Source: a virus (lineage: Duplodnaviria > Heunggongvirae > Uroviricota > Caudoviricetes). From it: a stretch of DNA of 20,361 bases. This document shows positions 1 through 20,361 of the stretch, piece after piece. The notes beneath the pieces were generated by a model. The model saw nothing but the letters and a program-made list of their open reading frames with translations. It had not been told where the DNA came from and ran no database searches. Positions within the stretch are counted from its first letter, which is position 1, and each line of letters opens with the position of its first letter. Made by a program: the position numbers and the translations under genes. The DNA lies in the IMG/VR virus record IMGVR_UViG_2734482780_000011, positions 1-20,361 of that record; one strand, given 5' to 3'.

Positions 1-1053
1 TTACGGGGTAATGCCAACTGCTGCCGCCACTTTGTCGCCACTTGGCAGCGTTGCCAGAGGATTGAAACGGAGCGCCGTTTCCAGATGATCCGGTGCCAGA
101 TGAGCGTAACGCATAGTCATTTTTATATCGTGATGTCCGAGGATTTTTTGCAAAGCAAGGATATTTCCACCCGACATCATGAAATGCGCCGCAAACGTAT
201 GGCGCAGAACGTGTGTCAGTTGACCGCGAGGGAGAACGATAGACGTTTTTTCCATTACGGATAAAAATTGAAAATAGCAGTCTGTGAAGAAATTGAACCC
301 ATCAAGTGCCATGATCTCTTCGTAAAGCTCTTTACTGATAGGGATGCTTCTGTTTTTCTTCCCCTTCGTTCTTACAAAGGTAATTCGGTATTTGGTCACC
401 TGTGAACGAGTAAGATTTACGGCTTCTCGCCAGCGTGCGCCTGTGCTTAAGCATATCTTAACTACCAGTGCCAGAATTGGGTCCTGACGTTTGCAATCAG
501 CCAGCAATTCAACAATCTGCTCATGGGTAAGCCATGCCATCTCTTTTTCTGCGATGGTGAATTTTCGCATGTTCTCCAGTGGGTTCGGATACGACCATTC
601 GCCCAGGCGGGATAGTTCGCTAAAAACACTACTTAGATAGCTTTGCTCCAGATTAATGGTGACCGGGCTTGCTCCTTTCTTCCATTTCTCGCTGAAGTAG
701 ATCTCGCCTGTCAGGCGTTTATCTCGATAGTGGGCAAACATTTTAGAGGTGAGATCGGTTGCAAGGGGATTGCCCAGAGCGTCAACCATCAACAGCAATT
801 TGTCATAGACATGCTGCCCAGCAGTCAGAGATTTACCATGTAGTTTGAACCATAGCTCAACCACGTCTTTCAGTGTTCGACGATCCACTGATTCACCCAG
901 CCAGGGTTTTGCTTCGGTTTCTTCCATCGTGTGACGCTCAAAAGCCAGAGCTTCGCCTTTGGTGGCGAATTGTTTACGCACACGACGTCCACTACGTCCG
1001 GCGGGATAACATTCGCAAAGCCATTTTCCTGTGGTGAGTTTTCGTACTGCCAT
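1..1053 (-). CDS. int: Tyrosine recombinase (integrase), 186/P2-type prophage
   Basis: ORF 1..1068 (-). N-terminus MAVRKLTTGKW...RKQFATKGEALAFE resembles 186/P2-type integrases; C-terminal region has the tyrosine-recombinase pattern (HVLRHTFA ... MTMRYAHL). Start placed at the internal Met (1053) because a hairpin plus T-tract overlaps the upstream ATG at 1068; recalled similarity, not searched. Confidence 0.9.
   Translation of the reverse strand: MAVRKLTTGKWLCECYPAGRSGRRVRKQFATKGEALAFERHTMEETEAKPWLGESVDRRTLKDVVELWFKLHGKSLTAGQHVYDKLLLMVDALGNPLATDLTSKMFAHYRDKRLTGEIYFSEKWKKGASPVTINLEQSYLSSVFSELSRLGEWSYPNPLENMRKFTIAEKEMAWLTHEQIVELLADCKRQDPILALVVKICLSTGARWREAVNLTRSQVTKYRITFVRTKGKKNRSIPISKELYEEIMALDGFNFFTDCYFQFLSVMEKTSIVLPRGQLTHVLRHTFAAHFMMSGGNILALQKILGHHDIKMTMRYAHLAPDHLETALRFNPLATLPSGDKVAAAVGITP
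21..41. repeat. Candidate attL core, direct repeat of 17509..17529 (20 of 21 nt identical)
   Basis: ctgccgccactttgtcgccac here versus ctgccgccaatttgtcgccat at 17509..17529, same orientation, at the two extremes of the prophage gene set; lies inside the last codons of int. Confidence 0.5.
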
Positions 1054-1060
1054 AAAAAAT

Positions 1061-1078
1061 GCCCTCATATCAGAGGGC
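1061..1078 (-). terminator. Hairpin (gccctc / gagggc, 6-nt loop) followed on the minus strand by ATTTTTT; terminator or 5' stem-loop between the 488-aa gene and int
   Basis: Perfect 6-bp inverted repeat at 1061..1066 / 1073..1078 with a T-run at 1054..1060 on the minus strand. Confidence 0.35.
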
Positions 1079-1081
1079 TAA

Positions 1082-1110
1082 ATTTAACTGTGTGTTTGAC
1101 CAGTGGTCAA
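1082..1110 (-). promoter_or_regulatory. Candidate int-proximal promoter (minus strand: -35 TTGACC, 17-nt spacer, -10 TTAAAT) overlapping a 15-bp palindrome TTGACCAGTGGTCAA (1096..1110)
   Basis: Read directly from the sequence; the palindrome is perfect around a central G. Confidence 0.3.
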
Positions 1111-1142
1111 TGTATGTAAGTAATAAACCATACATTAGACAT

Positions 1143-2609
1143 TTAGTCAGGAATTGAGTCTTGAAGGTGACGGACTGGAAAATTAAAACTGTAACTATCG
1201 TTATAAAAATCTGATAGATTGTAGATTCTTAATATTATGCGATTACATAATAATCTCAATATTTTAACTTCACGAATGAGAGGGATTATTTCACTATCAT
1301 CAGATTTGTTTCCATGAGCTGAATTGTTACGCTGTTTGAAACTGTTTTTTTCTAATGCTCCTAAGGTTAAGTTTAATGTTTCGTAAAATCTATTTGTTAG
1401 AATTGACTGTGGCGTTTGATTTAGACCAGATAATTTATTCGAGAGTAGATTCTTATCTTCCTCATCCAAAGAAATTTCTTCAGTTATAATTTTCGATAGT
1501 GATTGATGTAATTGTTTCCATAGATTTTTATTTACAAGTTTTGTATTGATCTTTGTGGGGTTTTTCTCTATAAATTTTCGTTGGATAAACTCTAATGTAG
1601 CACCGAAACCAACACCCTTTAGATGTAGGGGGGATGCAGCCGCATGCCAATAGAGCCAAGAGAAATGAGAGAAATCATATTTGTCATAATGGTCAACAAT
1701 TTTTTGAACCATTTGGCTAATTTCACTTTCATCAAGGAATAAATATTCTGAACCAACTGGATGTAATGGTGCAGGGGGTAGGCTATTAGCCGTATAATAT
1801 AAGTCATTGATAGCGTATTGCGTGTAAATTTCAGATTCAATAGAGTTGTAATTTTCATCCTTCAAAGTGCTTGATATATGAATTAATTTACACCCTAATA
1901 TAAAAGATAATGCATCTCTTATTTTCTTTCTCAGTTCGTTGTCACACTCCTTGCTATAAAGAATGAATCCAGGATTATATTTTTTGTCAATTGTTAAACA
2001 ATCATTATGTCCAAAGAAAATATCCATTTCATTAACGCGAATACTACAACATTTTAAACTATTAGATGTAGTATAGTTCTTATCGAAGAAGGAGATAGTA
2101 CTTCTGGCAGATACAAAGTTTCTTTTAATTGTATTTTCATATGATTCTTTAATGCTTGAAGTCCAGCAGTATTGCCCTATGTCTAAATTTGTAATCCAGT
2201 CAATTATGAATTTGTTTTTTTCTGCATGTTTAATTGAGTTGTTACATTGTTTTACAGTTGATATTGAGCATTTTATAGTGGCAAAGGTTTCATGATGGTC
2301 AGTTTTTATGTTTGTGCTTGACAGACTTATGCCATAAAATTCTAATGTAATGTTCTTGTTGTTAATATCTTCTAAAATAAGATATCCATCAATTTTATAT
2401 ATATCACCTTCTTTTCTCTCTGGCTCATTAAAAAAAATAATATTCAAAGCCTCCTTTTTGGGAGGCTTGTAAGTAATCTCTAAAATTAATCTAAGTTTAT
2501 CATCTCGAGATATTCTGAAAGAGTGGAAATTGTTTAATATTCGATTGCTATCTTTAAATTTCCAATGATCACATTGAATTTTTTCTAAGTCTTCCCAGCC
2601 AATATTCAT
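1143..2609 (-). CDS. Hypothetical 488-aa protein, AT-rich cargo gene; candidate defence/abortive-infection protein with a possible C-terminal HEPN-like motif
   Basis: Long uninterrupted ORF, visibly much more AT-rich than its neighbours. Start ATG at 2609 lies 15 nt after the cI stop, preceded by GGAAGG. Residues about 427..432 read RNNSAH (Rx4H pattern). No Walker motif or other recognisable domain seen by eye. Confidence 0.75.
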   Translation of the reverse strand: MNIGWEDLEKIQCDHWKFKDSNRILNNFHSFRISRDDKLRLILEITYKPPKKEALNIIFFNEPERKEGDIYKIDGYLILEDINNKNITLEFYGISLSSTNIKTDHHETFATIKCSISTVKQCNNSIKHAEKNKFIIDWITNLDIGQYCWTSSIKESYENTIKRNFVSARSTISFFDKNYTTSNSLKCCSIRVNEMDIFFGHNDCLTIDKKYNPGFILYSKECDNELRKKIRDALSFILGCKLIHISSTLKDENYNSIESEIYTQYAINDLYYTANSLPPAPLHPVGSEYLFLDESEISQMVQKIVDHYDKYDFSHFSWLYWHAAASPLHLKGVGFGATLEFIQRKFIEKNPTKINTKLVNKNLWKQLHQSLSKIITEEISLDEEDKNLLSNKLSGLNQTPQSILTNRFYETLNLTLGALEKNSFKQRNNSAHGNKSDDSEIIPLIREVKILRLLCNRIILRIYNLSDFYNDSYSFNFPVRHLQDSIPD

Positions 2610-2624
2610 TTAAATAACCTTCCA

Positions 2625-3197
2625 TTATATTTGAGATTCGATAGTTGATACAACGCGACCTTTTAACGAAATATCACTAACGTTACTTATAAAGCTTGTT
2701 AGGTTGTTTTCAATTTTTAGCTGACCAGCAGGCATGCGATACACTTTCCGAAACGATAAATTTCCATCAATTGATATTAACCAAGTCCCATCGGAATAGT
2801 TAGCATTTGAACAATCAACGAAATGAATTGTTTTTATATCTCTAATCACATGTAGATTATCGAAGCCTACGGGCAATAATTTATCGTCGAAGGTAACAAG
2901 TCCATCTTCGACAAGTACGCCATTTTTTAAAATATAGGACTGTAATTCTTTTACGCTATTAGATGACGTAGAGCCAAGAGTTTTAGAACCATTCCCTGTT
3001 ACTAGCCATTTGAGTGAGACGCCTGTCTCTAGCGCACACTGAATTATGTAGTCAGCAGGAAATGTATCTCGCAGGTAGCGGTTTGCCAAAGTACTACTGC
3101 TGATCCCCAATCGTTCACACAGCGCTTGTTTCGTCGTAACCCCATATGCTTCTAGCATACGCTCAATAGCTGCTTTTCCGCCTTTTCGCAAATCCAT
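2625..3197 (-). CDS. cI: Prophage immunity repressor CI (186-type, HTH N-terminus)
   Basis: ORF 2625..3299 (-). From the internal Met the sequence reads MDLRKGGKAAIERMLEAYGVTTKQALCERLGISSSTLANRYLRD...CALETG...WLVTG, an HTH repressor pattern like 186 CI. Start at 3197 gives 190 aa and leaves the operator/promoter region untranslated. Confidence 0.8.
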   Translation of the reverse strand: MDLRKGGKAAIERMLEAYGVTTKQALCERLGISSSTLANRYLRDTFPADYIIQCALETGVSLKWLVTGNGSKTLGSTSSNSVKELQSYILKNGVLVEDGLVTFDDKLLPVGFDNLHVIRDIKTIHFVDCSNANYSDGTWLISIDGNLSFRKVYRMPAGQLKIENNLTSFISNVSDISLKGRVVSTIESQI

Positions 3198-3205
3198 AAA
3201 ATTCC

Positions 3206-3276
3206 CGAAACGTGAGTAAATACCTTGACACTCACGTTTCGTGAGTTTAAATTCATCTCGAAACGTGAGTAATTCA
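3206..3276. promoter_or_regulatory. Lysis/lysogeny switch: candidate lytic promoter (-35 TTGACA 3225..3230, -10 TAAATT 3248..3253) with palindromic operator CTCACGTTTCGTGAG in the spacer, flanked by direct GAAACGTGAGTA half-site repeats
   Basis: Perfect inverted repeat ctcacg/cgtgag at 3231..3245 placed between the -35 and -10; GAAACGTGAGTA copies at 3206..3217 and 3262..3273. Position between divergent cI and apl matches 186/P2 switch architecture. Confidence 0.6.
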
Positions 3277-3320
3277 CTTCTTATCCCGGCTCGCCACAAG
3301 CCAATAGGAGATGTTGCATC

Positions 3321-3542
3321 ATGACCCCTAATATTTCAATAACTCTGAATACACCACACGTCACAATTGAGCGTTATAGCGAACTTACTGGTCTTTCTAT
3401 CGACACAATCAACGATATGCTGGCTGATGGTCGCATCCCTCGCCATCGTCTTCGAAAAGACAAGAAAAGAGAAAAGGTAATGATCAACCTTGCTGCTCTC
3501 ACTGTTGATGCACTTACTGATTGCAATGTTGTATTTAACTAG
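3321..3542 (+). CDS. apl: Apl/Cox-like excisionase and transcriptional regulator
   Basis: 73-aa ORF directly right of the switch, AGGAG 9 nt before the ATG, small basic protein ([15 protein letters not shown]); position and size match 186 Apl / P2 Cox. Confidence 0.65.
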
Positions 3543-3574
3543 TTCCATTTTGGGATACATCAGGGGTGTCGACT

Positions 3575-4084
3575 ATGTTTGATTACCAAGTTTCCAAACA
3601 TCCACATTTTGATGAAGCCTGTCGTGCATTCGCACTGCGCCACAACCTGGTGCAACTGGCAGAACGTGCAGGCATGAATGTGCAGATTCTGCGGAACAAG
3701 CTGAACCCAGCTCAACCTCATTTATTAACCGCACCAGAAATCTGGCTGCTTACCGATCTGACTGAAGATTCAACGCTGGTAGATGGTTTTCTGGCACAGA
3801 TTCATTGTCTGCCATGTGTACCGATTAATGAGGTAGCAAAAGAGAAACTGCCACATTACGTCATGAGTGCAACCGCAGAGATCGGGCGTGTTGCTGCAGG
3901 TGCGGTATCTGGCGATGTAAAAACCAGTACAGGTCGTCGTGATGCTATCAGCAGCATTAACTCTGTAACACGACTGATGGCGTTGGCTGCTGTTTCATTG
4001 CAGGCCCGTTTACAGGCTAACCCTGCGATGGCGAGTGCAGTTGATACCGTGACTGGCCTCGGTGCTTCATTCGGTTTGCTGTGA
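3575..4084 (+). CDS. cII: CII-like lysogeny establishment regulator (186-type)
   Basis: ORF 3566..4084; start at ATG 3575 with AGGGG upstream gives 169 aa, the size of 186 CII; position right after apl. Confidence 0.75.
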
Positions 4085-4091
4085 GGTGCTT

Positions 4092-4325
4092 ATGCTGACG
4101 AAAGAACCATCATTTGCGTCGCTGCTGGTAAAACAAAGTCCGGCAATGCACTACGGTCACGGCTGGATTTATTTACCTTGTGGGAAAAAGTGGCATCCAA
4201 GTTTTGAATTACAACCCCGGCAACAGGCTTACCGGGGAAGAAATAAAAAGCGATTCCTACAAAGATTTATGGTTAACGTGGCAAACAACCTGCGAACCAA
4301 GCGAAAAGTTTTTCTTGGAAGCTGA
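4092..4325 (+). CDS. Hypothetical small protein; its 5' part is repeated at 4828..4887
   Basis: ORF MLTKEPSFASLLVKQSPAMHYGHGW... starting at ATG 4092; 3' end overlaps the antisense 124-aa ORF, so it may be a disrupted gene copy. Confidence 0.3.
   Translation: MLTKEPSFASLLVKQSPAMHYGHGWIYLPCGKKWHPSFELQPRQQAYRGRNKKRFLQRFMVNVANNLRTKRKVFLGS
4109..4168. repeat. 60-bp direct repeat, copy 1 (partner 4828..4887, about 4 mismatches)
   Basis: atcatttgcgtcgctgctggtaaaacaaagtccggcaatgcactacggtcacggctggat versus the near-identical copy 2; weaker similarity continues a further 30 bp. Confidence 0.85.
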
Positions 4326-4647
4326 GGTTTACATCGTCAACCCGACCACAGGCAATAGCAGCTCTTTTGTAGGCAGGGTTTAACAAAGATCCGAATGTTG
4401 TGGAGTCAGAGTGATGCAAAGCTTTCAATTTTTGTGCAATGAACTGTGGAGACAATTCATCCTCGGCGTAAAGCAACTCACCATATTGTCGGCTTTGTAC
4501 GCTTGCTCGTTCCGCAATAATAGCTGGTTGCCATACAAGTTGGATTGCTGTCATTAATTTATCAGCTCGACCATGGAACGTTGCTGTCATTAGTTCAAGG
4601 TAATAACAGTAGTGTAATTGGAAGTATTCGGAGCTTTGTTTAGTCAT
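4273..4647 (-). CDS. Hypothetical 124-aa protein, antisense to the early operon
   Basis: ORF on the minus strand inside an otherwise rightward-transcribed early region, bracketed by the 60-bp direct repeats; no recognisable motif. Confidence 0.5.
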   Translation of the reverse strand: MTKQSSEYFQLHYCYYLELMTATFHGRADKLMTAIQLVWQPAIIAERASVQSRQYGELLYAEDELSPQFIAQKLKALHHSDSTTFGSLLNPAYKRAAIACGRVDDVNLSFQEKLFAWFAGCLPR

Positions 4648-4656
4648 GCCGGATTC

Positions 4657-4737
4657 CTATTTCTTCTCTTGCCCCGGTTCAGGCTGAGGTGCTGGAGCCG
4701 GGCGAGGGAGTACATGAAAGTTGTCTGTTTCTGACAT
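4657..4737 (-). CDS. Possible 26-aa proline-rich peptide (MSETDNFHVLPRPAPAPQPEPGQEKK) upstream of the 124-aa ORF
   Basis: Minus-strand ATG at 4737 preceded by AAGGAG at 7-nt spacing; stop TAG 10 nt before the 124-aa ORF start. Too short for the ORF track. Confidence 0.3.
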   Translation of the reverse strand: MSETDNFHVLPRPAPAPQPEPGQEKK

Positions 4738-4827
4738 CAGTTTTCTCCTTTGAGGGGTAGATGATTGTTAGCACAAATAGTCTACCACTGAGGCACGCGC
4801 CGGGCGTGTAGAAAAATTCCCGGCACA

Positions 4828-4887
4828 ATCATTTGCATCGCTGCTGGTAAAACAAAGCCCGGCAATGCACTACGGTCACGGCTGGAT
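4828..4887. repeat. 60-bp direct repeat, copy 2 (partner 4109..4168)
   Basis: See copy 1; this copy continues into a 41-codon ORF (4865..4990) ending at the start of the next early gene. Confidence 0.85.
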
Positions 4888-4977
4888 CATGGGTGAGGAT
4901 GGTAAACGCTGGCATCCATGTTATTCACAAGATGAATTGCTGTCTGAAGTGACCACGAGGAAACGGAGAAAGTCCAA

Positions 4978-5202
4978 ATGTATGCGGTAGAAAGTGAAGT
5001 GGTTTATCAGTTTCGTTACAGAGGGGATAGTTATTCAGTACCTGAAGATGATTTGCTCTGTTGTTATCCGTCGTTGTCGGGCGATGGCAGTTACTTTTTC
5101 ACACTAAAGGATGGGACGTTTTTACGGGGAGAGCAGGTTAAAGAGACGGTACGAAAAAATGTATCTCCCCTTGAGCGTTACCGTAAGAACAAAGAACGAT
5201 AG
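4978..5202 (+). CDS. Hypothetical early-region protein (74 aa)
   Basis: ORF with GGAGA ahead of the ATG; same strand as the early operon. Confidence 0.5.
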   Translation: MYAVESEVVYQFRYRGDSYSVPEDDLLCCYPSLSGDGSYFFTLKDGTFLRGEQVKETVRKNVSPLERYRKNKER

Positions 5203-5224
5203 TTGCGTTTTGGGGATATGAATT

Positions 5225-5566
5225 ATGGCAATTAATGGCGCTGCGGCGACTGTTCCATTAAGCCCCGGTGAACGCCTGAATGGACTTAATCACATTGCGG
5301 AATTAAGAGCGAAAGTTTTTGGCCTGAATATTGAGTCAGAGCTTGAGCGGTTTATTAAAGATATGCGTGATCCACGGGATATCAATAATGAACAAAATAA
5401 ACGGGCACTGGCTGCCATATTCTTTATGGCAAAAATTCCAGCTGAACGTCATAGCATCAGCATTAATGAGCTGACCACTGACGAAAAGCGGGAGCTGATT
5501 AAAGCAATGAATCATTTTCGTGCAGTGGTGAGCTTATTTCCCAGACGGCTAACCATGCCGAATTAA
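5225..5566 (+). CDS. Hypothetical early-region protein (113 aa)
   Basis: ORF in the early operon; no recognised motif. Confidence 0.5.
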   Translation: MAINGAAATVPLSPGERLNGLNHIAELRAKVFGLNIESELERFIKDMRDPRDINNEQNKRALAAIFFMAKIPAERHSISINELTTDEKRELIKAMNHFRAVVSLFPRRLTMPN

Positions 5567-5633
5567 CCAACTAATGAAATTCATGGCGTAAACCCGCCAG
5601 GCATCCCTTTATCTAAATTCAGGAGAATTGATT

Positions 5634-5867
5634 ATGCGTAATATTGAAACCCTCACGACTAAAACCGGACCGGATGATGCAGGGCTTAATATTTTACTGA
5701 CAGAGGCTCGTCTGGAAGAACGCCGGGCAAGGGCTGAAGCAATGGCAGCTCGCCTTGATAGCCTGGCGTGTCATATCACATCCCGCCAGCTAAACCACGT
5801 CGAAGCGGCAGAACTGCTGCGTGTGACTGCTGAAGCAATCCAGAACGAAGCGCAGGAGATCCACTGA
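5634..5867 (+). CDS. Hypothetical early-region protein (77 aa)
   Basis: AGGAG 8 nt before ATG 5634; stop overlaps the start of the next gene (ATGA-type coupling at 5865..5869). Confidence 0.55.
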   Translation: MRNIETLTTKTGPDDAGLNILLTEARLEERRARAEAMAARLDSLACHITSRQLNHVEAAELLRVTAEAIQNEAQEIH

Positions 5868-6094
5868 TGGCTGATGCAATGGATCTCGTACAGCAGCGCG
5901 TTGAAGAAGAACGCCAGCGTCATATCCGTGCTGCCCGCGCCAAAACGCCGGGCGTATCCCGCGTGCTTTGCATTGAGTGCGAAGCACCAATTCCGCCAGC
6001 ACGACGTCGCGCCATTCCGGGTGTGCAGCTTTGCATTACCTGTCAGGAAATCGCAGAGCTGAAAGGCAAACATTACAACGGAGGTGCTGTATGA
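5867..6094 (+). CDS. TraR/DksA-family C4 zinc-finger protein
   Basis: CIECEAPIPPARRRAIPGVQLCITCQE contains the CxxC-(17)-CxxC zinc-finger pattern typical of phage TraR-like proteins; translationally coupled to its neighbours. Confidence 0.7.
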   Translation: MADAMDLVQQRVEEERQRHIRAARAKTPGVSRVLCIECEAPIPPARRRAIPGVQLCITCQEIAELKGKHYNGGAV

Positions 6095-6948
6095 GCACCA
6101 TCCTGAAATGGGCGGGTAATAAAACCGCCATTATGCCGGAACTGAAAAAATACCTTCCTGCTGGCCCGCGACTGGTTGAACCTTTCGCGGGTTCTTGTGC
6201 TGTGATGATAGAGACGGATTACCCCAGCTATCTTGTTGCGGATATTAATCCTGATTTAATCAACCTCTATAAAAAGGTTGCTGCTGATTGCGAGGCGTTT
6301 ATATCTCGTGCCAGAGCTTTATTTGAGGAAGCAAACAGGGAGGTGGCTTATTACAACATAAGGCAGGAGTTTAATTACTCCACTGAAATTACTGATTTCA
6401 TGAAAGCGGTATATTTCCTGTATCTCAATCGTCATGGTTACCGTGGGTTATGTCGCTATAACAAGAGCGGGCATTTCAACATTCCCTACGGGAATTATAA
6501 AAATCCGTATTTCCCTGAAAAAGAAATTCGCAAATTTGCAGAAAAAGCCCAGCGAGCAACGTTTATCTGCGCCAGCTTTGATGAAACGCTGGCGATGTTG
6601 AAGGCGGGGGATGTGGTGTATTGCGATCCGCCTTATGACGGTACGTTTTCCGGCTATCACACTGATGGCTTCACTGAGGATGACCAGTATCACCTGGCAT
6701 CCGTTCTTGAACATCGATCATCTGAAGGTCATCCGGTCATTGTTTCTAACAGTGACACATCCCTGATTCGTTCGCTGTATCGCAATTTCACTCACCACTA
6801 CATCAAGGCAAAACGCAGCATCGGCGTGTCGGCTGGCGAGAGTAAATCTGCAACAGAAATCATTGCTGTTTCCGGGGCGCGCTGCTGGGTGGGATTTGAT
6901 CCTTCGCGTGGCGTGGATAGTTCTGCTGTGTACGAGGTGCGTGTATGA
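6091..6948 (+). CDS. dam: DNA adenine methyltransferase (Dam-like N6-adenine MTase), no adjacent restriction gene
   Basis: N-terminus [26 protein letters not shown]-binding FAGSCAV, catalytic DPPY ([10 protein letters not shown]); GGAGGTG precedes the ATG at 6091; ORF-track start at 5977 is an upstream extension. Confidence 0.9.
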
Positions 6949-7757
6949 GTCATGACGATATGAGCAACTCTAGCGGCTTTAACGAGGCCGCTGCAGCATT
7001 TTCATGGAACGGCCCGAAAAAGGCCATTAACCCTTATCTGGACCCGGCGGAAGTTGCGCCGGAGTCTGCACTTTCAAACATGATCACTCTGTACGCTGCC
7101 GATAACGAGCAGGAACAGCTGCGCCGCGATGCACTGAGTGAGCAGGTCTGGGAGCGTTATTTCTTTAATGAATCCCGTGATCCTGTCCAGCGCGAAATGG
7201 AGCAGGATAATCTCATTAGTCGGGCAAAGCTGGCGCATGAGCAGCAGCGTTTTAACCCGGACATGGTCATTCTGGCGGACGTCAGCGCCCAGCCCACCCA
7301 CATCAGCAAGCCGCTGATGCAACGTATCGAATACTTCAGCAGCCTGGGCAGGCCAAAGGCTTATTCCCGCTATTTGCGTGAGACGATTAAGCCATGTCTG
7401 GAGCGACTGGAGTATGTACGCGACAGTCAGCTATCCGCTTCTTTCCGTTTTATGGCAAGCCATCAAGGGCTTGAGGGCCTGCTGATCCTGCCTGAAATGA
7501 GTCAGGATCAGGTAAAACGCCTGTCCACCCTGGTACGCCAGGTGAAGCTGAAAAGGCGTAAAGACTACAAACAGCGAATTACAGATCATCAGCATCAGCA
7601 GCTCGTCTATGAACTGAAGTCCAGAGGATTTGATGGCAGCGAGAAAGAGGTCGATTTACTCCTTCGCGGTGGCAGTATTCCGTCAGGAGCAGGCCTGCGT
7701 ATTTTCTATCGGAACCAGCGTTTGCAGGAAGATGATAAGTGGCGGAACCTGTATTAA
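6945..7757 (+). CDS. Hypothetical 270-aa protein
   Basis: ORF start overlaps the dam stop (ATGA at 6945..6948); acidic/glutamine-rich, no recognised domain; does not look like a rolling-circle replication initiator. Confidence 0.55.
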
Positions 7758-7826
7758 TTACGCAGGTTAACAATTCGTGCTCTTAATAATACCAGGCATA
7801 TCAGGCTGATGAACGTAAAAAAACGT

Positions 7827-7867
7827 TTTACATCAGTAAGATTATTATATACTGTAAATATAAACAG
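7827..7867 (+). promoter_or_regulatory. SOS-regulated promoter: -35 TTTACA (7827..7832), -10 TACTGT (7850..7855), LexA box CTGTAAATATAAACAG (7852..7867)
   Basis: The 16-bp sequence fits the LexA consensus CTGT-N8-ACAG with an AT-rich centre and overlaps the -10, the arrangement of LexA-repressed promoters such as 186 p95. Confidence 0.65.
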
Positions 7868-7910
7868 TGGTTATGTATACAGTGTTTCTTGTGGTGTTAT
7901 AGGAGGAAAG

Positions 7911-8099
7911 ATGCAGGACTATTTTTTGGAGTCTTTGAAGCTCCAGCGCATTGATTTTTTTCTTAAGCTTGTAGCGGCTAGTGAGTGTAGTGATGAAGAG
8001 AAAGGGCTGGCTCTGCAGTGGGTTTCTGAACTGACAGATGAACTCATGGCAAAAATCAGAACCCACGAATACAACCGCTCAATGGATGTCATCAGCTGA
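7911..8099 (+). CDS. Small SOS-induced protein, possible Tum-like antirepressor N-terminal module
   Basis: AGGAGG 8 nt before ATG 7911 (ORF-track start at 7809 lies upstream of the promoter); first gene after the LexA box; followed by a DinI-like gene, as in the 186 tum region. Confidence 0.45.
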   Translation: MQDYFLESLKLQRIDFFLKLVAASECSDEEKGLALQWVSELTDELMAKIRTHEYNRSMDVIS

Positions 8100-8109
8100 G
8101 GTGACTTTT

Positions 8110-8343
8110 ATGCGCATTGAAATAATGATCGATAAAGAGCAGAAGATTAGCCAGTCTACCCTGGACGCCCTTGAATCCGAGCTTTACCGCAATCTGCGCC
8201 CCCTGTATCCCAAAACGGTAATTCGCATTCGCAAAGGTAGCTCTAACGGTGTGGAACTAACCGGACTGCAACTGGATGAAGAAAGAAAACAAGTGATGAA
8301 AATTATGCAGAAGGTGTGGGAGGACGACAGCTGGCTGCATTAA
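8110..8343 (+). CDS. DinI-family protein
   Basis: MRIEIMIDKEQKISQSTLDALESELYRNLRPLYP...KVWEDDSWLH aligns by eye with E. coli DinI (MRIEVTIAK...AIDALAGELSRR...ETWESADDW). Confidence 0.8.
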   Translation: MRIEIMIDKEQKISQSTLDALESELYRNLRPLYPKTVIRIRKGSSNGVELTGLQLDEERKQVMKIMQKVWEDDSWLH

Positions 8344-8749
8344 GAAACGTTGCCCCCAGGAGGATTCATTCTGATGGGGGCTAGTTTGGGTAGCGAGTGA
8401 AACGAGGCGTAAGGTGGGCGGCCATTTTGATAAGTGATTGTACGATTTGTGTTGTGAGTTCAACGGGACGATGCAACGCTATCCTTAATCAAGGGGACGT
8501 TGCTCATACCCATCGATGCAATGAAAATCCATACTCATGGGGAAGACCAGAATGTCCCTGCCTTTTTCATTTTGTTCAGCACATGCACTATGGCCATTGC
8601 CTTCCCAAGCTAGCTATCGTAATCACTCAGCGTCAGTAAACTACTGAAAAATTGTTTTACCTTGTATATCAATAATGCCAAATCATACCCAAAAAATCGA
8701 AAATAATTAGATCGACAGGCAGAAGGCAATGTGAATAATCTTAAAAACC

Positions 8750-8779
8750 TTGACTGTCAGTGAGGTTTGGTTCTATAAA
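8750..8779 (+). promoter_or_regulatory. Candidate promoter of the darTG operon (-35 TTGACT, 18-nt spacer, -10 TATAAA)
   Basis: Read from the sequence, about 30 nt upstream of the darT start. Confidence 0.4.
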
Positions 8780-8810
8780 TAGACTTACGAATTTGAAAGG
8801 ATGAGTTGAA

Positions 8811-9392
8811 ATGAGCGAAAGGAAAAGAATTGAAGATCAGTATCTTCTCTATCATTTAACATGTATGGATAATCTACCTAGTATTTTAGACACAGGATTA
8901 AGATCTCGTGCATCAGTAAAAGGTGAGTTTGTTGATGTGGCCGACGGTGAAATAATAACAGGTCGCGAAGCATTAAATTTGCAAACAATGGTTCCTTTTC
9001 ATTTCTTTACTAAGAATCCATTTGATGGAAGAGTCCTGAAAGATCATAAGGAAAAATCATTTTGTATTATTTCGGTTTGTCGGGCATTTGCCAAAGAAAA
9101 TGGTTGGAAAGTTATCCCTAAACATCCATTATCCACCAGTTCTGTTATAGACCTCTTAGATTATGAACAAGGAATGGCCCAAATTGACTGGGAGCTAATG
9201 AATATAAGGGATTATAAAAATGCAGAATGCAAATCTGTATGTATGGCTGAGTGTTTATCAAGTGTAACGGTCGAGCCGAAAAATTTCCATTGCATCTTTG
9301 TCAAAAATGATAACGAAAAAAAATATGTTGAAGGGTTGATAAAACAACAAGGATTAAGTATATTGATAACGATCAACACTTATATGTTCTAA
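8811..9392 (+). CDS. darT: DarT-like ssDNA ADP-ribosyltransferase toxin (DUF4433 family)
   Basis: LYHLTCMDNLPSIL, VPFHFF, DWELM and a late acidic segment match my recollection of DarT signatures (IYHITHIDNLKGIL, VPFYF, DWEAM); AT-rich; immediately followed by a macrodomain gene. Confidence 0.7.
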   Translation: MSERKRIEDQYLLYHLTCMDNLPSILDTGLRSRASVKGEFVDVADGEIITGREALNLQTMVPFHFFTKNPFDGRVLKDHKEKSFCIISVCRAFAKENGWKVIPKHPLSTSSVIDLLDYEQGMAQIDWELMNIRDYKNAECKSVCMAECLSSVTVEPKNFHCIFVKNDNEKKYVEGLIKQQGLSILITINTYMF

Positions 9393-9396
9393 TTCT

Positions 9397-10368
9397 ATGA
9401 TTAAGTATGCAAGCGGAAATCTTCTAAACTCTACATCGCAAGCTCTTGTGAATGCTGTAAACTGCCAAGGAGTCATGGGAAAGGGTATTGCTTTGGCTTT
9501 TAAAGAAACTTTTCCCTATAATTTCGAAGTTTATAAGAGAGCATGCGCCACTGGTACAATGAAAATTGGACAGGTTTTAATTGTAGAGGAAAAGGGAAAA
9601 ATAATTGTAAACTTTCCCACTAAAGATAGTTGGAGAAAAAAATCAACATATGATTTTATCTCGCAAGGCCTTGAATCTTTAGCAAAAATTATAGATGAAA
9701 AAAAAATTACATCAATATCAATACCACCTTTAGGCTGTGGTAATGGGGGCCTCGATTGGAATAAGGTTGAGGCTCTTATTTTAAAAACTTTTCAAAATTT
9801 AGATAATGTTGATGTGGTAATTTATCCGCCTGCAACTAACAATCAACTTTCAAAAAATAAAAATGTTATTAATGCTAAGCATCTTTTGGTTCACTACGCC
9901 TATGGAAAATTAAAAGTTAAGCAAAAATATTCCCTTTATACAGTTTTTTATATTTGCGAATGTATTGAGAAAGCAAATCTTTTTTTATTCGATTTTAAAC
10001 ATGGTCGGCCATACTCTTCTGAGTTAGAAAATATTATGAAGGATATAGCAAACCTTAAAGTTGAGTTGCAAGGAGATTTTGATGCTTTTATTGAAGATTA
10101 TATTAATACTCATCAATCCAAAGAGTTACAAACCGAGTTTGGTAAACTAATCTCAACTTTAAATCCAAGTATAAGTTTGCTCAATGCTCTTAAAAATAAG
10201 ATTGATTATATAGATAGCGTACATGTGATCACGAGAATTGCTAAAGAAAAAGATCATGGCTTGCATATTGACAATTTCAAAGAATATGAAAATATTGTGC
10301 AGCATTTAATTAAAAATGGATTGGTAATCGAAGATATTTTTAACGAACTAAAAATAAAGGGAAGTTAG
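9397..10368 (+). CDS. darG: DarG-like macrodomain antitoxin
   Basis: N-terminus GNLLNSTSQALVNAVNCQGVMGKGIALAF is the macrodomain nucleotide-binding signature (N-x-x-N / G-x-G loop); 4 nt downstream of darT; AT-rich. Confidence 0.75.
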   Translation: MIKYASGNLLNSTSQALVNAVNCQGVMGKGIALAFKETFPYNFEVYKRACATGTMKIGQVLIVEEKGKIIVNFPTKDSWRKKSTYDFISQGLESLAKIIDEKKITSISIPPLGCGNGGLDWNKVEALILKTFQNLDNVDVVIYPPATNNQLSKNKNVINAKHLLVHYAYGKLKVKQKYSLYTVFYICECIEKANLFLFDFKHGRPYSSELENIMKDIANLKVELQGDFDAFIEDYINTHQSKELQTEFGKLISTLNPSISLLNALKNKIDYIDSVHVITRIAKEKDHGLHIDNFKEYENIVQHLIKNGLVIEDIFNELKIKGS

Positions 10369-10920
10369 TAGCGCTATTTTCAATTTTTTTGCTGAAATTG
10401 CGCATGCACACTCTCACGCATTATAGATGCGGCGTTAATCCCGCCAGGAGTGTTGTTTAATAAATTGAACTATTTCTGCATTGAAGGATCAACTTACGCA
10501 TTCGCTGACAACGCAGGCACTCTCCTGGCTAAGCAGAAATTCAGAGTAACCAACTGGCACTTTTACAACAATTTTCTTATCAGTTGCGGCTCCATGACTT
10601 TCTGGTGGGATAACAAAGCAATTAAGGCGTGGTATTGTAAGTATCCCGCATAATCATGCTAGTAACATTTGTCCCCCATGTAACCTAATTAAGGCAACTT
10701 CCGCTCTTCGCTCACAGTGAACCTCCATGTTTGTAAACCCGTATATTTCGTTTTTTAAGTGGTCATTCAGATACGGATTTTCACTTCTCTTGGCTGTGCA
10801 TGACTATGCTGCATGAAATTGCATGATCGTTTGAGGATCGTTTTTGCTGAGGCCCCCCAGAACTGGCGGGCTTTCGCTTATGTCATGCAGGTGCATGAAA
10901 ATCACTGCATAAAGCGGGCA

Positions 10921-10939
10921 GGCGTGGCGGGGATACGAG
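10921..10939. other. Candidate cos site (P2/186-type cohesive end region)
   Basis: ggcgtggcggggatacgagcgcgcgct resembles the P2/186 cohesive-end region as I recall it (GGCG[A/T]GGCGGGGAAAGCA...GCGCGCT); recalled, not searched. Four TGCATGA copies lie 20 to 125 bp upstream. Confidence 0.5.
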
Positions 10940-11091
10940 CGCGCGCTAAGTCATATAAGAGTTATATATTGATTTGATTGCTGGACATGCATACAGTATC
11001 GCTCTATCATCTAATAAATCTTAGAGTATTTGACAATGTTTGGATAAAATGGAACCTAACTTATTCATAATCCGCTAAACAGGGATGTCAG

Positions 11092-12006
11092 ATGCCATAC
11101 CAATTGGTAGAGCTTAGCCCCGTAGCTAACGATCTTGAACAGTTAGGAACCAAAGAGAAGTTTTGGTTCTATTTCTCCGATGACACTGTAAATTTGCAGT
11201 TGTTTAAGTACTCTAGGCCAGATACTGGCGAGCATTGGTCTGAAAAGTGTGCTGCTGAGTTATGTCATTTGCTTAACATTCCACATGCTAGCTATGATTT
11301 GGCGCGATACAATGGTCGATTCGGTGTGGTGACTCAGAATATCATTCCATCTGGTTTCCGGATGGTAATGGGAAATGAAGTGCTTCACAGTTCGACATTC
11401 GATTATCCTGGGCCTTTACAAGCCGGGGAAAAGCCGGTAAGGGTCAGAGAACACACTGTCACAAGGGTATTGGGTTGTTTAGATAGGGAATCTATCAAGC
11501 CTCCTCCGAGTGTATATGATCTAACCGGGCTAAATGCAGCAGATGTATTTTGTGGATATTTGATGCTCGATGCACTTGTGAGTAATCAAGATCGCCATCA
11601 TGAAAATTGGGCGATCATGCTTAACAATGAAACTGGTGAGCAGTTTTTGTGTCCAACATACGATCATGCCGCTAGTTTAGGAAGGGAGATGTTAGATGAT
11701 GAGCGTAACGAACGGCTTAATACTAAAGATAAAAATCGACAAATCCCATGTTTTGTAAGAAAAGCTCGCTCTGAGCTATTCAAAGCAAAAACTGATAAAA
11801 AGCCCTTGCTGACCGTTGAAGCATTTCAACATGCAGTTGAAGGGAGAGTTGCCGCTCGCGACCATTGGTTAGGTAAGTTGAGCGTTTTAACAGAAGATTC
11901 CATTACAGATGTGTTTAACCAAGTGCCTTCATCGTGTATATCCGACAGTGCACGTAGATTTGCAACGTTAATGGTAATGGAAAATCGCAGAAGGTTACTA
12001 GAATGA
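11092..12006 (+). CDS. HipA-like serine/threonine kinase, short form lacking the N-terminal domain (304 aa)
   Basis: GTKEKFWF (compare HipA GAQEK), catalytic-loop-like LVSNQDRHHENWAIM (compare HipA D-x-H-x-K-N) and LCPTYDHAASLG (compare HipA P-x-YD) in the HipA order and spacing. Confidence 0.65.
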   Translation: MPYQLVELSPVANDLEQLGTKEKFWFYFSDDTVNLQLFKYSRPDTGEHWSEKCAAELCHLLNIPHASYDLARYNGRFGVVTQNIIPSGFRMVMGNEVLHSSTFDYPGPLQAGEKPVRVREHTVTRVLGCLDRESIKPPPSVYDLTGLNAADVFCGYLMLDALVSNQDRHHENWAIMLNNETGEQFLCPTYDHAASLGREMLDDERNERLNTKDKNRQIPCFVRKARSELFKAKTDKKPLLTVEAFQHAVEGRVAARDHWLGKLSVLTEDSITDVFNQVPSSCISDSARRFATLMVMENRRRLLE

Positions 12007-12743
12007 CTAATACAAACTCCGTTTACGTCGCATGGCAGGCACCAGATACCAGAGACTGGCATGTTGTTGGTAACTTGCAAGAGCGCAAATCGGGGTATGT
12101 TTTCAGGTATACCAAAGGTGCTCTTAAATCTACTAAATTTACAAAGTTTAGCGGCATGAGTGATGTTCGTGAAACTTATGTTTCGGAAGAATTGTTTCCT
12201 CTTTTTAAAAATCGCCTTTTATCACCGAGACGTCCAGAGTATCCGAGTTTCATTAAATGGCTTGGATTTGAAGAAGATAAGGTAAATCCTATCGATATTC
12301 TTGCTCGCTCGGGAGGCCTACGAAGCACTGATCAGCTGCAGATTTTCAAAAAAATTGATGTTGATTCTGATGGTAACTTTGAGCATTTTTTCTTCTTACA
12401 TGGACTTGGTTACTTAAATAGCTTAGCTAATGCTCGTGTATCTGAATTGAAACCGGGGCAAATTTTGCGTCTTTGCTTGGATCTTCAAAATGAATACGAT
12501 GGGGATGCTGTTGTCGTTCGTGCAGATAAACCAGCTGAAATCGTTGGTTATTGCCCTAGGTATTTAAGTAATGATATCAAGAAGATGTTATTGGATGATC
12601 CAAAATCAATCACTTTAACGGTCGAAAAGATTAGCGATGATGCTCCTCATAACTATCGGTTATTATGTAAATTATCAGGAGTACTAAGCCAAGCCTGTCA
12701 ATCGACGCTGATTCCTCAGGATGAGTTTGAACCTATTGAGTAA
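12003..12743 (+). CDS. Two-domain partner: HipA-N/HipS-like N-terminal domain fused to a C-terminal HIRAN-like domain (246 aa)
   Basis: Start overlaps the kinase stop (ATGA). N-terminus VYVAWQ...VGNLQ...YVFRY...LFPLFKNRLLSPRR resembles the HipA N-terminal domain. C-terminus KPGQILRLCLDLQNEYDGDAVVVRADKPAEIVGYCPRYLSNDIKKMLLDD fits the HIRAN pattern. Confidence 0.55.
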   Translation: MTNTNSVYVAWQAPDTRDWHVVGNLQERKSGYVFRYTKGALKSTKFTKFSGMSDVRETYVSEELFPLFKNRLLSPRRPEYPSFIKWLGFEEDKVNPIDILARSGGLRSTDQLQIFKKIDVDSDGNFEHFFFLHGLGYLNSLANARVSELKPGQILRLCLDLQNEYDGDAVVVRADKPAEIVGYCPRYLSNDIKKMLLDDPKSITLTVEKISDDAPHNYRLLCKLSGVLSQACQSTLIPQDEFEPIE

Positions 12744-12748
12744 ATGAA

Positions 12749-12774
12749 GAAAAGCCACCAAACGGTGGCTTTTC
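12749..12774. terminator. Bidirectional rho-independent terminator between the HipA-like module and Q
   Basis: 11-bp perfect stem gaaaagccacc / ggtggcttttc with a 4-nt loop, T-rich flanks on both strands, between convergent stops at 12743 and 12778. Confidence 0.7.
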
Positions 12775-12777
12775 TTA

Positions 12778-13818
12778 TTATGGGACTATATCTAGCGAGT
12801 AGGTATTAAACTGTATCGCCTCCTTGCCAAGCCAATCATTCATCTCCTGTAATCGCTTTTGTAGTGGCATTAGCTCATTTCGGACGAATACACGGCTTGC
12901 CTTCTCCACATCCCCAAACCCCCCAACATTATTCGGCATAATCCCCATCATTTGCGGCGGCACACGATGCGCCGCCATCATGTCGTCCCGGCTTACGTTC
13001 TTGATGTTCAGAAACTCATCCTTTGCCGCCACTTCTGACAGCGGGATGATCTGAAGCCCGTCCTTTTTGCCGTTAGGCGAGTACATAAACAGGTTGCGGA
13101 AGTTGCCCGGACCTTTGGCGCTTTTCATCGCGTTGCGGAGGTTGTTCACATCCTCCTGGTTCTGAGCGGCATCGGTCATGTACATTATGAATCCTGCATG
13201 GCTGCCATTAATATAATATTTGCGTCGGAACAGCGTGGCGGACTCGTTGAGCAGGGCTGACGGAATGGCAGAAAGATAGCCGGGCAGGCCGTAGATCTCC
13301 TGGTTGATATCGGGTTCCATCAGATGAAAGATGCTGCCTTTCGTGAACTGATACGGCTGGGTTGTCATACCGTATTGCACAAACCAGTAGGTATCCAGGT
13401 CTAACCCGCGTCGGGTGTATTTTGCCAGAGCAGGCTCAAGGGCGATAACTTCACCGAAGCGGTTCGTGCGTTTCTCCAGGTAGGCGTTACCAAATACCAG
13501 ATAGTCCTGCACAAAACGTGAAAAAGCCTGCTGGCTAAGCAGCGGGTGAGGGATGTAGGTGCTGGTTAGAATGTTGCATTTCACTGCAATGGGTGAGCTG
13601 TGATGCACGGCGGCGCGGAAGGTTCGCGCCAGTCCGTCAAAGCTGACGGGCGGCTCATACCAACGGTCCATCTGTACGCATTCCACATAGTCCAGTAATT
13701 CTCGGCGGTCCAGTACTGGAATGGGATCGCCGAAGCTGAATGCTTCGGCTGAAGTCTGGCTTTTATGCTGGGTCTGGTTCTGCGACGCAGCGCGGTTCTT
13801 CTTACTCTTTCCCATCAA
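12778..13818 (-). CDS. Q: Portal protein (P2 gpQ-like)
   Basis: 346 aa, close to the size of P2 gpQ; start overlaps the stop of the upstream terminase fragment as in the P2 PQ operon; 3' end points toward the cos-like site. Confidence 0.8.
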   Translation of the reverse strand: MMGKSKKNRAASQNQTQHKSQTSAEAFSFGDPIPVLDRRELLDYVECVQMDRWYEPPVSFDGLARTFRAAVHHSSPIAVKCNILTSTYIPHPLLSQQAFSRFVQDYLVFGNAYLEKRTNRFGEVIALEPALAKYTRRGLDLDTYWFVQYGMTTQPYQFTKGSIFHLMEPDINQEIYGLPGYLSAIPSALLNESATLFRRKYYINGSHAGFIMYMTDAAQNQEDVNNLRNAMKSAKGPGNFRNLFMYSPNGKKDGLQIIPLSEVAAKDEFLNIKNVSRDDMMAAHRVPPQMMGIMPNNVGGFGDVEKASRVFVRNELMPLQKRLQEMNDWLGKEAIQFNTYSLDIVP

Positions 13819-14231
13819 AAAATCTCCACAATATTGCTGGTATTGGCGGACTCGCCCTGCAGCGGTTCGTTAAACAGTGCGTGCATTGTTGCCCAGGCCA
13901 GATCGGCGTGGCTGGCTTCTTCGCTGCGGCTGGCTTCATAGGTCGGGCGGTTGCCACTGGCGGTGGTGGCGCGACGGATTGCCATAAATGACTGCGCTAT
14001 GTCGGTGTGTCCGGCGTCAAACTCCAGACGGCGGTGGCTGATAATGTCGTAGGCCTTGAGTACCAGAGCGTTTTTAACGTTGGGGTTGTAGACAAACTCC
14101 CGGACGGCAGGAAAGAACGCTTTCACGTTCTCATAAACCCCGTGACCGACGCCTGTCGAGTCAATGCCGATATAGGTCACGTTGTACTGCTCGGTCAGTT
14201 TTTTGATTCCGCCCTTAATCATCTCAACCAT
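13815..14231 (-). pseudogene. P: Terminase large subunit (gpP-like), C-terminal 138-aa remnant
   Basis: Only the C-terminal part of what should be an approximately 590-aa protein; coupled to Q; no upstream start or ATPase region present. Confidence 0.65.
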
Positions 14232-14298
14232 GCGTTACAGCTCGATCCCCGCTGTGGCGTGAAAAAAGACAAACAGCAGCTGGAGCGCAGACTGCGCA

Positions 14299-15618
14299 AT
14301 GACAGCCGCTGACAGAACGTGCCCCCGCGCACGGGCGGCACGGGGTGGCGAAAGGCACAGCCACATCAAAACCCCGTCCACCGCCCTTTATTTCAGGAGA
14401 AAGCAGCATGAAGTTTGTTGCGCCAGAACAGGCAACGCCGCAGGTTTACTTACTGCGCCGTTGTCGTCTTTGCGCCGCACGGCATCACTGACGGGAAATG
14501 TCCTGAAAACTGTAGCAGGTGCGCCGGTTGCACTTTTGCGGTCTGGATTATCCGGTTTACGTGCTGTTGCTGTTATGTTTATGAATCCTCTGGCGGTACT
14601 GCGCGGTGGACTGGCCGCCGCAGGCACGGTGCTGCGAGTACTGGCATCTGGTCCACTGGCGATGCTGCGCGTTGCCCTGTATGCCATATCTGGTCTGTTA
14701 GGTGCTCTGCTCAGTCCGATAGGTCTTGTGGTTACTGCACTGGCGGGCGTGGCGCTGGTTGTCTGGAAATACTGGCAACCCATCACCGCATTTCTCGGTG
14801 GCGTGGTGGAAGGATTCAAAGCGGCGGCAGGTCCCATCAGTGCAGCGTTCGAACCGCTTAAGCCCGTGTTCCAGTGGATTGGCGACAAAGTGCAGGCGCT
14901 GTGGGGCTGGTTTACTGATCTGCTGACGCCCGTTAAGTCGACCTCTGCCGAACTGCAGAGCGCAGCGGCAATGGGGCGGCGATTCGGGGAGGCACTGGCG
15001 GAAGGGCTGAATATGGTCATGCATCCGCTGGACTCCCTGAAATCCGGCGTTTCCTGGTTGCTGGAGAAGCTCGGCATTGTCAGTAAAGAGGCCGCAAAGG
15101 CAAAACTGCCGGAAAGCGTGACGCGTCAGCAACCTGCGACGGTGAATGCAGACGGTAAAGTGATGATGCCATCGGGTGGTTTTCCATCATGGGGATATGA
15201 CTTTGCGGGGATGTATGACAGCGGCGGGTATATCCCGCGCGGGCAGTTTGGCATCGTCGGTGAAAACGGGCCGGAAATTGTTAACGGCCCGGCAAATGTG
15301 ACCAGCCGGAGAAATACAGCTGCACTGGCTGCCGTTGTTGCCGGAATGATGGGCGTTGCTGCCGCGCCAGCAGAGCTTCCACCGTTGCACCCTTTGGCAC
15401 TTCCCGCGAAAGGTGGAGAAGCAATTGTGAGTCGCGCAGCCACTGTGCCGCTCGTTCAACGGATTGAGGCACCGACGCAGATCATCATTCAGACGCAGCC
15501 AGGACAAAGTGCGCAGGATATTGCGCGGGAGGTGGCACGCCAGCTTGATGAACGTGAACGCAGGCTGAAGGCAAAAGCCAGGAGTAACTACAGCGATCAG
15601 GGGGGATACGACGCATGA
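14299..15618 (+). pseudogene. T: Tail tape measure protein (gpT-like), C-terminal portion only
   Basis: Gly/Ala-rich helical repeats and GGYIPRGQFGIVGENGPEIV near the C-terminus; 439-codon frame versus about 800 aa expected; followed directly by U and D. Confidence 0.65.
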
Positions 15619-16100
15619 TGATGGTGCTGGGATTGTACGTGTTTATGCTGCGCACCGTTCCGTATCAGGAACTGCAGTATCAACGCAGCTGGCGACATGC
15701 GGCAAACAGTCGGGTAAACCGACGTCCGTCCACGCAGTTTCTGGGACCGGAAAACGACATGCTGACGCTTTCCGGTGTTCTTATGCCGGAAATAACAGGC
15801 GGCAGGCTGTCGTTGCTGGCACTGGAGCAGATGGCAGAACAGGGGAAAGCATGGCCCCTGATTGAAGGCAGCGGCACGATTTACGGCATGTATGTGATTG
15901 AGGGACTGAATCAGACTAAAACGGAGTTTTTCCGCGATGGTATGCCGCGCCGGATTGAGTTCACCCTGTCGCTCAAACGGGTGGATGAATCCCTGTCCGA
16001 TATGTTCGGTGATCTCAGTGCGCAGCTGAATAATTTGCAGGATACGACAACGTCTGCCTTAAGCGATATCAGTAAAACGGTGGGAGGGCTGCTGTCGTGA
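15615..16100 (+). CDS. U: Tail protein gpU-like
   Basis: 161 aa, same size and position as P2 gpU between T and D; start overlaps the T stop. Confidence 0.8.
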   Translation: MMMVLGLYVFMLRTVPYQELQYQRSWRHAANSRVNRRPSTQFLGPENDMLTLSGVLMPEITGGRLSLLALEQMAEQGKAWPLIEGSGTIYGMYVIEGLNQTKTEFFRDGMPRRIEFTLSLKRVDESLSDMFGDLSAQLNNLQDTTTSALSDISKTVGGLLS

Positions 16101-17197
16101 ATTTCAGCTCTGAACTGCTTAACAAAGGCAACAAAACTCCGGCATTCAGCATCAGTATTGAGGGTAAGGATATCACCACTGTGCTGGATAACCGCCTGAT
16201 GAGTCTGACGCTGACGGACAATCGGGGCTTTGAAGCGGACCAGCTTGATCTGGAGCTGGACGACGCCGACGGAAAAATCGTGCTGCCGCGCCGTGGTGCG
16301 GTCATTACGCTGGCGTTGGGCTGGAAGGGGCAGTCGCTTTTCCCGAAAGGAGCATTCACGGTGGACGAGATTGAACACACTGGCGCACCGGACCGCCTGA
16401 CTATCCGGGCGCGAAGTGCTGATTTTCGTGAAACCCTGAATATCCGCCGTGAAAAATCGTGGCACAAGACCACCGTTGGGGAAGTGGTGAAGGAAATAGC
16501 TGTGCGGCACAAACTGAAGATGGCATTGGGTGAAGACCTGTCGGATAAACCTGTGGAACATATAGACCAGACCAATGAGAGTGACGGCAGTTTTCTGATG
16601 CGGCTGGCGCGCCAGTACGGTGCTATTGCGTCGGTGAAAAATGGCAATCTGTTATTCATCCGGCAGGGACAGGGTAAAAGCGCCAGCGGTAAACCACTAC
16701 CGGTTATCACTATCACACGTAAGGACGGCGACAGTCACCGCTTTACCCTGGCAGATCGCGGAGCCTACACGGGCGTAATTGCCAGCTGGTTGCATACCCG
16801 CGAACCCGCGAAGAAAGAAAGCACCACGGTGAAGCGTAAGCGCAGGACTAAGAAGCAGAAGAAAGAGCCGGAAGCGAAGCAGGGCGATTACCTGGTGGGT
16901 ACAGATGAAAACGTGCTGGTACTTAATCGCACCTATGCCAACCGGAGCAACGCCGAACGGGCGGCGAAAATGCAGTGGGAACGCCTGCAACGTGGCGTTG
17001 CGTCATTCTCGCTACAACTGGCAGAAGGTCGGGCGGATCTCTACACGGAAATGCCAGTGAAAGTCAGAGGCTTTAAACAGCCGATAGATGATGCGGAATG
17101 GACTATTACCACCCTGACGCATACTGTCAATCCGGATAACGGTTTTACGACCAGTCTGGAGCTTGAAGTGAAGATTAATGATTTCGAAATGGAATGA
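16097..17197 (+). CDS. D: Tail protein gpD-like
   Basis: 366 aa, GTGA overlap with the U stop, located immediately before ogr as in P2/186. Confidence 0.8.
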   Translation: MNFSSELLNKGNKTPAFSISIEGKDITTVLDNRLMSLTLTDNRGFEADQLDLELDDADGKIVLPRRGAVITLALGWKGQSLFPKGAFTVDEIEHTGAPDRLTIRARSADFRETLNIRREKSWHKTTVGEVVKEIAVRHKLKMALGEDLSDKPVEHIDQTNESDGSFLMRLARQYGAIASVKNGNLLFIRQGQGKSASGKPLPVITITRKDGDSHRFTLADRGAYTGVIASWLHTREPAKKESTTVKRKRRTKKQKKEPEAKQGDYLVGTDENVLVLNRTYANRSNAERAAKMQWERLQRGVASFSLQLAEGRADLYTEMPVKVRGFKQPIDDAEWTITTLTHTVNPDNGFTTSLELEVKINDFEME

Positions 17198-17287
17198 TTC
17201 TTCGTAATAGAGAACTTTTAAGTTTTCAAAATGGAATAATGCGGTATCATTATTGTGAATTTAGCAAAAATGGGGAGAACTCGAAAA

Positions 17288-17506
17288 ATGATGATTTGCC
17301 CACTGTGTGGAAGTGCCGCCCATACTCGCAGCAGTTTTCAGGTATCTTCATTGACCAAAGAGCGTTACAACCAGTGCCAGAACATTAACTGCAGCCATAC
17401 TTTTGTTACCCATGAAACTTTTGTTCGTTCGATTGCAACGCTAAAAGAGTCAAATCCGGTTCAGCCGCATCCAATGAAATCAGGACAGGTGGCGCTCTCT
17501 CTTTGA
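17288..17506 (+). CDS. ogr: Late gene transcription activator Ogr/B (zinc finger)
   Basis: MMICPLCGSAAHTRSS...CQNINCSHTF matches the Ogr CxxC-N22-CxxxxC pattern; 72 aa from ATG 17288 (GGGGAGA upstream). Confidence 0.85.
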   Translation: MMICPLCGSAAHTRSSFQVSSLTKERYNQCQNINCSHTFVTHETFVRSIATLKESNPVQPHPMKSGQVALSL

Positions 17507-17508
17507 CT

Positions 17509-17529
17509 CTGCCGCCAATTTGTCGCCAT
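17509..17529. repeat. Candidate attR core, direct repeat of 21..41
   Basis: ctgccgccaatttgtcgccat, 3 nt after the ogr stop. Confidence 0.5.
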
Positions 17530-17582
17530 CGTTAAAAAACAGTGCTTCTAACATCATGATTTTAAACGGCATAAATTTCAGG

Positions 17583-17629
17583 CAACAAAAAACCCATCAA
17601 CCTTGAACCGAAATGGCGGGGTTGATGGG
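17583..17629 (-). terminator. Rho-independent terminator downstream of ybjL (minus strand)
   Basis: 10-bp perfect stem cccatcaacc / ggttgatggg followed on the minus strand by TTTTTTGTT. Confidence 0.6.
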
Positions 17630-17741
17630 CTCCACAAAATGGGGACATCAAAGAAAAGCAGTGGCACTAATTAAGACTGATGCCCTGCGGAAAAGTTCTG
17701 CGGTTGTGCAAAAAAATTTCATTTTCAGGGCAACTTCAGTT

Positions 17742-19427
17742 TTATCCTAATCCTGGCCATACCATGACGATGATTGTCCCTGCCAGCGTCAGCAGGACGT
17801 TGGCGATTGCGTAGGTGCCCGCATAGCCCAGCGCAGGGATGTTACTGCGAGCTGTATCACTGATGATCTCCATTGCCGGCGCGCAGGTGCGTGCGCCCAT
17901 CATTGCGCCGAACAACAGTGCGCGGTTCATTCGCAATACATAAGCACCGAACAAGAAACAGATAACCACGGGCACAAGACTGACAATTAATCCGGCAATC
18001 AACATCTGACCGCCAATCGCGCCCAGGCCGTTATTAATACCGCTACCGGCGCTCAGACCAACGCCTGCCATAAACACCATCAAGCCGAACTCTTTCACCA
18101 TGCTTAATGCACCTTGCGGAATGTAACCGAAGGTCGGGTGGTTAGCACGCATAAAGCCCAGCATAATTCCGGCGAATAACAACCCGGCAGCGTTCCCCAT
18201 GCCGAAACTGAATGTGCTGAACTGGAAGGTGATCATCCCGATCATCAGCCCAATAACAAAGAAGGCGCAAAATGCCAGCAGGTCAGTGACCTGGCTGTGA
18301 ATCGAGATAAAGCCGATGCGATCGGCGATGGTTTTTACGCGACGGGCATCACCGCTGACTTGTAAAACGTCACCTTTGTTAAGCACGACGTTGTCATCTA
18401 TCGGCATCTCAATCTGGCTACGAATGACGCGGTTAAGGAAGCAACCGTGATCGGTCAACTTCAGTTGTGCGAGACGTTTACCTACAGCGTTATGGTTTTT
18501 AACGACCACTTCTTCAGTGACGATACGCATGTCGAGAAGGTCACGATCGAAAACTTCTTTACCGTTACGGAAGCTGGGATCGAGTCGGGCATGGGCGTCG
18601 GGATAGCCTACCAACGCTATTTCATCGCCCATTTGTAGCACGGCATCACCGTCTGGATTTGCCAGAATCCCGTTACGTCGAATACGTTCAATGTAGCAGC
18701 CGGTTTGTCGATAAATACCCAGTTCACGCAGATTTTTGCCGTCGGTCCAGGCCACCAGCTCCGGGCCGACGCGATAGGCGCGGATCACCGGTAAATAAAC
18801 CTTACGGTTGGCATCAGTGTCCAGGCCACGTTCGCGGGCGATTTGCTGGGCGCTGGTCTGTAAGTCCTGATGCTGCAATTTCGGCAAGTAACGCGCACCA
18901 ACAATCAAACTCACCAGACCGATTAAATAGGTTAAGGCATACCCGAGGCTCAGATTATCCAGTGCCAGTGAGAGCTGCCTGCTTTCCATGCCGGAATGAC
19001 GCAGTGTATCGCCAGCACCGACCAGAACCGGTGTCGACGTCATAGAGCCTGCTAACATACCGGCCGTCAGGCCAATATCCCAGCCAAACAGCTTACCTAA
19101 CCCTAAGGCGATCACCAGCGCACTGCCAACCATCACCAGTGCTAACATTAGGTAATTTTTCCCATCGCGAAAAAAAATGGAAAAAAAGTTCGGTCCGGCT
19201 TCGACCCCGACGCAGAAAATAAACAGCATAAAGCCAAGATTAAGCGCATCGGTGTTAATGCTGAAATGTTGTTGGCCTAATAACAGCGATACGACTAAAA
19301 CGCCAATGGAATTACCCAGTTGGATCGAACCAAGTCGTAACTTTCCGAGACATAGCCCAAGCGCGAGGACCACAAATAATAACAGAATGTAATTCCCATT
19401 TAACAATTCGGCGACGTTTATATTCAC
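17742..19427 (-). CDS. ybjL: Putative AAE-family transporter YbjL (chromosomal)
   Basis: 561-aa membrane protein starting [33 protein letters not shown], recognised as E. coli YbjL; followed by ybjM and grxA in the K-12 order. Confidence 0.9.
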
Positions 19428-19696
19428 GGAGGCTAACTTCTTGTTTACTAGTAAGCTGTTGAAAGAAATGGTAATTTACGATAATGTTTTTTACCAGAAT
19501 TCAGGGCGCAGATTCATTCAGCGCACCTAAACGATAGTAAAGTAACAATATATTTTACTAGTGTAATCACATTAGGTATCAACGGCTATATGAATTGCGT
19601 TGGCCTATATTAGCATGGAATGCGAAGCGGCTTTATCTTACTGAACGCCACACTGGCGAAAAATGTGTTCGATAGACGCAGTGTCAGGAGGAACGA

Positions 19697-20074
19697 GTGA
19701 AACATAAACAACGTTGGGCGGGGGCAATCTGCTGTTTTGTCCTCTTCATTGTGGTGTGCCTTTTTCTGGCGACGCACATGAAAGGCGCTTTTCGGGCTGC
19801 CGGGCATCCTGAAATCGGCTTGCTATTTTTCATTCTTCCTGGAGCAGTGGCCAGCTTCTTTTCACAGCGTAGAGAAGTCCTGAAACCTCTGTTTGGCGCA
19901 ATGCTGGCGGCACCCTGTTCGATGCTCATTATGCGGCTGTTTTTTTCACCGACGCGCTCATTCTGGCAAGAGCTGGCATGGTTACTAAGCGCGGTGTTCT
20001 GGTGTGCGCTGGGGGCACTGTGTTTCTTATTTATCAGTAGTTTGTTTAAACCACAGCACAGAAAAAATCAGTAA
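19697..20074 (+). CDS. ybjM: Inner membrane protein YbjM (chromosomal)
   Basis: 125-aa hydrophobic protein between ybjL and grxA, as in E. coli K-12. Confidence 0.85.
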   Translation: MKHKQRWAGAICCFVLFIVVCLFLATHMKGAFRAAGHPEIGLLFFILPGAVASFFSQRREVLKPLFGAMLAAPCSMLIMRLFFSPTRSFWQELAWLLSAVFWCALGALCFLFISSLFKPQHRKNQ

Positions 20075-20094
20075 AGCCCTCAACGCGAGGGCTT
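20074..20094. terminator. Hairpin terminator between convergent ybjM and grxA
   Basis: 8-bp stem aagccctc / gagggctt with loop aacgc; T-run on the minus strand side. Confidence 0.5.
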
Positions 20095-20103
20095 GTCAGA
20101 CGA

Positions 20104-20361
20104 TCAGGCGTCCAGATTTTCTTTCACCCATGCAGCAAAATCGGTATAGCCGCCGATATGTTGCTGATCGACAAAAATCTGCGGCACGGTTTCTACGGGT
20201 TTACCTGCCTTTTGTTGTAGATCTTCTTTAGTGATCCCTTCCGCACGAATATCTACATACTGATACTGAAAATCATCGCGTTCATTGCTCAATTTCTCAG
20301 CCAGATCTTTTGCACGCACACAGTAAGGGCAACCCGAACGACCAAAAATAACGGTTTGCAT
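20104..20361 (-). CDS. grxA: Glutaredoxin 1
   Basis: MQTVIFGRSGCPYCVRAKDLAEKL... with the CPYC active site; 85 aa; start codon at the window edge. Confidence 0.95.
   Translation of the reverse strand: MQTVIFGRSGCPYCVRAKDLAEKLSNERDDFQYQYVDIRAEGITKEDLQQKAGKPVETVPQIFVDQQHIGGYTDFAAWVKENLDA

Follow-up and report, generated by a model that had tools for sequence, protein, structure and literature searches.

The window analysed here, i.e. the whole stretch of 20,361 nt from whose position 1 all coordinates are counted, contains an open reading frame (gene X) between the genes for a CI repressor and a tyrosine integrase (Table 1). The first-pass annotation had described an AT-rich gene for a 488-aa protein at this position, which is borne out by both the reading frame and its composition. 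The GC content is 30.5% in X, 39% in cI and 47.9% in int, with GC3 values of 0.26, 0.33 and 0.48, respectively. Along X the GC content runs at 0.28–0.33, compared to 0.45–0.50 in the flanks, and the AT-rich block runs on into the C-terminal half of cI (34.2% GC, versus 47.6% in the N-terminal half).

Table 1. Positions of gene X, its encoded domains and the flanking features in the window.
Feature	Position	Strand	Basis or remark
int, P2/186-type tyrosine integrase (350 aa), downstream of X	1..1053	(-)	Pfam Int_N 3e-32, Phage_integrase 7.5e-22; RefSeq WP_000290937.1
Left slot border (int leader)	1054..1137	(-)	conserved in cargo-bearing prophages
GC hairpin and T-run, just before int ATG (1053)	1078-1061	(-)	sequence
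LexA-box-like CTGG-N8-ACAG, enclosed by the promoter-like element	1103-1088	(-)	sequence
Promoter-like TTGACC-N18-TAAATT in int leader	1110-1081	(-)	sequence
Inverted repeat ATGTATG-N12-CATACAT in int leader	1135-1110	(-)	sequence
Gene X, coding sequence	1143..2609	(-)	488 aa, ATG start, TAA stop
C-terminal helical domain, Apea-like HEPN (residues 294-488)	1146..1730	(-)	
Predicted catalytic segment E420-KNSFKQ-R427-N-N-S-A-H432-G433	1311..1352	(-)	conservation, model
N-terminal beta-rich domain (residues 1-290)	1740..2609	(-)	structure model
cI-X junction (15 nt), Shine-Dalgarno GGAAGG at 2623-2618	2610..2624	(-)	sequence
cI, 186-type CI repressor (190 aa), directly upstream of X	2625..3197	(-)	Pfam Phage_CI_repr 1e-27, Phage_CI_C 8.5e-17; RefSeq annotation

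Gene X encodes a genuine, soluble protein of 57 kDa (pI 6.7) that is under selective maintenance. The dN/dS ratio relative to a 78%-identical homologue is 0.20 overall, with 0.19 in the N-terminal and 0.17 in the C-terminal domain, and the strand opposite X holds nothing beyond trivial open reading frames of 40–47 aa. The protein has no transmembrane segments. Genes for membrane or injection-blocking superinfection-exclusion proteins of the Sie type typically lie where X does in the lysogenic operon, as is known for lambda rex and P22 sieB. It is extremely improbable, however, that X is such a protein. Hydrophobic segments are lacking (the highest 19-residue Kyte-Doolittle mean is 1.21), the N-terminus shows no signal-peptide-like features, and the predicted fold is globular and soluble.

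The protein is identical to RefSeq WP_040079454.1, which is labelled "hypothetical protein", and was mentioned in no paper in the literature searched. Searches of Pfam, NCBIfam, PADLOC and PHROGs with the window protein gave nothing usable; the sole library matches were Cas_Cmr5 (E 0.07) and the functionally unannotated phrog_32666 (E 0.009). A tblastn search with X gave zero matches among 50,697 GenBank phages, and so did a Foldseek search of BFVD with the X model at E<=1e-3. PDB sequence searches with three profiles (A1, A3 and A6) returned noise only (antibody chains, INCENP, mS35).

The cI-X junction and the slot upstream of int

The cI stop codon TAA (2627-2625) is followed by the spacer TGGAAGGTTATTTAA of 15 nt (2624-2610), and the GGAAGG in this spacer ends 8 nt ahead of the X start codon at 2609. 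This agrees with the earlier reading that X starts 15 nt past the cI stop with a ribosome-binding site of its own. The accompanying term "translationally coupled" is too strong for a gene that follows a 15-nt gap with a Shine-Dalgarno sequence of its own. The observations are that the tight junction is conserved, with 13–16 nt and a Shine-Dalgarno sequence at five independent loci (the window, L004, L007, L011 and L012), and that no terminator-like site was found between cI and X, or anywhere ahead of the hairpin that precedes int. Co-expression of the two genes is plausible for these reasons. A consensus promoter scan did not find the lysogenic promoter. By analogy with the operon of phage 186, X would most likely be transcribed with cI from the lysogenic promoter, in which case every lysogen would make X.

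The sequence between 1143 and 3300 contains no tandem repeat and has no match in an Rfam scan, which gives no sign of an RNA antitoxin or riboswitch near X. There is also no room for a partner gene beside X in the window, where its neighbours are cI and int.

The other border of X is formed by the int leader with its inverted repeat and promoter-like element. Of 12 prophages with cargo in the slot, 11 have this leader complete, and in the twelfth (L039) an ISKox3 insertion has truncated the leader; it is absent from phage 186. In phage 186, cI (22433-23011) and int (21423-22433) overlap by 1 nt, so that the slot is closed; the statement in the first-pass annotation that cI and int are normally adjacent thus holds for this phage. 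In sister prophages the slot is occupied by other cargos. Seven different cargos, including X, were found between cI and the same int leader. The others, with the same integrase, are a DUF4041 protein, a KAP P-loop NTPase, an ATP-dependent nuclease and three different hypothetical cargos, and in several E. coli prophages of this set the integrase is identical (WP_000290937.1). With six or more cargos besides X in the slot of sister prophages, the cI-int junction of 186-like prophages is a cargo hotspot.

Homology with prophages of other cargo breaks off at window positions 1133-1137 on one side and at 3003-3306 on the other; relative to L014 the breakpoint lies at ~3003, inside cI. The cargo and cI, or the C-terminal half of cI, are swapped together as a single block. 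The slot is documented in 186-like prophages of E. coli, Klebsiella, Citrobacter and Serratia, integrated beside rcdA, and a scan upstream of int found the conserved leader in 342 of 5426 complete E. coli genomes. Phage-protection assays for any of the slot cargos were not found in the papers searched.

The two domains of the X protein

The first-pass annotation had pointed to an RNNSAH motif (residues 427-432, window 1331-1314) of HEPN type, and rated this reading as weak. Taken by itself the motif is not significant, because X contains two Rx4-6H motifs (RILNNFH at residue 23 and RNNSAH at residue 427) while ~1.7 are expected from its composition. Only RNNSAH is conserved. All 132 homologues compared, at ~25% identity, have R427, H432 and G433 without exception; E340 and E420 are present in 131 and 130 of these, respectively, and R457 is nearly invariant among 95–132 homologues. 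Residue 428 is always polar in the 132 sequences (N in 118, H in 12, D in 2), and the motif R[NH]xxAHG occurs in 149 of 164 family sequences.

According to Anantharaman et al. (2013; PMC3710099), HEPN domains have a conserved Rx4-6H motif at the end of helix 3, with a polar residue (N, D or H) right after the arginine. The X family shows both the motif and the polar residue, and in the structure model the motif lies at the C-terminal end of helix 418-431. HEPN domains further have a second conserved acidic residue ahead of this motif. The X family has this too, with E340 and E420 both as candidates for the canonical acidic residue of helix 2.

Profile comparisons point in the same direction. 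The family consensus, an artificial sequence, matched PF18739 (HEPN_Apea) with 29.3 bits over its full length and 32.0 bits over its C-terminal part, above the gathering score of 24.4 bits, and this alignment spans profile positions 5-131 of 136. The window protein itself gave no match to this Pfam model. Weak matches were obtained for 12 of 95 natural members (best E 2e-4), and the best natural score among the eight members listed was 21.8 bits, below the gathering score. The three Pfam families with the largest numbers of matching members are all HEPN families, and four members matched the PADLOC Csm6 model. That the C-terminal half of X is a HEPN domain of ApeA type is well supported by the invariant R-N/H-x-x-A-H-G motif and by the match of the family consensus.

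HEPN domains may be catalytically inactive, as reported for AbiA, where the domain mediates dimerisation (PMC13064643). The HEPN domain of X might likewise be silent and serve in dimerisation or ligand binding, with any activity residing in the N-terminal domain, which has near-invariant residues of its own (R35, N141, Y218, R227 and R231). We consider this highly improbable. In 132 sequences at ~25% identity, the motif never varies at R, H or G, and the residue after the R is polar, a conservation pattern that Anantharaman et al. tie to active RNases (PMC3710099), and no enzymatic fold was found among the structural matches of the N-terminal domain.

The predicted structure of this N-terminal domain comprises ~16 strands and a helix at residues 224-238. 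Its conserved residues also include G68, W138/W149 and G239. Neither the N-terminal half of X nor that of the family consensus has a Pfam match, and a local hhalign comparison of residues 1-140 with 141-290 gave no sign of an internal duplication. In fold comparisons the domain shows a modest resemblance to tube/Hcp proteins, and at lower Z to split-barrel and TBP-like folds.

It is doubtful, and in our view quite unlikely, that this Hcp- or tail-tube-like resemblance is functional. If it is, there are two options. Possibly, the N-terminal domain assembles X into a ring of HEPN dimers, convergent with the doughnut of ApeA. Alternatively, it might be a structural mimic. During infection it would co-assemble with, or be displaced by, phage proteins of the tail-tube or sheath type, and the RNase would then be licensed by virion morphogenesis itself. 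A functional Hcp-like domain would make X a new and widespread single-protein defence family (~1000 clusters at 50% identity), in which sensor and effector are paired in a way not described before.

Proposed function and relation to known systems

Full-length homologues of X form 1081 clusters at 50% identity. They are found across Proteobacteria and beyond, and are "hypothetical" in every source. The order cI-X-int is found repeatedly in Enterobacterales, even at 32–36% identity, and the loci that show it come from Citrobacter, Serratia, metagenomes and IMG/VR. Distant homologues without cI or prophage exist as well. An all-against-all BLASTP of 146 neighbours from 21 distant loci revealed no neighbour conserved across these loci, the only links being between two Bradyrhizobium loci, and the genes immediately upstream are mixed (epimerase, UDG, nitrilase and others), which led us to reject a two-gene system; the X family is stand-alone. 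The neighbourhoods of distant homologues include AbiEii, MzaA, DRT UG29 and several PDC candidates, but many of the neighbours are housekeeping genes, and hence there is no clear defence-island enrichment for the family. Trypsin-like peptidases lie near four homologues.

ApeA was reportedly described by Gao et al. in 2020 as a single-gene defence. The ssRNA phages MS2 and Qbeta are among the phages on which it acts. Like X, ApeA stands alone, is carried on mobile elements, and combines a C-terminal Apea-like HEPN domain with intact Rx4H and a large non-catalytic N-terminal part. In ApeA, an infection cue that is sensed outside the active site leads to RNA or tRNA cleavage (10.64898/2026.01.26.701840, 10.64898/2026.03.20.713152), and by analogy a similar working principle may be expected for X. 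Yet, the N-terminal architecture differs. ApeA has predominantly alpha-helical N-terminal (catenin-like) and Mid (PafA-like) domains, which pack on the HEPN domain, and it forms a doughnut architecture (10.64898/2026.01.26.701840, 10.64898/2026.03.20.713152). In Ec2ApeA, the best-described variant with ~580 aa, the domains span residues 1-198 (N), 199-309 (Mid) and 335-583 (HEPN). X has 488 aa, and its first 290 residues are beta-rich with a modest resemblance to Hcp/tail-tube proteins. Given this difference, and because no ApeA defence model detects X, X is not the characterised ApeA.

It might still be a divergent member of the known ApeA system that is new only in its location. In its favour, the family consensus matches HEPN_Apea over nearly the whole model, above its gathering score. 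Moreover, Anantharaman et al. (2013; PMC3710099, Table 2; example PCC7424_5050) predicted an architecture of ApeA-NTD1 plus HEPN(Apea) whose gross layout is that of X, with a mostly beta-strand N-terminal domain of ~300 aa, conserved aromatics and an Apea-type HEPN domain. The likeness is one of gross layout, as the N-terminal half of X lacks a Pfam match. Experimental characterisation of this architecture was not found in the literature searched.

PADLOC-DB 2.0.0 contains an ApeA model. Neither the window protein (E<=1) nor any of the 95 members (E<=0.1) matched it; the members hit PADLOC models of eight families, with ApeA not among these. The homologues retrieved by indexed protein searches all lack precomputed Pfam domains. 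Searches for annotated ApeA with the C-terminal profile and the 95-sequence profile retrieved only unannotated members or fragments. In view of these results and of the mostly alpha-helical, three-domain structure solved for ApeA, membership of the known system seems unlikely to us.

X can also be likened to AbiV, AbiF/AbiD, AbiJ, the C-terminal domain of AbiA, and RnlA/LsoA, which are HEPN RNase effectors against phages. In these proteins the non-catalytic N-terminal domains vary by family, and they are often borne by prophages or plasmids. The differences lie in the partners. AbiV and AbiF belong to type III toxin-antitoxin systems, in which a repeat RNA lies upstream, and RnlA/LsoA have protein antitoxins, while X has neither; HEPN-MNT systems (HepT/MntA) have an adjacent MNT gene, where X is flanked by cI and int. 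PrrC/RloC carry an N-terminal ABC ATPase and Csm6/Csx1 a CARF domain, and neither domain was found in X. The PADLOC Abi models matched neither the window protein nor the 95 members.

In our view, X most likely represents a one-protein anti-phage defence in a prophage cargo slot, by analogy with these systems. More specifically, it would probably be an ApeA-like, phage-triggered HEPN RNase that acts as a single protein and is expressed with cI. We infer the RNase activity, the trigger, the target, the defence phenotype and the expression with cI, and base the phage-exclusion hypothesis on genomic context and on the analogy with ApeA and Abi HEPN proteins. The context includes the recurrent cI-X-int order, the other cargos of the slot, and the decayed prophage of the window, in which X persists together with DarTG and PDC-M03. 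According to this scenario, X would remain inactive until the lysogen is infected, presumably by self-inhibition, because a constitutive toxic RNase without antitoxin must inhibit itself. An infection cue might be sensed by the non-catalytic N-terminal domain or by a pocket between the two domains, which would switch X on. Two HEPN domains could then pair their Rx4H motifs for metal-independent RNA cutting. Either tRNA anticodon loops or phage RNA could be the target, and this cleavage would block the superinfecting phage in the manner of ApeA.

An alternative explanation might be that X has no defence role, and is a toxin-type prophage stabilisation (addiction) or lysogeny-control factor, for instance an RNase that kills prophage-losing cells or tunes the cI and int transcripts. 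HEPN RNases are often the toxins of toxin-antitoxin systems (PMC13064643, PMC3710099), and X is closely linked to cI in every enterobacterial locus. Prophages that have decayed, namely those of the window, L041 and L042, still keep X. Nevertheless, this explanation appears very unlikely. X has neither an antitoxin gene nor an MNT partner or repeat-RNA antitoxin next to it, distant homologues occur without cI or prophage, and the nuclease and NTPase cargos found in the same slot are unrelated and of a kind typical of defence. Furthermore, CI proteins encoded beside X are not specially related, being as close to those of prophages with other cargos as they are to one another; co-evolution of cI and X was rejected on this ground.

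If the preferred defence reading is correct and X is active, a large family that is now invisible, missed by Pfam, NCBIfam, PADLOC and PHROG annotation alike, would join single-protein HEPN immunity. Because X combines an ApeA-type HEPN core with an entirely different N-terminal module, X and ApeA would then illustrate how one RNase effector can be wired to different infection sensors.

The position of X is reminiscent of lambda, where rexAB is co-transcribed with cI. Like X, rexAB lies directly downstream of the immunity repressor and is hence expected in every lysogen. The resemblance ends there, as RexAB is a two-protein membrane-depolarising system, with unrelated proteins and mechanism, and for X co-expression with cI is a prediction.

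With respect to its location, the X slot resembles the P2 tin/old, Z/fun and K139-like hotspots, which have conserved phage flanks and swappable, often defensive cargo. It differs from these known hotspots in that cI, or its C-terminal half, swaps with the cargo, and in the dedicated int leader with its promoter-like element at the left border. The defined borders and the exchange of cargo with the immunity region offer a simple mining rule for further candidate systems. The hotspots highlighted in E. coli by Rousset et al. (2022) and Vassallo et al. (2022) were P2 hotspots other than cI-int. In K139-like Vibrio phages, a cI-int hotspot has been described that lies, like the X slot, between repressor and integrase (PMC9122126). 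The X slot also falls inside the integrase-primase interval, a hotspot that holds 8% of P2 defence systems (10.64898/2026.02.27.708500).

Gene X and its neighbours

The gene for X, a protein of 488 aa, lies between the repressor gene cI and the integrase gene int of a 186-like prophage (see table). In phage 186 these two genes belong to a single lysogenic operon, pL-cI-int-orf69-terminator, and share one base (cI 22433-23011, int 21423-22433), which agrees with the view of the first-pass annotation that they are normally adjacent. The AT-rich, foreign composition noted there is equally clear. GC content is 0.28-0.33 across the ORF versus 0.45-0.50 on both flanks; per gene it is 30.5% for X, 39% for cI and 47.9% for int, with a GC3 of 0.26 for X versus 0.48 for int. 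Between the cI stop codon (2627-2625) and the X ATG at 2609 lies TGGAAGGTTATTTAA. Hence, the start 15 nt past the cI stop and its Shine-Dalgarno sequence were described correctly, but "translational coupling" was an overstatement, because X has a Shine-Dalgarno sequence of its own within this gap.

The predicted protein (57 kDa, pI 6.7) has no hydrophobic segment. Compared with a 78%-identical homologue, its dN/dS is 0.20, with similar values for both protein halves.

Features of the window (PDC-M03, candidate two-gene system)
Feature	Position	Strand	Basis
P2/186-type integrase	ORF 1..1068, annotated start 1053		Pfam Int_N 3e-32, Phage_integrase 7.5e-22
int leader	1054-1137	minus	
X ORF, 488 codons	1143-2609	minus	six-frame ORF list
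186-type CI repressor	2625-3197		Pfam Phage_CI_repr 1e-27, Phage_CI_C 8.5e-17
pE-like site	3574-3601		
fil-region segment (~63 nt), two copies	4106-4168, 4825-4887		
Decayed region	6945-17200		
DarT	8811-9392		PADLOC 2e-36
DarG	9397-10368		PADLOC 1e-80
PDC-M03 HipA-like kinase	11092-12006		PADLOC 2e-122
PDC-M03 HIRAN protein	12003-12743		PADLOC 3e-93
Portal fragment	12778-13818	minus	
gpU	15615-16100		
gpD	16097-17197		
RybB sRNA, full length, host	17584-17662	minus	Rfam RF00110, 105 bits
ybjL-like permease	17742-19427		

An Apea-like HEPN domain and a beta-rich N-terminal module

The motif RNNSAH, on which the initial suggestion of a HEPN domain was based, occupies residues 427-432. In an alignment of 132 sequences (mean identity to the window protein ~25%), R427, H432 and G433 were invariant, while E340, E420, N397, R457, Y469 and D471 were near-invariant. 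The position following R427 is N, H or D among homologues, as expected of active HEPN RNases (PMC3710099). X contains two copies of the bare Rx4-6H pattern, versus ~1.7 by chance, and only RNNSAH is conserved. A confident AlphaFold model built from 16 sequences (pLDDT 81.5, pTM 0.83) is beta-rich over residues 1-290 and helical over residues 294-462. It places RNNSAH at a helix end with a loop next, which is the same position as that of Rx4-6H in HEPN domains (PMC3710099).

None of the family libraries recognised the window protein directly. When 95 family members were scanned singly, the commonest Pfam matches were RiboL-PSP (15), Apea (12) and MAE_28990 (5), all of them HEPN families and all below threshold; in PADLOC, the Csm6 model was hit by four members. 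The plurality consensus of the family, however, scored 29.3 bits against PF18739 HEPN_Apea, and 32.0 bits with its C-terminal part alone, above the gathering score of 24.4; this match spans profile positions 5-131 of 136. Given the motif conservation and the consensus match, we assign the C-terminal domain with high confidence to HEPN, with the Apea-like family as its nearest relative. The observation is real, and the cautious hypothesis of the first-pass annotation is largely borne out.

The N-terminal domain is less easily placed. Its fold likeness to Hcp and phage tail-tube proteins is reproducible yet modest, and offers a lead rather than evidence of homology. A structure search of BFVD returned nothing significant for this domain, with distal tail and tube proteins again among the weak matches, and neither a sequence-level relationship nor an internal repeat was found for it. 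Its sequence changes more quickly than that of the HEPN domain (mean pairwise identity of 24.7% versus 33.1%), yet R35, N141, Y218, R227, R231 and G239 are near-invariant. Such a pattern matches a conserved pocket or binding surface more closely than a hypervariable sensor.

[quoted passage not shown] Three differences show that X is not this characterised ApeA. No PADLOC ApeA model matched X or any of 95 relatives. ApeA is mainly alpha-helical (~580 aa in Ec2ApeA, the variant described in detail), with N-terminal and Mid domains unlike those of X. Finally, Pfam assigned no family over the N-terminal half of X. The gross layout of X is nevertheless that of the ApeA-NTD1 plus HEPN(Apea) architecture predicted by Anantharaman et al. 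(PMC3710099), an uncharacterised branch to which X may belong. Assignments to type III toxin-antitoxin systems, HEPN-MNT, RnlA/LsoA, PrrC/RloC and Csm6/Csx1 were also tested, and X fitted none of them.

In X, a widespread and as yet uncharacterised protein that stands alone, an Apea-like HEPN domain is joined to a beta-rich N-terminal module of a different kind. Defence is its most likely function, a reading we favour with moderate confidence. By analogy, X may act in the same general way as ApeA. It would be produced continuously from a transcript presumably shared with cI and held inactive until infection. An infection cue, probably detected away from the active site, would switch it on, after which paired Rx4H motifs would cleave a putative RNA target. 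Of this scheme, the analysis establishes the fold, the motif, the slot and the family's stand-alone character; co-transcription, RNase activity, trigger, target and phenotype are inferred.

The cI-int slot and the int leader

The order cI-X-int, with a 13-16-nt junction and a Shine-Dalgarno sequence, recurs in Citrobacter, where X is 65% identical, in Serratia, where it is 36% identical, and in a pair of metagenomic loci with 32% and 61% identity. The 32% locus (L011) lacks int: nothing but the int leader plus a fragment of 75 aa follows X. Of five IMG/VR contigs, four show the complete order (X 34-78% identical), and the fifth breaks off within X, past cI (60%). The X genes of the examined cI-linked loci have 31-36% GC, which is AT-rich relative to their own elements.

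Sister prophages at the same site beside rcdA, several with an identical integrase protein, carry other cargo in this slot: a pair of hypothetical proteins (400 aa and 173 aa), a 589-aa ATP-dependent nuclease, a 558-aa DUF4041 protein, a 505-aa KAP P-loop NTPase, a hypothetical protein (314 aa) or, in Klebsiella phage 4LV2017, a hypothetical protein of 349 aa. The comparison of 186-like prophages suggested earlier revealed various unrelated cargos in place of X, and the interval is a genuine cargo slot. A cI-int hotspot has already been described in K139-like Vibrio phages (PMC9122126), and the "integrase-primase" interval accounts for 8% of P2 defence systems (preprint 10.64898/2026.02.27.708500). 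The 2022 E. coli studies stressed the gpA-portal and Z/fun hotspots instead.

Homology with the other-cargo prophages ends at 1133-1137 on the left and at ~3283-3306, or at ~3003 inside cI, on the right. Since these right-hand breakpoints lie beyond or within cI, the cargo is swapped together with cI or its C-terminal half. The AT-rich C-terminal half of cI agrees with such a joint exchange. The gene is a compositional mosaic, with 47.6% GC in the N-terminal HTH half and 34.2% in the C-terminal half. In vB_EcoM-813R9, which has a different cargo, homology begins at ~3003; a breakpoint inside cI implies that a swap can replace the CI oligomerisation domain while the DNA-binding domain is kept. 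The CI proteins of X-bearing loci are not specially alike, which argues for positional linkage rather than functional co-evolution of cI and X. Several sister prophages encode CI proteins of 293-313 aa with a duplicated HTH, the N-terminal HTH region matching the window CI twice (L002 6941-7822, L003 6941-7879, L015 2903-3844, L038 6144-7687), and strain Ec1117 has two tandem CI genes upstream of its KAP NTPase cargo.

The left border of the slot is a conserved int leader, present in 11 of the 12 examined prophages with cI-int cargo (the window, L002, L003, L004, L007, L011, L012, L014, L037, L038 and L040). L039, the remaining one, has lost the upstream part of the leader to an ISKox3 insertion. 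Phage 186 lacks the leader. A covarying 7-mer inverted repeat reads ATGTATG-N12-CATACAT in E. coli and ATGTTTG-N12-CAAACAT in Citrobacter, Serratia and others. The CII site at pE of phage 186 has the latter half-sites too, with a spacing of 14 both there and in the pE-like site of the window. Within a promoter-like TTGACC-N18-TAAATT lies CTG-N10-CAG, which resembles a LexA box (perfect, as CTGT-N8-ACAG, in 4 loci), and a GC hairpin with a T-run lies immediately 5' of the int ATG. These sequence features suggest that the leader holds a dedicated int promoter, possibly CII- or SOS-controlled, along with a terminator or attenuator ending a cI-X transcript.

Spread of the family and state of the prophage

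An indexed protein search with X found 16 clusters. With an exhaustive profile search the count rose to 1081 clusters (50% identity, E<=1e-3), 295 of them reaching E<=1e-30. Full-length entries (470-490 aa) make up almost the whole of the listed top 150. A one-genome-per-species scan yielded 20 loci, including Pseudomonas, Bradyrhizobium, Ralstonia, Paraburkholderia, Nitrosomonas, Campylobacterales, Acidocella and Bryobacteraceae. Distant loci share no conserved neighbour gene, which indicates that X works alone. Single neighbours of distant homologues match AbiEii, MzaA, DRT UG29 and several PADLOC candidate systems. Many others are housekeeping genes, and with neighbours so mixed the defence-island signal is suggestive only.

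Genes for trypsin-like peptidases (Pfam Trypsin_2) are found within 4 kb of the X homologue at four of the 21 non-enterobacterial loci; they include L020 4462-5520 and L032 6483-7538, and only the two Bradyrhizobium copies are mutually related. This proximity may be coincidental or may reflect a link. On L049, a high-GC IMG/VR contig, a 25%-identical homologue lies ~4 kb from P2-type gpU and gpD (coordinates 806-1720 and 6001-7446). Its position in the P2-like element differs, which indicates that P2-like phages captured the X family more than once.

Over its first 4.5 kb the window shows 100% identity with E. coli GF130 (NZ_CP172140), in which X is WP_040079454.1, a "hypothetical protein". 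Among 5426 complete E. coli genomes a single one has the gene, and the exact protein occurs on 64 contigs of a larger collection, with the same label every time. The two sequences diverge past ~7.5 kb: the GF130 prophage is 186-like and intact, whereas the window holds a ~17.5-kb remnant. In its decayed region gpA is cut to 270 aa, with no Pfam match, the portal fragment adjoins the tail genes gpU and gpD, and the head genes and most tail genes are absent. The remnant still holds X, DarTG and PDC-M03; IMG/VR loci L041 and L042 are apparently similar remnants retaining X. DarTG and PDC-M03 occupy the classical P2 gpA-portal hotspot, while GF130, with the same int-X-cI module, has a PIN-domain protein there instead.

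RybB stands directly after the last prophage gene, ahead of the permease gene. This places the integrated element between rcdA and rybB, with an attachment site probably at or beside rybB. Each copy of the duplicated fil-region segment is 95% identical to the other copy's position in GF130, and the duplication fits the two Fil-family ORFs annotated at that region.

Follow-up and report, generated by a model that had tools for sequence, protein, structure and literature searches.

An antisense two-gene cassette between two fil alleles in a decayed 186-like prophage of E. coli: a probable recombination seam and a candidate membrane effector

The window, by which we mean the whole 20,361-nucleotide stretch of viral DNA that was analysed, contains a 186/Fels-2-like E. 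coli prophage (Peduoviridae) in a state of decay. Its replication gene A carries an internal deletion of about 1.6 kb, only a 138-aa piece of the terminase remains, and most of the late genes are absent. In the early region, two minus-strand ORFs of 26 and 124 aa, here called the cassette, lie between two copies of a direct repeat. Related phages carry this region in other arrangements: cII-fil-orf74-DUF5347 (type A, the commonest), cII-fil'-antisense cassette-DUF5347 (type B) and cII-cassette-fil-RepB (type Y; Yersinia, Hafnia and Pectobacterium). The window represents type C, with a complete fil', the cassette and a start-less fil remnant. Its features are as follows.

3566-4084, plus strand: cII (186 CP76/CII family), the last gene before the repeat and cassette region (ORF list)
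4092-4325, plus strand: fil', a complete alternative allele of 186 Fil, 77 aa (PF10893; phrog_816)
4106-4168, plus strand: direct repeat copy 1, inside fil' (repeat search and shuffle test)
4215-4237, minus strand: terminator-like hairpin CCCCGG-N11-CCGGGG with a T-containing tail, 36 nt downstream of the minus-strand ORF (scan)
4273-4647, minus strand: 124-aa ORF of a weakly SLATT-like family with two transmembrane helices (2TM; phrog_6315), with a 28-aa in-frame deletion (PHROGs, alignment)
4537-4547, no strand: junction of the 84-nt deletion, in the short direct repeat AAGTTGGATTG, which is present twice in the intact gene (GF130/Fels-2 alignment)
4657-4737, minus strand: 26-aa proline-rich micro-ORF MSETDNFHVLPRPAPAPQPEPGQEKK, its stop codon 10 nt ahead of the larger ORF
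4779-4787, minus strand: candidate extended -10 element TGGTAGACT, conserved as TGGTAnAnT (a weak assignment)
4799-4824, no strand: inverted repeat GCCGGG-N14-CCCGGC at the upstream cassette edge, conserved
4825-4828, no strand: putative recombination seam; type-B similarity stops at 4828 and type-A fil similarity begins at 4825
4825-4887, plus strand: direct repeat copy 2 (repeat search and shuffle test)
4829-4990, plus strand: 5'-truncated type-A fil remnant, from codon 7, 94% identical to residues 7-59 of 813R9 Fil
4978-5202, plus strand: orf74 (phrog_4312, unknown function), a member of the type-A module
5225-5566, plus strand: DUF5347/RepB-like gene, the point at which all arrangements regain collinearity

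A repeat search of the window returned two 63-nt copies (4106-4168 and 4825-4887) at a spacing of 719 nt, with three mismatches (95% identity), both coding for SFASLLVKQSPAMHYGHGWI. The 59-nt core of the repeat, allowing up to three mismatches, had exactly two occurrences in the window and was absent from all 100 shuffled sequences. Bases specific to copy 1 are G4118, T4140 and T4168, and a fainter extension pairs 4181-4203 with 4900-4922 at 78% identity. The first-pass annotation had described two copies of about 60 bp with about four mismatches, which encode the same peptide start, stay similar for some ten further codons and enclose a minus-strand 124-aa ORF with a short upstream ORF. All of this was borne out, with small adjustments to length and mismatch count. 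Our corrections concern the genes: the left copy sits within a complete 77-aa ORF scoring above the Pfam cut-off for Fil, the right copy offers no start codon before an internal ATG at 4865, and the 124-aa ORF has arisen by deletion from a version encoding 152 aa.

Both fil alleles belong to the same Pfam family. The fil' product matched PF10893 (Phage_186_Fil) at 83.6 bits against a cut-off of 25, and the type-A allele that corresponds to the remnant matched it at 81.7 bits. The fil' allele is the sole fil in type-B phages; its tail extends into the 3' end of the 124-aa gene on the minus strand, and its dN/dS is 0.01-0.09 over codons 1-36 and 0.4-0.9 in the tail. The remnant is preceded by an in-frame stop at 4778-4780 and has no ATG, GTG or TTG until 4865. 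Inhibition of cell division by over-expressed Fil is taken from the annotation of phage 186. Upstream, cII is 98-99% identical to cII of phages 4LV2017 and 813R9, and the 100% identical GF130 prophage has this gene annotated as a phage regulatory CII family protein. Downstream, orf74 is missing from most type-B phages and showed no convincing similarity to 186 Dhr.

The cassette is optional at this site. In Klebsiella phage 4LV2017 and E. coli phage 813R9 the site is empty, with a single repeat copy and no cassette, and the same holds for about 1,200 of the 1,239 E. coli complete genomes that contain the region. The cassette was found in 40 E. coli complete genomes, all of which cover at least 80% of positions 4000-5000, and about 97% of E. 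coli prophages of this kind lack it. Thirty-eight of the 40 are at least 99% identical to the window, and the two of these that were read, GF130 and NC101, are both type C; the annotation of the remaining two (about 94% identity) shows type B. Type B is carried by Fels-2, Citrobacter, Klebsiella, Enterobacter, Kosakonia, a vOTU and two E. coli (14EC029 and GPEC60-12-649). IMG/VR contributed 61 loci: 45 of type B, four of type B plus orf74 (an arrangement also seen in Klebsiella), seven of type Y and five of type C. Types B and Y occur across many genera, with 66-89% identity at the protein level; type C was found in Escherichia only, with cassettes at least 99% identical. The Pectobacterium locus holds two extra genes at the site. 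The empty site that the first-pass annotation had expected in relatives therefore exists, and the duplication is not universal in the family, as most relatives lack it. Presence in types B and C against absence in type A also gives the distribution among collinear relatives that defines a moron.

The larger cassette protein is 152 aa long in GF130, in Fels-2 and in all 40 cassette-bearing E. coli complete genomes. An AF2 model of this form is helical (pLDDT 93.2), with helices at residues 6-43 and 50-88, and hydropathy peaks at about 31-48 and 49-72 mark two predicted transmembrane helices. The 124-aa protein of the window matched phrog_6315 at 1e-56 in two stretches, and the 84-nt deletion, which is in frame, removes residues 38-65 and with them most of both predicted transmembrane helices. 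These 28 residues were probably lost by slippage between the 11-nt repeats. Deposits from at least four E. coli assemblies include exactly this 124-aa product. Both cassette genes have dN/dS values of 0.04-0.10 (0.05-0.10 for the micro-ORF), which shows that they are under purifying selection. The window allele itself is probably inactive, because its membrane hairpin is deleted and it lies inside a decayed prophage.

The micro-ORF is preceded by the Shine-Dalgarno sequence AAGGAG. An equivalent small ORF lies upstream of every family member examined, including members only 30-40% identical in other phage types, and it is proline-rich in all of them except a 56-aa Mu-like one. The hairpin at 4215-4237, whose stem is retained in Fels-2 with an altered loop, may act as the terminator of the cassette. 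A promoter scan found no sigma-70 consensus promoter in the cassette and did not call the candidate extended -10 element; the TGGTAnAnT motif is nevertheless kept in the Escherichia, Salmonella, Yersinia, Hafnia and Pectobacterium copies, though not in the Rac-like subfamily. The inverted repeat at the upstream edge precedes nearly all family loci. Among the loci that have it, its position relative to the micro-ORF start is -46 to -57 in the Rac-like and -60 to -63 in the 186-like ones; in two further distant loci (L027 and L028) it lies 76-80 nt upstream of that start. Its arms covary (ACCGGG/CCCGGT, GCCGAG/CTCGGC, GCCGGA/TCCGGC and GCCTG/CAGGC); this covariation comes from a direct count of arms, RNAalifold having missed the repeat because the alignment put its 5' arm out of register. 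Long-range pairing of the 5' arm of this inverted repeat with the start region of the 124-aa ORF, suggested by a single-sequence fold, was discarded as it is not conserved in Yersinia or Hafnia. Control of the cassette by CII found no support, since the 186 CII operator ATGTTTG-N13-CAAACAT is unrelated to GCCGGG-N14-CCCGGC. No Rfam family was found in 3300-5600.

In prophages of the 186-like, Rac-like and Mu-like kinds, relatives of the cassette lie antisense within lytic operons. Division-inhibitor genes are always its neighbours (fil here, the kil side in Rac-like prophages), and the genes around family loci are phage regulatory and replication genes. We searched the 124-aa and 152-aa proteins and the 26-aa peptide against Pfam, PADLOC and PHROGs and obtained only phrog_6315, a family of unknown function; none of the three products matched a model in PADLOC-DB 2.0. 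SieB, suggested by the position of the Rac-like members, was excluded as an identity for the larger protein (hhalign probability 0.3% and no PF14163 match, with Rac SieB itself matching PF14163 at 1.5e-31 as a control). The comparison with defence and exclusion families that the first-pass annotation had called for thus returned nothing in PADLOC, Pfam or SieB, and sub-threshold SLATT similarity within the family. Literature searches on Fels-2 STM2734/STM2733.1, the RefSeq accessions and 186 fil/dhr found no reports.

The SLATT-like signals are weak but repeated. SLATT is a predicted pore-forming suicide effector (10.1101/2020.05.25.114553; 10.64898/2026.04.29.721553; PMC11381338), and its hairpin of two adjacent transmembrane helices after an N-terminal helix is present in the 152-aa protein and absent from the 124-aa allele. 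Among 101 family members, 42 matched NF033632 SLATT_4 collinearly and 12 matched SLATT_1, all below threshold, the best single scores being about 21 bits against a curated cut-off of 55. The window's own protein matched no SLATT profile. SLATT proteins were the top fold matches in BFVD, a viral fold search, and one family member is named 'SLATT family 5' in nr; structure searches found no solved relative. No SMODS/CD-NTase, SLOG, TIR or reverse transcriptase partner was found near family loci, where the micro-ORF is the only co-conserved partner.

Turning to how the duplicated arrangement arose, we compared the window with types A and B. Against the type-B locus of 14EC029, 100-nt blocks over 3600-4299 are 95-100% identical with no break at 4168, and identity deeper in the cassette runs from 86% to 99%. 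Similarity to the window breaks off at one and the same point in every type-B copy, after CCCGGCAC(A/T)A, and the type-B junction has its own 38-nt spacer, unrelated to type-C sequence. Right of 4825, the window is 95.5-96.7% identical to type A versus 89% to type B, and it differs from type-A phages by a single 719-nt block bounded by the repeat. The fil'-cassette junction on the left is old; it occurs without a second fil in Fels-2, Kosakonia, Citrobacter, Enterobacter, two E. coli and 45 of the 61 IMG/VR loci. The repeat copies are 95% identical over 63 nt and about 60-78% identical thereafter while protein similarity continues, and for this reason they appear to stem from two diverged alleles with a shared, conserved 5' end. 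The simplest reading is that the window combines a type-B left part with a type-A right part, joined at 4828/4829. Illegitimate recombination would have linked type B, up to 4828, to type A from fil codon 7, and because the strongly conserved 5' end is common to both alleles, such a seam would leave two 63-nt copies. Distribution and identity patterns suggest that B and A gave rise to C, although C could predate B or A. Cargo acquisition by recombination in an early gene, as first proposed for this DNA, thus stands as regards recombination at fil, but not as a simple insertion duplicating 60 bp, since the junction exists without a second fil.

Two other histories were weighed against a seam between types B and A. 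A type-A phage might have gained the cassette by insertion into fil, the insertion itself duplicating about 60-100 bp of the fil 5' end. The flanks, 96-98% identical to type A, and the one 719-nt block with the repeat at its bounds are what this would predict; we nevertheless regard it as very unlikely, given that the fil'-cassette junction exists without a duplication in many genera, that the window's match to E. coli type B is unbroken across 4168, that a fresh duplication would not fall from 95% over 63 nt to about 60-78%, and that no transposase or integrase lies beside the cassette. An insertion of transposon, IS or integron type with target duplication was rejected, as no recombinase, transposase or integrase was found in or beside the cassette (window ORFs, Pfam) and the repeats are parts of two diverged alleles. 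Alternatively, type C may be the older form, B having arisen by loss of the fil remnant and orf74, and A by recombination between the repeats that excised the cassette and restored fil. With 63 nt at 95% identity, the repeats offer RecA a substrate for deleting precisely the 719 nt by which C differs from A, and the 'type B plus orf74' loci of Klebsiella and IMG/VR (four) could be intermediates. This history is unlikely, however, with type C confined to Escherichia at cassette identities of at least 99%, types B and Y spread over many genera at 66-89% protein identity, and a spacer in the type-B junction that has no counterpart in type C.

The cassette appears to be a conserved moron transcribed against the early lytic operon, and it may encode a membrane effector that the prophage expresses and that acts in exclusion or abortive infection. 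Expressed by the lysogen, the 152-aa membrane protein would perturb the membrane in superinfection exclusion, abortive infection or prophage addiction, with the micro-peptide as its partner or translational leader; on prophage induction, convergent early lytic transcription would silence the cassette. A seam between types B and A, together with an antisense membrane-effector moron that is inactive in the window, is in our judgement the probable explanation overall. A more specific proposal is tentative: that the family is a widespread and hitherto undescribed system of temperate phages with a single effector, in which a stand-alone, divergent SLATT-like pore protein with an obligatory micro-peptide (usually proline-rich, and a partner or ribosome-sensing leader) and a covarying hairpin would be on in lysogens and off at induction, serving exclusion or abortive infection in 186-like, Rac-like and Mu-like prophages of Enterobacterales and Pasteurellaceae. 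It is somewhat doubtful that the cassette is instead a toxin-antitoxin-like addiction module or a factor of the phage's own lytic or lysogenic cycle (membrane depolarisation, lysis timing) rather than anti-phage defence. The layout of a small upstream gene plus a membrane protein resembles small toxin systems, and the constant proximity to division inhibitors speaks for such a role; against it are the optional nature of the cassette and its orientation against the lytic operon in three phage types, because of which a lysogen-expressed accessory function fits better. Addiction and defence are both compatible with an optional, antisense cassette. For the copy in the window, and not for the family, the chances are even that nothing in the region is functional and that it is debris of a dying prophage. 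The loss of most of both predicted transmembrane helices, the damage to gene A, terminase and late genes and a right-hand fil without a start codon agree with this, but the deletion is in frame, its allele recurs in at least four E. coli assemblies, and the micro-ORF and fil' are intact.

The repeat is ordinary phage mosaicism, yet a clean example of the splicing of two alternative early-region modules, and a cassette between 63-nt repeats could excise precisely and restore fil. The cargo outweighs the repeat in interest, as a selected gene pair with no Pfam, PADLOC or literature assignment that occurs in three unrelated temperate-phage architectures. If it does encode a membrane effector of exclusion or abortive infection, it would extend the SLATT-type systems by a minimal one whose control element is unusual, and the cII-fil site would become a further cargo position in P2/186-like prophages.

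Among known systems, SLATT effectors (SLATT_4 of type I CBASS and SLATT-5 of the DRT10/UG17 reverse-transcriptase systems) are of similar size, share the succession of an N-terminal helix, a pair of transmembrane helices and a C-terminal helical portion, and are likewise carried on mobile elements. The cassette family differs in falling below every curated threshold, in having a 26-56-aa peptide gene as sole partner instead of a nucleotide-signalling or reverse-transcriptase gene, and in its antisense position inside phage lytic operons; the window copy also lacks the transmembrane hairpin. SieB of Rac and P22, which acts in superinfection exclusion and abortive infection, is also a small prophage-encoded membrane protein, and the Rac-like family member lies where sieB would be, with the recE/kil side on one flank and the repressor on the other, and is likewise in the opposite orientation, but the two share no sequence relationship. 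In a toxin-antitoxin pair the product of the small neighbouring gene neutralises the toxin; for the cassette, the comparison covers the two-gene layout and the co-conservation of the genes. Papers on P2-like hotspots do not describe the cII-fil site or the cassette gene pair (Rousset et al. 2022, PMC9122126; NAR 2026, PMC13586616). Like phage morons and those hotspots, the cassette is an optional, self-contained unit between conserved genes of collinear P2-like prophages; the cII-fil site differs in holding one recurrent cassette in three arrangements and not a high turnover of cargo. Phage 186 itself has a single fil followed by dhr and no antisense cassette, whereas in the window fil' and the remnant are both members of the Fil family in the 186 position, directly after cII.

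The window comes from E. coli: it is a 186/Fels-2-like prophage (Peduoviridae) whose first part (1-4547) is 100% identical to the rcdA-adjacent prophage of strain GF130. Its genes run int, a 488-aa low-GC ORF, cI, apl/cox, cII (3566-4084), then the feature, followed by orf74, DUF5347/RepB, DUF2732, a DksA-type zinc finger, dam and A. The first-pass annotation had described two near-identical segments bracketing a minus-strand 124-aa ORF and a short ORF. A repeat search of the window bore this out: the segments span 63 nt with 3 mismatches at a spacing of 719 nt, and they form the only long direct repeat in the feature region. The 59-nt repeat core (at most 3 mismatches) occurs twice in the window and in none of 100 shuffles. 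We conclude that the direct repeat is real and non-random. Beyond the 63 nt, a weaker stretch (4181-4203 against 4900-4922, 78% identity) accounts for the 'about 10 more codons' of similarity noted previously.

Features of the window discussed here
4092-4325, plus strand: fil', a complete 77-aa ORF containing the left repeat copy
4106-4168: left copy of the 63-nt direct repeat
4273-4647, minus strand: 124-aa ORF, between the repeat copies
4657-4737, minus strand: 26-aa ORF MSETDNFHVLPRPAPAPQPEPGQEKK, between the repeat copies
4799-4824: inverted repeat at the cassette's upstream edge, with equivalents in comparison loci L005, L009, L024, L027 and L028
4825-4887: right copy of the direct repeat
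6945-7757: broken replication gene A, with a 270-aa ORF left
12778-17197: collapsed late region, comprising the portal gene and then a 138-aa terminase C-terminus
17742-19427: host membrane-protein gene, beyond the collapsed late region

Two phages, 4LV2017 of Klebsiella and 813R9 of E. coli, match the window at 96-98% identity over 3300-4168 and 4825-6100. Since the two alignments share exactly the 63 nt, each of these phages has a single repeat copy and a single, intact fil, and lacks the cassette; this is the empty site that had been predicted for related phages. Nor is the duplicated arrangement universal, as only 40 of the 1239 E. coli complete genomes with this region carry the cassette.

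The two fil copies differ in state. The ORF fil' scores 83.6 bits against Pfam Fil, above the cut-off of 25, and purifying selection is strong on its codons 1-36 (dN/dS 0.01-0.09). Its tail, which spans the cassette's terminator-like hairpin and 3' end, is relaxed (dN/dS 0.4-0.9), and every change in the fil'/cassette overlap is non-synonymous in the fil' frame. The right copy starts at codon 7 of type-A fil; an in-frame stop (4778-4780) closes its frame, and we found no start codon upstream of an internal ATG at 4865. This remnant ends in TAG (4988-4990), the codon being CAG in 813R9 and 4LV2017 (2467-2469 of comparison locus L002). With no stop at this codon, the 'Fil' annotated in the records of 813R9, 4LV2017 and NC101 is 80-98 aa long and continues across orf74 in a different reading frame; the true gene pair is probably a short Fil (~59 aa) plus orf74.

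Module orders between cII and the replication genes
Type A: cII-fil-orf74-DUF5347; most E. coli prophages of this kind, 4LV2017, 813R9
Type B: cII-fil'-cassette-DUF5347, without a second fil and usually without orf74; Fels-2, Kosakonia, a vOTU, Citrobacter, Enterobacter, E. coli 14EC029, GPEC60-12-649
Type B + orf74: as type B plus an orf74 homologue; Klebsiella sp. R390
Type Y: cII-cassette-fil(Y)-RepB; Yersinia, Hafnia, Pectobacterium
Type C: cII-fil'-cassette-fil remnant-orf74-DUF5347; the window, GF130, NC101, Escherichia sp. E1V33

The 61 close-family loci in IMG/VR divide into 45 of type B, 4 of type B + orf74, 7 of type Y and 5 of type C. Two of the 40 cassette-bearing E. coli genomes, at ~94% identity, are type B (both read). 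The remaining 38 are at least 99% identical with the right-hand fil copy covered, and the two of these that were read, GF130 and NC101, are type C. The Pectobacterium locus (L008, 4578-5060) carries two further small genes, of 65 and 87 aa, on the cassette strand between cassette and cII, which suggests that further cargo can build up at the cassette site.

Scored in 100-nt blocks, the window's identity to type-B 14EC029 is 95-100% across 3600-4299, unbroken at 4168, and 86% to 99% deeper in the cassette. Type-B similarity ends at one point in every copy, after CCCGGCAC(A/T)A (4828), past which type B reaches DUF5347 by way of a 38-nt spacer of its own. From 4825 rightwards, the window has 95.5-96.7% identity with type A and only 89% with type B. 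On these alignments, the most economical reading is that type C arose when the left part of a type-B module and the right part of a type-A module were joined at fil codon 7. Such a seam would be illegitimate, possibly aided by a homologous crossover further right, and the 'direct repeat' would be the conserved 5' end common to both fil alleles. We infer the order of these recombination events; were type C instead ancestral, with types A and B derived from it, its restriction to Escherichia and its near-identical cassettes would fit poorly. Whichever history holds, the 63-nt repeats could drive precise loss of 719 nt, restoring fil. The earlier proposal of cargo acquisition by recombination within an early gene stands in part: cassette-less relatives exist and recombination at fil is involved, but probably at a seam joining two fil-allele modules. 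In our reading, phage modules of known kinds meet here at a recombination seam, and we hold this structural and evolutionary account as a whole with high confidence.

The larger cassette ORF is 152 aa when intact, as in GF130, Fels-2 and all 40 cassette-bearing E. coli complete genomes. The window lacks 84 nt of it (residues 38-65, ISGTAVFANTGLEWLFAFPVVVIATIQL), the deletion falling between two copies of AAGTTGGATTG, so the 124-aa ORF is a deletion derivative. It is also a real allele, since the exact protein is deposited for at least four E. coli assemblies. Selection on the two cassette genes is purifying (dN/dS 0.04-0.10). Among PHROGs the 152-aa protein falls in phrog_6315, of unknown function, and Pfam and PADLOC gave no match; profile searches placed it in a wider family of 170 clusters of single-domain proteins, mostly ~150-165 aa. 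An AlphaFold2 model built from 101 family sequences is confidently all-helical (pLDDT 93.2), with a long helical hairpin (6-43 and 50-88) and then three short helices. Hydropathy predicts two transmembrane segments (~31-48 and ~49-72), and a search for solved structural relatives found none.

Loss of the transmembrane hairpin fits the decay of the prophage. Compared with GF130, gene A is missing ~1.6 kb internally (window 7534/7535 corresponds to 8099 and 9700 of the GF130 locus, L004), the large terminase is cut to its C-terminal 138 aa and most late genes are missing. By position, with no confirming family match, the ORFs after the terminase fragment are tentatively taken to be a tape-measure C-terminal fragment, gpU and gpD. 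The prophage, at ~17 kb, cannot be viable, and the chances that its cassette copy is non-functional are about even.

Other cargo is still present. In the GpA-GpQ hotspot, a DarT (PF14487) gene precedes a DarG-like macro-domain gene (8811-10368, plus strand), together a toxin-antitoxin defence pair of DarTG type. At 11092-12743 (plus strand), a HIRAN-domain ORF begins inside a HipA_C-like kinase ORF (weak match, 21 bits), and these may be a second cargo pair of that hotspot. A DinI-like gene lies at 8038-8343. The 488-aa ORF between int and cI (1143-2609, minus strand) has a GC content of 27-31% against ~48% in its flanks, with no match in Pfam or PADLOC and none meaningful in PHROG. Elsewhere in the group this position holds a KAP NTPase (NC101) or an AAA_15 + DUF4435 PARIS-like pair (Hafnia, Pectobacterium), and the ORF may be a defence gene of an unknown kind. 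Inverted and direct AAACGTGAGT-type repeats cluster at 3199-3279, in the cI-apl intergenic region and cI 5' end, and are presumably the operators of this immunity type.

The cassette's architecture recurs across phage types. Family members with 30-40% identity occupy three further settings: the sieB position of Rac-like lambdoid prophages, between the recE/kil side and the repressor; beside an S24 repressor in another lambdoid prophage; and between the lysis and head genes of a Mu-like phage. In all three the gene is antisense to both neighbours. The 26-aa ORF is preceded by AAGGAG and stops 10 nt ahead of the larger ORF's start; each distant member likewise has a small upstream ORF, stopping 7-13 nt ahead. 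In the two lambdoid loci and in L023, a short unplaced contig, these micro-ORFs end in proline-rich C-termini (for example ...QVPYRPSERQPEPQPKQ, ...RQKPPVPPKPPKEN, ...REAPPPPAPSPQPSQPQR); the Mu-like ORF (56 aa) is less rich in proline. An inverted repeat lies upstream of the micro-ORF in nearly all cases, at 46-63 nt, or 76-80 nt in the distant L027 and L028. Its arms covary (GCCGGG/CCCGGC, ACCGGG/CCCGGT, GCCGAG/CTCGGC, GCCGGA/TCCGGC, GCCTG/CAGGC), its T-rich loop has CACG at its end, and the inverted repeat is conserved across phage types. Its sequence is not that of a terminator, and comparison with the 186 CII operator led us to reject that identity too.

Because the cassette is antisense to the lytic operon, optional, membrane-directed and SLATT-like, carries a terminator-like hairpin and occupies SieB's position in Rac-like prophages, it may encode a membrane effector that lysogens express for addiction, abortive infection or exclusion. 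In this model the micro-peptide would serve the effector as partner or leader, and the cassette would be shut off by convergent lytic transcription; a promoter scan confirmed no promoter. A defence or exclusion role is a tentative assignment, somewhat more doubtful than not. The likeness to SLATT proteins comes from NCBIfam SLATT_4 (42 of 101 family members) and SLATT_1 (12 of 101), collinear with the profiles and in every case under threshold, and from a few Pfam SLATT_4 and SLATT_fungal matches. The best, though weak, matches in a viral structure library are mostly SLATT proteins, and nr labels one family member 'SLATT family 5'. We regard the family as SLATT-like. The cargo is a conserved yet uncharacterised moron of this SLATT-like kind, present in the window in a probably disabled form. 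In CBASS and DRT10 systems, SLATT domains are described as suicide effectors that are predicted to form pores (10.1101/2020.05.25.114553; 10.64898/2026.04.29.721553; PMC11381338).

Follow-up and report, generated by a model that had tools for sequence, protein, structure and literature searches.

A DarTG2-type toxin-antitoxin pair as cos-proximal cargo of a decayed P2-like prophage of Escherichia coli

The two adjacent genes at 8811-10368 of the viral record analysed here (IMG/VR IMGVR_UViG_2734482780_000011, whose 20,361 nucleotides are referred to as the window) very probably constitute a DarTG2 anti-phage toxin-antitoxin (TA) system that an E. coli P2-like prophage carries as lysogenic-conversion cargo in its gpA-gpQ hotspot near cos. 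The identities of the genes, their intact catalytic residues, the operon layout, the genomic position and the identity with published primer sites are matters of direct observation. The finding is correct but already known, since the system has been characterised, the hotspot described and the arrangement tabulated. An earlier note had described the locus as encoding a DarT-like protein and a macrodomain protein, a pair belonging to an already known defence family and not a novel system, a claim to be given up if no significant DUF4433 or macrodomain match were obtained; HMM searches returned both matches, the pair corresponds to the published E. coli DarTG2, and the claim stood.

The toxin gene darT (8811-9392, plus strand) starts with ATG and encodes a predicted DarT2-type ssDNA ADP-ribosyltransferase of 193 amino acids. 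The Pfam DarT profile (PF14487, DUF4433) matched its product at 78.2 bits (cut-off 22.5 bits; E 9.2e-22) over residues 14-192 and profile positions 1-199 of 201, and the PADLOC DarT profile at 2.2e-36, while the equivalog cut-off of NCBIfam NF048013 (toxin_DarT) was not reached (53 vs 150 bits). The catalytic residues H15, R52 and E147 are all invariant in an alignment of 25 subfamily sequences. H15 is the NAD-binding histidine of the YH[IL]T motif, E147 aligns with the alanine at the E-to-A mutated position of the PDB 7omu chain, and R52 lies at most one position off Thermus R51 in the alignment and bears the same number as R52 of C7 DarT1. The best full-length structural relative is a Thermosipho DarT-macrodomain fusion (8.7e-13). 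Thermus DarT could be aligned only over the N-terminal third (residues 13-70, E 4e-3), and the transfer of TNTC-thymidine specificity by homology is therefore weak; E. coli C7 DarT1 matched about as poorly (E 7e-4), and the DarT1 structure 8baq covered residues 8-38 only. PHROGs contains no family for DarT, and among 50,697 deposited phage genome records no close homologue was found, the sole match being a faecal contig at 38% identity. This DarTG has thus been seen only in prophages within bacterial genomes.

The antitoxin gene darG (9397-10368, plus strand) also starts with ATG and encodes a predicted two-domain protein of 323 amino acids. Its N-terminal macrodomain ADP-ribosylglycohydrolase (residues 1-148), with the catalytic K76 in an FPTK motif, was recognised by Pfam Macro (PF01661) at 68.5 bits (cut-off 22 bits; E 6.2e-19). 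The PADLOC DarG profile matched residues 1-306 of 323 at 9.8e-81, and NCBIfam NF048014 (antitoxin_DarG) residues 2-265 at 230.9 bits, below its equivalog cut-off of 250 bits. These DarG-specific profiles run well past the macrodomain, and by homology a C-terminal DarG-specific domain appears to be present, although a search against solved C-terminal domain structures gave no sequence match for DarG. Alignments to the macrodomains of M. tuberculosis (Mtb) DarG (PDB 5m3i, 2.7e-43) and Thermus DarG (5m31, 3.3e-37), with FPTK aligned, both begin at residue 1 and support the start at 9397. An apparently N-terminally truncated DarG in LR-46 was dismissed, because the DNA encodes the full 323-aa open reading frame and the annotated 297 aa result from a start placed at M27 instead of M1; the 297-aa DarG annotated in 2022CK-00450 is presumed, from its annotation, to be the same start-codon artefact.

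Pfam and NCBIfam profile searches found no NADAR domain in DarG, and with a macrodomain antitoxin the pair is classed as DarTG2 under the definition of Schuller 2023. The NCBIfam scores below cut-off put it in a divergent DarTG2 subclade, which does not conflict with broader DarTG2 membership. Like the canonical DarTG systems of Thermus aquaticus, M. tuberculosis and EPEC (Jankevicius 2016, Schuller 2021), the pair has a DarT of the ART fold with the catalytic Glu and Arg in common, the FPTK lysine (K80 of Taq DarG, K76 here), a predicted two-domain DarG and the gene order darT-darG; it differs in its shorter and divergent DarT of 193 aa and in its phage-borne, AT-rich locus. With DarTG1 of E. 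coli C7, in which DarT1 is paired with NADAR, it shares a DarT-family toxin that ADP-ribosylates ssDNA and the anti-phage TA character. DarT1, however, modifies guanine, and it matches only the N-terminal 30-40 residues of the toxin described here.

One may ask whether the toxin has been mislabelled as a thymidine-specific DarT and the pair is DarTG1-like, modifying guanine, or of some other specificity. The divergence of DarT, its score below the equivalog cut-off and the restriction of the Thermus match to the N-terminus, about as weak as that of C7 DarT1, lend themselves to such a reading. We nevertheless consider it very unlikely, as the antitoxin matches Mtb DarG and not NADAR, and as the best full-length structural relative of the toxin is itself fused to a macrodomain. 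Schuller 2023 found DarG to be inactive on guanine-linked ADP-ribose and NADAR enzymes to be inactive on thymine-linked ADP-ribose, and DarTG2 is described as thymidine-modifying by the LeRoux lab (PMC11257639).

The pair would moreover be the experimentally validated E. coli DarTG2 itself, judging from two exact primer sites and a single allele cluster. Forward primer 44 of PMC11257639 matches 8690-8719 without mismatch, and reverse primer 45 matches, likewise without mismatch, the minus strand at 10368-10395, a T-rich stretch after the darG stop that forms the 3' end of the published clone. In 5426 complete E. coli genomes only one allele cluster of the darTG locus was found (10 genomes, at least 99.4% identical), and a more distant DNA search for other E. 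coli relatives, such as that of EPEC, returned the same 10 genomes only. DarT is 100% identical to WP_016239482 of E. coli S40, which carries the same allele cluster in an apparently intact P2-like prophage, and DarG differs from its S40 counterpart at one of 323 residues (I272T). E. coli DarTG2 was introduced by LeRoux et al. 2022 (Nat Microbiol 7:1028) and employed again in PMC11257639/PMC11825919 and the HIDEN-SEQ preprint. In later work from the LeRoux lab, the native promoter drove expression of the cloned darTG2, with T5 being sensitive (PMC11257639), and DarTG2 was reported to defend against T5 and SECphi18, the latter escaping by a DNA-polymerase mutation. T4 resists DarTG2 by way of the macrodomain protein AdfM/tk.4. 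The release of DarT upon infection and the ADP-ribosylation of phage DNA by DarTG2 are summarised in a review. Compared with the E. coli DarTG2 clone, the locus has the same architecture of DarT and macrodomain DarG and no difference was detected at the primer sites, but the prophage that carries it here is riddled with deletions.

The organisation of the two genes as an AT-rich operon with a 4-nt spacing was also borne out. darT and darG are adjacent on the same strand, the darT stop TAA (9390-9392) being followed by ttct and then by the darG ATG, and the GC fraction is 0.29-0.37 across 8501-10500 compared with 0.43-0.54 upstream and 0.39-0.45 downstream. A Shine-Dalgarno sequence, AAGGA (8797-8801, plus strand), is placed 9 nt upstream of the darT ATG, and darG has none of its own. 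The earlier note had also given the operon a promoter of its own. The published clone termed darTG2 including promoter starts at 8690 and is expressed natively, which places a functional promoter within 8690-8810 on the plus strand, the region upstream of darT in that clone. The scan for promoters and terminators, on the other hand, gave counts that did not exceed those in shuffled sequence (11 promoter-like sites found vs 14.9 expected), and the promoter assignment is therefore based on the clone. Read from the sequence, a candidate sigma-70 promoter on the plus strand would combine TTGACT (8750-8755) and TATAAA (8774-8779) at a spacing of 18 nt, 8750 being also the start of the region flagged by the earlier note; an alternative, TCGACA-16-AATAAT (8712-8739, plus strand), was listed by the consensus scan. 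We infer these exact hexamers, and no operator-like repeats were found in the promoter region. A supposed knock-out of darTG by IS1 in 2022CK-00450 was rejected, in that the IS1 lies upstream of darT and, by estimated coordinates, just outside the cloned promoter region.

The two genes belong to a P2-like prophage that has rcdA and ybjL on either side, and darTG lies between gpA and gpQ of this P2-like (Peduoviridae) element, beside cos. Upstream are a gpA fragment (6945-7757) and, as the conserved left flank of the hotspot, a DinI-like gene (8110-8343, plus strand; Pfam DinI 1.3e-22) with the homologue WP_001217575 in S40, in agreement with the SOS module described at this place. The conserved right flank is the portal gene gpQ (12778-13818, minus strand; Pfam Phage_portal 3.7e-19), collinear with the portal genes of S40 and LR-46. 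The pre-cos position of the pair was confirmed by a cos region at 10889-10947 (plus strand), located by local alignment to the P2 cosR/cosL junction. Its 19-nt cohesive-end core, GGCGTGGCGGGGATACGAG, occupies 10921-10939, 553 nt after the darG stop, and a multiple alignment that includes the cos sites annotated in P2 and phage 186 shows its first 13 nt to be identical to 186. A search of the window for the exact P2 cos 19-mer, allowing up to 3 mismatches, gave no match; the site was found instead as a 5-mismatch variant by means of the P2 and 186 junction alignment. Across 93 records of P2-like phages, the cos block retains 88-95% identity. Between darG and cos, a transposase remnant of the IS5/IS1182 family (10525-10632, plus strand) was placed by transfer through a 99.3% collinear alignment, and S40, LR-46 and 2022CK-00450 each have an incomplete IS5/IS1182 transposase annotated at the equivalent place.

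The slot between gpA/DinI and cos is that of tin and old in P2, as had been proposed from the sequence, and in the P2 record tin and old indeed fall between gene A and cosR. Rousset 2022 and Vassallo 2022 described the gpA-gpQ region of P2-like phages as a defence hotspot, and the same gene set (WP_016239482, Macro, WP_040079441, HIRAN WP_000185757 and DinI) is found in Table S5A of Rousset et al. 2022. The same flanks enclose other cargo in S40, LR-46, LR-71-1, GF130, Klebsiella phage 4LV2017, where it is a retron, and P2 itself. Like darTG, tin and old are non-essential lysogenic-conversion cargo after gene A and before cos and gpQ, but they encode unrelated proteins and run leftward from a promoter near cos, whereas darTG runs rightward; in the window, cargo is in addition present on the gpQ side of cos. 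Across cos there is a second TA-like module, a HipI-like kinase with a HipS/HIRAN protein (PADLOC PDC-M03, hipIN-like). The window and S40 cease to be homologous about 8 nt past the cos core, three different post-cos cargos were seen in company with DarTG, and the hipIN-like pair was found alongside another pre-cos gene. Three large deletions mark the bad decay of the prophage; gpA function is lost, as are most of the terminase gene, the head and lysis genes and most tail genes. Between int and CI, a 488-aa tube-like/HEPN protein without annotation (1143-2609, minus strand) is the sole possibly novel item in the window. The earlier note had missed that the allele was already cloned, the second module across cos, the deletion-ridden state of the remnant and the IS5-family remnant.

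Two further readings of these data, to which we jointly assign a rather small chance, are that the enterobacterial DarT2 clade of about 190 aa recognises a DNA motif or base other than TNTC-thymidine, and that the P2 hotspot consists of two independently exchanged cargo slots split by cos, with recombination breakpoints right at cos. The former is prompted by the scores of the clade below the canonical equivalog cut-off and by the N-terminal confinement of the Thermus DarT alignment, the latter by the limit of the S40 homology just past cos and by the varying cargo combinations given above. Neither an alternative DNA target nor a two-slot hotspot alters the identity of the DarTG pair.

The decay of the prophage raises the question of what the pair does there. 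It might chiefly be an addiction module that stabilises the remnant by post-segregational killing, with phage defence being secondary. As a TA pair it is type II-like, it remains intact in a prophage that lacks the functions listed above, and a second TA-like module adjoins it. We consider this unlikely as the main role, since a plasmid-borne clone of the same allele cluster protects a prophage-free host from phage, since P2-like prophages that seem intact, for instance that of S40, carry darTG as well, and since the slot is on record as a defence hotspot; the one role does not preclude the other. Even less probable, and the least likely of the alternatives considered, is that darTG is a dead relic, intact in appearance but silent or inactive and without current function. 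The three deletions and the promoter-like sites not above chance fit such a relic, but the catalytic residues are intact, DarT and DarG are identical and one residue apart, respectively, relative to copies in intact prophages, and the cloned region, with the promoter region counted in, shows differences at only 3 of 1706 nt. An inactive antitoxin beside an active toxin would also be lethal, which places darT and darG under joint constraint.

In the mechanism proposed, darT and darG would be transcribed in the uninfected lysogen from their own promoter within 8690-8810, and darG translation would probably be coupled to that of darT given the 4-nt gap and the lack of a separate Shine-Dalgarno sequence. 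DarG would restrain DarT in two ways, its macrodomain (K76) stripping ADP-ribose from DNA and its C-terminal domain binding DarT. Infection by a sensitive phage would free DarT, which, using NAD+, may ADP-ribosylate bases of single-stranded phage DNA, thymidine in the DarT2 class; for the divergent DarT studied here we infer the thymidine/TNTC specificity. The modified DNA would block replication of the phage DNA and, less strongly, transcription, with the outcome that no viable progeny is formed, as in abortive infection. That the native promoter drives expression, that the system protects against T5 and SECphi18, that DarT is released and that phage DNA becomes ADP-ribosylated is drawn here from the literature on this allele cluster.

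As the re-identification of a characterised system in a hotspot described by two papers from 2022, the locus is of little importance of its own. The call made from the sequence alone was correct and gives the locus value as a positive control for such reading. The locus also represents the native context of a widely used laboratory construct, as P2-prophage cargo just upstream of cos. The persistence of darTG in a prophage without replication, packaging, head, lysis and most tail functions fits the domestication of defence cargo.

The earlier note described an AT-rich two-gene unit encoding a DarT-like protein and, 4 nt later, a macrodomain protein. This layout is borne out by ORF calling, which places darT at 8811-9392 (+, 193 aa) and darG at 9397-10368 (+, 323 aa), with 'ttct' between the darT stop codon TAA (9390-9392) and the darG ATG. 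The GC fraction is 0.29-0.37 across 8501-10500, as against 0.43-0.54 upstream and 0.39-0.45 downstream. Both protein families were matched significantly, so the outcome that the earlier note named as refuting it did not occur: DarT was matched by Pfam PF14487, formerly DUF4433 (78.2 bits against a cut-off of 22.5, E 9.2e-22, near end-to-end) and by the PADLOC DarT model (2.2e-36), and DarG by PADLOC DarG (9.8e-81, spanning aa 1-306) and, over aa 18-127, by Pfam Macro (E 6.2e-19). The NCBIfam equivalog cut-offs were missed by both, DarT scoring 53 against 150 bits and DarG 231 against 250 bits.

The N-terminus of DarG aligns from residue 1 with the DarG macrodomains of M. tuberculosis (5m3i, 2.7e-43) and Thermus aquaticus (5m31, 3.3e-37). 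The GVMGKG, GNGG and FPTK motifs are kept, and the FPTK lysine, K76, corresponds to the catalytic K80 of Thermus DarG. Divergence is greater in DarT. Among solved structures the Thermosipho DarT-macrodomain fusion 7omu comes closest (1.4e-4 for the sequence on its own, 8.7e-13 when a 25-member profile is used), and 7omv (Thermus DarT) and 8baq (DarT1 of E. coli C7) can be aligned over the N-terminal NAD-binding motif only. H15, R52 and E147 of DarT are invariant in the 25-member subfamily alignment, and E147 lies opposite the position in 7omu where the crystallised mutant has Ala in place of Glu. This divergent clade is well populated (456 clusters at E ≤ 1e-5), and the best 120 of these clusters hold proteins of about 190 aa (most 175-215 aa) from many genera. 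The antitoxin separates the DarTG classes, NADAR denoting DarTG1 (guanine) and a two-domain macrodomain DarG denoting DarTG2 (thymine) (Schuller et al. 2023). Since the subtype is defined by antitoxin class, the pair is assigned to the DarTG2 type by its macrodomain DarG. The same feature makes a DarTG1-like or other specificity very improbable.

The LeRoux laboratory has published primers to 'amplify darTG2 including promoter' (PMC11257639, final version PMC11825919). Their gene-specific parts, CAAAAAATCGAAAATAATTAGATCGACAGG and TCAGCAAAAAAATTGAAAATAGCGCTAC, correspond to 8690-8719 (+) and 10368-10395 (-) with 0 mismatches, and such a match was given by 0 of 100 shuffles of the window. The darTG locus is present in 10 of 5,426 complete E. 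coli genomes, every copy with at least 99.4% identity, and sensitive blastn detected no more distant relatives among these genomes. The DarT sequence is that of WP_016239482 (100% identity). Relative to S40, another darTG-bearing E. coli, one residue of DarG is changed, and 3 nt differ over the cloned interval of 1,706 nt. Because the primer sites are exact and the complete E. coli genomes hold a single allele cluster, the published construct must, judging from these sequences, carry the allele cluster of the window.

The published phenotype of darTG2 is defence against T5 and SECphi18 (PMC11257639/PMC11825919). Literature from the same laboratory describes escape of SECphi18 via DNA-polymerase mutations and stronger defence when the host grows more slowly, and T4 is resistant through the macrodomain protein AdfM/tk.4. 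In the mechanism reported, infection leads to release of DarT and ADP-ribosylation of phage DNA. It is very probable that this DarTG2 anti-phage mechanism is the best explanation for the pair; gene identity, catalytic residues, layout and position were established here, and the phenotypes are those of the literature. We infer the exact promoter hexamers, and likewise translational coupling and the TNTC-thymidine specificity of the divergent DarT. A mainly addictive role, which would be compatible with defence, is unlikely.

RefSeq gives DarG the M1 start (323 aa) in S40 and an M27 start (297 aa) in strains LR-46 and 2022CK-00450; the start positions are 9397 versus 9475 in the window, 8931 in LR-46 (L005) and 5153 in 2022CK-00450 (L006). 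The DNA of LR-46, where the sequence itself was read (2022CK-00450 being represented by its annotation), encodes the full 323-aa ORF. The M27 start cuts into the macrodomain, and the residue-1 alignment to the M. tuberculosis and Thermus proteins supports the long form. One of the ten darTG-bearing genomes, 2022CK-00450, carries an IS1A between DinI and darT (3636-4333, approximately window 8660-8675). These estimated coordinates put the insertion a short way upstream of 8690-8810, a region that suffices for native darTG2 expression, and it therefore probably does not inactivate darTG.

The surrounding element is a P2-like (Peduoviridae) prophage sited between E. coli rcdA and ybjL. It comprises integrase (1-1068, -), a 488-aa ORF without assigned function (1143-2609, -), CI (2625-3299, -), a CII-like gene (3566-4084, +), DUF5347 (5225-5566, +), Dam (5977-6948, +), a gpA remnant (6945-7757, +), a DinI-like gene (8110-8343, +), darTG (8811-10368, +), a HipA-like kinase (11092-12006, +), a HIRAN protein (12003-12743, +), portal gpQ (12778-13818, -), a terminase C-terminal fragment (13815-14231, -), a tape-measure fragment (14299-15618, +), gpU (15615-16100, +), gpD (16097-17197, +) and Ogr (17255-17506, +), followed by host ybjL (-), ybjM (+) and grxA (-) at 17742-20361. 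The reading of the darTG locus as a defence hotspot is upheld: the P2 record places tin and old in the equivalent interval, between gene A and cosR, and the gpA-gpQ interval beside cos is a published defence hotspot (Rousset et al. 2022; Vassallo et al. 2022). The arrangement itself is already catalogued (Rousset et al. 2022 Table S5A), since the gene set listed there comprises WP_016239482, a Macro protein, DinI, WP_040079441 and WP_000185757, and strain LR-71-1 has the last two accessions as kinase and HIRAN protein in a 99.9%-identical module. With the tested allele cluster, the hotspot and the arrangement all published, the system is already known, as the earlier note had held in calling it recognisable defence cargo and not a new system; its observation is confirmed and its interpretation supported.

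The 19-mer of P2 cos has no match in the window at ≤3 mismatches. The site was located by alignment to the cos junctions annotated in the P2 and phage 186 records, which identified a clear homologous block at 10889-10947 with the core GGCGTGGCGGGGATACGAG at 10921-10939. The first 13 nt of the core are the same as those at the physical end of phage 186. Across 93 records of P2-like phages the block is 88-95% identical, and conservation stops at about 10947-10954. This cos is a variant of the P2/186 site and lies in the middle of the hotspot. The pre-cos position proposed for darTG is therefore correct: 553 nt, including an IS5-family remnant, separate the darG stop from cos, and the kinase/HIRAN pair is found on the gpQ side. 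Homology with S40 (99.3% from 7534) ends at 10947, about 8 nt past the cos core. Three different post-cos cargos follow darTG in S40, LR-46 and the window, and in LR-71-1 the kinase/HIRAN pair is accompanied by a different pre-cos gene; in these few genomes, pre-cos and post-cos cargo assort independently. The end of S40 homology by cos and the mixed combinations suggest that there are two separately exchanged slots and that cos marks a recombination boundary between them. The 108-nt IS5/IS1182-family transposase remnant (about 10525-10632) is also present in all three other annotated darTG copies examined (S40, LR-46 and 2022CK-00450); it travels with darTG as a single block and may mark the route of darTG entry into the slot.

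On the gpQ side, the kinase matches PADLOC PDC-M03A (2e-122) and the HIRAN protein PDC-M03B (3e-93) and Pfam HIRAN (1e-13), the genes overlapping by 4 nt. This putative second TA-like module, which 21 of the 5426 E. coli genomes carry, matches the organisation of hipIN (HipI kinase and HipS-like/HIRAN HipN; Gerdes et al. 2021). A perfect hairpin, aaaagccacc-aaac-ggtggctttt (12750-12773), stands between the converging hipN-like gene and gpQ at the position of the P2 tQ terminator. It is absent from the consensus terminator scan output and is probably a bidirectional terminator.

Pfam, PADLOC, PHROGs and NCBIfam gave no match for the 488-aa ORF (about 30% GC) between int and CI. One genome among the 5,426 of E. 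coli carries it, in an intact prophage and at the corresponding site, and its homologues form 17 clusters only, all annotated hypothetical. The ORF resembles a HEPN-type effector that has yet to be catalogued, and it would occupy a third cargo slot; an int-cI hotspot is described in Vibrio P2-related phages (Rousset et al.). S40 and LR-46 have little or nothing that corresponds to the early-operon stretch 4169-5224, which separates the CII-like/Fil genes from DUF5347 and may be another small moron insertion. The stretch contains a 124-aa ORF (4273-4647, -) whose sole match is PHROG 6315, of unknown function; in the comparison strain GF130 a similar reverse-strand hypothetical gene splits fil.

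Relative to intact relatives, three deletions were called. An in-frame 1,602-nt internal deletion in gpA (junction 7534/7535) leaves 270 of 804 codons and, by position, takes out the region holding the ori nick site in P2. The second starts within the terminase gene gpP and reaches the 3' end of gpM (junction 14207), and the third runs from the gpL start to the middle of the tape-measure gene (junction about 14431-14437). Truncated gpP is joined in this way to the gpM 3' end and gpL 5' start, after which comes the C-terminal half of the tape-measure gene. The genes for head and lysis and most of those for the tail are lost, and int, CI, darTG, the hipIN-like pair, portal, gpU, gpD and ogr are retained. 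The prophage is a remnant that cannot replicate, package DNA or assemble particles. That darTG is a silent relic is very improbable in view of its near-identity with copies in intact prophages. The pair is essentially unchanged despite prophage decay, and its persistence fits the retention of useful cargo, for defence and/or addiction, without telling which.

Follow-up and report, generated by a model that had tools for sequence, protein, structure and literature searches.

A probable P2-family cos site with cargo genes on both sides in a decayed Escherichia coli prophage

The window, by which we mean the whole stretch of DNA analysed (20,361 nucleotides), carries a decayed prophage of the P2 family (Fels-2/SEN8-like) integrated beside ybjL. 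The host is E. coli, with the right flank matching ybjL-ybjM-grxA at 99.9% identity. The order of genes is that of the P2 family: a remnant of replication gene A, a DinI-like gene, the DarTG genes, cos, further cargo, and portal gene Q, which lies on the minus strand and is transcribed toward cos. The integrase and CI repressor reading frames are full-length. Between them lies a 488-aa ORF (1143-2609, minus strand) with no Pfam or PADLOC match; since the Klebsiella phage KP12 carries a different gene at the same position, a 558-aa 'chromosome segregation ATPase', the interval between integrase and CI is probably another variable cargo slot. The features on which the following argument depends are listed here in window coordinates.

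8811-9392, plus strand: DarT (Pfam PF14487, E = 9e-22; PADLOC, E = 2e-36)
9397-10368, plus strand: DarG (Macro; Pfam PF01661, E = 6e-19; PADLOC, E = 1e-80)
10450-10635, plus strand: remnant of an IS903/IS5-family transposase gene (~73% DNA identity to IS903 copies in phage records)
10795-10947, plus strand: cos island of 153 bp, offsets -126 to +26 from the first cohesive-end base (from conservation and BLAST)
10797-10826, plus strand: three direct TGCATGA repeats starting at 10797, 10810 and 10820 (spacing 13 and 10 bp)
10851-10875, plus strand: GC-rich inverted repeat GGCCCCCCAG-AAC-TGGCGGGC, then TTTC, between the distal and proximal TGCATGA groups
10883-10898, no strand assigned: inverted pair TCATGCA-GG-TGCATGA, proximal to the nick (repeat search)
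10921-10939, plus strand: predicted cohesive end of 19 nt, GGCGTGGCGGGGATACGAG (match to annotated ends)
10982-11010, plus strand: promoter-like site TGGACA-17-TATCAT upstream of the left-arm operon (consensus match alone)
11092-12006, plus strand: HipA-like small kinase, 304 aa (PADLOC PDC-M03A, E = 2e-122)
12003-12743, plus strand: HIRAN-domain protein gene, 246 aa (PADLOC PDC-M03B, E = 3e-93; Pfam HIRAN, E = 1e-13)
12747-12777, no strand assigned: bidirectional terminator hairpin, 13-bp stem flanked by an A-run and a T-run (folding energy)
12778-13818, minus strand: portal gene Q, directed toward cos (Pfam Phage_portal, E = 4e-19)
13815-14207, minus strand: 3' remnant, 393 bp, of large terminase gene P (alignment with KP12 and E. 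coli prophages)

A first-pass annotation of this DNA placed cargo on both sides of cos, and that is where we find it: the right arm has DarT and DarG, the left arm a HipA-like/HIRAN pair. The right-arm genes (8811-10368) are a DarTG toxin-antitoxin defence system, with the DarT ADP-ribosyltransferase followed by the macrodomain antitoxin DarG. The transposase remnant beyond them is annotated in E. coli relatives as an incomplete IS5/IS1182 transposase. It accompanies DarTG in all four of the DarTG-carrying E. coli prophages that we fetched, and in strain CT29 the corresponding right-arm slot contains a complete copy of IS903B (2970-3938 of locus L092). These copies are notable, since hotspots of this kind are said to have almost no insertion sequences (PMC13586616).

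The two left-arm genes overlap and form an operon of 1,652 bp (11092-12743). The 304-aa kinase scores below the Pfam HipA_C cutoff (E = 3e-4, 21 bits against 30.5 bits). In the 246-aa partner protein the HIRAN domain is C-terminal, at residues 127-228, and the HipS-like part gives a weak Couple_hipA signal that is under the Pfam cutoff (E = 0.018). The hairpin at 12747-12777 folds with -21.6 and -20.4 kcal/mol on its two strands (z = -6.1 and -6.6), stands directly beside the Q stop codon, and serves as terminator for both the left-arm operon and Q.

Decay has cost the element its terminase genes and part of its replication gene A. Replication gene A has an internal deletion of ~1.6 kb with its junction at 7534-7538. 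Q is 95-99% identical in DNA to the portal genes of related prophages, and behind it the alignment with KP12 and E. coli prophages breaks at 14207, then resumes in a 228-bp M/L scrap and in tail gene T. Apart from the scrap, everything between the middle of P and the middle of T is gone: the rest of P, then O and N, and nearly all of M, of which ~100 bp of the 3' end is left. After the scrap come T from 14431 and then U, D and ogr, to ~17597. The deletion junctions (7534-7538, 14207 and 14431-14434) have overlaps of 1-5 bp, and contiguity across any of the three is absent from 5,426 complete E. coli genomes. A P4-like satellite origin is ruled out by the P2-type neighbours A, Q, P, T, U, D and ogr. 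The cognate terminase genes of a P2-family cos, gpP and gpM, are not intact in this element, and with P and M lost, its cos is therefore orphaned. The missing terminase bears on the present function of the site, not on its homology.

The interval 10797-10945 had been singled out as cos-like, and the conserved island that we delimit, 10795-10947, nearly coincides with it. Across 60 distinct related cos regions, information content is 1-2 bits from about -126 to +26 and ~0.1 bit on either side, as far as -130 and past +26; BLAST matches to P2-like phages begin at 10796-10798 and stop at 10946-10954, and on either side of the island the sequence is unrelated among relatives. Because conservation is confined to -126 to +26, we take the 153-bp island to be the functional unit.

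At its heart is ggcgtggcggggatacgagcgcgcgct, which starts at 10921 and whose first 19 nt are the predicted cohesive end, with a conserved CGCGCGC (10940-10946) directly 3' of it. The predicted end agrees with the annotated cohesive end of 186 at 15 of 19 positions and with those of P2 and P4 at 14 of 19 each. The closest match is to SEN8, an isolated Salmonella phage of the genus Felsduovirus: its annotated 'putative cos site' (bases 1-19) is identical to 10921-10939 at 19/19, the next 7 nt match as well, and the last base of its record corresponds to window 10920, exactly at the predicted nick.

For P2, 186 and P4 the two ends of each record were joined, right to left, and the junctions were aligned together with the window and KP12. 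The window and P2, 186 and P4 have three blocks in common, TGCAT..TGCAT..GCAT, GGTGCATnAAAAyC and AAAGyGGGC(A/G)GGCG(A/T)GGCGGGGA.A....GCGCGC, and their placement holds in all five sequences: the TGCAT group lies ~100-125 bp upstream of the cohesive end, GGTGCATnAAAAyC stands at about -30, and AAAGyGGGC(A/G) abuts GGCG(A/T)GGCGGGGA.A....GCGCGC. A conserved nick core is thus present, its shared blocks running from ~-35 to +26, where information content is 1.2-2 bits per position. A profile made from the five-sequence alignment finds one site in the window, at 10792-10949; its E-value of 6e-45 is not independent support, as the window is one of the five sequences that build the profile, and it proves only that the site is single. 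Neither the profile nor a core-motif search gave a second or better cos candidate in the window, where the core motif occurs once. The region had been called a P2/186-type cos, with alignment to the P2 and 186 genome ends proposed as the check. That alignment was made, with P4 added, and the call holds: the blocks are shared, the window has no rival site, and the position is the expected one between the A region and Q.

The one part of the nick region that departs from the experimentally characterised phages is the end of the overhang. Cohesive-end bases 14-19 are TACGAG here, whereas P2 and P4 have AAGCAC and 186 has AAGCAT. TACGAG is the common variant in Enterobacteriaceae prophages of the Fels-2/SEN8 type, and ATACGAG is found in most of the 59 related loci that have the exact core motif. 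As these last six bases differ from the experimentally defined P2 and 186 ends, the 3' limit of the predicted overhang is placed by register. Taken as a whole, we hold with a probability of about 0.9 that 10795-10947 is the cos packaging site of a P2-family prophage with interchangeable cassettes on both sides.

The first-pass annotation listed four TGCATGA copies. All four positions (10797, 10810, 10820 and 10892, on the plus strand) are right; the count is one short, since a fifth copy, at 10883-10889 on the minus strand, was overlooked. It pairs with the copy at 10892 as TCATGCA-GG-TGCATGA. The heptamer is not in excess across the whole window (6 found, 5.1 expected), so any significance lies only in its clustering and in its conserved positions. 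Five of the six copies lie within 102 bp, and the largest cluster seen in 2,000 dinucleotide-preserving shuffles had three. The five offsets (-124, -111, -101, -38 and -29) are kept, with at most one mismatch, in 47-62 of 64 distinct cos regions, and they are the same whatever cargo flanks cos. The GCAT core is present at the three distal offsets in 52-55 of the 64, P2, 186 and P4 included, and the inverted pair is exact at its two offsets in 51 and 57 of them.

These regularities bear on whether the copies belong to packaging at all. They might instead be operators or promoter elements for the cargo, and a promoter-like site does lie nearby, at 10982-11010; or they might have clustered by chance. 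We consider both very unlikely. Offsets measured from the nick are preserved in P2, 186, P4 and ~60 prophages whose cargo is unrelated, the copies are inside the conserved island while the cargo promoter is outside it, and none of the 2,000 shuffles produced a cluster of five. The three distal repeats are likely to be distal terminase-binding elements, to judge by their conservation, and the retention of the same five offsets in 47-62 of the 64 cos regions is consistent with the earlier suggestion that the copies are what would be expected of terminase recognition elements.

Between the distal and proximal heptamers, the GC-rich inverted repeat at 10851-10875 resembles a terminator for rightward transcription, and could halt such transcription before the nick. 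Over 64 regions its stem positions are in standard pairs in 84% of cells, a figure that falls to 27-47% with a shifted partner column. The window's own copy has one C.C mismatch, a trait of this lineage. In a covariation test the hairpin was conserved mostly without variation; because few of the changes are compensatory, its structure is not proven. At the aligned position P4 and 186 have GC-rich inverted repeats of other sequence, and none is evident in P2.

How the site would work can be proposed by analogy with P2, 186 and P4. Binding by terminase, made of the small subunit gpM and the large subunit gpP, would take place on the upstream arm, which carries the three direct TGCATGA copies ~100-125 bp and the inverted pair 23-38 bp before the nick. 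The enzyme would then make staggered nicks, at the positions predicted above, to leave the 19-nt 5' end GGCGTGGCGGGGATACGAG. DarTG would thereby come to lie at the right end of the packaged chromosome and the HipA-like kinase/HIRAN pair at its left end. With P and M gone from the present element and A internally deleted, its orphan cos could presumably be cut by no terminase except that of another P2-like phage whose cos is of the same type.

Such cutting could in principle still be going on. The prophage, of at least 17.6 kb, might behave as a satellite that excises with its own integrase, is packaged by a P2-like helper, and spreads its defence cassettes. Its cos island is undamaged, with the same sequence as in apparently complete prophages, the int and CI frames are full-length, and P2 helpers package plasmids that carry only the P4 cos site (PMC9942202). 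We nevertheless think this unlikely. The internal deletion of A precludes self-replication, and the element has no satellite-type hijacking genes. Packaging efficiency depends on the size of the substrate (PMC9942202), and as a monomer the element, with at least 17.6 kb (attL lies beyond the window), has the wrong length for both a P2-size (33 kb) and a P4-size (11.6 kb) head. The deletion junctions, with their overlaps of 1-5 bp, resemble ordinary decay. The reading we prefer is thus of an orphaned cos in a decaying prophage.

The distance from the cohesive end to the Q stop codon is 1,838 bp here (10940-12777), compared with 167 bp in P2 and 176 bp in 186. The portal gene of P2 had been said to end ~100 bp from cos, which is too short a figure; that a module of 1.65 kb separates cos from the portal gene is borne out by the 1,652-bp operon within the 1,838-bp gap. 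The first-pass annotation also implied that a filled gap is exceptional or a fresh insertion, and asked whether the interval is normally empty in relatives. We scanned the window's portal protein against one genome per bacterial species and obtained 80 loci, 67 of which have a cos profile match and 59 the exact core motif upstream of the portal gene. Among these 59 prophages the gap is at most 250 bp in only 9, 250-1,000 bp in 7 and more than 1 kb in 43; the median is 1,684 bp, so a filled gap is the rule.

The contents of the gap are varied. Its ORFs of at least 90 aa (n = 94) include matches to PD-T4-9, bSEFIR, AbiL, AriA, Old, HEC-01 and PDC-M01/M07/M11, and also to TIR and KAP NTPase domains; diverse PADLOC families occupy the slot in 48 relatives, and two genes occupy it in the isolated phage SEN8. 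In 88 of the 94 cases the cargo ORF points from cos to Q, as it does in the window. On the right arm, 43 of 61 loci have their nearest ORF directed to cos. The strand bias may reflect selection against transcription that enters cos from the left. Two loci, from Franconibacter (L055) and Enterobacter sp. kpr-6 (L080), have a second, weaker cos-profile match 0.5-5.7 kb upstream of the main one, which could come from tandem or neighbouring P2/P4-type elements.

A filled gap in relatives does not by itself tell how this one was filled. The HipA-like/HIRAN module could be a recent, private insertion into a gap that was formerly empty, as it is in P2, 186 and the close relative TUM2820, which shares the DarTG arm; all three have a short, gene-free gap of about 158-176 bp. 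We give this explanation hardly any credence. The module occurs at the same borders (+26 to the terminator beside Q) in 21 of 5,426 E. coli genomes, at 99-99.9% identity, and again in the same slot of a prophage from another species (L013), at 88-89% protein identity. It is moreover continuous, at 99.2%, with the neighbouring Q and P of the MB06022 type, and therefore came within a larger left-arm block and was not inserted here. Apparently intact E. coli prophages have the same left module in the same slot.

The right and left cargo assort independently. Roughly 1,260 E. coli genomes have a phage of this type. Among the 5,426 complete E. coli genomes, 10 have the DarTG module and 21 the HipA-like/HIRAN module; none has both together or the exact DarTG/cos/HipA-like combination of the window. 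DarTG is found beside three other left-arm states, namely an empty gap (TUM2820), three hypothetical genes (S40) and a 778-aa AAA ATPase (2018-11-3CC), and these three prophages are identical to the window from -330 to between +24 and +26 and unrelated to it beyond. Conversely, the 12 left-module copies that we compared (the window and 11 fetched E. coli genomes) adjoin eight right-arm states: ASCH with a restriction enzyme, SIR2 with an ATPase, a KAP NTPase with IS903B, three different hypothetical genes, no cargo, and DarTG.

Within these 12 copies the boundary between the two arms is sharp. Copies that share their right cargo also share one haplotype in the upstream cos arm (-130 to -6), and that haplotype is independent of the two left-arm haplotypes; from +25 on, the sequence, including the Q and P alleles, goes with the left cargo. 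No site is polymorphic between -5 and +24, and sites -40 and +25 occur in all four allele combinations. SCU-106 and MB7671 illustrate the point, sharing the whole upstream arm while differing in left haplotype and in Q and P alleles. Up to 10946 the window shares 99.1% identity with the TUM2820 type, and from 10903 on, through Q and what is left of P, 99.2% with the MB06022 type, which maps its switch to 30-44 bp, and the change from right to left haplotype always falls within 30-44 bp that contain the cohesive end.

One explanation, to which we assign an even chance, is that the 'single' gpA-gpQ hotspot consists of two slots at opposite chromosome ends that are re-assorted at the cos nick as a fixed joint. 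Prophage and circular form alike have the two slots side by side, and packaging as a linear chromosome puts one slot at each end. If co-resident phages underwent one crossover, wherever it fell, and cutting then ran from cos to cos, the right cassette of one phage would be paired with the left cassette of the other in long, one-sided blocks. The same pattern would come from ordinary homologous recombination inside the 30-bp identical core, and the invariant core is also the longest identical tract between the diverged islands. An exchange-promoting role for cos ends was a speculation of Rousset et al. (PMC9122126). A modest additional point, in our view, is that the two slots assort independently of each other, with the cos core between them.

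For annotation, the analysis locates the packaging site and with it the true chromosome ends of the phage, and it reveals a decayed prophage remnant that retains two defence cassettes, which are likely expressed in the E. coli host. It also describes the known cos-proximal hotspot, at base-pair resolution, as two compartments shuffling independently around a 153-bp island. If the joint is indeed the terminase cut, one crossover anywhere suffices to make new pairs of defence systems, which would help to explain the very many arrangements reported at the hotspot. The two-compartment point leaves the verdict as it is, that of a known element in a known arrangement.

The known system closest to the island itself is the cos of P2, 186 and P4, described by Ziermann & Calendar (1990) as cited in PMC9122126 and PMC5694545; the latter attributes to the same work a 55-bp core around the nick common to the three phages. 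The site in the window is like theirs in its 19-nt GGCG(A/T)GGCGGGGA... end and in the conserved core from ~-35 to +26. It is also like theirs in the TGCAT motifs on the upstream (right-end) arm and in its location just downstream of the portal gene's 3' end. It differs in that the cognate terminase genes have been deleted.

For the left-arm genes, both proteins match the PADLOC candidate PDC-M03 strongly, and the genes are arranged as in the putative hipIN toxin-antitoxin modules (Gerdes et al. 2021, PMC8262856), in which HipI is a small HipA-family kinase without N-subdomain 1. From the sequences, the pair appears to be a candidate defence module that is hipIN-like.

The slot that holds these genes has precedents of its own. 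A slot from cosL to Q is described in PMC5694545, which cites Dodd & Egan (1996) and Nakayama (1999) for it. The title of the former, as cited there, has retrons replacing the DNA between cos and a terminator of a 186-related prophage. Foreign genes in the 186-related slot likewise fill the interval from the cohesive end to the Q terminator exactly, and the difference is that a HipA-like kinase/HIRAN pair is found here, not a retron or toxin gene.

At the level of the whole locus, the counterpart is the gpA-gpQ hotspot of Rousset et al. (2022, PMC9122126) and the 2026 follow-up (PMC13586616), where variable anti-phage cassettes lie between A and Q, beside cos. The hotspot adjoins cos, and many of its loci have more than one system (PMC9122126); the window, with DarTG and PDC-M03, and its relatives, with their diverse PADLOC families, conform to this. 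Several systems per locus are thus common there too. In the window there is one system on each side, and the available parts of the two papers neither split the locus at cos nor map the junctions there. Cargo on both sides of cos is the usual, already known arrangement of this phage lineage.

Follow-up and report, generated by a model that had tools for sequence, protein, structure and literature searches.

A virus-derived stretch of 20,361 nucleotides (IMG/VR record IMGVR_UViG_2734482780_000011, Caudoviricetes), here called the window, carries a gene, hipI, for a short kinase of the HipA superfamily whose catalytic loop reads D-R-H-H-E-N. An earlier note on this DNA gave the corresponding HipA loop as D-x-H-x-K-N and raised the question of whether the Glu in place of Lys signals a pseudokinase, altered chemistry, or simply a loop misaligned by eye. 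The caution was reasonable, and none of these three readings is favoured by the evidence. With a probability of about 0.7, hipI encodes a catalytically competent HipI-type kinase that would work together with HipN, the product of the next gene; DRHHEN would be the normal loop of this family, and E171 a clade-variable residue outside phosphotransfer. This reading draws on sequence comparison and predicted structure. The features of the hipI region are as follows.

10982..11010, + strand: candidate operon promoter, sigma-70-like TGGACA-17-TATCAT (consensus match only)
11092..12006, + strand: hipI, putative toxin, short HipA-superfamily Ser/Thr kinase of 304 aa (open reading frame, PADLOC PDC-M03A, fold)
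11137-11139, + strand: E16, three residues ahead of the loop Gly (invariant; motif register)
11146..11160, + strand: Gly-rich (ATP-binding) loop G19-T-K-E-K23 (conservation; motif register)
11206..11208, + strand: K39, predicted ATP alpha/beta-phosphate lysine (position after the Gly-rich loop)
11590..11607, + strand: catalytic loop D167-R168-H169-H170-E171-N172 (alignments and conservation)
11602-11604, + strand: GAA codon of E171, the residue under question (sequence)
11662..11664, + strand: D191, Mg-binding Asp in P-T-Y-D-H-A (aligned to HipA D332 and CtkA FDCG)

Identity of the hipI product

The hipI product matches the PADLOC profile PDC-M03A over residues 2-304 (E=2.2e-122). It lacks the N-subdomain 1 of HipA, its Gly-rich loop lying already at residues 19-23 of 304 aa, and, of the four published core motifs of the HipA superfamily (the fourth is the activation loop), it contains the three that were compared: the Gly-rich loop, D-x-H-x-x-N and the Mg-binding Asp. 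Ser/Thr kinase activity, including autophosphorylation, is predicted from these features. The Pfam domain HipA_C (PF07804) matches residues 154-225 only (E=2.9e-4), with a score of 21.0 bits that falls under the gathering threshold of 30.5 bits. Because many homologues that are 57-84% identical to the product carry a precomputed PF07804 match, this sub-threshold score is attributable to profile sensitivity and does not contradict the assignment. Upstream of hipI, the sigma-70-like site at 10982..11010 is the only one of its kind.

Register of the catalytic loop

The segment in question, LVSNQDRHHENWAIM, comprises hipI residues 162-176 (nt 11575-11619). The HipA motif had been given correctly, as HipA of E. 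coli K-12 (NC_000913.3) contains ...IGATDGHAKNFSVF..., in which the loop is D309-G-H-A-K313-N314, followed by PFYD332. When a profile of 33 family sequences was compared with HipA by hhalign, LISNQDRHHENWAI...CPTYDHAA was placed on LIGATDGHAKNFSV...TPFYDIIS; the core of the match sets SNQDRHHENW on GATDGHAKNF and PTYDHAA on PFYDIIS, and the only gap is a single residue in the stretch that joins the catalytic and Mg motifs. Both phmmer and a profile hmmsearch placed the same hipI stretch on GNFDRHNGNW...PIFDCGS of CtkA (hmmsearch E=7e-4). In three independent alignments, D167, N172 and D191 land on the catalytic Asp, the catalytic-loop Asn and the Mg-binding Asp of CtkA and HipA.

Since these independent alignments agree, E171 occupies the position of HipA K313, that is, D+4 counted from the catalytic Asp, and the Lys-to-Glu difference between DRHHEN and D-x-H-x-K-N is real. 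The true catalytic loop might instead lie elsewhere in the protein, with a Lys at the position of HipA K313. This is exceedingly improbable, as phmmer and hmmsearch (against CtkA), hhalign (against HipA) and Pfam HipA_C all return one register with equal D-to-N spacing, and D-x-H-x-x-N occurs exactly once per protein in 270 of 270 homologues. The suspicion of a by-eye misalignment is thereby refuted as far as sequence and fold comparison allow.

The D+4 position across the superfamily

Aligning the loop with those of HipA, HipT and CtkA, as the earlier note had advised, places E171 at the K313 position and also reveals that D+4 differs between clades. Representative loops are listed below.

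E. coli HipA: D-G-H-A-K-N, Lys at D+4
Shewanella HipA: D-A-H-G-K-N, Lys at D+4
Legionella HipT: D-M-H-L-K-N, Lys at D+4
E. coli HipH/YjjJ (RefSeq: Ser/Thr kinase toxin): D-M-H-A-G-N, Gly at D+4
CtkA: D-R-H-N-G-N, Gly at D+4
Human VPS34 (a lipid kinase among the fold matches): D-R-H-L-D-N, Asp at D+4

In canonical eukaryotic Ser/Thr kinases, the loop H-R-D-L-K-P-E-N carries a Glu at D+4 (Glu170 in PKA), where such a residue helps to recognise basic residues of the substrate. In HipT of E. coli O127, the D+4 residue is Arg214, beside D210, H212 and N215 (PMC10627512, PMC9325769). Kinases annotated as active thus do without a Lys at this position, with Gly in HipH and CtkA, Asp in VPS34 and Arg214 in E. 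coli O127 HipT.

Structural work on Legionella HipT indicates what the basic residue does. In the crystal structure, AMP-PNP is bound by V58, H199, D219, Q59, K61, K85 and N202; in the register D197...K201-N202, Lys201 at D+4 is absent from this list of ligands. [quoted passage not shown] The gamma-phosphate is contacted by the His at D+2, whose equivalent in hipI, H169, is invariant. For the E. coli protein, an eLife paper counts R214 among the sites where the loop phosphoserine docks (PMC10627512). Because the residue is no ATP ligand in one HipT and has a docking role in another, the basic D+4 of HipA and HipT is regulatory or interface-forming, not catalytic. A literature search returned nothing relevant on the DRHxxN loop or on HipA K313/Lys313.

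These observations bear directly on the pseudokinase reading, in which the Lys-to-Glu exchange would disable phosphotransfer and leave HipI as a scaffold or nucleotide-binding switch. In its favour, E171 replaces a Lys that is conserved in HipA of E. coli and Shewanella and in Legionella HipT. However, a Lys at D+4 does not belong to the catalytic residues that define the superfamily, which makes a pseudokinase unlikely: the Lys is no ATP ligand in Legionella HipT, and Gly, Arg or Asp takes its place in kinases annotated as active. The earlier note proposed that a conserved Lys elsewhere in the loop would overturn its observation; that is the wrong place to look, since the loop needs no Lys.

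Conservation within the HipI family

An exhaustive HMMER search yielded 3217 representatives at E<=1e-3. Conservation was assessed in the best 150 of these 3217 (50% identity clusters, 31-60% identical to the query) and in a close set of the 120 closest homologues (57-99% identical). The exact loop DRHHEN is found in 119 of the 120 closest homologues, at 75 of 80 genome loci and at all 57 viral loci, and its D, R, H and N are invariant in the close set (120/120), in the best 150 of 3217 (150/150) and at the viral loci (57/57). Across the best 150 of 3217, D167, R168, H169, N172, W173 and D191 are all invariant, and the aligned sequences retain E16 in 143/143, G19 in 145/146, K23 in 146/147 and K39 in 147/148.

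Position 171 is more permissive. Among the best 150 of 3217, it is Glu in 124 (83%), Gln in 17, Leu in 3, Asn and Ala in 2 each, and Lys and Arg in 1 each. The non-Glu members are no more similar to one another than to the remaining sequences of this set and therefore do not look like a single lineage. The adjacent D+3 residue is acidic in 11 of 26 sequences with a non-Glu D+4 versus 16 of 124 with Glu (best 150 of 3217; Fisher p=0.0012, phylogeny ignored), so that a negative charge is present at D+3 or D+4 in 135 of the 150. A scan of HipI columns for differences between E171 and non-E171 sequences returned nothing convincing except this neighbouring D+3 position. The evidence points to a family-specific and apparently non-catalytic constraint on D+4, in an active site that is fully conserved in other respects.

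Such a set of residues would not be retained in a family of pseudokinases. The documented catalytic and ATP/Mg-binding residues are retained in essentially all of the best 150 of 3217, whereas position 171 also accepts Q, L, A, N, K and R. Taken with the D+4 comparison, this makes the loss of phosphotransfer through E171 very unlikely, and the suspicion of a dead kinase, understandable from the loop alone, is not supported.

The Gly-rich loop and E16

The N-lobe is less securely placed, as a profile comparison between the HipI N-lobe and HipA residues 138-260 gave no meaningful alignment. Motif spacing, as opposed to a scored alignment, consequently sets both the register of the Gly-rich loop, read against S150-V-A-G-A-Q-E-K157 of HipA, and the counterparts assigned to E16 and K39. 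Read in this way, K39 probably corresponds to K181 of HipA and K85 of Legionella HipT (HipT_Lp), and E16 falls, by motif register, at the position of the autophosphorylated Ser of HipA (Ser150), HipT (Ser57) and HipT_Lp (Ser54). An invariant Glu at the place of this Ser is a second feature that could be taken to favour a pseudokinase. A Glu at the autophosphorylation position suggests that HipI may skip the HipA-type switch, or may use T20 instead, a position that is Thr or Ser in 138 of 146 aligned sequences (best 150 of 3217).

The HipN partner

Directly downstream of hipI lies a second gene, on the same strand:

12003..12743, + strand: hipN, putative antitoxin and sensor of 246 aa (Pfam HIRAN, PADLOC PDC-M03B, fold)

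The hipN ATG overlaps the hipI stop codon in an ATGA at 12003-12006 (4-nt overlap), through which the two genes are translationally coupled. HipN matches Pfam HIRAN (1e-13) and, weakly and at its N terminus, Couple_hipA (0.018), as well as PADLOC PDC-M03B over residues 1-244 (3.4e-93); the two adjacent genes thus match the PDC-M03A and PDC-M03B profiles of the PADLOC candidate defence system PDC-M03. An AF2 model of HipN has a pLDDT of 88.6, and Foldseek relates it to the HIRAN domain of HLTF (TMt ~0.63) and to lp_0118 (0.76). The N domain resembles E. coli HipS (7ab3_E; TMt 0.70, 22% identity). By hhalign, this domain aligns weakly with HipA residues 5-65 (E=0.0035, probability 9%), and an hmmsearch of its profile against PDB sequences recovered neither HipS nor HipA, so the link to HipS comes from the fold search and the weak hhalign match only.

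HipN is found immediately downstream of the kinase at 79 of 80 genome loci, which span Proteobacteria, Cyanobacteria, Acidobacteria, Planctomycetes and Clostridia, and at 57 of 57 viral loci; the sole exception among the 80 is cut by a contig end. The pairing of HipI with HipN is essentially obligate.

The acidic E171 may have a regulatory or specificity role equivalent to that of the basic residue in HipA and HipT, with the charge reversed. HipS proteins carry the motifs FFE58-G59-LLPE63-G (Legionella) and LAPE63-GW65 (E. coli). The hhalign comparison sets F68-K69-N70-R71-L72 of HipN on F61-D62-N63-L64-L65 of HipA; this register would put N70 of HipN at the position of Gly59 of Legionella HipS, the residue touched by the D+4 Lys of HipT. 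R71 and R77 are invariant in 76 HipN sequences. It is possible, though less likely than not, that E171 and the invariant Arg71 form a latch of reversed charge, analogous to Legionella HipST, where the basic Lys201 of HipT touches Gly59, next to Glu58, in an acidic, main-chain-rich loop of HipS. At the three genome loci that vary at HipI position 171 (Gln at L007 and L028, Leu at L080), both R71 and R77 are kept in 3 of 3, an observation that neither supports nor refutes such an E171-R71 pairing.

Predicted structure and substrate class

The AF2 model of HipI (pLDDT 84, pTM 0.85) has low confidence at residues 16-20 (pLDDT <50) and 98-106. Foldseek ranks CtkA first (TM 0.65-0.70), followed by HipA, E. 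coli HipT, Legionella HipT and Bacillus CotH, and then by VPS34; the probability is 1.0 for all Hip and CtkA matches, and the HipT structures among them are 8ezr, 7vkb and 7wcf.

Another reading is that HipI is an active phosphotransferase on something other than a protein Ser or Thr; its substrate might be a small molecule, the head group of a lipid, or a hydroxyl of a nucleic acid that HIRAN presents. Consistent with this, the D-R-H-x-x-N loop resembles in type those of CtkA and PI3K/PI4K, not that of HipA, the product has a weak Pfam PI3_PI4_kinase match (E=0.11) in addition to the VPS34 fold match, and DNA 3'-OH ends are bound by relatives of the HIRAN domain in its obligate partner. [quoted passage not shown] Altered chemistry, as raised in the earlier note, accordingly keeps a small share of the probability, while the Lys-to-Glu difference is in itself no reason to suspect it.

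Prophage context

The window is a degraded P2/186-like prophage. Its genes run in the order integrase, CI, CII, Dam methylase, DinI-like gene, DarT/DarG, a cos-homologous stretch, hipIN and the portal gene, followed by a terminase large-subunit gene of which a 138-aa fragment is left, gpU, gpD and Ogr; beyond Ogr lie a chromosomal Asp-Al_Ex permease gene and a YbjM-family gene. The hipIN pair adjoins DarTG and is bordered by the following features.

10889..10947 (end approximate), no strand assigned: cos-homologous stretch (megablast to Peduoviridae phages)
12778..13818, - strand: P2-type portal gene gpQ, right border of the cargo slot (Pfam Phage_portal 3.7e-19)

The megablast pieces to Peduoviridae phages start at 10889 and correspond to positions 1 onward of the phage Cartapus record, of which 1-59 are annotated as a cos site; Cartapus has the same cos-portal arrangement. 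In the window, hipIN sits between the cos-homologous stretch and the portal gene, with gpQ convergent with hipN, and a convergent portal gene after hipN is present at 37 of the 57 viral hipIN loci. P2-like phages with the same cos and portal flanks carry other cargo in this slot, including AIPR/Abi and DUF4145 proteins. The slot is the cos-proximal hotspot between gpA and gpQ that Rousset et al. 2022 reported, whose main text on P2 hotspots contains neither HipA nor HIRAN. P2-like prophages repeatedly carry hipIN in this cos-portal defence hotspot. No HipB HTH gene adjoins hipI; the small upstream open reading frames are without a Pfam match, and this region holds the cos site.

Proposed mechanism and implications

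On the most likely reading, the product of the prophage gene is a functional toxin kinase, HipI, whose antitoxin partner, HipN, binds DNA ends. The target, trigger and antiphage activity of the pair can be proposed by analogy. [quoted passage not shown] The HIRAN domain, by analogy with HLTF, may sense free DNA 3' ends arising from phage infection or DNA damage, and binding of such ends would release or activate HipI. The freed kinase could then phosphorylate an essential translation factor, comparable to HipA acting on GltX and HipT on TrpS, leading to growth arrest and an aborted infection.

A more speculative scheme, to which we give very little credence, has the HIRAN domain of HipN direct HipI to DNA ends, with HipN staying bound and HipI phosphorylating the DNA 3'-OH end or an end-bound protein. 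If it were true, phage replication or packaging would be blocked directly, with no translation-factor toxin involved, and the PI3K/CtkA-type D-R-H loop and the acidic D+4 would reflect a non-canonical substrate.

Annotators should not take a Glu in place of HipA K313 as the mark of a dead kinase. DRHHEN is characteristic of a large family, with 3217 representatives matching at E<=1e-3, and hipIN (PDC-M03) is a widespread two-gene module predicted to act as a toxin-antitoxin or abortive-infection system. E171 of HipI with the invariant R71 of HipN, together with E16, are specific residues through which to approach the question of how the kinase is held off and released. What the result offers is a correction to a plausible rule that would lead to mis-annotation, along with concrete residues to mutate.

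Comparison with known systems

E. coli HipA (hipBA) shares with HipI the superfamily fold and the register of the catalytic Asp, His, Asn and Mg-binding Asp. It also possesses an in-chain N-subdomain 1, Lys313, Ser150 and an upstream HipB HTH, none of which the HipI locus has. By the D+4 Lys of canonical HipA, the protein falls outside that group, with E171 here and Lys in 1 of the best 150 of 3217.

CtkA (JHP940) of Helicobacter pylori (3akj/3akk/3akl), a secreted, host-directed kinase, is the best structural match and provides the only significant PDB sequence match to the HipI family profile, at the E-value and TM range given above. Like HipI, it has the D-R-H-x-x-N-W loop and the F/Y-D Mg motif and lacks a D+4 Lys, but it is only ~15% identical and has Gly at D+4. 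CtkA is not known to have a HipN-like partner.

HipBST of E. coli O127 and Legionella pneumophila resembles hipIN in being a split HipA, with a core kinase that lacks N-subdomain 1, a kinase fold common to HipT (8ezr, 7vkb, 7wcf) and HipI, and a separate HipS-type domain structurally like the HipN N domain (7ab3_E, TMt 0.70). The differences are several: in hipIN the HipS-like gene follows the kinase gene, the reverse of the HipBST order, the HipB HTH gene is missing and a HIRAN domain is added. At the residue level, HipI has DRHHEN in place of D-M-H-L-K-N (Legionella) or D-x-H-x-R-N (E. coli), the autophosphorylation Ser is replaced by an invariant Glu, and LxPEG(W/I) of HipS becomes N-R-L-L-x-x-x-R-P in HipN.

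A HipA-like kinase paired with DUF3037 (PADLOC PDC-M66 / DS-6) is a validated two-gene antiphage system and offers a precedent for HipA-fold kinases in phage defence (PMC12548924). Its partner is DUF3037, unlike the HipS-HIRAN protein of hipIN, and the PDC-M66 model is not among the PADLOC families listed for HipI or HipN.

The closest counterpart is hipIN itself, described by Gerdes et al. 2021 in mBio (PMC8262856) as a short HipI without N-subdomain 1 together with HipN, which combines HipS-like and HIRAN parts. The module was predicted there to be a toxin-antitoxin system that might sense phage DNA ends, and in the Hip tree of that study the HipI subclade belongs to main clade XI. Other literature on HipI and HipN consists of bioinformatic mentions, and the search found no experimental study; PDC-M03 is mentioned in passing in one paper, and in a paper from 2025 the HipA-HIRAN pair still figures as a prediction. 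Two apparent mentions of HIRAN in papers on defence systems proved to be the author name Hirano. The accessible text of Gerdes et al. 2021 gives a data set of 14 modules, compared with the 3217 representatives that match the profile here, and makes no mention of a prophage-hotspot location (PMC8262856). Against the description in that text, the present kinase of 304 aa lies within the range of 279-321 aa and lacks N-subdomain 1 (PMC8262856), its Gly-rich loop is near the N terminus, the downstream gene is HipS-like with HIRAN, and no structural difference was found. PDC-M03, to whose two profiles the pair gives strong matches, is the equivalent candidate system. Judged by its sequence, the locus is a new, prophage-borne and otherwise ordinary member of the bioinformatically known hipIN module.

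Prophage remnant and its cargo

The P2/186-like prophage at window positions 1-17506 is a remnant that retains the following features:

1143-2609, - strand: 488-aa ORF flanked by the integrase and CI repressor genes
8811-10368, + strand: DarT/DarG toxin-antitoxin defence pair, with Pfam and PADLOC matches
13815-14231, - strand: terminase large-subunit gene, cut down to a 138-aa C-terminal fragment
14299-15618, + strand: 439-aa ORF directly after the truncated terminase and ahead of gpU

Capsid genes, most tail genes and a replication gene of gpA size were not found anywhere in this prophage, and the longest + strand ORF at 4-9 kb of the window encodes 323 aa. The intact genes comprise int, CI, CII, Dam, DinI, DarTG, hipIN (encoding the putative toxin kinase HipI and its partner HipN), portal, gpU, gpD and Ogr; the phage has been outlived by its defence cargo. 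Neither the 488-aa nor the 439-aa ORF has a match in Pfam or PADLOC. The former may represent additional uncharacterised cargo, and the position of the latter would fit the C-terminal portion of a tail tape-measure gene that survived the deletion.

The DarTG pair lies ~720 nt upstream of hipI, across the cos stretch from hipIN. DarT is matched in Pfam (9e-22) and PADLOC (2e-36), and DarG in PADLOC (1e-80) and NCBIfam, the latter at 230.9 bits, slightly below the cut-off of 250. Because the 57 viral loci with hipIN all lack a DarG within 4 kb, the stacking of two systems in this hotspot, the cargo slot between cos and the portal gene of P2-like phages, looks particular to the window prophage.

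Catalytic-loop variation among HipI kinases

In the HipI family alignment, the residue three positions after the catalytic Asp (D+3, position 170) is more commonly acidic when D+4 (position 171; both at window 11599-11604) is not Glu (11/26 vs 16/124, p=0.0012 uncorrected), as in the loops DRHDQN, DRHDKN, DRHDRN and DRHEQN. Owing to this enrichment, at least one of D+3 and D+4 is negatively charged in 90% of the HipI representatives (the best 150 of 3217 relatives).

In the homologous kinase of a Rivularia MAG (L037, 5983-6900), the loop reads D-R-Y-H-E-N, with Tyr replacing the otherwise invariant His at D+2. The D+2 His of HipT touches the gamma-phosphate, and the H199A mutant is inactive; the case for a pseudokinase is stronger for the L037 kinase than for HipI of the window. 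In an Endozoicomonas MAG (L021, ~1367-2377), an in-frame stop breaks the kinase precisely at the E171 codon (…SNQDRHH*NWAIL…), upstream of an intact hipN; the toxin may have been inactivated, or the stop may be a sequencing error. At L022, L046, L061 and L135, hipN is likewise intact and the best kinase ORF falls clearly below full length; frameshifts or decay of the toxin genes may account for this.

Glycine-rich loop and autophosphorylation

T20 of HipI, located within the Gly-rich loop, is a conserved Thr or Ser, and E16 is invariant (window 11137-11151 spans E16 to T20). Whereas HipA and HipT carry an autophosphorylated Ser in this motif register, HipI carries E16, which, together with the conserved Thr/Ser at T20, suggests that the autophosphorylation switch of HipI may be different or absent.

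Follow-up and report, generated by a model that had tools for sequence, protein, structure and literature searches.

In the 20,361-nt stretch of viral DNA analysed here (the window), the gene for a HIRAN-domain protein with a predicted HipS-like N-terminus is almost certainly hipN, the second member of a two-gene hipIN cassette whose first member, hipI, specifies a HipA-family kinase. Three characters that define hipIN are found in this pair: a partner protein combining HipS-like and HIRAN domains, a kinase gene upstream with hipN downstream, and a short core kinase carrying the motifs LGTKEK (with T20), NQDRHHEN and YDHAA. HipI matches the PADLOC profile PDC-M03A with an E value of 2.2e-122 (profile positions 4-300 of 305) and HipN matches PDC-M03B with an E value of 3.4e-93 (positions 1-241 of 245). 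The order kinase then hipN recurs in all eight other loci inspected. The first-pass annotation had described hipN as the HipS-like domain of a Hip-type kinase system fused to a HIRAN domain, a description borne out by profile, fold and gene context.

HipN was named by Gerdes, Baerentsen and Brodersen (mBio 2021), who classed it as a putative antitoxin and proposed a role in abortive infection triggered by the sensing of DNA ends; within their HipI clade there is a Proteobacteria/Cyanobacteria subclade (PMC8262856). The HipN of that study has the same two domains, size class, gene order and proposed function as the one described here, and nothing essential differs. Their survey, made without experiments, comprised 14 hipIN modules only; the P2-hotspot location and the family size of 1,640 representatives reported below go beyond it. 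In the accessible part of its supplements, the accession of the present HipN is not among the entries listed. PADLOC lists the pair as well, under the candidate system PDC-M03 (Payne, Hughes, Fineran and Jackson 2024, bioRxiv 10.1101/2024.01.29.577857), which has 684 occurrences in the study table and was nominated because it occurs inside BREX, DISARM or type I RM loci. PDC-M03 is a guilt-by-embedding candidate, and the available parts of the preprint text give no phenotype and mention neither HipA nor HIRAN. Experiments on hipIN, HipI, HipN, PDC-M03 or HIRAN in phage defence were not found in the searchable literature. Altogether, the window adds little to what is on record already, namely architecture, name, hypothesis and status as a defence candidate. 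What is new here is the location in the gpA-gpQ hotspot beside DarTG, the conservation of the unit in unrelated contexts and the retention of the HLTF 3'-OH pocket.

Table 1. Features of the hipIN region. Coordinates are those of the window.
Feature	Position	Strand	Remarks
DarT (8811-9392) and DarG (9397-10368)	8811..10368	+	Neighbours in the hotspot, outside the hipIN cassette
Sigma-70-like promoter candidate TGGACA-17-TATCAT	10982..11010	+	10 of 12 positions; consensus match only
hipI, HipA-family Ser/Thr kinase core without N-subdomain 1	11092..12006	+	304 aa; PADLOC PDC-M03A; phrog_8728
Kinase Gly-rich loop L18-G-T-K-E-K23	11143..11160	+	Near N-terminus; invariant in 34 homologues
Kinase catalytic loop N165-Q-D167-R-H-H-E-N172	11584..11607	+	Invariant in 34 homologues
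Kinase Mg-binding motif Y190-D191-H-A-A194	11659..11673	+	Invariant in 34 homologues
Translational-coupling junction	11990..12006	+	GAAGG motif (11990-11994) and ATGA stop/start overlap (12003-12006)
hipN, predicted HipS-like plus HIRAN two-domain protein	12003..12743	+	PADLOC PDC-M03B; phrog_8026; RefSeq 'HIRAN domain-containing protein'
Predicted HipS-like domain, equivalent of HipA N-subdomain 1	12003..12356	+	aa 1-118; five strands, three helices
Best-conserved HipS-like block F65-P-L-F68-K-N70-R71...R77-P-E-Y80...W86	12195..12260	+	Invariant in 36 close homologues
HIRAN domain	12381..12686	+	aa 127-228 by Pfam; beta-barrel at about aa 122-236
HIRAN core motif N163-E-Y165-D166-G-D-A169	12489..12509	+	Equivalent to HLTF N91-P-Y93-D94-K-N-A97 of the 3'-OH pocket
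Hairpin AAAAGCCACC-AAAC-GGTGGCTTTT	12750..12773	.	Between convergent hipN and portal genes; sequence reading
P2-type portal gene gpQ, right border of hotspot	12778..13818	-	Pfam Phage_portal, E 3.7e-19

Organization and location of the hipIN cassette

The hipN reading frame is uninterrupted, begins with ATG and specifies 246 amino acids. A Shine-Dalgarno-like GAAGG motif precedes this ATG as a possible ribosome-binding element, and the ATG itself shares four nucleotides with the TGA of hipI (Table 1). The kinase and HipN frames also overlap, by 11-14 nt, in the Vibrio, Stutzerimonas and Sororendozoicomonas loci. The promoter candidate lies about 80 nt 5' of the hipI start and is the sole promoter-like match between positions 10300 and 12900; some 300-400 nt of upstream DNA that include it accompany the cassette across E. 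coli genomes. Between the promoter-like site and the hipI start codon only weak repeats and no convincing operator-like palindrome were found, and no Rfam family matched the region upstream of hipI. On its distal side the cassette is followed by a hairpin that looks terminator-like in both directions; its T-run is part of the stem, which is why a terminator scan missed it.

As accessory cargo of a P2/186-like prophage, hipIN occupies, beside DarTG, the cos-proximal gpA-gpQ hotspot. The gpA-to-gpQ region has been defined as a defence hotspot (Rousset 2022; PMC9122126), and RefSeq annotates a 'phage portal protein' beside hipIN in all E. coli matches. Across 21 complete E. coli genomes hipIN is at least 98.8% identical, and there it resides within intact prophages. 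In intact P2-like prophages the cassette sits between a DinI-like gene and the portal gene gpQ, and its co-cargo consists of SIR2 plus ATPase genes, small hypothetical genes or DarTG. The identity of the neighbours in the window is supported by Pfam and PADLOC (DarT, E 9e-22 and 2e-36; DarG, E 6e-19 for the Pfam Macro domain and 1e-80). A functional link between hipIN and DarTG was considered and rejected because the co-cargo differs between genomes.

Outside E. coli, hipN is directly preceded by the kinase gene in Vibrio, Stutzerimonas and Sororendozoicomonas loci whose flanks are unrelated, and the pair also occurs in a C. difficile phage and a Vibrio Vinavirales element. The cassette is found on integrative elements adjoining integrases, temperate Vibrio and Clostridioides elements included. 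Thus, hipIN is a conserved, obligatory two-gene unit across unrelated contexts. The HipN family comprises 1,640 cluster representatives at 50% identity, and the best 150 of these are almost all full-length two-domain proteins. Among these 150, the longer matches represent a Secretin-HIRAN protein, probably an assembly or gene-call artefact, and a form extended at its C-terminus that has a weak REase-like match. The single-chain HipL (kinase core, HipS-like domain, HIRAN; PMC8262856) shares all three modules and their order with hipIN, in which they are split into two overlapping genes; no kinase-fused, HipL-type relative occurs among the best 150 of the 1,640 profile-match representatives.

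Domains of HipN and the HipI kinase

The first-pass annotation had placed a HIRAN fold in the C-terminal part of HipN, naming a profile search and a structure prediction as ways to check it. Against Pfam HIRAN (PF08797), HipN scores 51.3 bits, above the gathering cut-off of 24.7 bits, with an E value of 1.1e-13 over profile positions 3-95 of 96. The predicted structure agrees, giving a HIRAN-like beta-barrel as in HLTF, Rad5 and lp_0118. The peptide quoted in that annotation (KPGQILRLCLDLQNEYDGDAVVVRADKPAEIVGYCPRYL) corresponds to HipN residues 150-188 and includes the NxYDxxA core of HIRAN. This core, with its 3'-OH-reading Asp, and the beta-barrel are common to HipN, to the HIRAN domains of HLTF and Rad5 and to bacterial lp_0118 (PDB 4s0n, 4xzf, 6l8n, 3k2y). 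Unlike HipN, the eukaryotic HLTF/Rad5 domains are joined to SNF2 translocase/RING ligases for fork reversal.

In the HLTF HIRAN domain, D94 reads the 3'-OH and Y72 and Y93 pinch the last two bases (PMC5773155). Residue equivalences between HLTF and HipN were established with hhalign and MAFFT L-INS-i, the HLTF HIRAN sequence being verified against the PDB, and conservation was scored in 36 close and 132 distant homologues of HipN. HLTF D94 corresponds to D166, found in all 36 close homologues and in 90% of the distant ones, and N91 to N163, found in 97% of the distant set; A169 reaches 98% in that set. The equivalent of Y72, Y/H137, is kept in 36 of 36 close and 85% of distant homologues. That of Y93, Y165, is Y, H or F in every close homologue, with an aromatic residue or His in only about 55% of the distant ones. 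K113 aligns with R186, and R71 and F142 of HLTF are unconserved in HipN. By these equivalences, the HLTF 3'-OH pocket is retained in HipN (D166, N163, Y165, Y/H137). No bacterial HIRAN domain demonstrated to bind DNA turned up in a literature search. A possible Cys3-His metal site (H133, C158, C184 and C222, invariant among close homologues) was rejected, since C158 and C184 are unconserved in distant homologues.

The N-terminal domain of HipN gives low scores in sequence comparisons: 16 bits against Pfam Couple_hipA (PF13657; residues 20-72, E 0.018), below the cut-off of 22.5, and an E value of only 0.027 in hhalign against HipA residues 11-65. Searches of the PDB with the HipN sequence, the HipN profile and the kinase sequence returned nothing significant (best, lp_0118 with E 0.45 and CtkA with E 0.44), so that fold comparison was needed. 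The predicted structure of the domain has the five-stranded sheet and three helices of the HipS fold, which makes the domain HipS-like at the level of the model. Both HipN domain assignments lie far beyond chance. The adjacent kinase lacks an N-subdomain 1 of its own: it has 304 residues, with the Gly-rich loop already at residues 18-23, and corresponds to a core of CtkA/HipT size.

Within the best-conserved HipS-like block, residues F65, F68, N70, R71 and R77 are kept in 91-97% of the 132 distant homologues; in hhalign, F65, F68 and N70 align onto F58, F61 and N63 of the HipA FFDNLL motif. The helical region of HipS forms the interface with HipT and carries the Trp65 wedge, inserted beside the Gly-rich loop, by which HipS neutralises HipT. 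By analogy, the F65-W86 block is the probable kinase-contact surface of HipN. The near-invariant R71 falls on HipA L64 (F68-K-N70-R71-L); the alignment runs via HipA, and any equivalence of R71 to HipS Trp65 is tentative. With R71 in the region of the Trp65 wedge, the inhibitory mechanism of HipN may differ from that of HipS, or HipN may activate. Other differences concern the whole system: in HipBST (E. coli O127, Legionella), the free-standing HipS has about 100 residues, is encoded upstream of HipT, is accompanied by a separate HipB regulator and inhibits through Trp65, whereas HipN is encoded downstream, carries HIRAN and has no HipB partner.

The HipI sequence falls under the Pfam HipA_C threshold (E 2.9e-4). 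An AF2 model of the protein (pLDDT 83.3, pTM 0.86) was compared with known structures using Foldseek, which returned CtkA (E 4e-11; TM 0.67-0.73), HipA and the HipT chains 7wcf, 8ezr_B and 7vkb_A. [quoted passage not shown] As read from the protein sequence, the kinase motifs are intact, which fits an active kinase.

A proposed DNA-end-sensing model and its alternatives

[quoted passage not shown] Like HipS on HipT, HipN would most likely keep the Gly-rich loop of the kinase inactive. The HIRAN domain would act as a sensor of unprotected 3' DNA ends building up in infection, with phage genome ends, replication or recombination intermediates and degraded DNA as candidate triggers; DNA bound by HIRAN would shift or free the HipS-like clamp. 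The freed HipI could then phosphorylate an essential host factor, possibly an aminoacyl-tRNA synthetase by analogy with HipA and HipT, causing translation to halt and the infection to abort. Inhibition by HipN, DNA binding, trigger, kinase target and abortive outcome are all steps that we infer. The existence of the natural HipL fusion suggests that control would be allosteric rather than proteolytic. The first-pass annotation had proposed that the module senses DNA ends, and this is consistent with the pocket residues that HipN has kept and with the location in a validated prophage defence hotspot. An anti-phage or exclusion role for hipIN is rather probable; the full DNA-end-sensor abortive mechanism is a tentative proposal, somewhat below even chances, and DNA-end triggering as described is to be held at the same level or slightly lower. 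The HipAD/DS-6 system is a partial parallel: it too is prophage-associated and consists of a HipA-family kinase with a non-HipB partner (DUF3037/DUF1829), and its phage defence, identified through DefensePredictor, needs the kinase catalytic residue (PMC13092281). Its partner is unrelated to HipN, having neither a HipS-like nor a HIRAN domain.

Cells always hold 3' ends, at forks and nicks, and the rolling-circle replication of P2-type phages means that the prophage's own replication would also yield them. A plain 3'-end sensor would therefore need a means of telling infection from normal growth. Also against the model is the gene order, with the putative antitoxin encoded after the toxin, the opposite of hipBST.

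One alternative is a classical addiction or toxin-antitoxin module, in which HipN would be a labile antitoxin and HIRAN would replace the helix-turn-helix of HipB as the DNA-binding element in operon autoregulation; its main effect would be to stabilise the prophage or island and not to sense infection. The classification of HipN as a putative antitoxin by Gerdes 2021 (PMC8262856) and the presence of the cassette beside integrases point this way, as does the lack of any HipB-like HTH gene in the cassettes of E. coli, Vibrio, Sororendozoicomonas and phage records, which would call for another DNA-binding element if autoregulation occurs. Yet those HIRAN domains that have been characterised hold 3' ends irrespective of sequence (PMC5773155), the interval between promoter-like site and start codon offers only the weak repeats mentioned above, the putative antitoxin is encoded second, and a single-chain HipL cannot exploit differential antitoxin stability; we regard addiction as unlikely. 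HipN being an obligatory activating and targeting subunit, whose HipS-like domain would complete the kinase and whose HIRAN domain would bring the holo-kinase to DNA ends to phosphorylate DNA-bound phage or host replication or repair proteins, seems equally improbable. Such a role would agree with N-subdomain 1 being integral to active HipA, with HipS occupying the same place on HipT, and with HipN keeping the HipA-type F-x-x-F-x-N motif while having an Arg in place of HipA L64 and no evident Trp wedge; translational coupling would roughly match the amounts of HipI and HipN, as for subunits, and HipL is a permanent fusion. However, HipS, the sole free-standing homologue studied experimentally, inhibits, and the known substrates of Hip kinases are cytosolic translation factors.

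The ligand itself could also be different: short 3'-OH DNA breakdown products (deoxy-di- or oligonucleotides) released by phage, host or defence nucleases, and not the ends of long DNA, might bind the HIRAN pocket and unlock HipI. The HLTF pocket touches only the last two nucleotides and the 3'-OH (PMC5773155), contacts that are conserved in HipN. In Actinobacteria, moreover, about one third of deoxydinucleotide nuclease (diDNase) genes adjoin HipA-domain and HIRAN-domain genes (PMC11706625), as would fit an enzyme clearing such a signal. The diDNase paper leaves the link open (PMC11706625) and this reading is wholly inferential; the gammaproteobacterial loci examined all lack a nuclease gene alongside the cassette, and we give this reading little credence. 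Least credible by far is that hipI and hipN are inert remnants, decaying passengers of a dead prophage. The window prophage is indeed degraded, with gpA incomplete and the capsid genes, most of the terminase and a large part of the tail region gone, but the cargo genes belong to what was retained, both open reading frames are intact with every catalytic and pocket motif preserved, and the cassette is nearly identical in the 21 complete genomes where the prophages are intact.

Should the published DNA-end hypothesis hold, hipIN would be the first bacterial immune module to read free DNA 3' ends via HIRAN and HipI the first HipA-type kinase turned on by nucleic acid instead of antitoxin loss, linking a eukaryotic fork-remodelling domain to prokaryotic immunity. 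If breakdown products were the ligand, hipIN would represent a damage-product-sensing kinase pathway in which diDNases are the off-switch clearing the signal, and HIRAN would have a signalling role unrelated to fork remodelling. The HipN family is large, with temperate phages of both Proteobacteria and Firmicutes among its carriers. Lying in the well-studied and easily cloned P2 hotspot, the E. coli-type hipIN allele offers a convenient entry point to this family.

Domain architecture of HipN

The hipN gene, the second of the two-gene hipIN cassette, is an open frame without interruption whose ATG overlaps the TGA of hipI in an ATGA motif; GAAGG, a ribosome-binding motif, precedes the ATG by 8 nt. 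Its description in the first-pass annotation as a HipS-like domain fused to a HIRAN domain is correct and robust. Assignment of the C-terminal part to HIRAN was borne out by a Pfam profile search (aa 127-228, E=1.1e-13; 51.3 bits, twice the curated cut-off), and a confident AlphaFold2 model (mean pLDDT 88.7, pTM 0.83) was obtained from 36 homologues. The ORF also matches PADLOC PDC-M03B (E 3e-93) and already carries the RefSeq name "HIRAN domain-containing protein". The "restriction endonuclease" label borne by several homologues in databases looks like a mis-annotation. The 408-aa relative P0255 is longer at its C-terminus by ~180 aa, a stretch that weakly resembles a restriction endonuclease (pPIWI_RE_REase, E 0.0017); another (P0271) joins Secretin domains to HIRAN, probably through an assembly or gene-call artefact.

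The HipS-like identity of the N-terminal domain depends on the predicted structure. Conservation of this domain among 132 distant homologues is highest at D110 (99%), then at R71 and R77 (~97%), followed by N70, Y36, F65 and F68. Residues F65, F68 and N70 align with the FFDNLL motif of HipA, with HipA L64 opposite R71. The inhibitory Trp65 of HipS falls in the region matching FFDNLL and HipN F65-R71, and R71 may assume its role.

To compare the DNA-end pocket, the HIRAN sequence of the eukaryotic protein HLTF was checked against PDB (100% match) and aligned to 36 close and 132 distant HipN homologues, the latter 30-49% identical. HLTF recognises the 3'-OH through D94 and pinches the two terminal bases with Y72 and Y93 (PMC5773155). 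Residue conservation relative to HLTF argues that the core of the pocket is retained in HipN, but not every contact.

Conservation of HLTF pocket residues in HipN homologues
HLTF	HipN	Close homologues	Distant homologues
D94	D166	36/36	90%
N91	N163	36/36	97%
A97	A169	36/36	98%
G109	G182	36/36	98%
Y93	Y165	Y29, H5, F2	aromatic or His ~55%
Y72	Y137	Y23, H13	Y or H 85%
K113	R186	36/36	R ~77%
R71	G/S136	not conserved	
F142	H216	variable	variable

The partner kinase and spread of the pair

The hipI product matches Pfam HipA_C weakly (E 2.9e-4) and PADLOC PDC-M03A strongly (E 2e-122). Its structure model (pLDDT 83.3, pTM 0.86) has a fold like that of CtkA, a short HipA-family kinase (E 4e-11, TM ~0.7), with further likenesses to HipA and to HipT chains from HipS-HipT complexes. 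Three motifs do not vary among 34 homologues: the Gly-rich loop LGTKEK (residues 18-23, near the N-terminus), the catalytic loop NQDRHHEN (165-172) and the Mg-binding YDHAA (190-194). On this evidence HipI appears to be an active kinase core without N-subdomain 1, which, judging from the models, is the domain carried by its neighbour HipN.

The pairing is conserved. In Vibrio coralliilyticus, Stutzerimonas and Sororendozoicomonas, a HipA_C-type gene (303-309 aa) lies directly 5' of each hipN homologue, with overlapping frames and wholly different flanks. Similar pairs adjoin an integrase in a 14-kb Vibrio cyclitrophicus Vinavirales element (PQ189359.1, 3039-4732) and in Clostridioides phage phiCDKH02 (PP767789.1, 3092-4681); phyla far apart thus share the cassette as cargo of temperate phages. 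An exhaustive HipN profile search returned 1,640 cluster representatives at E<=1e-3 (318 at E<=1e-30), and almost all of the best 150 are 235-270 aa long with both domains covered by the match. In PHROGs, the hipN and hipI products form families phrog_8026 and phrog_8728, whose function is unassigned there. The Stutzerimonas island, which has an integrase, carries HTH_3 and PhdYeFM antitoxin-like genes just 5' of the kinase (~6264-7008, one locus).

A proposed split kinase and its alternatives

Gerdes et al. 2021 (PMC8262856), who named HipN and also defined the fused form HipL, proposed that HIRAN recognises DNA ends of invading phages or replication intermediates, leading to kinase activation and abortive infection. 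The first-pass reading of the ORF as a DNA-end sensor is this proposal almost word for word; it seems reasonable and repeats a published hypothesis. Payne et al. 2024 (bioRxiv 10.1101/2024.01.29.577857) put the cassette forward as phage-defence candidate PDC-M03 on the grounds that it occurs inside BREX, DISARM or type I RM loci; it has a count of 684 in their table, and no phenotype is reported. HipAD/DS-6, in which the HipA-family kinase has another partner, confers defence that depends on the kinase (PMC13092281). We found no experimental work on hipIN in the searchable literature. The present cassette is an ordinary example of a family already named, and its hotspot is known as well; its residual interest is that apparently nobody has yet put the family to experimental test.

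The reading with most support is that of a split HipA-type kinase. Observed are the identities of the domains, the intact motifs of catalytic site and pocket, the obligatory linkage of the genes, and the setting on mobile elements and in a defence hotspot; the steps that follow are inferred. The HipS-like domain would dock HipN onto HipI and, by analogy with HipS-HipT, keep it off; unprotected 3' DNA ends made during infection would be bound by HIRAN, relieving the block; freed HipI would then phosphorylate an essential factor, probably translational, and halt the cell. Against this stand the dependence of the HipS-like call on a predicted structure, a Trp wedge that is not evident in HipN, the partial conservation of the pocket, and a gene order that is the reverse of hipBST. 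How the cell's own 3' ends and the prophage's own replication would be disregarded is also unexplained. One rival, which we consider unlikely, is a classical addiction module in which HIRAN serves as autoregulator; another, about equally improbable, is that HipN is a subunit that activates and targets the kinase. Still more doubtful is that the HIRAN domain senses small DNA breakdown products, as suggested by the two-nucleotide size of its pocket and by diDNase association: in Actinobacteria, HipA-domain and HIRAN-domain genes lie beside deoxydinucleotide nucleases (2025 NAR paper, PMC11706625).

Prophage and hotspot setting

The window is a P2/186-like prophage. Its genes run integrase, CI, CII, DUF5347, Dam methylase, gpA remnant, DarT/DarG, hipI/hipN, portal, terminase remnant, tape-measure remnant and gpD, followed by host ybjL-like and RybB genes. 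Compared with an intact relative, gpA has an internal deletion of ~1.6 kb, and a second deletion, ~4 kb long, extends from the terminase to within the small-terminase gene; it removed scaffold, capsid and most of small-terminase and accounts for the short terminase remnant. Most tail genes are absent too. The prophage is defective, and its DarTG and hipIN genes are intact, a pattern of defence genes kept in a decaying prophage.

Coordinates of features in the window
Feature	Position	Strand	Remarks
488-aa ORF	1143-2609	-	between integrase and CI repressor
gpA	6945-7757		internal deletion
DarTG-bearing segment	8451-10694		SIR2+ATPase cargo here in E. coli strain 2c3
DarT/DarG	8811-10368		same hotspot as hipIN
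hipI	11092-12006		304 aa
hipN	12003-12743	+	246 aa
Large terminase remnant	13815-14231		C-terminal 138 aa only
Tape-measure remnant	14299-15618		C-terminal part only (phrog_5690 positions 509-907)
RybB sRNA gene	17584-17662	-	Rfam RF00110, 105 bits
ybjL-like permease gene	17742-19427		Asp-Al_Ex

The cassette recurs, at least 98.8% identical, in 21 of 5,426 complete E. coli genomes, always on the chromosome. There it lies between a DinI-like gene (after gpA) and portal gpQ of intact prophages, with SIR2+ATPase or small hypothetical genes in place of DarTG. The interval from gpA to gpQ is the defence hotspot of Rousset 2022 (PMC9122126). The left edge of E. coli similarity varies (~10694-10708, 10753 or 10794-10798), and the right edge always continues into the portal gene; this fits recurrent recombination within the ~300-400 nt 5' of hipI. 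The DarTG pair has good PADLOC scores (DarT E 2e-36, DarG E 1e-80) but falls below the NCBIfam equivalog cut-offs (53 bits vs 150 and 231 vs 250), and so is a divergent variant.

RybB and the ybjL-like permease gene lie just past the end of gpD, which suggests that the right attachment site is near rybB. The 488-aa ORF, of very low GC (0.29-0.33), had no Pfam, PADLOC or PHROG match; its only 17 homologues, all "hypothetical", are in Enterobacter, Citrobacter and Dryocola. It is orphan prophage cargo, possibly another accessory or defence gene.

Follow-up and report, generated by a model that had tools for sequence, protein, structure and literature searches.

The late region of this prophage raises the question of how the end of a large terminase gene came to lie beside the distal part of a tape-measure gene, and of what the short stretch of DNA between them represents. 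The initial annotation had described a deletion junction joining the two remnants, with everything that normally stands between genes P and T being absent. The window (i.e., the whole stretch of 20,361 nt that was analyzed) is a segment of the E. coli chromosome with a P2/186-family prophage between rcdA and rybB/ybjL; rcdA lies just beyond its left edge, and rybB/ybjL form the right flank of the prophage. Thousands of E. coli genomes match the host flank at 99% identity or more, and the prophage backbone is 92–99.8% identical to Peduoviridae, e.g., Escherichia phage 500465-1 and Klebsiella phage KP12. RybB is the sole Rfam match in the whole window (17584–17662, minus strand, 105 bits), and the 3' end of its sRNA gene is the attR core, AACAAAAAACCCAT (14 bp, 17584–17597). 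This core was recognized when the two end regions were compared on the SRR2239636 contig, where it forms a direct repeat of 14 bp and the longest stretch shared by them; the contig is 100% identical to the window and places the attL copy 75–88 nt to the left of window position 1. From core to core the element measures 17,671 bp, the length of an intact relative being approximately 34 kb. Since the rcdA and ybjL flanks are the same in intact relatives, including the prophage of E. coli LR-71-1, an internal deletion fits better than a rearrangement, as far as the approximately 20 kb of host genome visible here allow one to judge. The early region, the order of the late genes, a 19-nt cos between A and Q, and att cores at the site used by the relatives are those of the P2/186 family, and on these sequence features the element is classified as a P2/186-family prophage (Peduoviridae, Wadgaonvirus-like), of which it is a deletion derivative.

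Alignment to intact genomes, which had been proposed as the way to define the deletion endpoints, was carried out with two references, namely phage 500465-1 (NC_049342.1) and the apparently intact prophage found at the same locus in E. coli LR-71-1 (NZ_AP027599.1). On the 500465-1 locus, positions 13813–14207 of the window correspond to 8437–8831, the 3' end of P; positions 14207–14437 correspond to 12805–13035, which run from the terminal part of M through the M-L spacer into the beginning of L; and positions 14431–17418 correspond to 26376–29341, where T begins at nucleotide 1891 of 3078 and is followed by U, D and ogr. The alignment to the LR-71-1 prophage is likewise broken into pieces (up to 15470, 19443–19673, and from 31582 onwards), with 99.4%, 99.6% and 98.5% identity, respectively. 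The middle piece is an island of 231 bp (14207–14437), 97.4–99.6% identical to intact relatives, collinear with them and in native orientation. As this island is that of the M-L stretch of intact phages, in its proper order and orientation, two joints are required, which were placed at 14207/8 and 14431–14434. Hence, the claim that nothing is left between P and T does not hold, and the deletion, real as it is, consists of two joints and not of a single P-to-T junction. One P-to-T deletion that produced the junction ORF as a by-product is suggested at first sight by the distance of 223 bp between the P and T remnants and by the apparent loss of all the rest; the alignments of 14207–14437 with M-L of intact phages, at 97–99.6% identity, refute it, and we regard it as extremely improbable. 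Instead, it is very likely, on the sequence comparison, that positions 14208–14437 are an inert compound scar, in which two joints (J1 and J2) enclose the 231-bp M-L island of a rybB-site P2/186-family prophage of E. coli.

Both joints, as well as a third one in gene A (J3), could be mapped to the nucleotide by comparing parent and product sequences, with 2–4 nt of microhomology and no repeat found in that comparison. J1, between P and M, lies at 14207–14208 within the dinucleotide TT, and unites positions 8831 and 12805 of the 500465-1 locus (15470 and 19443 of the LR-71-1 locus). Approximately 3.97 kb were lost there, i.e., the 5' 78% of P, the stretch holding the promoter region of P/O, genes O and N, and the larger part of M. 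J2, between L and T, lies at 14431–14434 within the 4-nt microhomology GGCA, uniting positions 13035 and 26376 of the 500465-1 locus (19673 and 31582 of the LR-71-1 locus), so that L codon 9/10 is followed by T codon 631. The loss at J2 amounts to approximately 11.9 kb relative to LR-71-1 and 13.3 kb relative to 500465-1, the larger figure being due to an extra invertase and fibre module in the phage; missing here are the remainder of L, gene X, the lysis cassette, genes R and S, those for baseplate, fibre, sheath and tube, E, and T codons 1–630. In the late region, alignment to 500465-1 was obtained only at positions 6692–7651, 8437–8831, 12805–13035 and 26376–29341 of that locus, and the genes of the phage for scaffold, capsid, lysis (holin, endolysin and spanins), baseplate, tail fibre, sheath and tube fall in the gaps. 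With O, N, L to S, lysis, V to G, FI/FII and E missing according to the gene map of the relatives, the earlier statement that the element cannot make virions is supported. The element thereby shows what is expected of a defective prophage, namely the absence of essential capsid, tail and lysis genes, and joints that bring together positions lying far apart, though collinear, in intact genomes.

The pieces brought together in the scar can be read individually. To its left stands a remnant of the large terminase gene (P', 13815–14208, minus strand), comprising the last 130 codons and the stop, matching the Terminase_6C profile over positions 41–154 of 155 only, and without the ATPase domain or the first part of the nuclease domain; it shows 0 differences from the LR-71-1 prophage. 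The gpP-like ORF of 138 C-terminal codons noticed earlier is thus a genuine C-terminal remnant of P, but only 130 of its codons derive from that gene. The ORF (13815–14231, 138 aa) reaches as far as 14231, where antisense M happens to offer an ATG, and its first eight codons (MVEMIKGG, 14208–14231) are antisense M beyond J1. The island itself starts with the last 35 codons, including the stop, of the small terminase subunit gene (M', 14209–14312, plus strand), and continues with the M-L spacer, the L ribosome-binding site and the first nine codons of the head-completion gene L (14313–14434, plus strand; 12911–13035 of the 500465-1 locus). Within it lies the 27-codon ORF (14408–14491, plus strand; translation MKFVAPEQATPQVYLLRRCRLCAARHH, followed by the stop). 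The description of this ORF was correct in its ATG at 14408, its strong ribosome-binding site (AGGAG, 14395–14399) and its being out of frame with T. It is, however, not a new gene but the native start of L fused out of frame to T, as it opens with MKFVAPEQA, the nine residues with which gpL begins in a relative. To the right, the tape-measure remnant (T', 14431–15618, plus strand) holds codons 631–1025, matches the tape-measure families phrog_5690 and phrog_28, and is 99.6% identical to phage 500465-1. The next rightward frame therefore does carry T sequence, as had been proposed; yet it retains 395 of the 1025 codons (39%) rather than about half. The open frame around it (14299–15618) has 439 codons, of which the 44 upstream codons from the ATG at 14299 are not T.

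We then considered whether the junction could be an artefact of assembly or a chimera. Short-read assemblies may collapse repeats, and nothing more specific speaks for this explanation; against it, the joints are present at 100% identity in the Logan assemblies SRR11308074, ERR14207023 and SRR2239636 (contigs of 18–61 kb, at least three independent runs), no repeat stands at the joints, and the SRR2239636 contig is identical to the window over all 17,757 of the 17,757 shared nucleotides. As the joints recur identically in independent assemblies, they are real, and the chance of an artefact is close to nil. Exact-sequence lookup of the junction-spanning P' protein returned six Logan contigs in all.

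These sister contigs also give an order of events. In the window, the replication-endonuclease gene A (A', 6945–7757, plus strand) carries an in-frame internal deletion of 1,602 bp (534 codons), the third scar of the element (J3, 7534–7535, microhomology TA), and A' matches the PHROG family phrog_91 by its N-terminus only. The A deletion is included in the SRR2239636 contig, while the contig from SRR11308074, 100% identical to window positions 5417–20361 in every other respect, has an intact A (804 aa). Given that J1 and J2 are the same on a contig with intact A, both are older than the A deletion. Two sequential deletions would be the simplest history of J1 and J2 themselves. The alternative is that one complex event made both, e.g., repair of a replication intermediate, broken or stalled, by a template switch in which 231 bp of M-L were copied. 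Consistent with this, J1 was never found in a genome lacking J2, an intermediate with J1 only or J2 only was found neither among 5,426 complete E. coli genomes nor in the other collections searched, and both joints have very short microhomology. Yet two independent deletions would leave precisely such an island, collinear and natively oriented; two or three separate deletions are also seen in other remnants of this E. coli locus, e.g., F829; and the A deletion attests to a stepwise build-up of scars in this lineage. A single complex event is, on this evidence, unlikely, and two successive deletions are preferred. Short microhomology at joints is typical of RecA-independent illegitimate recombination in the deletion biology of E. 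coli, and RecA-independent slippage or end-joining may have made both. A secondary structure was also considered as a cause, but a quasi-palindrome to the right of J2 was discarded, since its folding energy of -10.1 kcal/mol is unexceptional (z = -1.17, with 28 of 200 shuffled sequences folding as well), and a repeat search found no inverted repeat to the right of J2.

Nine other E. coli derivatives of the same phage family were found at this locus (VE-V10-F, YZ_2_2, LR-46, F829, CFSAN061772, S43, CPE35, D2 and AST205). As in the window, the structural genes were lost, with Q (with or without P') remaining on the left, and T' or T, U, D and ogr on the right. Unlike the window, they have other breakpoints, and J1 and J2 occur in none. 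Because all breakpoints differ among the derivatives, they represent independent events; F829 is the only other one with multiple scars. Parent sequences were inspected for five of the T-side joints, which have microhomologies of 1–5 nt. We also asked whether the T-side breakpoint of J2 falls in a deletion hotspot, as that of YZ_2_2 is 2 nt away, that of CPE35 is 9 nt away, and two more are within 90 nt. In an evenly spaced survey, T was truncated in approximately 126 of 1,095 T-bearing records, with endpoints from 543 to 2906, roughly uniformly distributed at approximately 0.045 per nt. Considering this density of truncations, and the fact that the matches had been seeded from the window, the cluster is not clearly beyond chance (p of approximately 0.08 for two neighbours within 10 nt), and a hotspot was rejected as unproven. 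Descent of the window from an ancestor of the CFSAN061772 type, with which it shares HIRAN cargo and whose breakpoint is 49 nt upstream, was likewise rejected, as the two are only 95.5–98.7% identical. Outside the scar of the window, three independent joints share their right end at 24430–24432 of the 500465-1 locus, a tighter coincidence than the one around J2.

Regarding expression of what is left, P2-type phages have four Ogr-dependent late promoters that sit in intergenic stretches. On the map of 500465-1, the intergenic stretches that hold the late promoters of the relatives lie within the deleted intervals, and this includes the late-promoter region of Q. Moreover, no sigma-70-like promoter was found on the plus strand between 12700 and 15000; in total there was 1 site against 1.3 expected. 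With the late-promoter stretches deleted and no sigma-70-like promoter near the scar, the late remnants are probably silent: Q, P', M', L', T', U and D would have no late promoter left, and would be mere debris. The frames concerned are otherwise well preserved. The portal gene Q (12778–13818, minus strand; Pfam Phage_portal) is an intact ORF differing from the LR-71-1 prophage by 3 nt and 1 aa; gpU (15615–16100, plus strand; annotated Phage_P2_GpU on a sister contig) and the late-control/tail gene for gpD (16097–17197, plus strand; Pfam Phage_GPD) are intact, and none of the three has internal stops. The ogr/Delta-like late activator gene (17288–17506, plus strand) is intact as well, being Ogr_Delta on the 100%-identical sister contigs, with its position mapped from a relative.

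It might be argued from these intact ORFs (T', U, D and ogr) that the scar encodes a selected function, carried out by the C-terminal fragment of T with U and D, or by the 27-aa peptide; the truncated T does keep its 3' end in all eight rows listed of the E. coli survey. However, the geometry of the region predicts precisely this, as the DNA that can be dispensed with amounts to approximately 18 kb on the left of T and approximately 2 kb on its right, and the truncation points among the rows listed are spread over T, from 543 to 2906. Moreover, the absence of a detected promoter, with the late-promoter stretches deleted, speaks against such a function, and youth explains the intact ORFs, T' showing only 2 differences from the LR-71-1 prophage in 1,188 nt. 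We therefore hold a functional scar to be very unlikely, and an inert one remains the preferred reading.

The age of the scar can be judged from the same comparison. Q, P', the island and T' show 3, 0, 1 and 2 differences from the LR-71-1 prophage, respectively, i.e., 6 in approximately 2,850 nt (approximately 0.2%), and no stops. J1 and J2 were found in 0 of 5,426 complete E. coli genomes, the exact J2 pattern had 0 matches in GTDB species representatives and JGI metagenomes, and the exact patterns of both joints had 0 matches in IMG/VR. The low divergence and the absence from 5,426 genomes point to a young, lineage-specific scar.

Outside the late region, the element retains much of a P2/186-type genome, in agreement with the initial annotation, which had listed int, the immunity switch, the SOS module and three cargo loci. 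The integrase gene int (1–1068, minus strand) has the Pfam domains Int_N and Phage_integrase of tyrosine integrases. The immunity switch consists of cI (2625–3299, minus strand; Phage_CI_repr and Phage_CI_C, 186-type), an apl-like gene (3321–3542, plus strand), cII (3566–4084, plus strand; Phage_CP76) and fil (within the ORF 4062–4325, plus strand; PHROG cell-division inhibitor Fil). A DUF5347 gene (5225–5566) and dam (5977–6948) follow, both on the plus strand, and the SOS module is represented by a LexA box (7852–7867, plus strand) ahead of a DinI-like gene (8038–8343, plus strand). The cargo occupies the slot between int and cI as well as both sides of cos. DarT/DarG (8811–10368, plus strand; Pfam DarT and Macro; PADLOC DarT 2e-36, DarG 1e-80) has the DarT ADP-ribosyltransferase gene adjoining the DarG macrodomain antitoxin gene, as expected of DarTG, and both this system and PDC-M03 (HipA-like plus HIRAN; 11092–12743, plus strand) are full length. 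The cos, read from the sequence as GGCGTGGCGGGGATACGAG (19 nt; 10921–10939, plus strand), lies inside a 150-bp block conserved among the relatives. The identical cos, GGCGTGGCGGGGATACGAG, has been published for the P2-like phage SEN8 (PMC5427200). The reference cos of P2, GGCGAGGCGGGGAAAGCAC, was looked for in the window and in the compared loci and was absent from all, the variant cos being found in the conserved block instead.

The third cargo locus, between int and cI (1143–2609, minus strand), codes for a 488-aa protein. Its family comprises 16 clusters of hypothetical proteins from enterobacteria, and R427, N428, A431 and H432 are all invariant, forming an Rx4H motif (HEPN-like). The protein had no match in Pfam, NCBIfam, PHROGs or PADLOC, and none at E<0.001 in a Foldseek search against the PDB. 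Judging by the motif, this protein is a candidate abortive-infection RNase, and would be more novel than the scar.

The combination of lost virion genes and retained cargo had been taken as consistent with a domesticated defense-carrying remnant, i.e., one kept by selection for its cargo rather than in neutral, recent decay. Indeed, DarT/DarG and PDC-M03 are full length, PDC-M03 differs by 0–1 nt from the copy of the intact prophage, and the cargo stayed while lysis, morphogenesis and then replication were lost; furthermore, defective P2-like elements with conserved defense genes have been reported (PMC13586616). On the other side, the lineage with these joints is uncommon, being represented by 6 Logan contigs and by none of the 5,426 complete genomes, and persistence across diverged host lineages, as expected of domestication, was not observed, the joints having been found on those six contigs only. 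In addition, intact cargo is expected of a very young remnant anyway, so that no selection is needed to explain it, and the retained genes differ from the intact relative by just 0–3 nucleotides each, which is too few for a test of purifying selection. Altogether, we consider selection for the cargo possible but doubtful, with neutral, recent decay as the preferred account.

As regards the host, the prophage should be unable to lyse the cell or to build particles by itself, and the later, in-frame deletion in A should also block replication after induction in the lineage of the window; the integration, immunity, SOS and defense-cargo genes are still carried by the element. Mobilization by a helper is conceivable, as int, an apl-like gene for a possible excisionase, the att cores, an exact P2-type cos and ogr were kept, and the element has about half the length of the relative. 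In such a case, a superinfecting or co-resident phage of the P2/186 type might excise and package the remnant (e.g., as a dimer), which would then act as a satellite-like vehicle. We regard this as a long shot; if true, DarTG, PDC-M03 and the HEPN-like gene would travel on a helper-dependent element, and a helper phage would here be turning hitch-hiker. More generally, the locus offers a nucleotide-resolved case of decay in a P2-type prophage, in which lysis and morphogenesis were lost first and replication later, while immunity, integration and cargo stayed. It also corrects an annotation trap, as P', T' and the 27-codon ORF are to be regarded as debris and not as genes. Beyond this the scar has little consequence, and the tube-like/HEPN protein and the possible cos mobilization of the remnant are more promising leads.

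Comparison with known systems places the element among its relatives. Phage 500465-1 and the LR-71-1 prophage have the same integration site and att core as the window, and the gene order of intact relatives is also the same (int-cI-apl-cII-fil-...-dam-A-DinI-cos-cargo-Q-P ... T-U-D-ogr). The LR-71-1 prophage, in addition, has the same PDC-M03 cargo, and is 99.4–99.6% identical around the scar. The window differs from these intact relatives in the loss of approximately 16–17 kb with structural and lysis genes, as well as of 1.6 kb from A, in having other cargo in the slot between int and cI, and in the addition of DarTG. The class of defective P2-like elements with defense genes is already described: defective P2-like prophages with near-identical defense genes, among which pseudogenes of replication genes are frequent, were documented recently (Nucleic Acids Res 2026, PMC13586616), and the cos-proximal region from A to Q was identified as a P2-like defense hotspot (Rousset et al. 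2022, PMC9122126). Like that class, the element has lost mobility and replication functions, its defense genes are intact, and it holds cargo between A and Q by cos. The published studies provide class-level statistics, whereas the compound scar, with J1 and J2 preceding the A deletion, is a single case that they do not contain. With P4-like satellites the element shares an integrase of its own, a P2-type cos, an Ogr/Delta-type activator, a cos-side defense hotspot and the lack of capsid and tail genes. It differs from them in having no alpha primase/helicase, sid/psu or epsilon, with the satellite families alpha, sid, psu, delta and epsilon giving no match among the larger ORFs scanned, and in that its sole replication gene, A, is internally deleted. 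As the backbone genes that gave matches are all of the P2/186 type, the element is best understood as a decayed helper-type phage rather than as a member of a satellite lineage.

The distal deletion in the window ends inside the tape-measure gene T, at 14431-14434, and four further T-side breakpoints, all independent, were identified in same-locus prophages of other E. coli strains (position 26508 in L003, 3293 in L011, 6964 in L006 and 16884 in L002). All five of these breakpoints lie within nt 1803-1900 of T, and three of them within 10 nt of each other. When truncated T genes were surveyed at even spacing, their endpoints looked roughly uniform, so that the clustering within T nt 1803-1900 may be an effect of ascertainment. 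A significant hairpin was sought at the T-side breakpoint region, and none was found.

A second set of deletions shares its right breakpoint upstream of T. Joints were located in strains F829 (L005, position 9845; left partner, sheath nt 23324), S43 (L010, position 2081; left partner, P nt 9062) and AST205 (L013, position 1802; left partner, P nt 8783). These are independent events with different left partners, while their right breakpoints fall within 3 nt of one another, at 24430-24432 of the intact Escherichia phage 500465-1 (L001), in the E' region and 55 nt upstream of T; this position may represent a break-prone site. By eye, a cos-like string, GGAATGGCGGTATAAAGCG, was also observed to begin 16 nt to the right of this breakpoint.

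The replication endonuclease gene A (6945-7757, plus strand) carries an internal deletion of 534 codons, with its joint at 7534-7535, TA microhomology at the joint and the reading frame kept. In the sister contig L007, from SRR11308074, A is intact while the rest is 100% identical to the window, which indicates that the gene A deletion is the youngest scar. At the integration site, the RybB sRNA gene was identified on the minus strand (17584-17662; Rfam, 105 bits), and the prophage att core corresponds to the last 14 nt of rybB, from which it follows that integration occurs in the 3' end of that gene, which the phage thereby rebuilds.

Regarding cargo, a complete DarT/DarG toxin-antitoxin defence pair is located on the plus strand (8811-10368) between the DinI-like gene and cos, an insertion also present in E. 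coli LR-46 with 98.5% identity. Also on the plus strand, a two-gene module (11092-12743) encodes a HipA-like kinase of 304 aa and a HIRAN-domain protein of 246 aa. In PADLOC this module matches candidate system PDC-M03, with E values of 2e-122 and 3e-93, and the intact prophage of LR-71-1 carries a copy that differs from it by 0-1 nt. The two slots are kept apart by a 150-bp conserved block common to P2-like phages (10796-10946), at the end of which lies the cos site GGCGTGGCGGGGATACGAG (10921-10939), an exact match to the published SEN8 cos (PMC5427200); upstream of it, the motif TGCATGA occurs four times directly and once inverted.

A further slot, between int and cI, holds an ORF of 488 aa (1143-2609, minus strand) with no match in Pfam, NCBIfam, PHROGs or PADLOC. 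Its family comprises 16 clusters of enterobacterial hypothetical proteins, with R427, N428, A431 and H432 invariant (an Rx4H motif), and the protein is a candidate for a new RNase of abortive infection that includes a phage-tube-like domain. Moreover, a stretch of about 650 bp between fil and DUF5347 (about 4169-4824), containing a 124-aa ORF of unknown function (4273-4647, minus strand; phrog_6315), was matched by nothing in the relatives aligned over this region (L002-L004 and L014), and may represent a fourth small cargo slot.

Finally, a LexA box of perfect consensus, CTGTAAATATAAACAG (7852-7867, plus strand), the single match in the whole window against 0.22 expected, lies upstream of a 62-aa ORF and the DinI-like gene, a layout resembling that of the tum antirepressor module in phage 186, which is under SOS control.
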